A program made the position numbers and the translations under genes. Of a stretch of DNA of 47,517 nucleotides, positions 1-47,517 are shown one piece after another; positions within the stretch are counted from its first letter, which is position 1, and every line of letters starts with the position of its first letter. The notes beneath the pieces are model-generated. The model saw nothing but the letters and a program-made list of their open reading frames with translations, did no database searches and was not told the origin of the DNA. The stretch is from Crocinitomicaceae bacterium (GTDB lineage Bacteria; Bacteroidota; Bacteroidia; Flavobacteriales_D; Crocinitomicaceae): assembly GCA_044353285.1 (NCBI GenBank), contig JBILCD010000001.1, positions 1 to 47,517 of the forward strand, in the 5' to 3' direction.

Positions 1-60
1 TAAAGCTTAGGCAAGCAAAGGTTATAATAATGCTAAACTTAAAAGCAAACTGTTTAGTAA

Positions 61-522
61 TCATTTTATTTTTCTTATTTCTTTATGCATTATTTCCCCA
101 CCGCTCGTGGCTGTTTTTATCCCTAAATATATCGCAAAAATGGCTAATAATGCAAGTCCTATTGAAAGTGCATTCGAACGTTTGTTTTTTTTCCAAGAAA
201 GCCACATAGCAAGCAAGGAAATGGCTGATAACAAGTAGGTAACCAGTGAAAAGGTTTCTGCGTGTTCTTCGTGTTGATGAATAAACGTGCCGCTGGTTTT
301 TTCTAATCCCTCCACTATTTCCTCTGCACCCTCACCAGTATTCATAGAAAGGAATGCTGCTATCCCGGCAAATACAAAAAGAGAAAGTGCGAGTCGTTTC
401 ACCAAACCATTCTTAAATAGAAACCCGAATAACAACAAGAAACAACCCATTATTGGTAAAAAAATGGGTAGGTGATTAATAACTAGGTGAGAATAAGGTG
501 ACTTTAATGCATTTTCTAACAT
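61..522 (-). CDS. hypothetical integral membrane protein (about 4 hydrophobic helices, DUF2231-like N-terminus)
   Basis: 153-aa ORF with an ATG start. It has four long hydrophobic stretches. The N-terminal HLVINHLPIFLPI resembles the HPxxVHFPI-type signature I associate with DUF2231 membrane proteins. No catalytic motif recognised. Confidence 0.5.
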   Translation of the reverse strand: MLENALKSPYSHLVINHLPIFLPIMGCFLLLFGFLFKNGLVKRLALSLFVFAGIAAFLSMNTGEGAEEIVEGLEKTSGTFIHQHEEHAETFSLVTYLLSAISLLAMWLSWKKNKRSNALSIGLALLAIFAIYLGIKTATSGGEIMHKEIRKIK

Positions 523-693
523 CCTTCTTTTTGTGTACTAATGTAAGAAATTCTATTTAAATACCATATTTTTTACCTTTTTCTCCTTTCTTTTTCCTTA
601 ATTTGTGTGCCTATAAATCATTAATATGTTTTATTAAAGTAGTAATTCAATTAAGAAAAGCCCTCTCGCAACCATATATTTTATAGATTAATT

Positions 694-2157
694 ATGATGA
701 ATTTCGACTTCTTATTTACCAATTTATTTGATAAAAATATTGCCTTTTATATTGATGAAAAAGAATACACTTATTTAGAATTTAAACAGACCGTGTTTTC
801 TATATCAAATAGAATAAATGAACATAACATAGAGGGCCAAAACATTGGCGTTTATCTTTCTGATGACCTTTATTCCTATGCTGCATTTATTGCTATTTGG
901 TTAACTAAAAATGCATATGTCCCTATTCATCCTTCCTATCCGGATAACAGAAGGATTGATATAATCAATCAAGGGGAAATTAATTATGTGCTTGTAACTG
1001 ATTCCCACCCTATTTGTGTCGTTGGCCCTACCAATATTAACATTTCTTCGCTTCATCCTGCCGAAAAACTCTCCTTTCATTATCTCGAGCATATCAAAAG
1101 TGACTTAATGTATATTCTTTTTACCTCAGGCAGCACGGGGGCCCCAAAAGGAGTACAAATTAACTGTGGAAATTTATGTTCTTTTATGGACCATCTGACT
1201 TCTGTCAAAATGCCACTTACTGTTGGGGATCGGTTTCTTCAAATGTTTGAACTGACCTTTGATTTATCTGTCGTGTCATTTTTGTTTCCCTTACAACTTG
1301 GGGGAACCGTATACCATGTTGGAACCAACCAAGTAAAATATCTAGAAATCTACCGCCTTCTTGAAGAATATGCTATTAATTACGCCATCATTGTTCCTTC
1401 CGTTTTGGCTATGTTAAGGCCCTACTTTGAAGACATCGATTTGCCAAACTTAAAAGTTGTTGCATTAAGCGGGGAGGCCGTTCCTTTAAAACTTACCGAA
1501 GAATTTCAATTGTGTTGTCCAAATGCATCCTTTTTTAATTACTATGGCCCAACAGAATGCACCATTTTTTGTACAACATATGCCATCCCGAGGACTGAAA
1601 TAAAGTCCGCTAACGGAATTGTTTCTATAGGCAAACCCACTCTAAATAGCGTATATAAATTATGTGAATTACCAAAAGATGGAGAAGAACTGAATGCCAG
1701 CAGCGAACTGCACATTGGCGGCGAACAAGTTTCTATTGGTTATGTACAAAATGAAGAAATGAATAAAACGTTATTCTATAAAAATGGCGAAACGCCATAT
1801 TATAATACTGGCGATTTAGTCTTTTGCGATGACATGGGGTTTTTGTATTACCTAGGGAGAAAAGATCAACAAGTGAAAATTCAAGGATATCGTATCGAAC
1901 TAATGGAAGTTGAGCACCTGTGCAATAAGGCATTAGAAGCAACCTCGGTGGTGGTGGCTATTAAAAATGAAAAAGGATTTGACGAACTAATTCTTTTTGT
2001 GAAAGAGACCGAAAACAATTCAATTACAGAGAGGCTTAATCAGTATTTACCTAAATATATGGTTCCGAGTAGGATAATTCATATGAAAGACTTCCCGATG
2101 AATGAAAATGGTAAATTGGATAGAAAATCACTAAGAAACTCACTACTTAACTCATAG
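694..2157 (+). CDS. stand-alone AMP-forming adenylating enzyme, DltA / NRPS A-domain-like (carrier-protein ligase)
   Basis: Adenylation core motifs are present: LFTSGSTGAPKGV (A3), FDLSV (A4, as in DltA), NYYGPTEC (A5), YNTGDL (A7), GRKDQQVKIQGYRIEL (A8), NGKLDRK (A10). At 487 aa it is close to DltA in size and has no condensation or thioesterase domain. It is the first gene of a tightly coupled operon. Confidence 0.85.
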   Translation: MMNFDFLFTNLFDKNIAFYIDEKEYTYLEFKQTVFSISNRINEHNIEGQNIGVYLSDDLYSYAAFIAIWLTKNAYVPIHPSYPDNRRIDIINQGEINYVLVTDSHPICVVGPTNINISSLHPAEKLSFHYLEHIKSDLMYILFTSGSTGAPKGVQINCGNLCSFMDHLTSVKMPLTVGDRFLQMFELTFDLSVVSFLFPLQLGGTVYHVGTNQVKYLEIYRLLEEYAINYAIIVPSVLAMLRPYFEDIDLPNLKVVALSGEAVPLKLTEEFQLCCPNASFFNYYGPTECTIFCTTYAIPRTEIKSANGIVSIGKPTLNSVYKLCELPKDGEELNASSELHIGGEQVSIGYVQNEEMNKTLFYKNGETPYYNTGDLVFCDDMGFLYYLGRKDQQVKIQGYRIELMEVEHLCNKALEATSVVVAIKNEKGFDELILFVKETENNSITERLNQYLPKYMVPSRIIHMKDFPMNENGKLDRKSLRNSLLNS

Positions 2158-2158
2158 C

Positions 2159-2821
2159 ATGTATACGATTAGAGAGGCCAAAAAAGAAGATCAAGCATTT
2201 CTCATCTTGTCAATTATTGAAGCCGACAAAAGTTCGACTAATATTTGTTCCTATTGCAAACTCCTCGAAATTGAGGAATTGGAGTTTAAACAATTCCTCC
2301 ATGAAATTTTTGAAGAGGAAATCGCCGGATTTGAATTCTCCGTCGAAGCGTTTGTGGTAGTAGAACATGATGGCAAACCCATAGCAGCAAGCGCTTCTTG
2401 GATTGAGTCGGAGGAAGGCCTCCCATCGTGGCAACTAAGAATGGTTGCCTTAAGAACAGTGCTCCCTGCCATTCACATAACTAATCTGATGGGGAAATCG
2501 GCCATTTGTAATACAATTAATATTAAAAGAAGTGAAGGAACCCTGCAAATTGAGTCTGTTTTTATTAGTTCTGAACACCGCGGCAAGGAATTATTAAAAA
2601 AAATGATTGACTTTCACATAAAATTAAGGTCCAATAACACCAATAATATTGCCTCCATGGAATTATTAACCTATAATTCGAACCTATTGGCGGAAAAAGC
2701 GTACACGAAAATCGGATTTAAAAAAATAGAATACACAACTTCGTCGCACGAGGAAATAAAACACTTTTACCCATCTGATGGGATGACTCGTTGGCAAAAA
2801 ATTATTGAACATGGAAATTGA
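2159..2821 (+). CDS. GNAT-family N-acetyltransferase (substrate unknown)
   Basis: The layout is GNAT-like: IREAKKED N-terminus, FVVVEHDGKPIAASASW beta strands, a motif-A-like VFISSEHRGKELLKKMIDF and a motif-B-like NSNLLAEKAYTKIGFKKI. The ATG lies 1 nt after the stop of the adenylating enzyme. Confidence 0.6.
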   Translation: MYTIREAKKEDQAFLILSIIEADKSSTNICSYCKLLEIEELEFKQFLHEIFEEEIAGFEFSVEAFVVVEHDGKPIAASASWIESEEGLPSWQLRMVALRTVLPAIHITNLMGKSAICNTINIKRSEGTLQIESVFISSEHRGKELLKKMIDFHIKLRSNNTNNIASMELLTYNSNLLAEKAYTKIGFKKIEYTTSSHEEIKHFYPSDGMTRWQKIIEHGN

Positions 2822-3044
2822 AACTAAATTACAAGAGGTTTTTCGTGACGTTTTTCAAGATGAAACGTTGGTAATTTTACCCGAAATGACTGCTGGAGAT
2901 GTTGATAAATGGGATAGTATAACTCATTTGATAATGATTAGTAAAGTGGAGGAGGTTTTTAATGTCTCTTTCCGCTTAAAAGAATTAATCAAACTTAAAA
3001 ATGTTGGTGATTTAATTACTCTTTTAAAAGAAAAAACCGAGTAA
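2811..3044 (+). CDS. dedicated acyl/aminoacyl carrier protein (phosphopantetheine attachment Ser in KWDSITH)
   Basis: About 77 aa, acidic, with a D-S phosphopantetheinylation motif (DKWDSITHLIMISKVEEVF) placed as in carrier-protein helix II. The ORF track starts at TTG 2805; I prefer ATG 2811. It overlaps the GNAT stop (2819-2821) and its TAA abuts the next ATG (3045). Confidence 0.75.
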   Translation: MEIETKLQEVFRDVFQDETLVILPEMTAGDVDKWDSITHLIMISKVEEVFNVSFRLKELIKLKNVGDLITLLKEKTE

Positions 3045-4544
3045 ATGAATAGACAAAGCATACTTTTTATATTGAGTTTGTCTGTTTTTTTAATCACTTT
3101 ATCTTTTCTTTGGCCGAGTGAAGGTGTGATGATTGGCAAACTAAATCTCGTCTTTATAGATGGAGGGGGGATATTTAGCAAAGAAAAAAATAAATTCAAA
3201 GATCCTAGTCTTATCAAAACATCTTTGTCCGCAAATATTAATTCAAAAGACCATCTTAAATTAATAGAACATAAAGATCCTAGTGCGGTATCCTTGCATA
3301 AAAAATTAGATAGTCTTCGTGATAGATTAAATTTAAAACTGACTGAATCAGATTATAAAGAATCAATATTCTTAATTAATCCAGTGAAAAATAATACAAG
3401 TCCTTTGGATAATTTTTTTAAGTCTCTAGTGGATATTAAGCTTGTTGGGTCTGGAGTAATGCGTGTTGGGCACTATGGAGACTCTCAAATTGAAGGCGGC
3501 CGTATGACTAACACCTTGAGGGATTTGTTTCAAGGATATTTTGGAGGTGGAGGTGTGGGCTATGTGCCCTTGGACGACATAACAAGTCCTGTCTCCTTCT
3601 CGAGAACCGTATCGGGTAATTGGACTCGATTCGCAGCAAGTAAAGGACGGCCCAAAGGGGGAAGCTTGGGACCTGGAGGGCTTGCATTCAAATACAACTC
3701 AGGACAAAACCAAACTAAAAAATTAACGAGTGAATCAGGCGCGGCGAATTTTACCTCATGGGCTTCTGGAAATGTCACTTTGAATTTATCAAAATCATAT
3801 TCCAACATGATGATTTGGTATGGTTACGGACAAAAAAACTCGATCCTTAGCGTTTTTTCCGGAAGCAACAAAATTGGGGAGGTCAAGTTAGAAGATAATG
3901 GCGTTTTTAATGCTGTTAAGGTGCCATTATCTACTTCCTCTACTAATATACAATTACGTTTTAGTGGACCATCTCCCTTTTTATATGGCGCCACTTTTGA
4001 TGAATCGAAGGGGGTGCAATTTGATAATTATGGGGTTCGGGGGCATTCGGGAGAGGGATTCCTAACTATAAATCAAGACGATCTTTCTGGCATGTTTCAG
4101 AAAATAAATAATAAACTGGCCATCGTTCAGTTTGGAGGTAATGTAACTCCTTATTTAAAGACCGAGGCATCCCTCAAAAAAATGAAGGATATTTATCAAA
4201 ATATTTATCTTCGGTTTAAGAAAGCGTTGCCCGAAGGAAGCGTATTAATAGTAAGTGTTAATGATGTTTCTAGATTAATAAAAGGGGGGTATGAATCATA
4301 TCCAAATATTAGTTCTCTAAGGTATATTCAAAGAGAATTAGCAATCGAAAATAATTGTGCCTTCTTTGATTTATATCAATTTATGGGCGGAGAATCCTCA
4401 ATTAATGTTTGGAGCGAAGCAAATTTAGGGGCTAAGGATGGGCATTTTTCAACAACCGGTAGGGATATTGTTGCTAAAGAGCTCTTTAAAGCGTTGATGT
4501 ACGAATTCAATAATTACAAAACTAGGCATGACATTAAAGAATAA
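3045..4544 (+). CDS. membrane-anchored SGNH/GDSL-family hydrolase or acyltransferase (DltD/PatB/AlgX-like role possible)
   Basis: There is an N-terminal hydrophobic anchor, ILFILSLSVFLITLSFLW. SGNH blocks: I VGHYGDSQIEGG, II YGVRGHSGEG, III VQFGGNV, V AKDGHFSTTGRDIVAKEL (D-x-H spacing, one residue shorter than the canonical DxxH). Confidence 0.6.
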   Translation: MNRQSILFILSLSVFLITLSFLWPSEGVMIGKLNLVFIDGGGIFSKEKNKFKDPSLIKTSLSANINSKDHLKLIEHKDPSAVSLHKKLDSLRDRLNLKLTESDYKESIFLINPVKNNTSPLDNFFKSLVDIKLVGSGVMRVGHYGDSQIEGGRMTNTLRDLFQGYFGGGGVGYVPLDDITSPVSFSRTVSGNWTRFAASKGRPKGGSLGPGGLAFKYNSGQNQTKKLTSESGAANFTSWASGNVTLNLSKSYSNMMIWYGYGQKNSILSVFSGSNKIGEVKLEDNGVFNAVKVPLSTSSTNIQLRFSGPSPFLYGATFDESKGVQFDNYGVRGHSGEGFLTINQDDLSGMFQKINNKLAIVQFGGNVTPYLKTEASLKKMKDIYQNIYLRFKKALPEGSVLIVSVNDVSRLIKGGYESYPNISSLRYIQRELAIENNCAFFDLYQFMGGESSINVWSEANLGAKDGHFSTTGRDIVAKELFKALMYEFNNYKTRHDIKE

Positions 4545-6141
4545 TTCAAGTTTGCTTTTCTTTCTTTTAGCTGTTAATGTCTGCTTTTCTCAACAGCAAG
4601 TGTCTGACACTGCGTCTTTAAATAAACTCGTTAAATATTCCGTTTCTCCGAATTTTGTTGACTTCAAAACAAATTATTTTGAATGGCAAAACCCGTTATC
4701 TGTTGGGGGTTTTTATGATAAATTGAAAAAAGGAGACAATGTAACAATCTTACATATCGGCGATTCTCACCTGCAATTCGATTTAGGAGCAGGAACGACA
4801 AGAAAAAGACTTCAGCAAGTATTTGGCAGTAGGGGGAGAGGGCTCGTTTTTCCTTATGCTGCTGCGGGAACACACTCTACTTATGACTATTCAAGCGCTT
4901 CTTTTGGAAACTGGAGAAGTAATAAAAATGTCAGTAAAAACATTAGCTATAAACTTGGCGTCTCTGGTATCACTATAAATACACGAGATTCCCTTGCCGG
5001 ATTTTCGTTTTCTTTCTACAACAGTGACCTTCGAGAAGAAGAAATTAATTTAGCCGTCCTATTTTTTAAAAATACTGACTCTTCTTTTAATATTAAATAC
5101 CGATTAAACAAAAATGATGACTGGATTTTTGTCAACGTTCATAATTCAACTAACAAAAATTGTGTGCAAATTCCTCTCGCAGCCTCTAAATTTGATCGAT
5201 ACTTTGAGTTACGCTGTGTTAAATCAGACTCTACACAAAAAGAATTTGAGTGTTCAGGTGTTTCTTTTGAATCAACAGAAAAAAAAGGCGTTCTATATCA
5301 CAGCGTTGGAATTAATGGGGCGCGAATTTTGAGCTTTTTGAAGCAGGAATTAAACGACGAGCAACTAAAAACTCTTAATCCTGACATTATTATTTTTGAT
5401 CTGGCAGCAAATGATTTAGCTTTTGGGGCTTTTGATTCTATTGGTCTTAGAAAATCCCTTCTGCGTTCCCTAAACGTTATTCGAAGCTCACTGCCTAATG
5501 CGTCCATATTAATAGCAAATATTCAAGACATTAGTGTAAAGGAAAGATCAGTAATAAATGCCATGTATTATTCTGCTTTTTTGAGAAAATTCTCAAAAAC
5601 AAATCAGATTGCTTTTTATGATTACTATGACATTGCTGGGGGTAAAGGCTCAATAAATAAATGGCTTAAAGCCGGGCTTTGTAAATCGGACAAATGTCAT
5701 TTATCTAGAAGTGGTTACATTTTGAAAGGAGAACTCTTTGCTAATGCTCTGCTTAACTCTTTTGGAAATTATTTAATGCATCCTAATGATTCGTTTTTGC
5801 TAATACGAAAGCCTATTGTCATCGAAATTAAAATTAAAGATTCTCTCAATACTTCTGTCCTCGTTAGCAAAGAAATCCCTATAAAAAAAGATGTTGTCGT
5901 GAAAGAGAAGGCCCCCGTAAAACCTGTTCCAGTAGTCGTTAAACCGGTTCCGGCAGTTGTTAAACCTGTTCGAGCAGTCGTTAAACCGAAAAAGCCGGAG
6001 CCGAAATACTATGTTGTAAAAAAAGGTGATAACTTATCACGAATAGCGAATAAATACAAGACGTCCGTAAAGGCACTTCAGCTTAAAAATAAATTAAAAA
6101 CTGATTTTTTACAAATTGGTCAAAAGCTACTAATACCATGA
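4528..6141 (+). CDS. secreted SGNH/GDSL-family protein with a Pro/Val/Lys repeat linker and a C-terminal LysM domain
   Basis: The signal peptide is MTLKNNSSLLFFLLAVNVCFSQQ. SGNH blocks: I ILHIGDSHLQ, II SVGINGARI, III IIFDLAANDL, V SDKCHLSRSGYILKGELFA (DxxH). A KPVPxVV x3 linker is followed by a LysM domain. It overlaps the upstream gene by 17 nt. Confidence 0.65.
   Translation: MTLKNNSSLLFFLLAVNVCFSQQQVSDTASLNKLVKYSVSPNFVDFKTNYFEWQNPLSVGGFYDKLKKGDNVTILHIGDSHLQFDLGAGTTRKRLQQVFGSRGRGLVFPYAAAGTHSTYDYSSASFGNWRSNKNVSKNISYKLGVSGITINTRDSLAGFSFSFYNSDLREEEINLAVLFFKNTDSSFNIKYRLNKNDDWIFVNVHNSTNKNCVQIPLAASKFDRYFELRCVKSDSTQKEFECSGVSFESTEKKGVLYHSVGINGARILSFLKQELNDEQLKTLNPDIIIFDLAANDLAFGAFDSIGLRKSLLRSLNVIRSSLPNASILIANIQDISVKERSVINAMYYSAFLRKFSKTNQIAFYDYYDIAGGKGSINKWLKAGLCKSDKCHLSRSGYILKGELFANALLNSFGNYLMHPNDSFLLIRKPIVIEIKIKDSLNTSVLVSKEIPIKKDVVVKEKAPVKPVPVVVKPVPAVVKPVRAVVKPKKPEPKYYVVKKGDNLSRIANKYKTSVKALQLKNKLKTDFLQIGQKLLIP
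5920..5982 (+). repeat. three tandem imperfect 21-nt repeats (aaaccKgttcSRgYagtYgtt) encoding KPVPxVV, plus a partial fourth copy
   Basis: Direct reading gives 5920-5940 aaacctgttccagtagtcgtt, 5941-5961 aaaccggttccggcagttgtt and 5962-5982 aaacctgttcgagcagtcgtt, followed by aaaccgaaaaagccg. The repeats are in frame with the 4528-6141 CDS. Confidence 0.9.
6007..6138 (+). other. LysM peptidoglycan-binding domain (C-terminal 44 aa of the 4528-6141 protein)
   Basis: YYVVKKGDNLSRIANKYKTSVKALQLKNKLKTDFLQIGQKLLIP fits the LysM pattern (Y.VkkGDtL..IA.ky...v..L...N.l....l..GQ.L.IP). Confidence 0.8.
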
Positions 6142-7619
6142 ATATTGACTTCTTAATTTCAAGTTTAATGTATGACCCGAAAAATCCGATGTTATTTCAA
6201 TCGGTATTATTTTTTGGTTCGTTTAGTATTTTCTACCTGATTTATTCCTTTTTTAATAACGAAGTAAAGGTTAGAAATGCTTTGCTTTTGGCATTTAGTT
6301 TATTCTTTTACTATAAAATAAGTGGCGGATTTGTTTTGGCGCTTATATTTATGGCTAGTGTAGACTATCTAGTTGCTAGAAATCTCCCTCATGCTAAAAG
6401 CGAAAGAAAAAAAATACTCCTGCTTTCCCTATCTCTTTTTATTAATGTTGGGGGATTACTCTTTTTTAAATACACTTATTTTTTCCTTGATGTATATAAT
6501 TCCGTTTCAGGATCAACGGTTTCTTTGGCCATGAAAATAATTCAACCCATCGGAATAAGTTATTTCGTTTTCAAAAGCTTGGGCTATGTTCTTGATGTTA
6601 AACGGGAAATGATTGAAGAGCCCGAAAAAAATTATGCTAACTATTTATTGTACGTATCATTTTTTCCAAATATTCTTGCGGGACCAATATCAAAGGCTCG
6701 AGACCTCCTTCCTAAATTTAAAGAAAAAAGTGTGGTTGATAAAAAAATCATTAACGCTGCGGTATTTATGATAATAATTGGCCTTATTAAAAAAATTGCG
6801 ATTGCAGATTATTTAGCTGCTAATATGGTCGGGCGAGTGTTTGAAAGCCCTCAGTTTTTTTCGGGGGTTGACTTATTTATGGCTTGCTATGGAGGACTCA
6901 TTCAATTGTTTTTTGATTTTTCAGGATATACAGACATTGTTGTAGGGCTTGCCTTATTGATGGGGTTTCAGATTAAAGGTAATTTTAATCAGCCATTTAA
7001 AGCAAAAAACATCACTGACTTTTGGAGGCGATGGCACATTTCTCTATATGAATGGTTGTCTGAATACATTTACCAACCCCTTGCTTTTATTTGGCGCAAG
7101 CAGAAATTGTTAGGCACCTTAATGGCGGTTATTATCACCTTTTTAATTTCTGGTATTTGGCACGGCCCTAATTGGGTTTTTATTGTTTGGGGTAGCTTAC
7201 ATGGGCTAATGATTTGTTGGGATGTGCTAACATCGAAATACAGAAGTAAACTCGCTACTTTAGGTGGGAAATATTATTCTTTTTTTAGTGTGTTCCTCAC
7301 CTTTCACTTTATTGTTTTTTCAGCCGTCTTATTAAAATCTCCCTCTTTTAACTATACGATTGATTACTACAGCCAGCTGTTGACAACATTCGACCCCAAG
7401 ATGCTCATTAAATGGTTTGAAATATATTCATGGCCATTTGGGGTAATGATTATTGGCCTCGCCCTGCAGTTCCTGCCTCTAAATTTCTATTCCAAACTTG
7501 AAAATAATTTTGTAAAAACCCCGCTAATACTTTCGTCTATAATCCTTGTAATTATTATTTTTTCGCTATACCAACTTTCGTACATGGAAGCGATGCCCTT
7601 TTTATATATTGTTTATTAG
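6138..7619 (+). CDS. MBOAT-family membrane-bound O-acyltransferase (DltB/AlgI/PatA-like)
   Basis: 493 aa, polytopic. The MBOAT signature region is ITDFWRRWHISLYEWLSEYIYQPL, containing the conserved His, followed by SGIWHGPNW. The start overlaps the upstream stop in ATGA (6138-6141). Confidence 0.85.
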   Translation: MNIDFLISSLMYDPKNPMLFQSVLFFGSFSIFYLIYSFFNNEVKVRNALLLAFSLFFYYKISGGFVLALIFMASVDYLVARNLPHAKSERKKILLLSLSLFINVGGLLFFKYTYFFLDVYNSVSGSTVSLAMKIIQPIGISYFVFKSLGYVLDVKREMIEEPEKNYANYLLYVSFFPNILAGPISKARDLLPKFKEKSVVDKKIINAAVFMIIIGLIKKIAIADYLAANMVGRVFESPQFFSGVDLFMACYGGLIQLFFDFSGYTDIVVGLALLMGFQIKGNFNQPFKAKNITDFWRRWHISLYEWLSEYIYQPLAFIWRKQKLLGTLMAVIITFLISGIWHGPNWVFIVWGSLHGLMICWDVLTSKYRSKLATLGGKYYSFFSVFLTFHFIVFSAVLLKSPSFNYTIDYYSQLLTTFDPKMLIKWFEIYSWPFGVMIIGLALQFLPLNFYSKLENNFVKTPLILSSIILVIIIFSLYQLSYMEAMPFLYIVY

Positions 7620-7698
7620 TTCTTGATTACGGCGGTTTTAAGTTCTGTTGGATGGATATATTTTGTTGGCTATAGTACCTTTTTTTCTTAAAATAGAT

Positions 7699-7706
7699 TA
7701 GTTTTG
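7699..7706 (+). promoter_or_regulatory. Bacteroidota-type -7 promoter box TAGTTTTG (TAnnTTTG), 4 nt upstream of the asnS ATG (leaderless candidate)
   Basis: Exact match to TAnnTTTG in the 91-nt gap upstream of asnS. This is a motif match only. Confidence 0.35.
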
Positions 7707-7710
7707 TGGC

Positions 7711-9159
7711 ATGAAACGCATTAAAATTAAGCATGTTTTAAGTAGTGATGGGAAAGAGCTCATTGGACAACGCATTACCGTTAAAGGCTGGGTAAGAGCT
7801 TTTAGAAGCAATCGATTTATTCAAATTAATGATGGCTCATGTTTGGCTAATATTCAAGCAGTGATTGATTTCGAAAAATACGATGGCGACATTATAAAGC
7901 AAATTACCACTGCTGCGGCAGTTTCTGTTTCTGGCTTATTAATCGCCTCTATCGGATCGGAGCAATCCCTTGAATTACAAGTGGAGGAAATAGAAATTCT
8001 TGGTGCTGCTCATCCTGATGATGTGCAAAAAACAATCTTGCAACCAAAAAAACATAGCTTAGAATTATTAAGAGAACAGGCCCATTTAAGGTTTCGAACC
8101 AATACCTTTAGTGCTGTTTTTAGAATTCGCCATGCCGTAGCTTATGCTATACATCATTATTTTCACAGTAATGGATTTTTTTACCTCCACACACCCATTA
8201 TTACAGGTTCCGATGCTGAGGGCGCAGGAGAGATGTTTAGAGTTTCTACTCTTGATCCTAAATTCCCCCCGCTAAACGAAGCTGGAGAAGTTGATTATAA
8301 ACAAGACTTTTTTGGCAAGCCTGTTAACCTTACTGTTTCTGGTCAATTAGAGGCAGAGCTTGCTGCCCTAGCACTTGGACAAGTATATACTTTTGGACCT
8401 ACCTTTCGTGCCGAAAACTCAAATACTTCTCGGCACCTTGCTGAATTTTGGATGATTGAACCTGAGGTTGCATTCAATGACCTGACTGATAACATGGACC
8501 TCACCGAAGATTTCTTGAAATATCTTTGCTCGTTTGTTGTCGAAAATTGTAAAGAGGATCTATCCTTCCTCAACCAACGTGAGCAGCAAGAGCAAAGTCA
8601 GAAACCCCTTAACGAACGTAACGAGTTGAGCTTAGTTGAACGCTTAAAATTCGTTATTGAAAACCCTTTTAAAAGACTTACCTACTCTGAAGCAATTGAG
8701 GTGCTTTTAAATTCAAACCACCACAAAAAGAAAAAATTTCAATATCCTATTGCGTGGGGAATTGACCTTCAAAGTGAACACGAACGTTATTTAGTTGAAA
8801 AAGAATTTAAGTGTCCTGTTATACTTTCTAATTATCCCGCTGAGATAAAAGCGTTTTACATGCGTCAAAATGACGACAATAAAACCGTTTCTGCTATGGA
8901 TGTTTTATTTCCAGGTATTGGAGAAATCGTAGGTGGCTCTCAGCGCGAAGAGCGATATGATGTTTTATTGGAGAAGTGCAAGGCGTTTAAAATTCCGGAA
9001 GAGGAGTTGTGGTGGTACCTTCAAACGCGAAAATTAGGCACTGTGCCACATGCTGGTTTTGGCCTAGGATTTGAGCGCATGATTATGTTTGTCACCGGGA
9101 TGAGCAACATTAGAGATGTTATTCCATTTCCGAGGACCCCATTAAATGCTTCTTTTTAA
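7711..9159 (+). CDS. asnS: asparagine--tRNA ligase
   Basis: Class IIb aaRS with an N-terminal OB fold (ITVKGWVRAFRSNRFIQINDGS), motif 2 FRAENSNTSRHLAEFWMIEPE and motif 3 GFGLGFERM. Its 482 aa length is typical of AsnRS. Confidence 0.95.
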   Translation: MKRIKIKHVLSSDGKELIGQRITVKGWVRAFRSNRFIQINDGSCLANIQAVIDFEKYDGDIIKQITTAAAVSVSGLLIASIGSEQSLELQVEEIEILGAAHPDDVQKTILQPKKHSLELLREQAHLRFRTNTFSAVFRIRHAVAYAIHHYFHSNGFFYLHTPIITGSDAEGAGEMFRVSTLDPKFPPLNEAGEVDYKQDFFGKPVNLTVSGQLEAELAALALGQVYTFGPTFRAENSNTSRHLAEFWMIEPEVAFNDLTDNMDLTEDFLKYLCSFVVENCKEDLSFLNQREQQEQSQKPLNERNELSLVERLKFVIENPFKRLTYSEAIEVLLNSNHHKKKKFQYPIAWGIDLQSEHERYLVEKEFKCPVILSNYPAEIKAFYMRQNDDNKTVSAMDVLFPGIGEIVGGSQREERYDVLLEKCKAFKIPEEELWWYLQTRKLGTVPHAGFGLGFERMIMFVTGMSNIRDVIPFPRTPLNASF

Positions 9160-9163
9160 CATT

Positions 9164-10600
9164 ATGGCACTAAAGCAATATTTATCGCAAAAAACAGAAC
9201 AGCGTTTATCGCCGCAACAAATTCAATTAATGAAATTATTGCAGGTGCCAACCCTAGAATTAGACCAGCGCATTAAACAGGAATTAGAAGAAAATCCTGC
9301 TCTTGAAGAAGGGACAGAATCTGACGATGATGATTTTGAGCAAGAAGATGACGAGGATGGAGAGGAAGAGGAATTTGATATCTCAGATTATTTTGATGAG
9401 GATGTTGCCGACTACAAAACACAAGCGAATAACACCTCCAAAGACGATGAAGAACGAGTAGTTCCATTATCAGGAGAAACAAGTTTTCAAGAAAAACTTA
9501 GTGAACAACTACATTTAATTGCCCTTGATGACAACCAATTTCTCATTGCTGATATTTTAATCGGAAATCTCGACGAATCCGGTTATTTGAATAGAAATCT
9601 CAACGCTTTAGTTGATGATCTTGCCTTTTCGCTTAATATCGAAACAACTGAAGCAGAGATTGAGGTTGTTCTTTTGCTCCTTCAATCACTCGATCCTGCA
9701 GGCATTGGCGCAAGAAATTTAAGAGAGTGTTTATTAATTCAAATTAATCGACGGCAAGACAAATCATTATCACGACAAAGGGCTAAAATAATCTTAGAAC
9801 TTTATTTTGAAGAATTTACAAAGAAACACTATGAGAAAATTGCTAAGAAATTAAACATTAGCGATCAAGAATTAAAATCATCAATAGATGAAATATTAAA
9901 ATTAAACCCGAAACCTGGTGGGTCAACGAAAGATTCAGCAAAAAACCACCAACAGATTATCCCCGATTTTATTTTAGTAGAAAATGAAGGGGAACTTGAG
10001 CTTACTCTTAATAGCCGTAATGCCCCTGAATTAAAAATTAGTAAAGAATACCAGAACATGTTACGTTCTTATTCTGAGGGTGCTAAAACTTCAAAAGCTG
10101 ATAAACAAGCGGTAACCTTTGTAAAACACAAATTAGATAGTGCGCTTTGGTTTATTGATGCCATTAAACAAAGACAACAAACGCTATTATTAACAATGAA
10201 TGCCATCATGCGGTATCAAGAAGCCTTTTTTCTGGCTGGTGACGACACGAAGCTAAAACCTATGATATTAAAGGATATTGCAGAAATTGTTTCTCTGGAT
10301 ATCTCGACCGTATCACGAGTGGCAAATAGTAAATATGTGCAGACAAATTTTGGGGTTTTTTCATTAAAATATTTCTTCTCTGAATCTTTATCTACCGATT
10401 CAGGAGAAGAGGTGTCAACTAGGGAAGTGAAGCAAATTTTATTAGATGCTATAGAAAGTGAGGATAAGCGAAACCCTCTTCCAGACGAAAAACTCATGGC
10501 CCTATTAAACGAGAAAGGATATAATATTGCGCGTAGGACTGTGGCTAAATATCGTGAACAGCTAAACCTTCCTGTAGCTCGTATGCGCAAGAAACTTTAA
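9164..10600 (+). CDS. rpoN: RNA polymerase sigma-54 factor
   Basis: The N-terminus MALKQYLSQKTEQRLSPQQIQLMKLLQ is region I. An acidic region II follows (DDDDFEQEDDEDGEEEE). The C-terminal RpoN box is ARRTVAKYREQL. I prefer ATG 9164, 4 nt after the asnS stop, over ORF-track start 9146, which overlaps asnS. Confidence 0.93.
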   Translation: MALKQYLSQKTEQRLSPQQIQLMKLLQVPTLELDQRIKQELEENPALEEGTESDDDDFEQEDDEDGEEEEFDISDYFDEDVADYKTQANNTSKDDEERVVPLSGETSFQEKLSEQLHLIALDDNQFLIADILIGNLDESGYLNRNLNALVDDLAFSLNIETTEAEIEVVLLLLQSLDPAGIGARNLRECLLIQINRRQDKSLSRQRAKIILELYFEEFTKKHYEKIAKKLNISDQELKSSIDEILKLNPKPGGSTKDSAKNHQQIIPDFILVENEGELELTLNSRNAPELKISKEYQNMLRSYSEGAKTSKADKQAVTFVKHKLDSALWFIDAIKQRQQTLLLTMNAIMRYQEAFFLAGDDTKLKPMILKDIAEIVSLDISTVSRVANSKYVQTNFGVFSLKYFFSESLSTDSGEEVSTREVKQILLDAIESEDKRNPLPDEKLMALLNEKGYNIARRTVAKYREQLNLPVARMRKKL

Positions 10601-11250
10601 TGATGAAAATACTATCACACATTTTGTCATGGGTTTTTTTACCCTTATTTATGCCTGTTTATGCATTACTAATTGGCCTATACTATCCTTCCAACTCCGT
10701 TCTTTATTCAGCATACACCATGTCTAATTTACCTGCAGAAGTAAAGTCTCAGTTGTTCTGGGTTTTTTTTATTTTCAGTTGCGCCGCCCCTGGAATATCC
10801 TTTATAATGCTCCGTAATAAAAACATTATCAACACGATAGATATGGAAAATGCAAAAGAAAGAAGCGTTCCATTAATTATCATGGTGGGGTATTGCGCCA
10901 TCATGTATGCCTTGTTTTTGTATAAAGCGCCAAATGGGGTGTTGCCCAAATATTTTTATGCTCTTCCTTTGTCGGGAATACTCGTTGCAAGTTTGTTTCT
11001 GTGGATTAATCAAAGGATAAAGATATCAATGCATGCTGGCGGAGGAGGTGTTTTATGCGGATTCCTTGTGGCTTTTTATAGTGTGCATAGTCCTGCGCCT
11101 TTACTGCTGATTATTGGCGCTTTCTTAGTCTCCGGATTAACAATTTCTGCAAGATTATATTTAGAAAAACACCGCCCAATAGAAGTTTATTCCGGATGGC
11201 TGTTTGCTTTCTTTATAACGTTTTGTTGTAATTGGTTTTATCCTGGATAA
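10600..11250 (+). CDS. polytopic membrane protein, possibly a divergent PAP2-like phosphatase
   Basis: About six hydrophobic helices. Weak PAP2-like motifs are present: KERSVP (C1-like), SMHAGG (C2, PSGH-like) and SARLYLEKHRPIEV (C3, SRxxxxxHxxxD-like with E for D). The ATG shares one base with the rpoN TAA (TAATG). Confidence 0.4.
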   Translation: MMKILSHILSWVFLPLFMPVYALLIGLYYPSNSVLYSAYTMSNLPAEVKSQLFWVFFIFSCAAPGISFIMLRNKNIINTIDMENAKERSVPLIIMVGYCAIMYALFLYKAPNGVLPKYFYALPLSGILVASLFLWINQRIKISMHAGGGGVLCGFLVAFYSVHSPAPLLLIIGAFLVSGLTISARLYLEKHRPIEVYSGWLFAFFITFCCNWFYPG

Positions 11251-11257
11251 TTAACCA

Positions 11258-13102
11258 CTACTCCACCGTTACCGACTTGGCTAAATTTCGAGGCTGGTCT
11301 ACATTGCAACCCCTCATTACGGCTATATGGTAAGAAAGTAACTGAAACGGTATGGTTGCCAATAAAGGCACTAAAAACTCATTCGTTTCGGGTATTTCAA
11401 TCACGTGATCCGCCATTGCTCGAACTTGCTCATCGCCCTCTGTGACAACAGCAATAACCTTCCCTTTTCTCGCTTTGACTTCTTGAATATTGGACACTAC
11501 TTTTTCATAGGATTTCCCCTTGGTGGCCACTACGAAAATTGGCATGTTTTCATCAATTAAAGCAATCGGTCCGTGCTTCATTTCTGCTGCAGGGTAGCCC
11601 TCAGCATGAATATAAGAAATCTCTTTAAGTTTTAGCGCCCCCTCTAATGCAACAGGAAAGGAACTTCCGCGACCAAGGTATAGAGCATTTGATGCATCTT
11701 TATACTCTCTAGCAATTTGTTCAATCAACGCATTCGATTCTAAGACTTTTTTAACCTTATTTGGGATTTCTTCCAATTCTGCTAGTAAAATTCGGAATTC
11801 CGATTCGGAAACAGTTCCTTTTTTATGTCCTAAAGAGAGCGCCATAAGTATTAAAACGGTAACCTGAGCGGTAAATGCTTTTGTGGATGCCACCCCTATT
11901 TCGGGACCAGCATGGGTATATGAGCCGGCATGGGTGATCCGTGAAATTGATGAACCTACCACATTGCATATTCCTAATATTGTTGCGCCTTTGGATTTTG
12001 CCAGCTCTAGAGCGGCCATCGTATCGGCTGTTTCTCCAGATTGAGAAATAGCAATTACCACATCATTTTCGGTCAATATCGGATTTCGATACCGAAATTC
12101 ACTCGCGTACTCAACCTCAACATTAATCCGAGCTAAATCTTCAATTAAATATTCTCCCACCAATGCAGCATGCCAAGAGGTTCCGCAAGCAATAAGAATT
12201 AATCGATTGGCCTGAATCATTTTTTGCTCGTAATCTTTAATTCCTCCTAAAGACACCCAGCCCTCTTGGGCATTTAGGCGACCGCGAAAACAATCTTGAA
12301 TCGATCGGGGCTGCTCGTTAATCTCTTTCAACATAAAATGTTCATATCCCCCTTTCTCCAATGCCTCCAACTCAAGTTCAAGCTGTTGAATGTAAGGTGT
12401 TTTTTCTTGATCTGAGATGTTGTATATTTTTAATTCCTCTCCTAATTTAATGACAGCGATTTCCTCATCCTCCAAATAAACAACCTGTTTTGTATATTCT
12501 ACAATTGGAGTAGCGTCTGAAGCCAAATAAAAATCTCCCGTTGCTCCTATCCCTACCACAAGCGGACTACTCTTACGCGCAGCAACCATTTGATTCGGAA
12601 AGTTTTTTGAAATAGCTACAATAGCATAGGCTCCAACTACATTTAAAAGTGCTAAACGCAAGGCCTCTCCAAACCAAACATTTTCTTTCTTGCTAATAAA
12701 ATCAACTAAATGAACAAGTACTTCCGTATCTGTTTCGCTTTTAAATAAATACCCTTGCCTAACTAACTCTTGCTTTAAGGCATCGTAGTTTTCAATAATT
12801 CCGTTATGGATAAGTGCTATTGAACCATCCATGGAAACATGGGGGTGAGCGTTCGTGTCAGTTGGAAGTCCGTGAGTGGCCCAACGCGTGTGACCTATAC
12901 CTGAATTTCCCGCATGATCTTGATCAAGCATAAACTCCTCCAAATTACTGACCTTGCCTGCTTTTTTAAAAACGTTTAGTTTATCTTGGTTGATTAATGC
13001 AATTCCTGCACTGTCATATCCACGATATTCGAGCCGCTTTAATCCTTTTAAGATAATAGGATACGCTTCTTTTTTTCCAATATATGCTACAATTCCACAC
13101 AT
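11258..13102 (-). CDS. glmS: glutamine--fructose-6-phosphate aminotransferase (isomerizing)
   Basis: The N-terminus MCGIVAYIG has the catalytic Cys2. There are two SIS domains (ACGTSWHA, GRGSSFP) and a C-terminal KSVTVE. Length is 614 aa. Confidence 0.97.
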   Translation of the reverse strand: MCGIVAYIGKKEAYPIILKGLKRLEYRGYDSAGIALINQDKLNVFKKAGKVSNLEEFMLDQDHAGNSGIGHTRWATHGLPTDTNAHPHVSMDGSIALIHNGIIENYDALKQELVRQGYLFKSETDTEVLVHLVDFISKKENVWFGEALRLALLNVVGAYAIVAISKNFPNQMVAARKSSPLVVGIGATGDFYLASDATPIVEYTKQVVYLEDEEIAVIKLGEELKIYNISDQEKTPYIQQLELELEALEKGGYEHFMLKEINEQPRSIQDCFRGRLNAQEGWVSLGGIKDYEQKMIQANRLILIACGTSWHAALVGEYLIEDLARINVEVEYASEFRYRNPILTENDVVIAISQSGETADTMAALELAKSKGATILGICNVVGSSISRITHAGSYTHAGPEIGVASTKAFTAQVTVLILMALSLGHKKGTVSESEFRILLAELEEIPNKVKKVLESNALIEQIAREYKDASNALYLGRGSSFPVALEGALKLKEISYIHAEGYPAAEMKHGPIALIDENMPIFVVATKGKSYEKVVSNIQEVKARKGKVIAVVTEGDEQVRAMADHVIEIPETNEFLVPLLATIPFQLLSYHIAVMRGCNVDQPRNLAKSVTVE

Positions 13103-13105
13103 ACA

Positions 13106-14395
13106 TTAATATGTTGTATACGTTACTACTAAACGGGGGGCAAACTTATTGTTTGTGTTTTTGCCATTAAAAACAATTCTTTCGGATGAATTAATAAAAA
13201 ACCTCGGCGAAAGAATCAATCCCGTATTTTCTATGTCCTTATTTATTATGGCTTGCACATATTGCTTAATATCAACCTTAAATTCTTTATTAAATTCATC
13301 GAAAGCTCCGAGGACTCCCAAATTCGTATATAGATCGGTCGATTCTTTTGTGCGAGTGGCTACAGAAATATTCGTTCCAGGTTTATACCTGTAAAAACTT
13401 TGATACTGAACGGGTAAATGAAGGTCTGCACGGTGAATGAGAAAGTTGTTTTTTAAATTGTCTAAGCCGGGTATTTTTACAATCGCGCGTAAATTAAACG
13501 CTTGTGCATAAAACGCATTGCTTCCAAGTGTGCTGTCTTGAAGCGTTTGCTGAATTACCGTGCCTGAAAAATCCTTGTCAATGTGCGTAAAGTCAGCGCA
13601 AGAGCTGTTTAGAAGCAATTCAAAAGTCTTCTGAACTGTGCCCTGATGAAAATAAACGGTCATTTTTGATGCAGCATCATTTAAATTAAAATAAAATGTC
13701 GCGCCATTACCTGCCGCTTGAACCCCATTATTTGTTTGAATTTTAATGCCTTTAAAATAGGTGAGAAATGCTTCATTGCTGCCAAACGTTGTGCTCCCAC
13801 TTGTTGCTTCAGTAATAAGCGTACGCGCTAAATTTGTATCTAATGGAATTCTTAATTGGGGACTTAGGCTGTCGCCTCCCACTATTGTTTTATTGATGGG
13901 ATCCGGAGTAATCGTCCCCATTCCGAAAGGAACTAAATTTGTTGGCTTTGTGGCTTTTGTAGTAAAGGCATAATAGGTCGAATCAATGTTGAGGTCTTCA
14001 TTTAGCTCATACACTTCAAATGTTTGGGGCGTTAGGTCGCCGTAATATCCAACATACTTTAGCGATAAAACAAATGAGTCTATAACAATTGTGGCAGGGT
14101 CGCCAAAGTTTGGATTAATTCCAGCTAAACGAATTTGAGTGTAAATTGAGGCATCAACTTTTCCAAAAACCGGATCGTTGTAGCTCCCCAAAACAACATT
14201 AGAAGCATTGTCTGTTACTATCGAATCTTCTATTATTGAATAAGAAATGATGTCGAAGGTGTCGGTTGTAGTGCCTGATAAATAGGAGTCACTGTTCAAT
14301 AAATCCTTCCCTAATGCATTTTCTTTTTTCTTACACGAGACAATAAATATGGCGCTGATTGCTATTATCAAGCATGAAAAATAGGCTTTTTTCAT
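13106..14395 (-). CDS. DUF4270-like lipoprotein (Bacteroidota-specific, function unknown)
   Basis: Signal peptide plus lipobox (AIFIVSCKKKE). It sits between a glycogen-synthase-like gene and glmS, which matches the conserved Bacteroidota context I recall for DUF4270. Its stop is 3 nt before the glmS ATG. Confidence 0.55.
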   Translation of the reverse strand: MKKAYFSCLIIAISAIFIVSCKKKENALGKDLLNSDSYLSGTTTDTFDIISYSIIEDSIVTDNASNVVLGSYNDPVFGKVDASIYTQIRLAGINPNFGDPATIVIDSFVLSLKYVGYYGDLTPQTFEVYELNEDLNIDSTYYAFTTKATKPTNLVPFGMGTITPDPINKTIVGGDSLSPQLRIPLDTNLARTLITEATSGSTTFGSNEAFLTYFKGIKIQTNNGVQAAGNGATFYFNLNDAASKMTVYFHQGTVQKTFELLLNSSCADFTHIDKDFSGTVIQQTLQDSTLGSNAFYAQAFNLRAIVKIPGLDNLKNNFLIHRADLHLPVQYQSFYRYKPGTNISVATRTKESTDLYTNLGVLGAFDEFNKEFKVDIKQYVQAIINKDIENTGLILSPRFFINSSERIVFNGKNTNNKFAPRLVVTYTTY

Positions 14396-14412
14396 TGAAA
14401 TAATGATGAGAA

Positions 14413-15234
14413 TTAAACAAGAATAGGTTCATCCACAACCTTGTCAATAAAGACAGAAAGCGCTTTAGCTTGCGCTTCCTCGGACGTAAAATCAAGTTTG
14501 TGCACGTTGGACGCATTATATATTTGCTGAATATCTGGGTGCAGTTCCTCTACGCCAATACTAAGGCCATCACAATGATCTGCAAATACTTTGGTGAGGT
14601 TTAAAAAGCTCGTGTCTTTTACGCTATCAGCTATCGCAACTGGAAATCCATCTAGTTTCAATTTTTCAGAAAATCGTGGGCTCCAATCATTCGTAAATCG
14701 ATCGTTGAAAAAATTGTAAACAACTTTTGTTGACTTAAAATGTGGGTCTTTGTTGTAAATGTGCTTAATATATAAAGACATTAAACCCGTAAACGAGCCA
14801 TTGCAATGTATTAGGTCTGGCTGCCATCCTAATTTTTTTACTGTTTCTAATACGCCCCTGCAGAAAAACATCGCTCGTTCATCGTTATCCTCATAATCTT
14901 GATCGTTTTCATCTAATAACGTCGCCTTTCTTTTAAAATAATCATCGTTATCAATGAAATAAACTTGCATTTTAGCGGCGGAAACCGAGGCTACTTTTAT
15001 AATTAATGGGTGATCGTGGTCATCTATTGACAGGTTAAGTCCAGATAAACGAATTACTTCATGTAACTGGTGTCTCCGTTCGTTTATAACACTATATCTT
15101 GGAGAAAAAACCCTGATTTCTTTTCCACTCTCTTGGGTAATTTGAGGAAGGCGACGGGCTTGCGAAGAAACCTCTGACTTGGGTAAAAAGGGGTATATTT
15201 CCTGAGAAATAAATAACACTTTCTTTTTTTCCAT
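14413..15234 (-). CDS. half-size glycogen/starch synthase (GT5) homologue lacking the K-x-G-G-L motif
   Basis: KKVLFISQEIYPF aligns with the GT5 N-terminus (MKVLFVSSEVAPFAKTGGLADV), but the KTGGL position reads PKSEVSS. The 273 aa correspond only to the N-terminal Rossmann half. Confidence 0.6.
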   Translation of the reverse strand: MEKKKVLFISQEIYPFLPKSEVSSQARRLPQITQESGKEIRVFSPRYSVINERRHQLHEVIRLSGLNLSIDDHDHPLIIKVASVSAAKMQVYFIDNDDYFKRKATLLDENDQDYEDNDERAMFFCRGVLETVKKLGWQPDLIHCNGSFTGLMSLYIKHIYNKDPHFKSTKVVYNFFNDRFTNDWSPRFSEKLKLDGFPVAIADSVKDTSFLNLTKVFADHCDGLSIGVEELHPDIQQIYNASNVHKLDFTSEEAQAKALSVFIDKVVDEPILV

Positions 15235-15262
15235 TTAGCGCTTACTTACTTAATATTAGGTG

Positions 15263-15270
15263 CAAATTTA
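15263..15270 (-). promoter_or_regulatory. -7 promoter box TAAATTTG (minus strand) for the GT5-like/DUF4270/glmS operon
   Basis: Plus-strand CAAATTTA is the reverse complement of TAnnTTTG. It lies 28 nt upstream of the ATG at 15234. Confidence 0.45.
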
Positions 15271-15301
15271 CAATTAAATATGCGGTTTTCCTAAAAACCT
15301 A

Positions 15302-15309
15302 TAGCTTTG
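15302..15309 (+). promoter_or_regulatory. -7 promoter box TAGCTTTG for panC
   Basis: Exact TAnnTTTG match 17 nt upstream of the panC ATG (15327). Confidence 0.45.
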
Positions 15310-15326
15310 TTCTCACTAAAGTAATA

Positions 15327-16166
15327 ATGCCAGTGCTATTAACAACAATTGATAATTTAGTTTTTACCATTCGTTCACTAAAAAAGCAGGACAAGCGGAT
15401 TGGTTTCGTTCCAACAATGGGGGCACTTCATCAAGGACATTTATCTTTAATAAAGCAAGGACTTAGTGCTTGTGATGTTGTTGTGGTAAGTATTTTTGTT
15501 AATCCATTACAGTTTAATAATTCCGCGGATTTTAAGTCGTACCCCAATACCCTTGATGCAGACTTAAAACTCCTGGGATCCTTTCCAAATCTATCTGTCT
15601 TTGCGCCAACTTTTGATGAGCTGTTCCATGGACAAGAAAGTGACTTTAAAGTGGGGGTGGGAGAGGTCGCAACATTACTTGAGGGTGCTTGGCGGCCCGG
15701 ACACTTTGTTGGTGTAATACAAGTTGTTCATGCGCTATTTAGATTGGTTGAGCCTGACGCGGCTTTTTTTGGAGAGAAGGATTACCAACAACTCGCTATT
15801 ATAAAAATAATGGTGAGAAAACTCGGATTGCCGATTGAAATAATGGCGTGTCCTACACAGCGCTCACCTGAAGGACTGGCTATGAGTAGTAGAAATATGT
15901 TGCTTAATACTGAAGAAAAGCACCAAGCGCTGATCATTTGGGAAACCTTAAATTATATTAAAAACAAACAGGCTAACTATTCGCCGAAGCAGCTTCAAGA
16001 GCTTGGTAAAATATTTTTTAATTCCGGTCATTTACGCCTTGAATATTTAGAGATTGTGTGTGTCGATACCCTTCAACCCATTTCAGATTGGGAAACAAAA
16101 AGTATTTGTTGTATCGCTGCTTATTGCGGAAATACACGATTGATTGATAATTTAGTTCTCAATTAA
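15327..16166 (+). CDS. panC: pantoate--beta-alanine ligase
   Basis: GFVPTMGALHQGHLSL (HIGH-like motif), FVNPLQF and FGEKDYQQL are all present. Length is 279 aa. Confidence 0.93.
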   Translation: MPVLLTTIDNLVFTIRSLKKQDKRIGFVPTMGALHQGHLSLIKQGLSACDVVVVSIFVNPLQFNNSADFKSYPNTLDADLKLLGSFPNLSVFAPTFDELFHGQESDFKVGVGEVATLLEGAWRPGHFVGVIQVVHALFRLVEPDAAFFGEKDYQQLAIIKIMVRKLGLPIEIMACPTQRSPEGLAMSSRNMLLNTEEKHQALIIWETLNYIKNKQANYSPKQLQELGKIFFNSGHLRLEYLEIVCVDTLQPISDWETKSICCIAAYCGNTRLIDNLVLN

Positions 16167-16177
16167 TTGTTTTGCCT

Positions 16178-16185
16178 TAATTTTG
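16178..16185 (+). promoter_or_regulatory. possible internal -7 box TAATTTTG upstream of panD
   Basis: Exact TAnnTTTG match 18 nt upstream of the panD ATG in the 37-nt panC-panD gap. Confidence 0.3.
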
Positions 16186-16203
16186 GCGTAACTAATTATA
16201 ATC

Positions 16204-16557
16204 ATGCAAATACAAATTTTAAAATCAAAAATTCATCGTGTTCGCGTAACGCAAGCAGAACTAGATTACATTGGAAGCATCACTATTGATGAAAGGTTAA
16301 TGATTGCTGCTAATATTATCGAGGGGGAGCGCGTTCAGATTGTTAATGTAAATAACGGCGAGCGCTTCGAGACATATGTTATTAAGGGTGAGCCGAACAG
16401 TGGTAACATCTGTTTAAATGGTCCTGCAGCTAGGCGGGTTGCTATAAATGATATTATCATTATTCTTGGTTATGGCATTATGGACTTTGAAGAAGCTAAG
16501 CTGTTTAAGCCGGCACTCGTTTTTCCAAATGAAAAAACGAACTTATTAACTTCCTAA
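16204..16557 (+). CDS. panD: aspartate 1-decarboxylase (pyruvoyl-dependent)
   Basis: [23 protein letters not shown] contains the Gly-Ser self-cleavage site. Length is 117 aa. Confidence 0.93.
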
Positions 16558-16559
16558 CT

Positions 16560-17069
16560 ATGATAAATCATTGGGAGCTCACTAAGTCAAAAATATTATC
16601 CTTAGAAGATGCCCTTGCGCTTACGAAAACACTAAAGAATCAAGGTAAAAAAATTGTTTTTACGAATGGTTGTTTCGATGTATTGCATCTTGGCCACGTA
16701 AGCTATTTGGCAAAAGCTGCATCGCTTGGCGACTGTCTTGTTGTAGCGCTAAATACAGACGCTTCTGTTCGGGCACTAAATAAGGCTCCTAATCGTCCTA
16801 TTCACGATGAAGATGCAAGGCGATTGGTAATTGCTAGCTTATCTTGTGTGGATGGCGTAATTCTTTTTGATGAAAACACGCCGTTAAACGCCATCGAAAC
16901 GCTTCTTCCAGATGTGTTGGTTAAAGGGGCTGACTATGACGCAAAGGAAGTAGATAAGAATTCGTCACGATACATCGTTGGATCAGATGTTGTTATCAAA
17001 AATGGTGGTGAAATCGCAACAATAGAATTTGTTGAAGGTCATTCAACAACCAATATATTAAGAAAGTGA
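16560..17069 (+). CDS. cytidylyltransferase-fold adenylyltransferase, RfaE domain II-like (D-glycero-beta-D-manno-heptose-1-phosphate adenylyltransferase-like)
   Basis: KKIVFTNGCFDVLHLGHVSYL carries the nucleotidyltransferase (H/T)xGH motif, and VKGADY is also present. Length is 169 aa. Confidence 0.8.
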   Translation: MINHWELTKSKILSLEDALALTKTLKNQGKKIVFTNGCFDVLHLGHVSYLAKAASLGDCLVVALNTDASVRALNKAPNRPIHDEDARRLVIASLSCVDGVILFDENTPLNAIETLLPDVLVKGADYDAKEVDKNSSRYIVGSDVVIKNGGEIATIEFVEGHSTTNILRK

Positions 17070-17741
17070 TTTGCTTTTGCTGTTCTCGAAAAAGGCAATA
17101 ATCGGAAAAAGCATACTGAAATTATAATATAAATCCTCAAAAGGTATTGTTGTCATCCGCCAACCAATAATGTGTTTTTCTGAATACCAAACAATGGGCT
17201 CGGTCGTAAATGCGCCCGTGAGAGCTCCATTAACAATAAAAAATGGCAAAAGGCAAACACAATAAGTGAAGGCGAAATTACCTAGCCATGAGGGCTTCAT
17301 TGCTAAGGCATATACACAACAACAAAAAGTAATTAGACAAGTGGTGAAGGTGTACCAATTTTTGAAATAGCAAATCGTTAAAATAAAACTGCTTATGCCT
17401 AAAAGAATAAAAAATCGAGTCCCCCAACTTTTAAGTTTTACCTCTGGAAAATACGCTTTTAATACTTGATGGATAAATAAACAATTGTAAGGAACAATGA
17501 AGAAAAACAATACTTCCTCTAAAGGTAAATGACCTAAATATATCCCCCATAAATACCTCGGATTGAATCCCCAGATTTTATTGATAGTAAATACCTCATC
17601 CCAAACCAAAAAAAATGTTGCTGTGAATAATAGACCAAGGATAAAAAATTTAATGTTTTTGTAAAAGGCTACTTTCTTGTCGAAACTCAATAAAAGGGGG
17701 CCTATGAATGCGCCTATAATTAAATAGCCGTACAAACTCAT
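17058..17741 (-). CDS. fused lycopene cyclase domain protein (CrtYc/CrtYd-type lycopene beta-cyclase)
   Basis: A polytopic protein with two half-domains, each carrying the PxE(E/D) motif: LPLEEVLFFFIVPY and IPFEDLYYNF. The ATG overlaps the crtZ stop in ATGA. Confidence 0.7.
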   Translation of the reverse strand: MSLYGYLIIGAFIGPLLLSFDKKVAFYKNIKFFILGLLFTATFFLVWDEVFTINKIWGFNPRYLWGIYLGHLPLEEVLFFFIVPYNCLFIHQVLKAYFPEVKLKSWGTRFFILLGISSFILTICYFKNWYTFTTCLITFCCCVYALAMKPSWLGNFAFTYCVCLLPFFIVNGALTGAFTTEPIVWYSEKHIIGWRMTTIPFEDLYYNFSMLFPIIAFFENSKSKSLS

Positions 17742-18217
17742 TTAGCTTGGCTATTACGACGATACGCTTTTCTCGCTTCTTGGTAAAATTTTGGCGGCAC
17801 GAGAAGCATTCCAAAACACTCTCCCTTTTCTTTTCCTGTATTTTTGTGGTGAATTTTATGCGCCTTTCTAATGGCATAAAAATAAGGATGGTCAAGATTT
17901 CTTAGCCATTTAACCCGTTGATGAATGTAGACATCGTGAATCAAAAAATAAGCTAGTCCATAGGCTGCTATTCCATAACCAATCCAAACGGGCAAATAAT
18001 TATTTGCCATCATGCCTAGCATAATACAAAGCCAAGAAGGAACGGCATAAATAAGAAAGAATATGTCATTTTTTTCCATAAAACCTGGTTCAATTTGATG
18101 GTGATCTTTATGGAAATACCACATTTTACCATGCATTAGAAATTTATGCGTGCACCAAGCCATAAATTCCATAAAGAAAAAGGTCGTTATTAATAAAAGG
18201 GGGCCCCACCAATACAT
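17738..18217 (-). CDS. crtZ: beta-carotene 3-hydroxylase
   Basis: His-box motifs of the fatty-acid hydroxylase family are arranged as in CrtZ: HKFLMHG, HKDHH, HDVYIHQR, HKIHH. The ORF-track start 18235 is TTG. I prefer ATG 18217 (MYWWGPLL...), which forms TAATG with the upstream stop. Confidence 0.8.
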   Translation of the reverse strand: MYWWGPLLLITTFFFMEFMAWCTHKFLMHGKMWYFHKDHHQIEPGFMEKNDIFFLIYAVPSWLCIMLGMMANNYLPVWIGYGIAAYGLAYFLIHDVYIHQRVKWLRNLDHPYFYAIRKAHKIHHKNTGKEKGECFGMLLVPPKFYQEARKAYRRNSQAK

Positions 18218-18849
18218 TAGAACAAATTTAAGCAAATGAAAAATACTGTCATAAATAAAAACAAGGCGATAATCACTTTGTTCGCATCATGTTTTATCTT
18301 ACTAAAATAAATAATTTGTAAAAACAGGCCTATAAAAAACCAACAGGTGTAATTATAAGCGGGAATAAGCCCTCCCTCCCAGTTCCAAAAACCACTCTTA
18401 ATCGCTACGGGCTCTAGGATAAAGTCGAAGAGCAACATTAAAAAAGCAGCAATAATCATTCTTGCTAACTTATTAGTGCTCAATAAAGCCGAGCAGTGAG
18501 CGGCGCCTATCGTAACAATGGCCCAATTAATTGCAATAATTACCGGAACACCTGCCATTTTCACCCCTAAATTGGCTTCATAATGGTAGTTTCCAAATAA
18601 GAGTTTAGTGTTCACGCCAATTAGCTCTGCTATAAACCCAACGAGTCCGGAAAAAAGTAGGAAGGTAAGTGTTGGTTTTATAGGTCTGCTTAGGGTAAAA
18701 AGAATGGCGCAAAAAGAAAGAAGAAGAGTAAAGGGGGTAAGTGATAAAAAAAATGTTCTATATTCCGGTAAAATACTTCCAAAAATTCCTACAAGGTAGA
18801 TAATCCCCAAAAAACCAATAACTAACTTTTCTTTCTTTTTTGAATTCAT
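18217..18849 (-). CDS. carotenoid biosynthesis membrane protein, PF04240/DUF422 (CruF-like carotenoid 1',2'-hydratase candidate)
   Basis: AELIGVNTKLLFGNYHYEANLGVKMAGVPVIIAINW and LFDFILEPVAIKSGFWNWEG match the conserved blocks I recall for the Caroten_synth family. I prefer ATG 18849 (MNSKKKEKL...), 8 nt after the SDR stop, over ORF-track start 18897. Confidence 0.55.
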   Translation of the reverse strand: MNSKKKEKLVIGFLGIIYLVGIFGSILPEYRTFFLSLTPFTLLLSFCAILFTLSRPIKPTLTFLLFSGLVGFIAELIGVNTKLLFGNYHYEANLGVKMAGVPVIIAINWAIVTIGAAHCSALLSTNKLARMIIAAFLMLLFDFILEPVAIKSGFWNWEGGLIPAYNYTCWFFIGLFLQIIYFSKIKHDANKVIIALFLFMTVFFICLNLF

Positions 18850-18856
18850 TGTGTCC

Positions 18857-19858
18857 TTAAATAATTCTTCCTTTAATGGCGTGTAACAATGTGTCATTAA
18901 GGGGGGTAAATGGGATGCCTGTTGTCGTACTAATCAAACGACTATCATACCGTATCGTTTTATACGCTGAATAAACTGATTCAATGGTCAACCCCCTTCT
19001 TTTTCGCAAAAACAAATAAAAAACTTCGGAAAATACTGCAAAAATGAGCGATATTAAACGCGGTGTTTTCATTCTTGGTGGGCGCTTATTAAAACAACTA
19101 GCTATGGCGCCTAGCAGTTCGAGAAAGCTAACGTTTTGTCCTGTACAAAGAAACTTTTTATTAGTAATGGTGGAATTCATTAAGTAAATCATGTTGGAAA
19201 CAAGGTCTCTTACATCCACAATAGCATTTGATCCCTTTGGATAAAAAAAGATGCCTTTGGATGCCGTTTTAAAAATAGACAAAGAGCTGTCGTTCCAATT
19301 TCCTGGACCTAAAATTAAACAAGGATTAACTATTACCACAGGCAGGCCCTCTTCCGCCCCACGCCACACTTCTTTTTCAGCACTGTATTTTGAGATGGAG
19401 TAACCTGAAACTTCTTTTCCTGGTTTCCATTTAGTGGTTTCGTCTGTGGTTCCGTTTGGATTAAACCCGAGAGCAGCCGTGGAACTTACATAACAGAGCT
19501 TTTTTACCTTGTTTAGAAGGCATAAATTAACAATGTTAGCCGTGCCCTGGCGGTTTGCGCTCATACATGCATGGAAGTCTATTTTGTGAAAGGACACAAG
19601 TGCTGCACAGTGATAGACATACGAAATCCCATCGAATAACTCGTTCAAGTCGGATAGTGAAAGTATATCTGCACGAACCCACTGAATTTTGTTAAAATAT
19701 TCTTGGGCCTTTGTGTTAAAATAAAATTCAAAAAGTTTTTTTGTTTCTTGCTTTTTAAATTCTGACCGGAAACTAGCTCGCACGCTTTCATGGTGTTGTG
19801 TTAGTTCACACAACAAATGTCCGCCCACTAAACCTGTTCCACCAGTTACTAAAATCAT
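18857..19858 (-). CDS. NAD(P)-dependent epimerase/dehydratase-family (extended SDR) protein
   Basis: MILVTGGTGLVGGHL is a Rossmann GxxGxxG motif, and the catalytic YxxxK is in SKYSAEK. The ATG overlaps the hemL stop in ATGA. Confidence 0.8.
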   Translation of the reverse strand: MILVTGGTGLVGGHLLCELTQHHESVRASFRSEFKKQETKKLFEFYFNTKAQEYFNKIQWVRADILSLSDLNELFDGISYVYHCAALVSFHKIDFHACMSANRQGTANIVNLCLLNKVKKLCYVSSTAALGFNPNGTTDETTKWKPGKEVSGYSISKYSAEKEVWRGAEEGLPVVIVNPCLILGPGNWNDSSLSIFKTASKGIFFYPKGSNAIVDVRDLVSNMIYLMNSTITNKKFLCTGQNVSFLELLGAIASCFNKRPPRMKTPRLISLIFAVFSEVFYLFLRKRRGLTIESVYSAYKTIRYDSRLISTTTGIPFTPLNDTLLHAIKGRII

Positions 19859-21159
19859 TTCACGGTAAATATAGCGTCTAAAGCGTCACAAAACCCAATT
19901 ACTGATGCGTCTAAAATAGCCTCGCTGTGTGCTTGTGATATAAACCCCACTTCATACCCACTCGGACCAATATAAATGCCTCGCGCGAGTAATTCGGCGT
20001 GCAACAAATTGAAGTTGCTCATGTCTGGATTAATTTGATCGGCAGAGGTGATTCGTTTGTTATCTTCAAATGACAACCAAAAAATAGATCCTATACTCAC
20101 TAATTTAAATGGATAAGATGAATCGCTAGCGTGTTTATTTATTGCCTGAACAAAACCCAAGGTTTTGACTGATAATTCTTCATAAAATCCGGGGCGTAGG
20201 CAATTGCTTAATTGAGCAATCCCCGCTGCCATAGCAACCGGATTTCCGGAAAGTGTTCCGGCTTGGTAAACGGGGCCTTCAGGAGATACGTTCGACATCA
20301 ACTCATTACTTGCGCCATAAGCACCTACAGGTAATCCTCCCCCCATAATTTTACCATAAGTTACAATATCAGGAATAATATCATAAAAAGCTGCAGCTCC
20401 GCCGAAAGCAACTCTAAACCCCGATATAACCTCATCGAAAATTAAAAGTATGTTTAGTTTCGTACACAGCGCTCGAAGGGAAAGAAGAAATGTTTTATCT
20501 TGAAGAAGTAAGCCATTATTGGCCGGTATTGGTTCTATAATTACCGCGGCTATTTCATGAGCTTGGGCATGTAGAATCTCGCTCAGTTTAGATAAGTCGT
20601 TTAGTGGAAGTACGATGGTTTCATTTGCCAAAGACTCCGGAACGCCCGCGCTGGATGATGTTCCAAACGTTATAAGACCGCTTCCCGCCTTTACCATTAA
20701 AGAGTCAACATGACCATGGTAACAGCCTTCGAATTTCACCAATTTAGTTTTTCCGGAGGCACCTCTCGCTAATCGTATAGCGGACATAACTGCTTCTGTA
20801 CCCGATGATACAAACCTTAATTTGTCTATGAATGGAATATTAGTCAGAATGAGTGCCGCTAATTCATTTTCTTTTTTTGTTGGCGCTCCAAAACTTGCCC
20901 CATTAGCCAAAGCAGCAACGGTCCCCTCGAAAATATCCGGGTGATTGTGTCCCAAAATCAAAGGCCCCCAACTGCAACAAAAATCAGTGTATTTATTTCC
21001 ATCTTCATCCCAAAGATAGGCTCCGTCCCCTTTCTGAATAAAAAGTGGCGTCCCTCCTACTGACCTAAATGCCCGCACCGGTGAATTTACGCCTCCTGGA
21101 AAATAGGTTTTTGCTTTTTCAAACAACTGTTTAGATATAGACCTGTTAAGTTCGCTCAT
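19855..21159 (-). CDS. hemL: glutamate-1-semialdehyde 2,1-aminomutase
   Basis: FPGGVNSPVRAF, the class-III aminotransferase fold and the PLP-Lys region TYGKIMGGG are present. Length is 434 aa. Confidence 0.95.
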   Translation of the reverse strand: MSELNRSISKQLFEKAKTYFPGGVNSPVRAFRSVGGTPLFIQKGDGAYLWDEDGNKYTDFCCSWGPLILGHNHPDIFEGTVAALANGASFGAPTKKENELAALILTNIPFIDKLRFVSSGTEAVMSAIRLARGASGKTKLVKFEGCYHGHVDSLMVKAGSGLITFGTSSSAGVPESLANETIVLPLNDLSKLSEILHAQAHEIAAVIIEPIPANNGLLLQDKTFLLSLRALCTKLNILLIFDEVISGFRVAFGGAAAFYDIIPDIVTYGKIMGGGLPVGAYGASNELMSNVSPEGPVYQAGTLSGNPVAMAAGIAQLSNCLRPGFYEELSVKTLGFVQAINKHASDSSYPFKLVSIGSIFWLSFEDNKRITSADQINPDMSNFNLLHAELLARGIYIGPSGYEVGFISQAHSEAILDASVIGFCDALDAIFTVK

Positions 21160-21168
21160 TTTCTTGTT

Positions 21169-21176
21169 TATCTTTG
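21169..21176 (+). promoter_or_regulatory. -7 promoter box TATCTTTG for kynU
   Basis: Exact TAnnTTTG match 32 nt upstream of ATG 21209. It lies inside the N-terminal extension proposed by the ORF track, which argues for the 21209 start. Confidence 0.4.
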
Positions 21177-21183
21177 TGGTTTA

Positions 21184-21191
21184 CAAAAATA
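21184..21191 (-). promoter_or_regulatory. -7 promoter box TATTTTTG (minus strand) for the hemL-carotenoid operon
   Basis: Plus-strand CAAAAATA is the reverse complement of TAnnTTTG. It lies 24 nt upstream of the hemL ATG (21159). Confidence 0.4.
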
Positions 21192-21208
21192 ACAAATTTC
21201 AACGGCTT

Positions 21209-22483
21209 ATGTTTTTAGATTTAACGCTTGAGTTTGCAAAATCTCTTGATCAAAATGACCCACTAAAGTCCTTTAGGCAAGATTTTCTTTTCCCAACATT
21301 TCATGAAAAAGAGGTGCGCTACTTTACTGGAAACTCACTGGGGCTCCAGCCTAAAAATGCAAGAAAATATATCCTTGAAGAACTTGATGATTGGGAAAAG
21401 TTTGGGGTTGAGGGCCATTTTATGTCCCGTAGACCTTGGTACTCTTACCATGAAAACCTGACGGATATGATGGCAAAAATTGTTGGGGCTAAACCTCTTG
21501 AAGTCGTGGTAACGCATTCATTAACAACAAACCTACACTTGCTGTTGGTGTCTTTTTTTCAGCCAAAAGGGAAAAGGACAAAAATTCTATGTGAAGCTAA
21601 AGCCTTTCCAAGCGATCAGTATGCGCTTTCCTCCCAAATTGATTTTCATGGCCTTAATGCTGAAAATTTAGTTGAAATTGGCCCGCGAGAAGGGGAACAC
21701 ATTATCAGTGAAGAAGATATTATCGAAAAAATAAATCAATTGGGTGATGAATTAGCCTTAGTGATGATTGGAGGGGTTAATTATTACACTGGACAGCTGT
21801 TCGATATGGAGGCTATTTGTGCTGCTGGGCATGCTGTGGGGGCGAAAGTCGGTTTTGACTTGGCGCATGCCGCAGGTAATGTTTCACTATCTCTTCACGA
21901 TTGGGGGGTGGATTTTGCAGCGTGGTGTGGATATAAATACCTTAATTCGTCGCCAGGAGGGGTTTCTGGTTTTTTTGTTCATGAAAGACATGCTAATAAC
22001 ACTGCATTACCTCGGTTTGCAGGTTGGTGGGGTCACAACAAAGAAAGTCGTTTTGAAATGAAGCCGGGATTCCAACCAATTTCCGGTGCTGAAGGCTGGC
22101 AACTGAGCAATGCCCCTATATTCGGAATGGCTGCTCAACTTGCTTCACTCGAGGTTTTTGAGCGTGCAGGAATGGATAGAATTTCAGAAAAAAGAACGCT
22201 CCTAACCAGCTATTTAGAATGTGTCATTTTAAATGTTTCTGAAAAAAACAAAGCCCTTTGTTCATTTGAAATAATTACCCCAAAAGACCCTAAAAGAAGG
22301 GGGTCTCAATTGTCTATTCTATTACATGGAAAGGGAAAAGAAGTGTATGATGCGCTGACAAATAGAGGTGTGATTGCCGACTGGCGAGAACCCAACGTTA
22401 TTCGTGTTGCTCCGGCTCCCTTGTACAATAGTTTTGAAGATTGTTATTGGTTTGGTCAGCACCTCGAAGCGGCTATTCAATAA
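21209..22483 (+). CDS. kynU: kynureninase
   Basis: LDQNDPLKSFRQDFLFP...YFTGNSLGLQPK is the typical kynureninase N-terminus. The PLP-Lys region CGYKYLNSSPGG is also present. The ORF-track start 21164 is TTG, so I revised the start to ATG 21209. Confidence 0.9.
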   Translation: MFLDLTLEFAKSLDQNDPLKSFRQDFLFPTFHEKEVRYFTGNSLGLQPKNARKYILEELDDWEKFGVEGHFMSRRPWYSYHENLTDMMAKIVGAKPLEVVVTHSLTTNLHLLLVSFFQPKGKRTKILCEAKAFPSDQYALSSQIDFHGLNAENLVEIGPREGEHIISEEDIIEKINQLGDELALVMIGGVNYYTGQLFDMEAICAAGHAVGAKVGFDLAHAAGNVSLSLHDWGVDFAAWCGYKYLNSSPGGVSGFFVHERHANNTALPRFAGWWGHNKESRFEMKPGFQPISGAEGWQLSNAPIFGMAAQLASLEVFERAGMDRISEKRTLLTSYLECVILNVSEKNKALCSFEIITPKDPKRRGSQLSILLHGKGKEVYDALTNRGVIADWREPNVIRVAPAPLYNSFEDCYWFGQHLEAAIQ

Positions 22484-23061
22484 GATCCTTCGTTAGACAC
22501 AATCATTGAAATTGCTTCAGGGAAATAACGCATTTCAAGATCGTGTATTTTTTGTTCTAGAGATAAAATAGTTTCGTTTTTTTCGACTTCGCAAGTATAC
22601 TGCATGAGGATTTTACCTTGGTCAAAAACCTCATTAACAAGATGAATGGTTATCCCTGATGTAAGCGATTTAGCCTCTAAAACTGCGGTATGAACATGTT
22701 TCCCGTACATGCCCTTTCCTCCAAAATCTGGTAATAATGAGGGGTGTATGTTGATTATTTTATGGGACAGGTGTTCTATTAATTCCGGAGTGATTTTTTT
22801 CAAATATCCCGCTAAAATTAGCCAATCAATACTTTGATTGGTACAAAGTTCCATTTGCTGTGTTGAAAGATCAGTTTGGTTTTGAGAGATAAAAAACCCG
22901 ATGCCTTTTTTTAAACAAAATTCAGCCATGCTGGGGTTTTCCTTCGTGGAAAAAACAAACTTGACTCTTATTTTTTCAGAACCATTAAAATAATTAATGA
23001 TGTTTTTGGCATTAGAGCCCTTGCCTGAAATAAAAATTGCTATATTTTTTACGGTTTTCAC
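22477..23061 (-). CDS. purN: phosphoribosylglycinamide formyltransferase
   Basis: IAIFISGKGSNAKNII and INIHPSLLPDFGGKGMYGKHVH (formyltransferase His) are present. The start is GTG. The 3' end overlaps the kynU 3' end by 7 nt, in convergent orientation. Confidence 0.88.
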   Translation of the reverse strand: MKTVKNIAIFISGKGSNAKNIINYFNGSEKIRVKFVFSTKENPSMAEFCLKKGIGFFISQNQTDLSTQQMELCTNQSIDWLILAGYLKKITPELIEHLSHKIINIHPSLLPDFGGKGMYGKHVHTAVLEAKSLTSGITIHLVNEVFDQGKILMQYTCEVEKNETILSLEQKIHDLEMRYFPEAISMIVSNEGSY

Positions 23062-23182
23062 GAAGCGAAATTAACGATATATCTATATTTTCATACTATG
23101 AATTTAACCTTTATCGTGAGAGTCAAGAACTGTTAATTCCTTATTTTAAATTGAAAAAGAACTATAATGGGAAATTAATGTT

Positions 23183-23914
23183 CTATTTAGGAATTCGATA
23201 TGATAACCCCGCATTGATAAATCCATTGGCAATGTTGCTGTTCAAACCAACGCCTGCAGAACAATCGAACTGTAAATTAGGCTTTGCTCTCCAAATAAAA
23301 CCTCCATTAAGACCCGGGGCAAAATTTGAGGGGTCGGACAAACTAACATAGCTTTCAATAAATACTCCAGTTGCTTTAGGGAGTTCGAGGTCTAGCCCTA
23401 CTGAGGCAAAATATTCTGGGACAGCATCAATTCCATTCCAAAACAAACCATTGTTCAATGTTAATAAAAGACTTTCGCTTAAATCCCATTCCATCGGAAT
23501 AAGAATAGAGGGGTTTAATTGAGGTCTTGCTGTATCTGCTGATAAATAAGGAACTCCCAAGTTGCCCAAAACTGCAGTGCTAGGAATAAGCCCTTTTTGA
23601 GCAGTTACACGTGCTTTAAATCCAAGAGAAAAGGGGGAAAGTTCAAGTGGGGCTTTGAGTCCGTTTGTATATTCTTGTTCTAAGTTAATGGCAAAGCGAA
23701 GTTCGAAAGCATCAAATATCCCCCATCGCATTGTGAGGTTATTCCACGATATGCTTTTTGTTTTAACGCTAGCCTCTTGATTATACTCCAAATTCATCCC
23801 TGTTTCTATTTGAAAGTAATGCTCTGGTACAATCTGTGAGGATTCACCAAGTCCGGGACGATCTGGCTGAATTGGACCGGCTTCCGTTTGGGCGAGGAGA
23901 ATGGTATGCGCCAA
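23183..23914 (-). CDS. outer-membrane beta-barrel 'transporter' (Phenol_MetA_deg/PF13557-like); 5' end apparently frameshifted
   Basis: The sequence alternates hydrophobic and polar residues in beta-strand fashion and has a QPDRPG motif near the N-terminus, typical of this family. The only in-frame start is TTG 23914, which leaves no signal peptide. An out-of-frame ATG at 23945 would supply one (see finding). Confidence 0.5.
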   Translation of the reverse strand: MAHTILLAQTEAGPIQPDRPGLGESSQIVPEHYFQIETGMNLEYNQEASVKTKSISWNNLTMRWGIFDAFELRFAINLEQEYTNGLKAPLELSPFSLGFKARVTAQKGLIPSTAVLGNLGVPYLSADTARPQLNPSILIPMEWDLSESLLLTLNNGLFWNGIDAVPEYFASVGLDLELPKATGVFIESYVSLSDPSNFAPGLNGGFIWRAKPNLQFDCSAGVGLNSNIANGFINAGLSYRIPK

Positions 23915-24247
23915 AACAAAGAATGGTAATAACTTTAATTATCATAAGTTAAAGTTAATAAATGTTTATTTGTTGGCCTTATATAAATTTTCAAGTATTA
24001 TTCTTCCAGTAATTTGTAATCGCCCTAAACATCAATTAATCCTTACTAATTAAACAATATTAACAAGCGCTACAACAACCAAAAAAGTCATTTAAAAATT
24101 ATTTATATCTGTCTAAATTAAATGGTTGGATTTCTGAAAATGATTGGGGTAAATTATGATAAATAAATAAATAAACGCCTAATTGCTTTGATATTTGCTC
24201 GTTTGTTTTTTTCTTTGCACTCTAAAACCATTTTAAAACTTAAAAAA

Positions 24248-24484
24248 ATGTCTGAAATTAAAGATAAAGTTATAGCAATAATCGTTGATAAACTTAATGT
24301 TGATCAAGCGGAAGTTACCAACGAAGCAAGTTTCACTAATGATTTAGGAGCAGATTCTTTAGACACTGTAGAATTAATTATGGAGTTTGAAAAATCGTTC
24401 AATATCTCTATTCCTGATGATCAGGCAGAAGGTATTCAAACAGTTGGTGATGCCATTTCCTATATTGAAAGCAACCACAAATAA
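24248..24484 (+). CDS. acpP: acyl carrier protein (fatty acid synthesis)
   Basis: [18 protein letters not shown]...[17 protein letters not shown] carries the canonical DSLD attachment site. I prefer ATG 24248 over ORF-track start 24188, because the 20-aa extension is not ACP-like. Confidence 0.95.
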
Positions 24485-24508
24485 GACATTTGTCTTTATT
24501 TAACACTT

Positions 24509-25759
24509 ATGCAGCTTAAACGTGTCGTAATAACAGGTCTTGGTGCGCTAACGCCCATTGGTAATAATGTCGATTCTTTTTGGCAGGCACTATTAAATGG
24601 CAAAAGCGGAGCAGCTCCAATTAAGCAATTTGATTCCTCGTTATTTAAGACGCAGTTTGCTTGTGAACTAAAAGATTTTAATATCGAAGACCATATGGAT
24701 CGTAAAGAGGCAAGGAAGCTTGACCAATTTGCGCAATATGCTCTCGTAAGTGCCACTCAAGCTGTCGAAGACTCTAAACTATTAGATTCCAATCCGAATA
24801 AAGATCGAATTGGGGTTGTTTGGGGTTCAGGCATTGGCGGACTAAAAACCTTTCAAGACGAAGCTCAAAACTTTTTTGCTGGAGACGGCACCCCAAGAAT
24901 AAATCCTTTTTTTATTCCAAAAATGATTGCAGATATCGCTTCAGGGCATATTTCAATTAAGTATGGCTTTAGGGGGCCAAATTACGTTACGGTTTCTGCG
25001 TGTGCCTCATCAACTAATGCAATAATTGATGCTTTTAACTTAATTCGCTTAGGAAAAGCAGACGCTATTGTAACTGGAGGTTCCGAAGCAGCCGTTAATC
25101 AAATGGGAATTGGTGGATTTAATGCCTTAAAAGCACTTTCCACTCGAAATGATTCGCCGGAAACAGCTTCTAGACCTTTTGACTTAGATCGAGATGGATT
25201 TGTTTTAGGAGAGGGGGCTGGTGCACTAATTCTAGAAGAGCTTACTCACGCTTTAAATCGCGGGGCTAATATTTACGCGGAAGTAGCTGGTGGAGGAATG
25301 TCCGGAGACGCTTACCACATGACCGCGCCGCACCCTGAAGGAATTGGCGCAAGAAATACTATGCTGGCAGCATTAGAAGACGCGGAGATAAAACCTACAG
25401 ATATAGATTATGTTAATGTTCATGGCACCTCAACACCACTGGGCGACATCGCTGAAATTAAAGCAATTGAAGCAGTATTTGGAGACCATTCGTATAAATT
25501 AAATATTAGCTCAACAAAATCTATGACCGGCCACTTATTGGGGGCCGCAGGTGCAATAGAGGCAATTGCCTGTGTGCTTAGTGTTCAAAACGATGTTGTT
25601 CCTCCTACAATTAATCATTTTACTGATGATCCCGAGCTAGACCCAAAACTTAATTTTACCTTTAATAAAGCTCAAAAAAGAATCGTGAACATTGCTATTT
25701 CCAATACTTTTGGTTTTGGCGGACATAATACGAGTGTTATCGTTAGAAAATACAAATAG
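24509..25759 (+). CDS. fabF: beta-ketoacyl-ACP synthase II
   Basis: RVVITGLGALTPIGN, active-site ACASS, HGTSTPLGD and NTFGFGGHNTS are present. Length is 416 aa. Confidence 0.95.
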   Translation: MQLKRVVITGLGALTPIGNNVDSFWQALLNGKSGAAPIKQFDSSLFKTQFACELKDFNIEDHMDRKEARKLDQFAQYALVSATQAVEDSKLLDSNPNKDRIGVVWGSGIGGLKTFQDEAQNFFAGDGTPRINPFFIPKMIADIASGHISIKYGFRGPNYVTVSACASSTNAIIDAFNLIRLGKADAIVTGGSEAAVNQMGIGGFNALKALSTRNDSPETASRPFDLDRDGFVLGEGAGALILEELTHALNRGANIYAEVAGGGMSGDAYHMTAPHPEGIGARNTMLAALEDAEIKPTDIDYVNVHGTSTPLGDIAEIKAIEAVFGDHSYKLNISSTKSMTGHLLGAAGAIEAIACVLSVQNDVVPPTINHFTDDPELDPKLNFTFNKAQKRIVNIAISNTFGFGGHNTSVIVRKYK

Positions 25760-25762
25760 TTC

Positions 25763-26488
25763 TTGGGAACCCTTAAATCTTTTTTTTCTAAAAAGAAGTC
25801 TCCTAATGAGATTAGACTAATTCGTTTTATTATACAGTCTTTTGGTTATAGACCCAAGAATCTCAATGTGTTTGCTCAAGCGCTTGTCCATAAATCAATG
25901 ATTAGTGCTGAAAACAAGAGTGAGTCTAATGAAAGGCTTGAGTTTTTGGGTGATGCTATTATCGATCTCATTGTTGCAGAATACCTTTATGAATTATATC
26001 CCGGTGATGACGAGGGTTATTTAACTCGTCTTAAATCGAAAATAGTAAATCGAAAGTCGCTTTCTTTGATTGGGAATAAAATGGGGATCCGTGATTATTT
26101 AACCTATAATTCCGATAGAACCGTAAACCTAAACTCGCTAGAAGGAAATGCTTTTGAAGCATTAATGGGAGCTATGTACCTAGACGCTGGGTATAACAGA
26201 ACAAAAAAATCGTTTAGAAACCATGTTATCAGAAAATATGCAAATATCAATCGTTTGATAGAAGAGGAGGTCGATTTTAAGTCCCGACTTCTTATTTGGT
26301 GTCAACGAAAACATTTGCTCCTTGAATTTATCGTAGTTAGTGAAACAAGGATTAATAATGAAACATTTTTTGTCGTAATTGCTGTTATTAATAAAAAGAA
26401 TTATGGACAGGGAAAGGGAACCGCTAAAAAGGTTGCAGAGCAAAAGGCAGCCAAAGAAACGCTCGATTTAATGGGGGAAACATATTAA
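25763..26488 (+). CDS. rnc: ribonuclease III
   Basis: The RNase III signature ERLEFLGDAIIDL is followed by a C-terminal dsRBD (GKGTAKKVAEQKAAKETL). The start is TTG, 3 nt after the fabF stop; no in-frame ATG lies upstream of the conserved N-terminal region. Confidence 0.9.
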   Translation: MGTLKSFFSKKKSPNEIRLIRFIIQSFGYRPKNLNVFAQALVHKSMISAENKSESNERLEFLGDAIIDLIVAEYLYELYPGDDEGYLTRLKSKIVNRKSLSLIGNKMGIRDYLTYNSDRTVNLNSLEGNAFEALMGAMYLDAGYNRTKKSFRNHVIRKYANINRLIEEEVDFKSRLLIWCQRKHLLLEFIVVSETRINNETFFVVIAVINKKNYGQGKGTAKKVAEQKAAKETLDLMGETY

Positions 26489-26516
26489 TGTTTACGCTAT
26501 GTCAAAAAATATTCTT

Positions 26517-26524
26517 TATCTTTG
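26517..26524 (+). promoter_or_regulatory. -7 promoter box TATCTTTG
   Basis: Exact TAnnTTTG match 20 nt upstream of ATG 26545. Confidence 0.4.
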
Positions 26525-26544
26525 GGCTTTAAAAATATCATGAT

Positions 26545-26775
26545 ATGAGTTGGACAGATCTTATTTATTCTATTGGAGATGGCTTTAAATGGAGCTTTGG
26601 TTTTTTTGAGTTTGTGCAAAACCATTTCAACGACTTATTATTATTGTTAGGTTTCGTTGGATTCGGATATTGGATGAATGTACAACGAAAGTTTAATGCA
26701 AAGTCTAACGTTCCTGTTGAATCCAGTGAAAATACGGGTTGGTATAAGGACGGCGAAGGAAAGCAGATTAAATAA
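26545..26775 (+). CDS. small membrane protein (one hydrophobic helix), function unknown
   Basis: 76-aa ORF with its own -7 box. The central LLLLLGFVGFGYWM helix and overall pattern resemble a small protein conserved in Flavobacteriia. No function can be inferred. Confidence 0.45.
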   Translation: MSWTDLIYSIGDGFKWSFGFFEFVQNHFNDLLLLLGFVGFGYWMNVQRKFNAKSNVPVESSENTGWYKDGEGKQIK

Positions 26776-26802
26776 TTCCTTCTTATCGTTGATCTATTCT
26801 CT

Positions 26803-27546
26803 TTAAATTAAGGAGGATTTTAAATATTCTCTGTTCATTCTTGCTATATTTTCTAAGGAAATTCCTTTTGGACATTCCACTTCACAAGCGCCTGTATTCG
26901 TGCAGTTTCCGAATCCTTCTGCATCCATTTGATTGACCATATTTAAAACGCGTTCCTTTGCCTCTACTTTTCCCTGCGGAAGCAAAGAAAATTGCGAAAC
27001 TTTGGCTGAAACAAACAACATCGCTGAAGAATTCTTACAAGTAGCCACACAAGCACCACATCCAATACAAGTAGCAGCATCAAACGCTTTATCAGCATCG
27101 TGCTTTGGTATCGGTATTGTGTTGGCGTCAATTGTGTTCCCAGAGGTGTTTACGGAAATAAATCCGCCGGATTGTTGAATTCTATCAAAAGAACTTCGGT
27201 CAACAACAAGGTCTTTAATTACTGGAAATGCCTTTGCTCTAAATGGTTCAATGTAAATGGTGTCGCCATCTTTAAACTTGCGCATATGCAACTGGCAAGT
27301 AGTCACCAGCCTGTCTGGGCCATGTGCTTCTCCATTGATAAACAAGGAACACATCCCACAAATTCCCTCACGACAATCATGATCAAAAGCAACGGTGTCC
27401 TCTCCTTTCACAATTAATTCATCGTTAAGGATATCCAACATCTCAAGAAAAGACATGTCAGGTTCAATGTTGTCAACAGTATAATCCACCATTTTTCCTG
27501 GTGAGCTAGCGTTATTTTGGCGCCAAATTTTTAATGCTAATTTCAT
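26803..27546 (-). CDS. sdhB: succinate dehydrogenase/fumarate reductase iron-sulfur subunit
   Basis: Cys clusters [20 protein letters not shown] and [12 protein letters not shown] are present. Confidence 0.93.
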
Positions 27547-27573
27547 GGTTCTTTTGCTGGTTAAGCGTCACTA

Positions 27574-29574
27574 TTATTTATAACTTCTTTGAACTAATTC
27601 TACATTATCGTATACCAATTCTTCCTTGTGAAGAATGGCATCACTAGGATTTCCTTTATACTCCCAAGCGGCAACATAAGCAAAGTTTTTATCATCTCGT
27701 TGAGCTTCTCCATCTGCGGTTTGGAATTCTTCTCGGAAATGACCTCCACAAGATTCATTGCGATGTAGGGCATCTTTTGCAAATAATTCTCCTAATTCTA
27801 AAAAATCAGCCACGCGCAGTGCTTTTGCTAACTCAGGATTGAAGCTGTCTGCTGTGCCAGGAATTTTTACATCTTTATAAAACTCTTCTCTAATTTGGGC
27901 GATTTCTTGCTGCGCCTCTTTAAGTCCTTGTTCATTTCGAGACATCCCGGCTTTATTCCACATTATTTTCCCTAATTTTTTGTGAAAATAATCCGCTGGC
28001 TTTGTGCCTCCGTTGTTCATCAAACGACTAATCTGATCCACTACGTTTTGCTCCGCAGCATCAAACTCAGGGGTATCAGTTGAGATTTTGCCTTTTTTAA
28101 TGTCGGGAGCCAAATAATCTCCTATGGTATAAGGTAATACAAAGTAGCCATCAGCCAAACCTTGCATCAACGCTGAGGCACCGAGACGGTTTGCACCATG
28201 ATCAGAAAAATTTGATTCTCCAATTGAAAAACACCCAGGAATAGTTGTTTGAAGATTATAATCAACCCATGTTCCCCCCATCGTATAATGGACAGCAGGA
28301 TAGATCATCATCGGTGTCGAATATGGATTTTCATCCACTATTTTTTCATACATCTGAAAAAGGTTACCGTATTTATTAGCAACAATTTCAGTTCCCAATT
28401 TAATAACCAAGGTTTTATCGTTTTCATCTAAATGCTTCAAGCGGGCTTGGTCTATTCCGTAGCGCTCGATGGCGGCAGCAAAATCCAAATAAACGGCTTC
28501 TCCTGTTTTATTCACCCCAAAACCAGCGTCACATCGCTCTTTTGCAGCGCGAGAGGCAATGTCTCGAGGAACTAAATTACCAAATGCTGGGTAACGTCTC
28601 TCTAAATAATAATCGCGGTCCTCTTCGGCTAATTGAGTGGGTTTTAATTTTCCTTCCCGAATCAGTTTTGCATCTTCCAATTTTGCTGGTACCCAAATAC
28701 GCCCATCATTACGCAAAGATTCTGACATCAGGGTAAGTTTTGCCTGGTGGTCACCCGACACAGGAATGCAAGTAGGGTGAATTTGTGTATAACAAGGGTT
28801 TGCAAAAAATGCGCCTCGCTTATGTATTTTCCATGCTGCTGTTACATTACTGCCCATTGCATTCGTTGAAAGAAAAAAGACATTTCCATAGCCACCTGAA
28901 GCTATTACAACAGCATGAGCTGAATGACGCTCAATTTTTCCGCTTATTAGGTCTCTTGCAATAATCCCCCTCGCTTTTCCATCAACAATTACAAGGTCTA
29001 ACATTTCATGTCTGTTGTGCATTTTTATCTTGCCGCGACCTATTTGCCTGTTCATGGCAGAATAAGCACCCAATAATAATTGTTGTCCTGTTTGACCTTT
29101 AGCATAAAAGGTTCGGGATACTAGCGTGCCCCCGAATGAGCGATTATCTAATAATCCGCCGTATTCTCTAGCAAATGGAACTCCCTGTGCGACGCATTGG
29201 TCAATTATATTCGTTGAAACCTCTGCTAAACGATGCACATTTGCTTCTCTAGCGCGATAATCCCCTCCTTTAACGGTGTCATAAAATAAGCGAAAAGTAG
29301 AATCTCCATCTCCCTGATAATTTTTTGCCGCGTTAATTCCTCCCTGTGCAGCGATAGAATGCGCTCTTCTAGGTGAATCTTGAAAACAAAAAGCTTTAAC
29401 ATTATAGCCTAACTCCGCAAGTGTTGCGGCGGCAGAACCTCCGGCCAAGCCTGTTCCAACAATTATAACATCAAGATTTCGCTTATTTGCAGGATTTACC
29501 AAGTTAATGTGGTCCTTGTAGTGGGTCCACTTATCCGAAATCGGCCCCTTGGGTATTTTTGAATCTAAAGCCAT
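27574..29574 (-). CDS. sdhA: succinate dehydrogenase/fumarate reductase flavoprotein subunit
   Basis: The FAD-binding motif is [13 protein letters not shown], and [13 protein letters not shown] carries the covalent-FAD His. The 666 aa length fits the Bacillus/Bacteroides type. Confidence 0.95.
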
Positions 29575-29580
29575 TATTAA

Positions 29581-30246
29581 TTAATGATTAAAGTGATGAA
29601 AAAGTGCAATAAAAATAAATCCAAAAGGAACAATCACTGCAAAAGCATATCCAACTTTATGCAGTGTTTTAGAATACTTATTGTTCATTCCTACAGACTG
29701 AAAAGAGGAGTTGAATCCGTGCCATAAATGCAGGAACAAAAAGAAAAATGAAAAACAATAAATTGATGTTCTGATCGGGCTGTTAAATTTCGCTACCAAC
29801 TCATGAAAATATCGTTCGGAAGCAATCGGCTTTACCTCAACGTACTTATATACCATTTCAGGAATCCAAAAATCATAAAAGTGCAGCCCTAAAAATGACA
29901 AGACAACAATCCCGGAAATAATCATGTTTCTTGAAGACCAAGAAGCATTTGCGGCACCATTATATTTTGCATAACCAATTGGACGAGAAGCCCTGTTCTT
30001 GAAATCCAACACAAACCCCATGATGAAATGAAATAAAACCCCCAAAATTAAAACCGGCTGCATGGCAAACTGAATGAGTGGATTGTTACCCATGAAGTGA
30101 GCTAATGTATTAAACAAATCTTCGTTAAATACAGAGGTCAGATTGATGAAAAAATGGATCGACAAGAAAGTGACTAGAAACAGTCCAGAAAGTGCCATGG
30201 CAATCTTTTTGGCAATCGAAGACTTCAAAATGGGAGAATTAGACAT
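29581..30246 (-). CDS. sdhC: succinate dehydrogenase cytochrome b subunit (b558 family)
   Basis: 221 aa with five hydrophobic helices carrying conserved His residues. It is the first gene of the sdhCAB-type operon. Confidence 0.8.
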   Translation of the reverse strand: MSNSPILKSSIAKKIAMALSGLFLVTFLSIHFFINLTSVFNEDLFNTLAHFMGNNPLIQFAMQPVLILGVLFHFIMGFVLDFKNRASRPIGYAKYNGAANASWSSRNMIISGIVVLSFLGLHFYDFWIPEMVYKYVEVKPIASERYFHELVAKFNSPIRTSIYCFSFFFLFLHLWHGFNSSFQSVGMNNKYSKTLHKVGYAFAVIVPFGFIFIALFHHFNH

Positions 30247-30270
30247 AATTTTAAACTAAAATAATCGATG

Positions 30271-30278
30271 CAAATTTA
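30271..30278 (-). promoter_or_regulatory. -7 promoter box TAAATTTG (minus strand) for sdhCAB
   Basis: Plus-strand CAAATTTA lies 24 nt upstream of the sdhC ATG (30246). Confidence 0.45.
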
Positions 30279-30315
30279 GTAAAATCAACAATTAGAACGC
30301 GTTTTTTGTTCTTAT

Positions 30316-31221
30316 TTATAATTGGTGTAAATAGGCAACTGTCGTTTCGTTGTCGTTTACACAGATTTGTGTGCGTTTTCCGAAAACCAATGCCCTATTA
30401 TCGTCAATGTGGCCAGATGGAAAATTAAATACAACAGGCATATTTGAAAACTGAAGTTGCTCAAGTATAATCTCTTCAATAGAACGGCCTAGTGGTGGTT
30501 CGGTGTCTTCAAGCTCGGTCATTCCTCCTATAATTAACCCTCTTATTTTTTCAAATACTCCCGCCTTACTTAAGGCAAAAATCATCCGTTCTACTTGATA
30601 ATAATGTTCTCCCACGTCCTCTAAAAAAAGAATTGAGTTTTCAAAATCATACTGATCATTGGTCCCCAACATACTGTATACAATACTAAGGTTGCCACCA
30701 ATTAAATTGCCTGTTGCTGTACCCATTCTATTAGACTTGTTTGGAGGCAGTACATATGGAGTGGATTTATCCGTCATGCTTTCTAAGAGTGTAAGAAGCG
30801 CCTCGTCGGTATTTTTTTGAAAGCTAATTGGCATTGTAGCATGTATGCTTTGAATCCCTAATTTTTGCAAGCGGTGGTGAAAAACGGTTATGTCGCTGAA
30901 CCCAATCACCCATTTAGGCTCGAGTAATACATTCGCCCAATTAATTCGATCTAAAATACGTATGCTTCCATAGCCCCCTCTTGCGCAAAGAATTGCCCTT
31001 ACATCTGGATGATCTATCCCAAATTGTATATCAGCAAGGCGCTCTTCTTCTGTTCCGGAAAAATAATGATGATTTCCAAAACAATGAGCGCTTACCAATA
31101 CTTTAAATCCATTTTTTTCTAAATATTCTTTGGCAAAAAGAACGGTTTTAGCGTCTGTTATTTTAGCAGGTGCGGTTATATAAATTAGGTCGCCAGAGAT
31201 TAAAGGGGTTGGTTGAATCAT
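30316..31221 (-). CDS. LD-carboxypeptidase (peptidase S66, LdcA-like)
   Basis: The nucleophile motif GFSDIT lies in VIGFSDITVFHH, and a C-terminal PSGH-type His is present. Length is 301 aa. The ATG overlaps the ispD stop in ATGA. Confidence 0.8.
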   Translation of the reverse strand: MIQPTPLISGDLIYITAPAKITDAKTVLFAKEYLEKNGFKVLVSAHCFGNHHYFSGTEEERLADIQFGIDHPDVRAILCARGGYGSIRILDRINWANVLLEPKWVIGFSDITVFHHRLQKLGIQSIHATMPISFQKNTDEALLTLLESMTDKSTPYVLPPNKSNRMGTATGNLIGGNLSIVYSMLGTNDQYDFENSILFLEDVGEHYYQVERMIFALSKAGVFEKIRGLIIGGMTELEDTEPPLGRSIEEIILEQLQFSNMPVVFNFPSGHIDDNRALVFGKRTQICVNDNETTVAYLHQL

Positions 31222-31886
31222 TTTTTAAGAAAAAAAGATTGAGCGATTGATAGATCGAAAGGTGTCGTTATTTTTATATTTTCCTCGTTGCTTTCAACAA
31301 AATAAATAGATTCCCCTGTTTGCTCTACCAAAGTGGCGTCATCTGTAATAGAGGGTGTGAAATCTTGTTCATAGGCTAGGCGCAATGTTTTTTCATGAAA
31401 ACATTGGGGCGTGTGTACAAGGCGAAAAGAGGCTCTGTTTGCTGCCTGATTTGTTCCTTTGGAAATTTTCCGGATAGTATCCTTAATCATTAAAACTGGA
31501 ACAACAGCCCTCGCATCATTTAACGAAAGAAAACATCGTGCAATGGTTTCATTTGATACAAATGGCCTTACTCCGTCGTGGACAGCGATATGTTTTCCAT
31601 TGGCATAACGCAAAGCGTTTTGGATAGAATGAAAACGCTCTTCTCCACCCACTATAATTTGATGAGGAAGATCAAACCCAAGTTTTTTTATACTAGACTT
31701 CCAGTATACTACCCACTCTGCTGGCAAAGTTACGAGTATTTGTATCGACGGGTCGAAAGAATGAAAAACGCTTATCGTGTGGGCTAGTATTGGTAAATCT
31801 CCAAGCAAAATAAACTGCTTCGGAATATCTTTTCCCATTCGCTTTCCAATGCCTCCAGCGGTAATAATAACCGTACGATTTACCAT
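31218..31886 (-). CDS. ispD: 2-C-methyl-D-erythritol 4-phosphate cytidylyltransferase
   Basis: IITAGGIGKRMG...PKQF is the IspD signature. The ORF-track start 31892 is TTG; I prefer ATG 31886 (MVNRTVIITAGG). Confidence 0.9.
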   Translation of the reverse strand: MVNRTVIITAGGIGKRMGKDIPKQFILLGDLPILAHTISVFHSFDPSIQILVTLPAEWVVYWKSSIKKLGFDLPHQIIVGGEERFHSIQNALRYANGKHIAVHDGVRPFVSNETIARCFLSLNDARAVVPVLMIKDTIRKISKGTNQAANRASFRLVHTPQCFHEKTLRLAYEQDFTPSITDDATLVEQTGESIYFVESNEENIKITTPFDLSIAQSFFLKK

Positions 31887-31889
31887 GCT

Positions 31890-31897
31890 CAAAAATA
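31890..31897 (-). promoter_or_regulatory. -7 promoter box TATTTTTG (minus strand), 3 nt upstream of the ispD ATG (leaderless candidate)
   Basis: Plus-strand CAAAAATA is the reverse complement of TAnnTTTG. Confidence 0.35.
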
Positions 31898-31944
31898 AGT
31901 ATAAGTCTTGTATCTACAAACTTTCCATTATACTCTTGTTTTTT

Positions 31945-31952
31945 TACCTTTG
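31945..31952 (+). promoter_or_regulatory. -7 promoter box TACCTTTG for cysS
   Basis: Exact TAnnTTTG match 15 nt upstream of ATG 31968. It lies inside the ORF-track N-terminal extension, which supports the shorter start. Confidence 0.45.
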
Positions 31953-31967
31953 TATAAAAAAAACACA

Positions 31968-33437
31968 ATGTCAACGAGGAAAGGAGCTCTTACTATTTAT
32001 AATACATTAAGTGGAAAGAAGGAATTGTTTTGCCCTATTCATGAGGGACAAGTTGGAATGTATGTTTGTGGGCCGACAGTCTATAATAATGTTCACCTTG
32101 GGAACTGCAGAACATTTATTTCATTTGACTTAGCGTATCGCTATTTGCTTCATTTGGGATATAAAGTCCGTTATGTTAGGAATATTACTGATGTGGGTCA
32201 TTTAGAAAATGACGCTGACGAAGGAGAGGATAAGATCTCCAAAAAAGCACGGGCAGAAAAGGTGGAGCCTATGGAAATCGTGCAGAAATACACACTTGAT
32301 TTTCACGACGTAATGACGGCTTTTAATGCTTTGCCGCCTAACATAGAGCCTACAGCAACTGGACATATTATTGAGCAAATTGAATTAATCAATACCATTA
32401 TAAAAAATGGCTTTGCCTATGAATCAAATGGGTCGGTCTACTTTGATGTAGAAAAATATAATGCCAATCAGCCTTATGGAGAATTGTCTGGCCGTAAAAT
32501 TGAAGATTTAATCGCTAACTCAAGGGTCCTTGACGGGCAAACCGAAAAGCGAGCGCCGCTAGATTTTGCACTTTGGAAAAATGCATCAGATGAACACATA
32601 ATGAAATGGCCTTCGCCATGGGGGCTGGGATTTCCTGGGTGGCACCTAGAATGCTCGGCCATGAGCGCTAAATACCTCGGCGAAGTGTTTGATATACACG
32701 GCGGCGGAATGGATCTAAAATTTCCACATCACGAATGTGAAATCGCACAAGGCTGCGCAGCCACTGGGAAAAAACCAGTCCTATATTGGATGCATGCAAA
32801 CATGCTTACCCTTAACGGAAAGAAAATGAGCAAGTCCGCTGGAAACTCCCTATTGCCAGCAGACCTTTTTTCTGGTGAAAACATGTTGCTCAGCAAAGGG
32901 TTTCATCCGATGGTTGTCCGTTTTTTTATGATGCAGGCTCATTATCGAAACACACTAGATTTTACCAGCGAAGCACTAAATGCAGCAGAAAAAGGGTTTG
33001 AAAAACTCATGTTGGCAATAGAAAATCTCATGGTACTTGTTCCGTCAAGTAATTCAAGCATTAATACAAAAGTACTTATTGATGGCTTTTATGCCGCAAT
33101 GGATGATGACTTCAATGCTCCGGCATTAGTCGCTTGTTTGTTTGATGCGGTGAAACAAATTAATGCTATTGTAGAGGGAAGAGCGACCATAAATAAGGAA
33201 GATTTGTCGATTTTACAAAAAGAAATCTCCGTGTTTGTTTTTGAGGTATTAGGCTTGCAGCGCCCCGTTGAAAAAAGTGATGATCAACGATTATCTAATG
33301 TAATGGCCTTGGTTTTAGAATTACGAGGGAGTGCAAGGGAAAATAAAGATTGGATAACCTCTGACAAAATCCGTGATGGCCTTAGTAATGCCGGCATAGT
33401 CGTTAGCGACGGAAAAGATGGTGCTAGTTGGAAATAA
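31968..33437 (+). CDS. cysS: cysteine--tRNA ligase
   Basis: The class I aaRS motifs HLGN ([15 protein letters not shown]) and KMSKS are present. I revised the start to ATG 31968 ([19 protein letters not shown]). Confidence 0.95.
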
Positions 33438-33456
33438 CATATAAGTTTTTAAGAAA

Positions 33457-33969
33457 ATGGCTTTAATCAAATCGTGTCAAGGTATATCTCCCTTAATTGC
33501 TGAGGATTGCTATTTAGCCGAAAATGCAACAATTATTGGTGATGTGGTCCTAGGGTCCTTATGTTCTGTTTGGTTTAATGCCGTGATTCGTGGTGATGTA
33601 AACGCCATTCGTATTGGAAACAAGGTCAATGTTCAAGATGGAGCTGTACTACATTGCACCTATCAAAAAACAACACTAACCATTGGTAATAATGTTTCTA
33701 TTGGGCACAATGCACTTGTACATGGCTGTACAATCGAAGATAATGTGCTTGTTGGAATGGGCGCTATCGTAATGGATAATTGTTATGTTGAGTCAAACTG
33801 CATCATCGCTGCAGGAGCGGTTTTATTGGAGGGAACAAGAGTAGAATCTTGGAGCGTCTTTGCTGGCGTGCCGGCAAAAAAAGTTAAACAACTCTCTCCT
33901 GAACTCTTTAAAGAAGAAGTCATGCGCATTGCTGATAATTATGTGTTTTATGCTAGCTGGTTTAAATAA
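33457..33969 (+). CDS. gamma-carbonic-anhydrase-family / hexapeptide-repeat protein (YrdA/PaaY-like)
   Basis: Left-handed beta-helix hexapeptide repeats are present, with His ligands at the gamma-CA positions (VLHC, IGHNALVHG). Length is 170 aa. Confidence 0.85.
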   Translation: MALIKSCQGISPLIAEDCYLAENATIIGDVVLGSLCSVWFNAVIRGDVNAIRIGNKVNVQDGAVLHCTYQKTTLTIGNNVSIGHNALVHGCTIEDNVLVGMGAIVMDNCYVESNCIIAAGAVLLEGTRVESWSVFAGVPAKKVKQLSPELFKEEVMRIADNYVFYASWFK

Positions 33970-34016
33970 TTGAGGCTTTGCTTTTTTTTTAGTTCTTTTG
34001 TATAAAATATAGCCTT

Positions 34017-34457
34017 ATGAAAACTGTTTTTTTAATCGCTCTTGTTGCTCTTGGTTTATTCTCTTGTAAGAAATATTCTGATGGCGGGATAAAAAAATTA
34101 GCCCTTAGCAACCTAAGGGGAACGTGGAAATTAGAGCGCTACACTCGAAATGATGTTGACTATACGGGAGATTTGTTGATTAATAGTTATAAGGAAACCT
34201 TTAACGAAGAAGGCACCTATTCCAGGCAGCTTATTGATACTTTTAACGCCGTAGTAAATACCTCTGGTGGCTGGGACTTTGAAGGTGATCGGTCTTTGTT
34301 AAGAATTAGTGGTGCTGGTTTTTATAACCTAACTCCAGGAGTGTCAACAGCCACAGCCCAATCAGGCTACACAATAAATCGATTAACTAAATCAGATTTG
34401 TGGTACAGCTACGAAGATGCTTGGGGGAAACATGATTTTAAACTAATTAAACTATAA
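34017..34457 (+). CDS. small lipoprotein, lipocalin-like (function unknown)
   Basis: Signal peptide plus lipobox (LGLFSCKK). A GTWKLERY motif typical of Bacteroidota lipocalin-like lipoproteins is also present. Confidence 0.5.
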   Translation: MKTVFLIALVALGLFSCKKYSDGGIKKLALSNLRGTWKLERYTRNDVDYTGDLLINSYKETFNEEGTYSRQLIDTFNAVVNTSGGWDFEGDRSLLRISGAGFYNLTPGVSTATAQSGYTINRLTKSDLWYSYEDAWGKHDFKLIKL

Positions 34458-34470
34458 CCCTGAGTCGCGG

Positions 34471-35766
34471 ATGAAATATTTACCCATTAATGCTTCGCTG
34501 TTTATTACAAACCGCGAATCTTTTGTCAAGCAAATGGTAGAAGGAGCACTTGCGGTGTTTAACTCCAACGATATTTTCCCTATTAGTGCGGATAGTACGA
34601 TGCCTTTTCAGCAACACCGTGATATTTTTCACTTAAGTGGAGTTGATCAAGAAGAGTCTATTTTAGTGCTTTTTCCAAGTGCAAGCAATCCTGCGCATCG
34701 GGAAATATTATTCTTAAAAGAAACGAGTGAGCTGATCGCTATTTGGGAAGGTGAAAAATTAACAAAATCAACAGCGTTCGAGGCGTCTGGCATTAAAACC
34801 GTTTATTGGCTGCAACAATTTCCTGTAATTTTTAAACAAGTTATGGCCGAATGTTCTGCCATTTACGTGAATACAAATGAACACCTTAGGGCATCGACAG
34901 TAGTTGAAACTAGAGAAGATCGATTCATAAAAACGGTAAAGAATGATTATCCTGCCCATCGTATTTTAAAATCGGCGCCCATCATGCACCGTATTCGCTC
35001 AATTAAGCACCCCATTGAAATCGAATTAATGCAAACAGCGTGTAATATTACCGAAGCTGGATTTAGACGATTGCTTGGCTTTGTAAAGCCTGGCGTTTGG
35101 GAATATGAGATTGAAGCAGAGTTGTCCTATGAATTTCTTCGAAATCGTTCTAAGGGATTTGCCTATACGCCAATTATTGCTTCGGGTAAAAATGCCTGTG
35201 TACTGCATTATATTGAAAACAACCAACAATGTAAAGATGGCGATGTTATTTTATTAGATGTAGCTGCAGAATACGCTAATTATTCATCTGACTTAACCAG
35301 GTGTGTTCCTGTAAATGGTCGGTTTACAAAACGTCAAAAAGATGTTTACAACGCTGTTCTTCATGTAAAAAAAGAAGCGGAAAAACTGTTATTGCCTGGA
35401 GTAATTATGGCTGACTATCATAAAACCGTAGGTTTATTGATGGAAGAACAGCTCGTTAAGCTCCAATTAATCTCGCTCGACGATATTAAAAACCAAAAGG
35501 CTGATTGGCCCGCTTACAAAAAGTATTTTATGCACGGCACATCTCATTTTATTGGGCTGGATACACACGATGTTGGCTTATGGCACGAACCCATCAAAGC
35601 TGGGATGGTCTTTACCTGTGAACCCGGTATTTATATTCCGGAAGAAGGCCTAGGGATTAGATTAGAGGATGATTTGCTTGTTCAAAAAACAGGGGCCCCA
35701 TTCAACTTAATGGGAAATATTCCCATAGAAGCGGAAGCCATTGAAGACCTCATGAATCGTGGCTAA
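34471..35766 (+). CDS. pepP: Xaa-Pro aminopeptidase (peptidase M24B)
   Basis: M24 metal-ligand motifs are present: DVILLDVAAEYANYSSDLTR, HGTSHFIGLDTHD, EPGIY, IRLEDD. Confidence 0.88.
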   Translation: MKYLPINASLFITNRESFVKQMVEGALAVFNSNDIFPISADSTMPFQQHRDIFHLSGVDQEESILVLFPSASNPAHREILFLKETSELIAIWEGEKLTKSTAFEASGIKTVYWLQQFPVIFKQVMAECSAIYVNTNEHLRASTVVETREDRFIKTVKNDYPAHRILKSAPIMHRIRSIKHPIEIELMQTACNITEAGFRRLLGFVKPGVWEYEIEAELSYEFLRNRSKGFAYTPIIASGKNACVLHYIENNQQCKDGDVILLDVAAEYANYSSDLTRCVPVNGRFTKRQKDVYNAVLHVKKEAEKLLLPGVIMADYHKTVGLLMEEQLVKLQLISLDDIKNQKADWPAYKKYFMHGTSHFIGLDTHDVGLWHEPIKAGMVFTCEPGIYIPEEGLGIRLEDDLLVQKTGAPFNLMGNIPIEAEAIEDLMNRG

Positions 35767-36535
35767 AGTATTACATTACCGCATCTTTGGTGCTGGTTAT
35801 ACAACGGTTTACTTACATGGGTTTTTAGAATCTTCCACCATGTGGGAACCCTTAGATTTAGTCAATCAACCTGGTAAACACCTGTTAATTGACCTGCCCG
35901 GACACGGAAAATCACCTTTAATTGACGATACTGATATTCCCTCCATTCGCTTTATGGCTGAAGAAGTGGTGCGTGTCTTGAAAGAACTAAACATCAAAGA
36001 ATACCGAGTTGTTGGACATAGTATGGGGGGATATGTGGCCCTTGAGCTATTTAACCTACGCATAAATACCACTTCTATACTGCAGCACGTAACTTTAATG
36101 AACTCAAACTGTTGGGAAGATAATGAAATTAAAAAAGGGGAGCGCTTAAAAATTGTTCGGATTGCCTACAAAGCAAAAGACCTTTTTATTAACGAAGTGA
36201 TTCCTAATCTTTTTGCACGAGCACACGATTTTTATCCTCAAATTGAAGCCCTGAAAAAAGAAGCTAAAGAGATAAGTTCAGACTCCATCGCATACGCTAC
36301 ATTAGCTATTCGTAACCGAAACGATTACACAGCTTTGGTTTTGTCTAATCCGGAGTGTTTTACATTTATTCATGGCGCCTTGGATCGTTTGGTCAGCATG
36401 GATGACATTCAATTGCGCTTAGTCTTACCTAAGGGACCCTCTCCAAAAATTATCATTCTCCCCTCGGCTGGTCATATGGCGCACTGGGAAACAACGAAAG
36501 AACTTTTAGATATTCTTTATCCAGATCCTAAATAA
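35759..36535 (+). CDS. alpha/beta-fold hydrolase
   Basis: The HGFLES oxyanion region, the nucleophile elbow GHSMGG and a C-terminal AGHMAHWE His are present. The GTG start overlaps the pepP stop by 8 nt. Confidence 0.75.
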   Translation: MAKVLHYRIFGAGYTTVYLHGFLESSTMWEPLDLVNQPGKHLLIDLPGHGKSPLIDDTDIPSIRFMAEEVVRVLKELNIKEYRVVGHSMGGYVALELFNLRINTTSILQHVTLMNSNCWEDNEIKKGERLKIVRIAYKAKDLFINEVIPNLFARAHDFYPQIEALKKEAKEISSDSIAYATLAIRNRNDYTALVLSNPECFTFIHGALDRLVSMDDIQLRLVLPKGPSPKIIILPSAGHMAHWETTKELLDILYPDPK

Positions 36536-36608
36536 AATAAGATTACAGTTTTAACCCTGAACTCTTCGCTTCAAATAGAACAGCAAAAATAAGAGGAACA
36601 ACGCTAGT

Positions 36609-38948
36609 TTATAACTTAATAATTCTAACCGTTTTAATGCCACTTTGATTGTAAGCATTAACAAAGTAAATGCCCTGAGGAACACTTAGTTCAATAGATA
36701 CTTCCTTTTGACTGTTAACAACTGTTTGATGAACCAATCGACCACCCATATCCGTGATAGATATATCTCCAGTGAATGCGGCCTCAAAGGTAATATTTAC
36801 TTGATTCACTACAGGATTTGGAAGTACAGTAAAGGGCGCTGAAGACAACTCTTCCATTCCGACATTTGCGATCGTAATGCAGTTGGAGGTGTCAGAACAA
36901 CCATTGCTATTTGTACTTATTACCGCATAACTGCCATTTTGACTAGCAGTAAAAGATGAACTGTTGGCTCCGGGAAATGCTGAGCCCGTAGTGCAATTTA
37001 TCCACTGATAAGTTAAACCGGTATTGGCTGAGCTAAGTAAGAGAAGTGAATTATTAGGGCTCACTGAAATAACATTAGCCAATTGCTCGATGGTTAAATT
37101 AAGAGTAACAATACTATCACATCCCTGTGCATTGGTATAGGTTGCAAGGTAGCTACCCGCCTGTGTATAAACTTGTCCATTAAACGAAAACTGAGCTCCC
37201 TGACAGATGGTTTCGTTCAAATTCGTTTCTTGGATAGCACATCCAATATAAACAAAATTAGTATATATTGTATTGGACAAGGTGTCCACCTGAGCAGAAA
37301 TCGTAGAATAACCAGCCGCTCCGCTAACAAAAGAAGATGGATTAGTACTAGAAACCGTAGCTAATATGGGCGTATTAAATCCCCACGATACCGAGGATGC
37401 GCCCAAAGCCTCGACTTGCATGCTGGCGTTCGAACAAAGAGCATATGCACAATGTATCACCGGTTGAGCTTGTAAATTAAAGTTTGCATTTTGAACCAGT
37501 AAAGTGTCTCCGCTAGCCATATAAACTGGCAAACTTATACCATTAGCACCATCACCGCCCTTTCCGCCTGCGCCGCCTGCACCGCCTGCACCGCCAGCAC
37601 CACCATCACCAATTTCACTACTGCATGCCGCTTGAATACCCGCTCCACTGCCTCCGTTTCCGCCCAAACCACCGTTTCCACCCACTCCACCTGATCCTAA
37701 GTTTCCTGCTTGAACGAAACAATCAACCATACTTCCATTGGGGCCATTAACATTGATGTAAATTCCAAAGGAAGAACCTCCTCCGTAACCGCCCGTTCCA
37801 CTAGTTCCACCCTGACCTCCGCCGCCGCCTCCAGACCCACCATTTCCTGGGCCGTTATCACACAAACTACAAGTCTGTCGACCACCGCCACCACCGCCAC
37901 CACCGCCAGATCCACCACAACCGTCTAAGCCTGTTGCGCCTTGATTGCCCGGTATCCAAAAACCACCAGAATGTTGACCTTGAGATCCATTAGCGCCTTG
38001 AGCTCCAACTAAACCAGACAAACCGTTACCGCCACTGGTTCCATTTCCTCCAGGATCGCCGTCATTTCCCTTAATGCCTGAAGTGCCTCCATTGTTACAA
38101 GCAGAAGCGCCACCCAAACCACCATTTCCGGCGTTATTTGAATAACATTCGTCTCCACCCGCGCCGCCGCCGCCACCGCCGCCACCATTTCTAGCAGTTC
38201 CGACTGATCCGGCAGCACCCGGGTTTTGCGCGTTATTTTGATTCGGGCCACCTGAACCACCCACAACTCCACTTGCGCCTACGCCACCTAAGCCTCCACT
38301 TGCCCCGGCATTACCATTTCCGAAAGTACACGAGCCACCATCACACGAACCAGAATTTCCCAATGATCCATTGTTGCCATTGGCCCCTGCGACTCCATTT
38401 GTACCTGAAAACCCAGCGCTTGCGTGACCAGCAATAAATTGACAACGAACCAAATTATAAGCAGAACAGCTGTCCATGTAAAGCGCATAAGTGCTCACAC
38501 CAAAAGGTGCATTTGCGTTTGATGCGGCTGCACTCTGGGTTTGAATGGTTAAATCTTGAAATCGAAAACCTGTATTGCTCACTAATTCCACTGCAGAAAT
38601 TCGCGGACTGTTCGCTGGTCCTGAGGGGTTTGTATTGCTTCGATAAATCGTTGTGGCTCCAGCTAAACTGGTTTTTGTCCAAGCAAGCGTGTCTATAAAT
38701 CCACCTTCAATCACTACGTTTTGGCCCGCTAAGGATAAGGGTGCGCTTATAAAGTACGTTCCAATTGCGATTCTAATATAGCTTCCCGAAGAGGCCGTTG
38801 TAAAGGCGGTAACCAAATCCATAGGGTCATTCATGGTTCCAATCGAAGTTGCTTGTCCTGCTGGTGTTACATATAGTATTTGACATTGCGAAAAAGCAAT
38901 GTTATTAACCAATACAGCAAAAATTATGTATAGTAATCCTTTTTTCAT
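36609..38948 (-). CDS. secreted glycine-rich protein with an N-terminal beta-helix-like cap, Cys-bracketed polyglycine runs, Cys-containing adhesin-like modules and a T9SS type-A C-terminal sorting domain
   Basis: The signal peptide is MKKGLLYIIFAVLVNNIAFSQ. ILYVTPAGQ...GTMNDPMDL...SGSYIRIAIGTY resembles a DUF1565/pectate-lyase-fold N-terminus. In aa 171-470, 125 of 300 residues are Gly by hand count, with G8, G9 and G6 runs. The C-terminus fits the T9SS CTD pattern. Confidence 0.75.
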   Translation of the reverse strand: MKKGLLYIIFAVLVNNIAFSQCQILYVTPAGQATSIGTMNDPMDLVTAFTTASSGSYIRIAIGTYFISAPLSLAGQNVVIEGGFIDTLAWTKTSLAGATTIYRSNTNPSGPANSPRISAVELVSNTGFRFQDLTIQTQSAAASNANAPFGVSTYALYMDSCSAYNLVRCQFIAGHASAGFSGTNGVAGANGNNGSLGNSGSCDGGSCTFGNGNAGASGGLGGVGASGVVGGSGGPNQNNAQNPGAAGSVGTARNGGGGGGGGAGGDECYSNNAGNGGLGGASACNNGGTSGIKGNDGDPGGNGTSGGNGLSGLVGAQGANGSQGQHSGGFWIPGNQGATGLDGCGGSGGGGGGGGGRQTCSLCDNGPGNGGSGGGGGGQGGTSGTGGYGGGSSFGIYINVNGPNGSMVDCFVQAGNLGSGGVGGNGGLGGNGGSGAGIQAACSSEIGDGGAGGAGGAGGAGGKGGDGANGISLPVYMASGDTLLVQNANFNLQAQPVIHCAYALCSNASMQVEALGASSVSWGFNTPILATVSSTNPSSFVSGAAGYSTISAQVDTLSNTIYTNFVYIGCAIQETNLNETICQGAQFSFNGQVYTQAGSYLATYTNAQGCDSIVTLNLTIEQLANVISVSPNNSLLLLSSANTGLTYQWINCTTGSAFPGANSSSFTASQNGSYAVISTNSNGCSDTSNCITIANVGMEELSSAPFTVLPNPVVNQVNITFEAAFTGDISITDMGGRLVHQTVVNSQKEVSIELSVPQGIYFVNAYNQSGIKTVRIIKL
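36612..36839 (-). other. T9SS type-A C-terminal sorting domain (last ~76 aa)
   Basis: FTVLPNPVVNQVNITF...ISITDMGGRLVH...VPQGIYFVNAYNQSGIKTVRIIKL matches the PNP...I.D..Gr.V......GiY......g....k.iK pattern of Por secretion-tail domains. Confidence 0.75.
37539..38426 (-). repeat. GC-rich low-complexity block of glycine codons with near-perfect (GGN)n / (GGN-GCN)n tracts
   Basis: Plus-strand tracts: about 37548-37608 (ccgcctgcgccgcctgcaccgcctgcaccgccagcaccacc), 37881-37917 (accaccgccaccaccgccaccaccgccagatccaccaca) and about 38154-38188 (ccacccgcgccgccgccgccaccgccgccacc). These contrast sharply with the AT-rich flanks. Confidence 0.85.
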
Positions 38949-38985
38949 ATCCGTAAATTTTCAATAAATATACACAATAAATGTA

Positions 38986-39672
38986 TTATTCTGCATTGAT
39001 AATTTCATGCAGCCAACCATCCACCGTCCTTGCATCATCTATGGAGCAAGCCCCTGATTTTGTTCTTCTTAAGGTCGTTAAAGTTGCGCCAGCGCCTAAT
39101 TTCTTTCCAAAATCATGGGCAATGGATCGAATATAGGTTCCTTTTGAGCAACTAATAGAAAAAGCTATCTGTGGAAATGTTGAAGCGTCTATTGAAAAAT
39201 GCTTGATGTTTATTTTATTAGGCTTTAATACCAGCTCTTTTCCTTCGCGGGCATAATCGTAAGCGCGTTTTCCGTTGATTTTTTTGGCTGAAAAGATCGG
39301 CGGAATTTGTTCTTGCTCCCCTAAAAATGTTTGCCTAACCAATTCTAATGCATCTAAACTGATAGAAGACACATCGAACTCTTGGTCAAATTCTGTTTCT
39401 AAGTCATATGAAGGTGTTGATTTTCCAAGCAGAATGATTCCTGTGTATTCTTTGTCCTGGCCAATTAAATCATCGATTAACTTGGTGTTTTTTCCCGTGC
39501 AAATAATTAATAGGCCCGTGGCTAATGGATCAAGAGTGCCCGCATGGCCTACTTTAATGTTTTTTATCTTTAGCTTTTGTTTTATATTCCACCGGATTTT
39601 ATTCACAACATCGAAAGACGTCCATCCTATAGGTTTGTCAATCAATAATGTTTCGCCCGAGATAAAATCCAT
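38986..39672 (-). CDS. truB: tRNA pseudouridine(55) synthase
   Basis: LLIDKPIGWTSFDVV and the catalytic Asp motif GHAGTLDPLATGLL are present. I prefer ATG 39672, 1 nt after the uppP stop, over ORF-track start 39708. Confidence 0.93.
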   Translation of the reverse strand: MDFISGETLLIDKPIGWTSFDVVNKIRWNIKQKLKIKNIKVGHAGTLDPLATGLLIICTGKNTKLIDDLIGQDKEYTGIILLGKSTPSYDLETEFDQEFDVSSISLDALELVRQTFLGEQEQIPPIFSAKKINGKRAYDYAREGKELVLKPNKINIKHFSIDASTFPQIAFSISCSKGTYIRSIAHDFGKKLGAGATLTTLRRTKSGACSIDDARTVDGWLHEIINAE

Positions 39673-39673
39673 G

Positions 39674-40483
39674 TTAGCGCAGAAAATAAATAAGCAGTGA
39701 ACAGCCAATTAGTACCCTGTACCATCCCCAAACTTTAAAGCCATACTTGTGTAAAAATCCCAAGAAAAACTTAATGGCTAGTGCTGCAATTAAAAATGCG
39801 ATGATATTGCCTACTATAAAAAATTGGGTGTTTTGTGGTGAAGATAAAATCATATCGATGCCAGTTTGATGAGTTCCTTTATACGTCCAATCTTTTAAAA
39901 ATAGAGAATAGCACGTGACGGCAAACATCGTGGGTACCGCTAGAAAAAAACTAAATTCTGCTGCCGCCTTGCGCGAAAGTCCTTGCTGCATCCCGCCAAT
40001 TATAGACGCGGCCGAACGACTCGTTCCCGGCATCATGGCCAAGCATTGCCAAAAACCAATTTTAACTGCACTCAGCTTTGAAATACTATCAACCGAATCC
40101 AATCGTGGCTGATTAAAGAGGCGATCTATAAAAAGGAGAACCACGCCACCTAAAATTAACATTAAAGCAATCGGTATTGGCTTCTCTAGAACGGCCTCTA
40201 TTTTATCGTCGAAAAGTTTTCCCAGTACTAGGGCGGGGATAACACCAATAATCAATTTTAAATAAAATTGCGGAGAACTAAAATTAAAAAATCGACGCCA
40301 GTACAAGGATACAACGGCTAAAATTGCACCAAACTGAATAGACACTTGAAACATTTTCACAAATTCATCGCTTTCAATTCCAAAGATAGAACTCGCGAAA
40401 ATCATGTGTGCGGTGCTGGAAACGGGTAAGAATTCCGTTATTCCCTCTATGATCGCTAAAATAATCGCTTCACTTAGTGTCAT
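39674..40483 (-). CDS. uppP: undecaprenyl-diphosphate phosphatase
   Basis: EGITEFLPVSSTAH and PGTSRSAASI are BacA/UppP signature motifs. The protein is polytopic and 269 aa long. Confidence 0.93.
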   Translation of the reverse strand: MTLSEAIILAIIEGITEFLPVSSTAHMIFASSIFGIESDEFVKMFQVSIQFGAILAVVSLYWRRFFNFSSPQFYLKLIIGVIPALVLGKLFDDKIEAVLEKPIPIALMLILGGVVLLFIDRLFNQPRLDSVDSISKLSAVKIGFWQCLAMMPGTSRSAASIIGGMQQGLSRKAAAEFSFFLAVPTMFAVTCYSLFLKDWTYKGTHQTGIDMILSSPQNTQFFIVGNIIAFLIAALAIKFFLGFLHKYGFKVWGWYRVLIGCSLLIYFLR

Positions 40484-40492
40484 GGAGCCGAC

Positions 40493-40855
40493 TTACTTTT
40501 TTGACTTTTTAGAGTAGGTGTGTTTTGGTGTTGTATTGGGCTCTACGGGTGTTTGAACCTGTATTTTTTCGGGTGTTTTGTGCGCTTGCAGGACATCTAC
40601 ATTAACACCTTTGTCTACCGGTGCTTTTTCTTTTTTCATGATAGAATAAAGTATTACAATGTAGCCCGCTATAATTAACATTGGAGCGATTGTAATTCTC
40701 ACCGTACTAAATAATTCGTTTGCGTTGAACTTATTAAGATCATCCGACCCTCCTCCAATCATTAATAAAAACCCTAAAATATTAATCCCTAAGCCTATTA
40801 AAAGGATTTTGTAGTTCTTCGGCTGAAAACCAATGTGTTTTATCGGACTATTCAT
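40493..40855 (-). CDS. DUF3098-like small membrane protein
   Basis: Two hydrophobic helices are present (KNYKILLIGLGINILGFLLMIGGG ... ITIAPMLIIAGYIVILYSIM). It occupies the conserved Bacteroidota position between ftsX and uppP. Confidence 0.5.
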   Translation of the reverse strand: MNSPIKHIGFQPKNYKILLIGLGINILGFLLMIGGGSDDLNKFNANELFSTVRITIAPMLIIAGYIVILYSIMKKEKAPVDKGVNVDVLQAHKTPEKIQVQTPVEPNTTPKHTYSKKSKK

Positions 40856-40860
40856 TTTAT

Positions 40861-41745
40861 TTAATATAAATCATCTAATTTAATACGAAGATACTTGTTT
40901 AATGCAAACCAAGTTGATATCAAGGTAATAAAAATTCCTAGTGACATTTGGAAAGCAATAATAATCACTAATAACTTCCATGAAAAGACAATTTCAATAG
41001 CGTCTAAAATATTATTTAAACCGTAAGAAACAGATATAAGCAAGCCAAAAGCTAGGAGGGATGCTATGAAGCCTTGCAGGGCAGCTTGGAATAGGTAAGG
41101 TCGGCGAATATACCCCCTTGTTGCGCCCACCAAAGTCATCGTTTTTATTGTAAATCTTTTAGAATATAAAGACATTCTAATGGTGTTGTTTATCATCGCA
41201 ACGGCAATAATAATTAATAATAGGGCTAAAAATAAAAACAGGAGAATAAATTGCTGAAAACCAGAATTTACATTTTCTACACTTGATTCATCATAATTAA
41301 CCTCTATTATTTGTTGAGGATACGATTTTAAGAGTTTCTGTTTAATGTTTTTCATGCCAGTTTTATTGGCAAATTTCTCATTTGGAGAGAAGCAAAGTGA
41401 TGGAGGAATTGGATTTTCTCCATCAAAAAGCTGTTTAATGTCTTCCTTTCCGACATCTCCAAATTCTTGCAAGGCTCTTTCAGATGAAACGAACCAAATC
41501 TTTTTAAATTCTGGCCAAGATTTTAACGATAACTCTACTTGTTTTATGCTGGCATCATTCATTTCAGCATTAAAAAAAACATCTCCTTGCAGACTTTCTT
41601 TTGCCTGTATTTGGGCCGTATTTATTCCGATGGCACCTGCAAAAATAATCCCAATTACAAATAAGACAAGGGACATCCCAACGGTTGTTGAAACATAGCT
41701 TGTTCTAACGCCTCTTTTTGTGAACTTTTCAATTGATTTTGACAT
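40861..41745 (-). CDS. ftsX: cell division protein FtsX-like permease
   Basis: The topology is that of FtsX: an N-terminal TM helix, a periplasmic domain, then three C-terminal TM helices. A TLVGATRGYIRRPYL motif is also present. Confidence 0.85.
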   Translation of the reverse strand: MSKSIEKFTKRGVRTSYVSTTVGMSLVLFVIGIIFAGAIGINTAQIQAKESLQGDVFFNAEMNDASIKQVELSLKSWPEFKKIWFVSSERALQEFGDVGKEDIKQLFDGENPIPPSLCFSPNEKFANKTGMKNIKQKLLKSYPQQIIEVNYDESSVENVNSGFQQFILLFLFLALLLIIIAVAMINNTIRMSLYSKRFTIKTMTLVGATRGYIRRPYLFQAALQGFIASLLAFGLLISVSYGLNNILDAIEIVFSWKLLVIIIAFQMSLGIFITLISTWFALNKYLRIKLDDLY

Positions 41746-41749
41746 GCTT

Positions 41750-41757
41750 CAAAAGTA
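41750..41757 (-). promoter_or_regulatory. -7 promoter box TACTTTTG (minus strand), 4 nt upstream of the ftsX ATG (leaderless candidate)
   Basis: Plus-strand CAAAAGTA is the reverse complement of TAnnTTTG. Confidence 0.35.
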
Positions 41758-41828
41758 TTTAAAAAACCTTTGTGATACCTAAATAACTTAATGAGTAATC
41801 AACGTTGAATTGTGTGTTATTTAATTCT

Positions 41829-43745
41829 TCACGTGGCCTCAACCCAATCACCATGCTCTTTAATTAAATCAATTAATGCTTGTACCGCTTCTGATTCGTT
41901 AATGTTTTTTCGGACAACCGTCTTTTCTTTATATAAATGAATCTTTCCTGGTCCCGTTCCCACATAACCATAATCTGCATCCGCCATTTCTCCAGGGCCA
42001 TTTACAATACAGCCCATTATTCCAATTTTTAAGCCCTTTAAATGTGCTGTTCTAGCACGTATTTTTGCGGTTGTTTCTTGCAGATCGAAAAGGGTCCTTC
42101 CACAAGAAGGACATGAAATGTATTCTGTTTTTGAAATTCTTGTTCGTGTCGCTTGTAAAATTCCGAATGCCGTAGAATTGACAAACGTTTGTGCTTGTGT
42201 GGCAGATATCCATAGACCATCGCCAAAACCATCAATAAGTGATGATCCTAAGTCGCTTGATACGCCGATTTGAAATGTCTCTTGGTCTGATTCTTCCGAT
42301 TCAATGAATAGAATTATGGGTGCTTTTATGTCTAATTTCGCAATATTACAATATAAGTTGCGGAAAAAGTGTGTGTTCTGAACAGCAACACCCTTTGCAA
42401 CAAGCACCAAATTAGGGTAATCTACAATCGCTTCACTTAGTTCGCTTGAGCTTGTAATAAAACAAAACGCCCGTTGATTTTGGGGTAATTCTAACAGATT
42501 TTTAACTGTAATTACGGGATAAAACCCTTCCTTGCTGTAATAATTTTTTTTCCAATTTTCTAAAGAACACAAGGCCCCCAATGTTCCAGGTAGTTCAAAA
42601 CTCAGGGTGTTTTCTCCAATATATACATAATCAGCCGCCTGATCCTGCAAATGCCACTTATCTAATTGAATAGAATAATTATATCCAATGGCGTAAAGAT
42701 TTGCGGGGGTAATTATTCCTTTTTTAGAAAAATCAGCTATTACAACGGGTACATTTTTACCTCCGATATTGTGGACCGTTTTACTTTCTCTTCTATTATA
42801 TTCAAATGGGCTATATGGAAGGTTATTGAATGGTGTGTTTATGCTTGTTGACGATTGGGAATAGTAGTCTACTAATTTCTGAGCTACAGGAATTTCGTGC
42901 TCTGGTTCTTCGGTTAATGATACGCGAATGGTGTCCCCAATGCCATCAGCCAAAAGAGCCCCAATACCAACGGCAGATTTAATTCTTCCGTCTTCTCCGT
43001 CCCCAGCTTCTGTAACGCCTAAATGCAGTGGGTAATACCTATTATTCTTTATCATTTCTGAACACAACAATCGATAGGCCTGAACCATAACAAGAGTATT
43101 ACTTGCTTTCATCGAAACAACAAGTTGATGAAAATTGTTTTTTTCGCAGATACGTATAAACTCCATTGCGGACTCCACCATTCCTTGTGGTGTATCACCA
43201 TAACGACTTAATATTCTGTCAGAAAGAGATCCATGGTTGGTTCCAATGCGCATTGCTGTACCGTGTTTTTTACACAATAGAACTAGCGGTGTGAATTTCT
43301 CTTCGATCCGGTTCAATTCATCATTATAGGTGTGGTCGGTATAATTAATTTCTTCAAATTTCTTTTTATCAGCATAATTACCTGGATTTACCCTCACCTT
43401 TTCTACAATTGTTGCCGCAATCTCTGCCGCATTTGGTGTAAAATGAATGTCTGCTACCAATGGCGCAGAATAACCCGCTTCCCTTAACCGTTTCTTTATT
43501 TCTCTTAGATTTTCCGCCTCTTTCTTGCTTGGAGCAGTAAGTCTAACTATTTCGCAACCCGCCGTAATCATACGAATAGATTGGGCAACAGATAAATCAG
43601 TATTCATAGTGTCTGAAGTGGTCATCGATTGAATGCAAATGGGGTTTTCTCCTCCCATTTGTATATTGCCGACCACAACCTCCCTAGTTGGAAGACGTTT
43701 CCTTTCAAACAAATCTACACAATACTTTATATCTTCAACAAACAT
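41829..43745 (-). CDS. ispG: 4-hydroxy-3-methylbut-2-en-1-yl diphosphate synthase, long form with inserted domain
   Basis: The N-terminal TIM-barrel motifs are IQSMT and VRLT. The C-terminal 4Fe-4S motif is SCPSCGRT...GCIVNGPGE. The 638 aa length reflects a central insertion of about 270 aa, as in the Bacteroidota/Chlamydia/plant-type enzyme. Confidence 0.93.
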   Translation of the reverse strand: MFVEDIKYCVDLFERKRLPTREVVVGNIQMGGENPICIQSMTTSDTMNTDLSVAQSIRMITAGCEIVRLTAPSKKEAENLREIKKRLREAGYSAPLVADIHFTPNAAEIAATIVEKVRVNPGNYADKKKFEEINYTDHTYNDELNRIEEKFTPLVLLCKKHGTAMRIGTNHGSLSDRILSRYGDTPQGMVESAMEFIRICEKNNFHQLVVSMKASNTLVMVQAYRLLCSEMIKNNRYYPLHLGVTEAGDGEDGRIKSAVGIGALLADGIGDTIRVSLTEEPEHEIPVAQKLVDYYSQSSTSINTPFNNLPYSPFEYNRRESKTVHNIGGKNVPVVIADFSKKGIITPANLYAIGYNYSIQLDKWHLQDQAADYVYIGENTLSFELPGTLGALCSLENWKKNYYSKEGFYPVITVKNLLELPQNQRAFCFITSSSELSEAIVDYPNLVLVAKGVAVQNTHFFRNLYCNIAKLDIKAPIILFIESEESDQETFQIGVSSDLGSSLIDGFGDGLWISATQAQTFVNSTAFGILQATRTRISKTEYISCPSCGRTLFDLQETTAKIRARTAHLKGLKIGIMGCIVNGPGEMADADYGYVGTGPGKIHLYKEKTVVRKNINESEAVQALIDLIKEHGDWVEAT

Positions 43746-43768
43746 CGTTTTTTACTTAATCGTTGTGA

Positions 43769-43776
43769 CAAAGTTA
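43769..43776 (-). promoter_or_regulatory. -7 promoter box TAACTTTG (minus strand) for ispG
   Basis: Plus-strand CAAAGTTA lies 23 nt upstream of the ispG ATG (43745). Confidence 0.45.
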
Positions 43777-43876
43777 GTCAATACTTTATTCATTTTACAT
43801 GTATTTTGTGTTCGAATAACCTATGATTTTTATTGTTATTGTTGGAATAGAATCCTTATTGCTACTGTATATTAAA

Positions 43877-46800
43877 TTATGGGGTGGTCGGTAAAATAAT
43901 TGTAAATGTCGTTCCTAAATTAGGAGATGAATCAAAGAAAATCTGTCCACCATGATTCTCTATAATTTGTTTTACTATTGAAAGGCCTATGCCACTTCCT
44001 TTTGATTTGGTTGTGAAATGTGGTTGGAATATTTTTTCTTTCTGATCTTCGGATATTCCCCTCCCATTATCTTGAACAGAAATAATAATGGTTTGATCCT
44101 GATTATATAGACGTAAATGGATGCGTGAGTCTGACCTATTAGCACAGGCCTGGATACTGTTTTTAATTATGTTGTTCAAAACCTGAATCCATTGTTCTTT
44201 ATCAATACTAAGAAAACAGGAGTCTAAAGCCGCATCAAATGTTATGCTTGCTTTTTTGTAAGACGAAAACATTAAAAGAACATTGCTAATTATTTGGACT
44301 AAATCTACTTGTGCCTTTTTCGGTTCCGGTAATTGAGCAAAGCTGGAGAATGCTTTAGCTATTTTTACCAAGGCGTCTATTTGCTCAATTATTGAATTTC
44401 CAACGATTTCTAATTTTTTCTTTGAGTCTGGGTCAGAGGGGTCATAAACGCGCAGTAATTGTTGAACGCTTAATTTAATCGGGGTAAGGGGATTGTTTAT
44501 CTCATGGGCAACTTGCTTGGCCATCTCCCTCCATGCAGACTCCCGTTCATTCGACTTTAATAAATTAATCGCGGCCTCTAATTCAATAAGTTTGCTATTA
44601 TATGCATCTACAATTGTGCTGATTTCATCCTTGGCCGTATAAACGATTTGTTGATTCTGCTGACCGAAACTTATAGATTTTACTTTTTGTTGAAGCTGTT
44701 TAAGCGGCTGAACCAAACGAGTGGATACTAATAATGAAATAATAATGGCGCCAGCCAAGAGGAGAATGAAAATACTCATAATAGACACAAGAAACGACTG
44801 TATTTGTTTTTCGTAATCCTCCTGCTTGTTAAAGTGTTGAATGTTTAAATAACCTAAAATTTGATTGCTTCCATTAATAATTGGCACATAAACAGATTGA
44901 AATGATAATTTTCCAATTGTTTCTTTTTGAGAATAAATACTAGATTTATTTAAAAGTTGTTGGAATGCCTGAGGATTTATTTGTTCACTCTGTAAACCGA
45001 GGCTAATTACTTTTGGTTTAGATCCTCCTAAGAGCTGTCCTTTTAGATCATAAATATTAATGTCTGTATCAAAAACGGTTGCTAATTTAGCCGTAAGCGT
45101 TTCAAAGAATGCAGCGTCTTCTGATTTTGTTAAGGCATTGCGAAAGTAGATTTTATTAATTAATTCTATTTCTATTGATTTTACCTTTTCGGTGATTGTT
45201 TTATTGTTAAAGGATTCGTATTGACGACTGACGAAAAGGCCGCTTACTGCTCCAAAAAATATCAACGATAGGGTTACTAAAGAAACAGACATTAATTGTA
45301 TTTTTAAAGCAAGAGTCCAAGTAGACCTTCCTTTTTTAATAAAAACATACGCGGTATTAAGAACCACCAACAGCAGCCCCCAAAAACAAAAAACGTAAGA
45401 AAACGAGGTTAACACATCGTAATTGGTCTTGATTTTTTCCGATAAAATAACCGCTCGATTATTTCCCTTATATAGAATGTAATGATTATAGCCCCCTTGA
45501 TTGAAGAAAACAGACTTACCAGGGGGTTTTTTATAAAAAGAAATTGATTTTTGAAAATCGAAATCGCCTCGTTTTGTTACTAATTTTCCTGCATAATATT
45601 TAGCGATTGAATAATGGCCTATTTCTCTTAAAACATTTGCTTCTTTAGATAATAAAAGTCTAGGAAATCCTATTTCCTCAGGTATTTTTTTTGATTTAAA
45701 AAATAAAAACAAGGTGCCTAAATTACCCGGCATAACCTGCTTAATAATATAATTATAGCCTAAATAAGCATCTTTTATAAAGAAAACACTTGGATTAATG
45801 TCGGATTCTTGCCCATGGTTTTCGAGCAAGTCCTTTATTCTAGTGTGATCCAACCCATCTTTGGTGATAATCGTATTGTTAGATGTGTCAAGAATAGCTA
45901 CGCTTAAGGCATAAGCATCCCAAGTCCCTGTAAAGTACTTTTGTTCAAAAAAATCACTCACCTTAGCGGGTGTTGGAGCAATCTCTAAGGATTTAAAATA
46001 ATTTATCACGGTTGAATCTGATATGATTTGGTTTTGAACGGTAGTATATTTTAATTCCGCCTCCTCATCTCGGTCCGCTAAAAGCTGGCTAGCATATAAT
46101 GCACGAATTGATTTCTCTTTTTTTTCATTGTGGATAGTCAATTCTTTAACAAAGGCCGTGGAAAACAAAGCCAATATGAGCAGTTGTATTATAATCTTAT
46201 TACCTCCTGTTGATGTGCCTTGAGTTATGAATGAAATGCAAACTAAAAGAGTTGGGATAAGCAGTGTTAATGTCGTCTTATCATTAAATTGTACTCCAAC
46301 TAGTAAGTAAATAAACGCAATACTTAAAACAAAACTCCCCTGTACTATTTTCGATGGATTGGTTTCAATAAATTTGGAACTCACTTTGAAAAGTAGATAG
46401 TAAAAGCTATAAAAAATGGCCGCAAATAATACTACTATTGTGTAGGAATATACAGAGAGCGTGAAAGGAAGATCTAAGGTTAATGAAATCGAGGAGTTTT
46501 GAACAACTATCTCCAAAAGATCAATGATTAACCACCATATATAATAAAGAAATAGCAATAAAAGATAGCTCGGAAACCTGTTTTTAATTTGTGTTCCCCA
46601 ATTAAACAGAATGAAAATTCCGTAAATAATAACACTGGTGTTGACGAGTAAGCTCAGGATGTTTGGGAACAAGCCATTAAGCGCAAATAAATTAGCTGAT
46701 TGGTATTCTTGGTTATGAAAAATGTCGGCCGGCAAATAATAAAGTACGAAAATTCTTATTGCTATCAATATTATTAAAGATAACACGCTATAAATGAGGT

Positions 46801-47464
46801 TTTTGTGTGTTAAAAAATAAAGTCCAAACAATAGAAATGCGCAGGATAACACCAATAAAACAAAGGTTATATTGCCATTTGCAGCAAAAGAATTAGGATT
46901 GGGGTTGTCTTTAATATAGAATATATGCTTGCCTTTGTTGTCTTTTATTGAATAACTGCCTGTTTTAGACAAAACAATGGTTGCGGGACCATTATAAATA
47001 GAGGTGTTAAATGTGTTTTCAAGGTATTCGTTTTCGATTTGATAGTCAGACTGAATTAGGATCGACCCTTGAATTATCGTGTCTCCTTTAACCTTAGAGC
47101 AGATATAATAATAGCCATTTTTTAATTTATAGATGCCCTGCTTCGGTTTTGAGGATGTTAAATGTGCCTCCGTGGGCATTTGTGTGGTGTTCCAGTATAC
47201 TAGATCTTTGTTTATATACGTGTGGAAAAAAAAGCCGGTTTTATCTGCTCTAGGTTTTTTTGTATTCGCTATTGCATTATCTAGCTGTTTTTCTAATTCT
47301 GCTACTTGATGTGAAAATTCATCTTGAATTTTTTGATGAATCGTTTGATTTATTTTTGTCGTATTATCGCGAATATCAAAAAGGAGTGCTGCTGCAAAAA
47401 ACAGAGCAGAAAATAAAAACCAACTGGTCTTTTTAAGATACTTTAGTACCGTTATTTTTATCAA
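43877..47464 (-). CDS. very large polytopic sensor histidine kinase with an NtrY-like H-box
   Basis: The C-terminal core has H-box AKQVAHEINNPLTPIKLSVQQL (His codon at 44504-44506), N-box NNIIKNSIQA, G1 DNGRGI and G2 GSGIGL. A HAMP-like linker lies after the last TM helix. I see about 12 hydrophobic helices by eye. The only available start is TTG 47464, because no in-frame ATG lies upstream before the stop at 47513-47515. Confidence 0.85.
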   Translation of the reverse strand: MIKITVLKYLKKTSWFLFSALFFAAALLFDIRDNTTKINQTIHQKIQDEFSHQVAELEKQLDNAIANTKKPRADKTGFFFHTYINKDLVYWNTTQMPTEAHLTSSKPKQGIYKLKNGYYYICSKVKGDTIIQGSILIQSDYQIENEYLENTFNTSIYNGPATIVLSKTGSYSIKDNKGKHIFYIKDNPNPNSFAANGNITFVLLVLSCAFLLFGLYFLTHKNLIYSVLSLIILIAIRIFVLYYLPADIFHNQEYQSANLFALNGLFPNILSLLVNTSVIIYGIFILFNWGTQIKNRFPSYLLLLFLYYIWWLIIDLLEIVVQNSSISLTLDLPFTLSVYSYTIVVLFAAIFYSFYYLLFKVSSKFIETNPSKIVQGSFVLSIAFIYLLVGVQFNDKTTLTLLIPTLLVCISFITQGTSTGGNKIIIQLLILALFSTAFVKELTIHNEKKEKSIRALYASQLLADRDEEAELKYTTVQNQIISDSTVINYFKSLEIAPTPAKVSDFFEQKYFTGTWDAYALSVAILDTSNNTIITKDGLDHTRIKDLLENHGQESDINPSVFFIKDAYLGYNYIIKQVMPGNLGTLFLFFKSKKIPEEIGFPRLLLSKEANVLREIGHYSIAKYYAGKLVTKRGDFDFQKSISFYKKPPGKSVFFNQGGYNHYILYKGNNRAVILSEKIKTNYDVLTSFSYVFCFWGLLLVVLNTAYVFIKKGRSTWTLALKIQLMSVSLVTLSLIFFGAVSGLFVSRQYESFNNKTITEKVKSIEIELINKIYFRNALTKSEDAAFFETLTAKLATVFDTDINIYDLKGQLLGGSKPKVISLGLQSEQINPQAFQQLLNKSSIYSQKETIGKLSFQSVYVPIINGSNQILGYLNIQHFNKQEDYEKQIQSFLVSIMSIFILLLAGAIIISLLVSTRLVQPLKQLQQKVKSISFGQQNQQIVYTAKDEISTIVDAYNSKLIELEAAINLLKSNERESAWREMAKQVAHEINNPLTPIKLSVQQLLRVYDPSDPDSKKKLEIVGNSIIEQIDALVKIAKAFSSFAQLPEPKKAQVDLVQIISNVLLMFSSYKKASITFDAALDSCFLSIDKEQWIQVLNNIIKNSIQACANRSDSRIHLRLYNQDQTIIISVQDNGRGISEDQKEKIFQPHFTTKSKGSGIGLSIVKQIIENHGGQIFFDSSPNLGTTFTIILPTTP

Positions 47465-47517
47465 TTTTACTTTGAATTTAACACTTTCAATTCCATTGAA
47501 CTTATTAATTGATTAAA

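Follow-up and report, generated by a model that had tools for sequence, protein, structure and literature searches.

The Dlt pathway comprises DltA, DltC, DltB, DltX and DltD in Firmicutes, with orthologues in Bordetella (dra) and Dickeya. It combines a carrier-protein donor with a separate tyrosine shuttle, DltX (Anderson et al. 2025, PMC12148441), whereas in the non-Dlt MBOAT-SGNH pathways, which 'lack a similar carrier protein', the donor is an acyl-CoA and the shuttle is fused (PMC12148441). In Bacteroidetes, an O-acetylpeptidoglycan (OAP) cluster of the form ape1b-ape1c-pat was predicted by Weadge, Pfeffer and Clarke in 2005 (PMC1199599), its B. thetaiotaomicron proteins being NP_811595, NP_811594 and NP_811593. 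The peptidoglycan of Bacteroides and Porphyromonas is 27-69% O-acetylated and the cluster order is ape1b, ape1c, pat; the O-acetylation was measured and the role of the genes predicted (PMC1199599).

The window analysed here, a stretch of 47,517 nucleotides, comes from a marine Bacteroidota bacterium. The Bacteroidota background proposed in an earlier note, made from the sequence alone, agrees with the taxonomy of all close relatives and with the T9SS and BamH-like genes in the window. The same note described a tightly packed operon of six same-strand ORFs (Table 1), and the ORF coordinates bear this out in every particular: the A-domain and GNAT genes are separated by 1 nt (2157/2159), the GNAT and carrier genes overlap by 11 nt, the carrier and SGNH1 genes abut (TAA-ATG), SGNH1 and SGNH2 overlap by 17 nt, and SGNH2 and MBOAT overlap in ATGA. 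Every motif quoted there was found in the translations. We interpret this operon as a probable carrier-fed MBOAT-SGNH acylation machine, derived from an OAP cluster and an A-GNAT-carrier module, that would transfer an amino-acid-derived group, possibly N-acetylated, to what is likely peptidoglycan; from the sequence evidence, we assign this reading a probability of roughly 0.55.

Table 1. Coordinates of the operon and associated features in the window.
Feature	Position (nt)	Strand	Remarks
Upstream intergenic region	523-693	+	Likely promoter/regulatory region of the operon; sole sizeable non-coding gap 5' of gene 1
A-domain enzyme gene	694-2157	+	487 aa, ORF
GNAT gene	2159-2821	+	220 aa, ORF
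Carrier protein gene	2811-3044	+	77 aa, ATG start; in-frame TTG at 2805
SGNH1 gene	3045-4544	+	ORF
SGNH2 gene	4528-6141	+	ORF
SGNH2 LysM domain	6010-6138 (aa 495-537)	+	Pfam LysM, 8.6e-16
MBOAT gene	6138-7619	+	493 aa, ORF

A sister strain (L090) retains intact copies of all six genes, and dN/dS values between the window and this strain are 0.06-0.24 for five of the six, indicating purifying selection. The intergenic region upstream of the first gene is nearly invariant between the two strains, whereas the adjoining coding sequence diverges. Because the six genes remain intact in L090 and the arrangement recurs in independent lineages (vide infra), the operon is not a chance assembly. In Pfam searches of the six proteins, the AMP-binding, LysM and MBOAT families were clear, GNAT was at threshold, and PP-binding and Lipase_GDSL_2 were below cutoff.

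The operon shares the three-gene backbone, gene order and phylum of the OAP cluster, along with the fused FxYxxF tail of its MBOAT. However, the OAP cluster lacks an adenylating enzyme, a GNAT and a carrier, all three of which are present in the window; the OAP-cluster MBOAT has Y287/N330, whereas the MBOAT in the window lies in a sister clade and has F287/A330, and the SGNH2 of the window carries an added LysM domain. The earlier note proposed that two logics are fused at this locus, and the union of a carrier-bound donor with a PatA/AlgI-type MBOAT-SGNH set is supported; the backbone itself was already predicted as the OAP cluster in 2005, and what is new is the donor module placed upon it.

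In its AF2 model (pLDDT 86.6), SGNH1 is an Ape1b-like SGNH protein that has a TM helix at residues 3-22 as membrane anchor and a beta-sandwich inserted after motif I; it is proposed to be the acyl transferase and the partner of the MBOAT. Its top Foldseek matches are the peptidoglycan O-acetylesterases Ape1 8GLD and 4K3U (TM 0.75-0.83, E about 1e-22), and its profile matches Ape1 4k3u with an E value of 3e-35. The motifs are GDS145-147, GGN364-366 and D465-x-H467, the first and last of which are invariant in 29 sequences. In the form GDSQ plus D-G-H, with one-residue spacing, they are invariant across the family, three-gene loci included, whereas the Ape pattern is GDS(H/F) and Dx(V/T)H; this D-x-H in place of the canonical D-x-x-H counts against our interpretation. 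SGNH2 appears from its sequence to be a secreted Ape1c-like SGNH protein, with a signal peptide, and possibly a lipoprotein via Cys19. It matches the same Ape1 profile (1.8e-16) and contains GDS78-80, GIN261-263 and D388xxH391, its GDSH and D-K-C-H being close to the Ape pattern. In both proteins these motifs would supply the Ser-His-Asp triad of the extracytoplasmic SGNH partner in the Anderson et al. model (PMC12148441). The LysM domain that had been placed at its C-terminus is confirmed (Table 1), and is preceded by a Pro/Val/Lys-rich linker that differs by 14 aa in the sister strain. Lipase_GDSL_2 is below the Pfam cutoff for both proteins. There is no Pfam match to DltD (PF04914) in the operon, and the 50 best Foldseek matches listed do not include DltD. 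The two SGNH proteins described earlier and their motifs are real, and both are Ape1-like and not DltD-like.

The product of the first gene is a predicted stand-alone amino-acid adenylation enzyme, functionally DltA-like. It matches Pfam AMP-binding (5.5e-48), its PDB matches are NRPS A-domains and DltA, and it groups with amino-acid A-domains and DltA rather than with fatty-acyl ligases. The best NCBIfam models are DltA and AA-adenyl-dom, but the score falls below the cutoff of both the DltA equivalog TIGR01734 (276 bits, cutoff 559.85, or about 560) and NF003417 (273 bits, cutoff 476). Extraction of the specificity code by alignment to GrsA and DltA, as had been suggested, gave DLVIASYIFK, in which Asp235 and Lys517 are kept and which differs from the DltA code DLMT[ML]CTVAK at 7 of 10 positions. 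No assignable substrate matched this code, and loci with an A-GNAT fusion have another code, DLWLLCVIFK; both observations count against the preferred interpretation.

The GNAT has a confident model (AF2 pLDDT 92) with a canonical acyl-CoA-binding fold, and Foldseek returns generic single-domain N-acetyltransferases. Pfam GNAT families are barely at threshold, although all 11 of the 11 family members match. The gene lies between those for the A-domain and the carrier in nearly all loci and is fused to the former in L088, P0147 and P0164. The GNAT appears to belong to a small family (214 clusters at E<=1e-30 in a set of 1.84 billion representatives) that is specific to the donor module and essentially confined to its context. 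The carrier scores 18.5 bits against PP-binding, below the Pfam cutoff of 20.8, and matches PDB 2LML, a putative ACP with the motif WDSLSH (E 1e-15). Its phosphopantetheine-attachment residue, Ser36 (codon 2916-2918), lies in W-D-S-I-T-H and is invariant in 23 loci. No DltC chain is among its PDB matches at E<=10, and no DltC NCBIfam model matches.

The MBOAT (Pfam MBOAT, 3e-29) scores 184 bits against the DltB model TIGR04091, for which the cutoff is 375, and in an NJ tree its clade is sister to the OAP-cluster MBOATs, with a very long branch to DltB. Across an alignment of 71 MBOATs that includes DltB, W299-H300 and W341-H342 reach at least 95% conservation. The protein ends in the hexapeptide F488-L-Y490-I-V-Y493 (nt 7599-7616), with a final Tyr where FXYXXF has Phe, and a fused FxYxx[FY] tail is found in all complete MBOATs of related loci (e.g. 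PFIYIQF, PFIYMVY); DltB lacks this Tyr motif and two further C-terminal helices. There is no separate DltX microprotein; within positions 1-8200 of the window only the MBOAT ORF ends in F.Y..[FYW]. This is a PatA-type protein with its own fused Tyr shuttle, and it is no DltB orthologue on either score or tree.

Two residues near the catalytic His separate MBOATs by donor context. Carrier-linked SGNH1-type MBOATs form one clade in the NJ tree, sister to the unlinked MBOATs; carrier-linked MBOATs have F287 in 16 of 17 cases and N330 in none of 17, position 330 being A, S or G, a state that resembles DltB. Y287/N330 is found in 58 of 61 unlinked MBOATs, and the split holds even inside a single Aquimarina locus. 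That F287 and A/S/G330 track the carrier gene and match DltB supports the replacement of acetyl-CoA by aminoacyl-S-carrier as the donor, although the signature represents only about 3-4 independent evolutionary transitions, which counts against the interpretation, as does L010, where the MBOAT has the carrier-type signature yet no A-domain or carrier gene lies within 10 kb.

The three-gene SGNH1-SGNH2-MBOAT module is found in at least 593 species genomes, in this order and on a single strand in the window and about 60 related loci, and is present in Bacteroides MAG loci (L042, L077, L082). An SLT+LysM lytic transglycosylase gene lies directly upstream in 19 loci and is absent from that position in carrier-linked loci. 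In L077 the cation-efflux gene named in PMC1199599 is not within 4 kb upstream; a lytic transglycosylase is there instead. The donor module lies upstream of the backbone in a small subclade. The full set of six genes occurs in seven loci (the window, L090, L007, L008, L009, L088, with A and GNAT fused, and L113), and there are five-gene loci (L092 and the P0004 contig), four-gene variants and loci with other gene orders (L102, L108, L111, L112). The GNAT is absent from L001, L011, L087 and L112, SGNH2 is missing from some carrier-linked loci, and SGNH1 is present in every variant that has any SGNH protein. The core is the A-domain, carrier, SGNH1 and MBOAT, with SGNH2 and the GNAT optional: donor module and backbone recur together in relatives, as the earlier note required, but not always as six genes. 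L001 and L011 have A-domain, carrier, SGNH1 and SGNH2 genes but no MBOAT within 10 kb, which counts against our interpretation. Cultured Flavobacteriia also have A-(GNAT)-carrier modules paired with other MBOATs in their polysaccharide loci, so the hybrid logic extends beyond this operon.

Other known systems share parts of this design. The Dlt operon also has an A-domain enzyme and a small carrier adjoining an MBOAT and an SGNH-fold protein, and has the same F/A states at MBOAT positions 287 and 330; however, the proteins in the window pass no Dlt equivalog threshold, their Tyr shuttle is fused rather than on DltX, and they include an additional GNAT and Ape1-type SGNH proteins in a diderm host without teichoic acid. 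PatA/PatB/Ape1 of Neisseria and Campylobacter (PMC12148441) share the catalytic His, the C-terminal Tyr shuttle to a periplasmic SGNH protein and the Ape1 fold, but the operon lacks a PatB (DUF459) homologue, its presumed transferase being Ape1-like, and its MBOAT is predicted to draw on an acyl-S-carrier protein, whereas the donor of PatA is acetyl-CoA. The AlgI/AlgJ/AlgF/AlgX system resembles the operon in pairing an MBOAT with two SGNH-like proteins, of which one is anchored in the membrane and the other is periplasmic and bears a carbohydrate-binding module, but uses an AlgX-family SGNH protein and acetyl-CoA with no A-domain, carrier or GNAT, in contrast to the Ape1/GDSL_2 SGNH proteins and donor module seen here. 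In Vibrio cholerae, lipid A glycylation by AlmEFG offers a Gram-negative case in which a DltA-like ligase and a carrier aminoacylate an envelope component, as is proposed here; unlike the operon, it has no MBOAT or SGNH protein, and AlmG is a cytoplasmic-face member of the lysophospholipid-acyltransferase family. A literature search found no described equivalent of the carrier-linked MBOAT/SGNH operon and no published function for it, in keeping with the earlier statement that no system with such a gene set is known to have been characterised experimentally.

The presence of an A-domain enzyme, a GNAT and a carrier alongside what is in relatives an O-acetylation cluster suggests that the transferred group is probably derived from an amino acid rather than being acetate. 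Beyond the gene content, folds, motifs, co-conservation, purifying selection and residues correlated with donor type, all of which the analysis shows, we infer which acyl group is moved, in which direction each transfer runs and what the acceptor is. The A-domain would adenylate a small alpha-amino acid and load it as a thioester on the phosphopantetheine at carrier Ser36, as its conserved catalytic motifs, Asp235, Lys517 and small hydrophobic pocket suggest. The GNAT may then N-acetylate the carrier-bound aminoacyl group with acetyl-CoA; this step, the weakest, is proposed because some loci fuse A to GNAT and because the fold is that of a generic N-alpha-acetyltransferase. By analogy with the published Tyr-shuttle mechanism of PatA and DltX (PMC12148441), the MBOAT, with His342 as its catalytic residue, would carry the acyl group across the inner membrane to its own Tyr490 in FLYIVY. 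Ser147 of SGNH1 would receive it and esterify the acceptor, likeliest a peptidoglycan glycan hydroxyl such as MurNAc O-6, and the LysM-tethered, Ape1c-like SGNH2 may serve, like AlgX, as a second transferase or, like Ape1, as an esterase that trims the modification. This interpretation draws on the OAP backbone, the match of both SGNH proteins to Ape1, the co-conserved donor module, the 287/330 signature, the fused FxYxx[FY] tail without DltX, the lytic transglycosylase upstream in 19 loci, Asp235 and Lys517, and purifying selection.

Since the backbone is that of the OAP cluster, peptidoglycan is the leading candidate acceptor; however, the lack of an upstream lytic transglycosylase in carrier-linked loci and the cassettes in polysaccharide loci suggest that it may not be the acceptor. 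The same machinery could instead modify a capsule, exopolysaccharide or LPS/O-antigen polysaccharide, which we consider rather unlikely. Cassettes of A-domain, carrier, MBOAT and partner do occur amid glycosyltransferase, EpsG and pyruvyl-transferase genes in Aquimarina and Carboxylicivirga (A-domains about 40% identical), L112 and L001 adjoin polysaccharide genes, and LysM also binds other GlcNAc polymers. However, the operon in the window sits among the housekeeping genes asnS, rpoN and glmS rather than among glycosyltransferases; the MBOAT partners in the polysaccharide loci are unannotated proteins of ~300 aa, unlike the Ape1-type SGNH proteins here; the OAP cluster, with its adjoining lytic transglycosylases, forms the sister clade; and in L112 a glucosaminidase-domain gene is directly upstream.

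It is improbable that this is an ordinary acetyl-CoA-dependent OAP cluster next to an unrelated A-GNAT-carrier module serving, for instance, cytoplasmic synthesis of N-acyl amino acids or lipids. The SGNH1-SGNH2-MBOAT module does occur without an A-domain or carrier in hundreds of genomes, the MBOAT retains a fused Tyr motif, as CoA users typically do, and the A-domain and carrier occur in L001 and L011 with no adjoining MBOAT, but the overlapping and abutting genes leave no space for independent expression, the trio adjoins MBOATs of two different clades, with at least three gene orders, MBOAT residues 287 and 330 switch with the carrier to match DltB, and the GNAT family is essentially restricted to this context. 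We would likewise give low odds to the GNAT using acyl-CoA to charge the carrier thiol with acetyl or another acyl group, in the manner of a GNAT-type loading domain, or acetylating a different substrate, such that the carrier delivers acetate or two alternative acyl groups. Although the acyl-CoA-binding fold is canonical, the ancestral system transfers acetate and four loci dispense with the GNAT, an A-domain with all its catalytic cores under purifying selection would then be redundant, the A-GNAT fusions suggest a shared intermediate, and the nearest folds are amine N-acetyltransferases. Finally, a true dlt operon (DltABCD) from Firmicutes, D-alanylating a teichoic-acid-like polymer, is largely refuted: DltA and DltB are the best NCBIfam models for the A-domain and MBOAT, and some databases automatically annotate homologues as D-alanine--poly(phosphoribitol) ligase, but all scores are far under the equivalog cutoffs, the MBOAT nests with those of Bacteroidota OAP clusters, a DltD-family match, DltC similarity and a DltX microprotein are all lacking, and the specificity code is not that of DltA.

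Returning to the carrier-fed acylation machine, a carrier-protein donor combined with a fused shuttle in Gram-negatives crosses the two-way division of MBOAT-SGNH pathways (PMC12148441). If this is correct, MBOAT donor specificity has been switched within a single lineage, with residues 287 and 330 as two candidate specificity positions, and an ester substituent new to Gram-negative bacteria is predicted on their cell wall or surface glycans. The idea is open to experiment in Aquimarina and Carboxylicivirga, cultured bacteria that have related cassettes. More tentatively, and with some doubt, the peptidoglycan glycan strands of some marine and environmental Bacteroidota may be esterified with an amino acid, perhaps in N-acetylated form, in place of acetate, via a previously unrecognised class of MBOAT that takes an acyl-S-carrier protein, keeps a fused Tyr shuttle and would be an evolutionary link between PatAB and Dlt; F287/A330 as against Y287/N330 may then predict the donor of bacterial MBOATs generally, among them the MBOATs that cultured Flavobacteriia have in polysaccharide loci. 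The predicted modification might alter surface charge, recognition by phages or hosts, and how well cells resist lysozyme and lytic transglycosylases.

The six ORFs of the operon follow one another with the junctions claimed in the earlier note, namely a gap of 1 nt, an overlap of 11 nt, an abutting TAA-ATG, an overlap of 17 nt and an ATGA overlap, and all of the motifs quoted there were found in them. The Pfam families anticipated for the six proteins were also matched. Further evidence backs the weak matches among these: in the PDB, the carrier hits 2LML, an acyl carrier protein (E 1e-15), and Ape1, a peptidoglycan O-acetylesterase, is matched both by SGNH1 used as a profile (E 3e-35) and by SGNH2 (E 1.8e-16).

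ORFs of the operon and their Pfam matches
ORF	Position	Strand	Pfam match
A-domain	694-2157	+	AMP-binding, 5.5e-48
GNAT	2159-2821	+	GNAT families
Carrier	2811-3044	+	PP-binding, weak
SGNH1	3045-4544	+	Lipase_GDSL_2
SGNH2	4528-6141	+	Lipase_GDSL_2; LysM, 8.6e-16
MBOAT	6138-7619	+	MBOAT, 3e-29

All six genes are intact in the sister strain L090, a nearly identical marine metagenome contig. The dN/dS between the window and L090, computed ungapped, is 0.06-0.24 for five of the six genes; SGNH2 was compared by protein alignment instead, and its sole difference is a 14-residue (42-nt) indel in a repetitive linker, which leaves the gene intact. This linker (window positions 5890-5990, residues ~455-490) is rich in Pro, Val and Lys (VVKPVP-like), precedes the LysM domain and is 14 residues shorter in L090; as a spacer of variable length, it may set the distance bridged between membrane and peptidoglycan. 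The intergenic stretch that precedes the operon (523-693) is near-invariant relative to L090 and may represent a conserved regulatory element; the adjoining small membrane-protein gene carries several substitutions. A scan for sigma-70 promoters and terminators gave counts no higher than those in shuffled sequence, sigma-70 being the wrong promoter model for Bacteroidota. Directly downstream, asnS (7711-9159) shares 14 nt with rpoN (9146-10600), and no convincing terminator was seen in the 91 nt between the MBOAT gene and asnS. The diderm Bacteroidota background proposed earlier holds, since T9SS-sorted and BamH-like proteins occur among the housekeeping genes of the window and all close relatives are Bacteroidota. 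One protein of 779 aa (36609-38948, minus strand), which carries a T9SS type A sorting domain, is encoded in a region with a GC content of 0.46-0.48, against ~0.37 in the rest of the window, and a strongly negative GC skew; its gene may be a horizontal acquisition.

The SGNH1-SGNH2-MBOAT backbone is a known kind of system, though one assigned by bioinformatics alone, because its arrangement matches that described in 2005 for the OAP clusters of B. thetaiotaomicron, B. fragilis and P. gingivalis (Weadge, Pfeffer and Clarke 2005, PMC1199599). SGNH1 relatives are found in at least 593 genomes, nearly all of them Bacteroidota, in a scan of species-representative genomes, and in about 70 of 80 retrieved loci the three genes stand without an adenylating enzyme or carrier. 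The three genes also occur beyond the Bacteroidota, in an Ignavibacteriaceae MAG (L010) and on the chromosome of the gammaproteobacterium Glaciecola amylolytica (L079). In 19 three-gene loci (L077, at 8380-9978, and 18 others, including L012, L015, L019, L066 and L082), an MltD-like lytic transglycosylase with an SLT domain and LysM repeats is encoded by the gene that directly precedes SGNH1 in the same orientation, which is consistent with a role of the three-gene backbone at the peptidoglycan. This transglycosylase is present in no carrier-linked locus, where LysM is carried by SGNH2 instead. The cation-efflux gene reported upstream of the OAP cluster (PMC1199599) was not seen in the 4 kb upstream of the L077 cluster.

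The AlphaFold model of SGNH1 (pLDDT 86.6) has a transmembrane helix at its N terminus, and a beta-sandwich splits its SGNH domain. In Foldseek it is by far most similar to the Ape1 proteins 8GLD and 8GKD from C. jejuni and 4K3U from N. meningitidis (target TM-scores 0.75-0.83), and neither DltD nor PatB nor AlgX/AlgJ appears among the top matches. Descent from DltD was ruled out on this result and on the absence of a DltD Pfam match, and PatB (only E 0.11), AlgX and AlgJ were likewise dismissed as the nearest SGNH relatives.

The window MBOAT is best matched by the DltB model, yet scores only 184 bits against a cutoff of 375, and a neighbor-joining tree places it among Bacteroidota MBOATs, on a long branch from DltB. 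All complete MBOATs from these loci end in F-x-Y-x-x-[F/Y] (PFIYFQF in the three-gene loci, PFLYIVY in the window). This tail is the "acyl shuttle" hexapeptide, in which the PatA tyrosine is auto-acetylated before the acyl group is handed to an SGNH partner; in the Dlt pathway the hexapeptide resides on a separate microprotein, DltX (PMC12148441). No DltX-like ORF was found in positions 1-8200 of the window. Given the fused tail, the sub-cutoff score and the tree placement, the MBOAT is classified from its sequence as PatA-type and not as a DltB orthologue.

The A-domain, a stand-alone NRPS-type enzyme for amino-acid adenylation, has DltA and the generic amino-acid adenylation domain as its top models, both below their equivalog cutoffs; models for fatty-acyl ligases score much lower, so that a grouping with those enzymes, which the earlier note had named as a possible refutation, was not found. 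Alignment to GrsA-PheA and PDB DltA sequences gives the 10-residue specificity code DLVIASYIFK, preserved in the close clade, compared to DLMT[ML]CTVAK in DltA; it matches none of the verifiable specificity codes. The retention of Asp235 and Lys517 argues for an alpha-amino acid substrate, and the bulky hydrophobic lining of the pocket argues for a small side chain. In L113, the complete six-gene operon is followed after ~3 kb by an ORF (20649-21569) that encodes the N-terminal domain of alanine racemase; it could hint at D-alanine as the substrate, or could be a coincidental housekeeping gene.

The carrier is not DltC-like, and its serine is invariant within W-[D/T/N]-S-x-x-H across 23 loci. 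The GNAT model (pLDDT 92) is a canonical single-domain acetyl-CoA N-acetyltransferase, which rules out a Fem-type aminoacyl transferase; the folds closest to it are those of small-molecule and N-alpha-acetyltransferases. The family is small: a search of 1.84 billion representatives gave 214 clusters at E<=1e-30. Family members of at least 36% identity have an A-domain and a carrier on either side wherever the contig is long enough, and some are fused with the A-domain into one polypeptide. Apart from these ~716-aa fusions, an exhaustive GNAT profile search detected other larger proteins, P0232 (440 aa) and P0294 (392 aa), one of which has two matched stretches, suggesting a tandem GNAT.

All six genes were found together in seven loci (the window, L090, L007, L008, L009 and L113, plus L088, in which A is fused to GNAT), which bears out the co-conservation asked of the proposal, with GNAT and SGNH2 variable elsewhere. 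No cultured organism was found to carry the six-gene form. A five-gene form without SGNH2 occurs in L092 and on the P0004 contig, and in L111, L104 and L099 the A-GNAT-CP genes are convergent with the MBOAT gene. L112 contains A-CP-SGNH1-like-MBOAT adjoining a glucosaminidase-domain gene and, as in the window, asnS lies nearby. In L001 and L011, A, CP, SGNH1 and SGNH2-LysM are present, but no MBOAT gene lies within 10 kb. From the gene content of these variants, the core is A, CP, SGNH1 and MBOAT, and GNAT and SGNH2 are frequent accessories.

In the neighbor-joining tree, the carrier-linked MBOATs that accompany SGNH1 group in a single clade whose sister is that of the unlinked OAP MBOATs, and two positions near the catalytic His342 separate the two sets. 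A carrier gene lies within 5.5 kb of 17 distinct MBOATs; F287 is present in 16 of them and A, S or G at 330 in all 17, while Y287/N330 is found in 58 of the 61 MBOATs that lack a carrier gene. DltB shares the carrier-linked states, the rule extends to a second MBOAT clade, and within one Aquimarina locus the F/S state is confined to the MBOAT that adjoins A-CP. The cases that still depart from the rule are a truncated ORF, an MBOAT beside a GNAT on a contig of 2 kb, and L010, whose MBOAT is carrier-type (F287/S330), yet A and CP are absent within 10 kb; its donor may be encoded elsewhere. With only about three to four independent transitions, the correlation is supportive, but not conclusive, of a carrier feeding the MBOAT.

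From the gene content, folds, motifs, conservation and residue correlation, we infer an acyl group, a series of transfers and an acceptor. The A-domain would activate a small amino acid and load it onto the Ser36-phosphopantetheine of the carrier. In the weakest step of the scheme, GNAT would N-acetylate the tethered aminoacyl group; there is a slim chance that it loads or modifies something else. His342 of the MBOAT would then move the acyl group onto the enzyme's own Tyr490 at the periplasmic face, from which the membrane-anchored, Ape1b-like SGNH1 would take it on Ser147 and esterify the acceptor. SGNH2, tethered to peptidoglycan by LysM via its linker, would be a second transferase or a trimming esterase.

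OAP ancestry, Ape1-type folds and LysM all point to peptidoglycan as the most probable acceptor. A polysaccharide acceptor is unlikely, but related donor cassettes do sit in polysaccharide loci: A-domains with ~40% identity, accompanied by a carrier of this kind, adjoin other MBOATs and unannotated ~300-aa partners within the polysaccharide-biosynthesis loci of the cultured Flavobacteriia Aquimarina and Carboxylicivirga, which suggests aminoacylated exopolysaccharides or capsules in these species. These cassettes, each with a 79-aa carrier, are at L087:10001-14144 (Aquimarina sp. AD10) and L089:7407-17591 (Carboxylicivirga sp. N1Y90); the ~300-aa partners have no Pfam or PDB sequence matches, and both loci hold extra MBOAT and partner pairs without a donor module. 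It is improbable that the operon is a plain acetyl-CoA OAP cluster beside an unrelated module, because the overlap of the genes, the recurrence of the association in differing gene orders and the switch of MBOAT residues are hard to reconcile with it. A bona fide dlt operon is virtually excluded, since every component fails the test of membership in its Dlt family.

No published description was found of a Bacteroidota dlt-like system, or of a PatA-type MBOAT with Ape1-type partners to which an adenylating enzyme and a carrier are coupled, in keeping with the earlier view that the gene set has no known characterized equivalent; a 2025 mechanistic paper is explicit that carrier proteins are absent from non-Dlt MBOAT/SGNH pathways (PMC12148441). 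The fusion of two logics postulated from the sequence is retained, at that level, as a Dlt-like donor module beside a PatA-type MBOAT and SGNH proteins. Dlt likewise combines an adenylating enzyme and a carrier with an MBOAT, whereas here the shuttle is fused and the SGNH partners are Ape1-type; the backbone is shared with the OAP cluster, to which the A-domain, GNAT and carrier are added. The operon is a hybrid of the two recognized architectures, and MBOAT positions 287 and 330 provide a signature of donor type that is open to testing.
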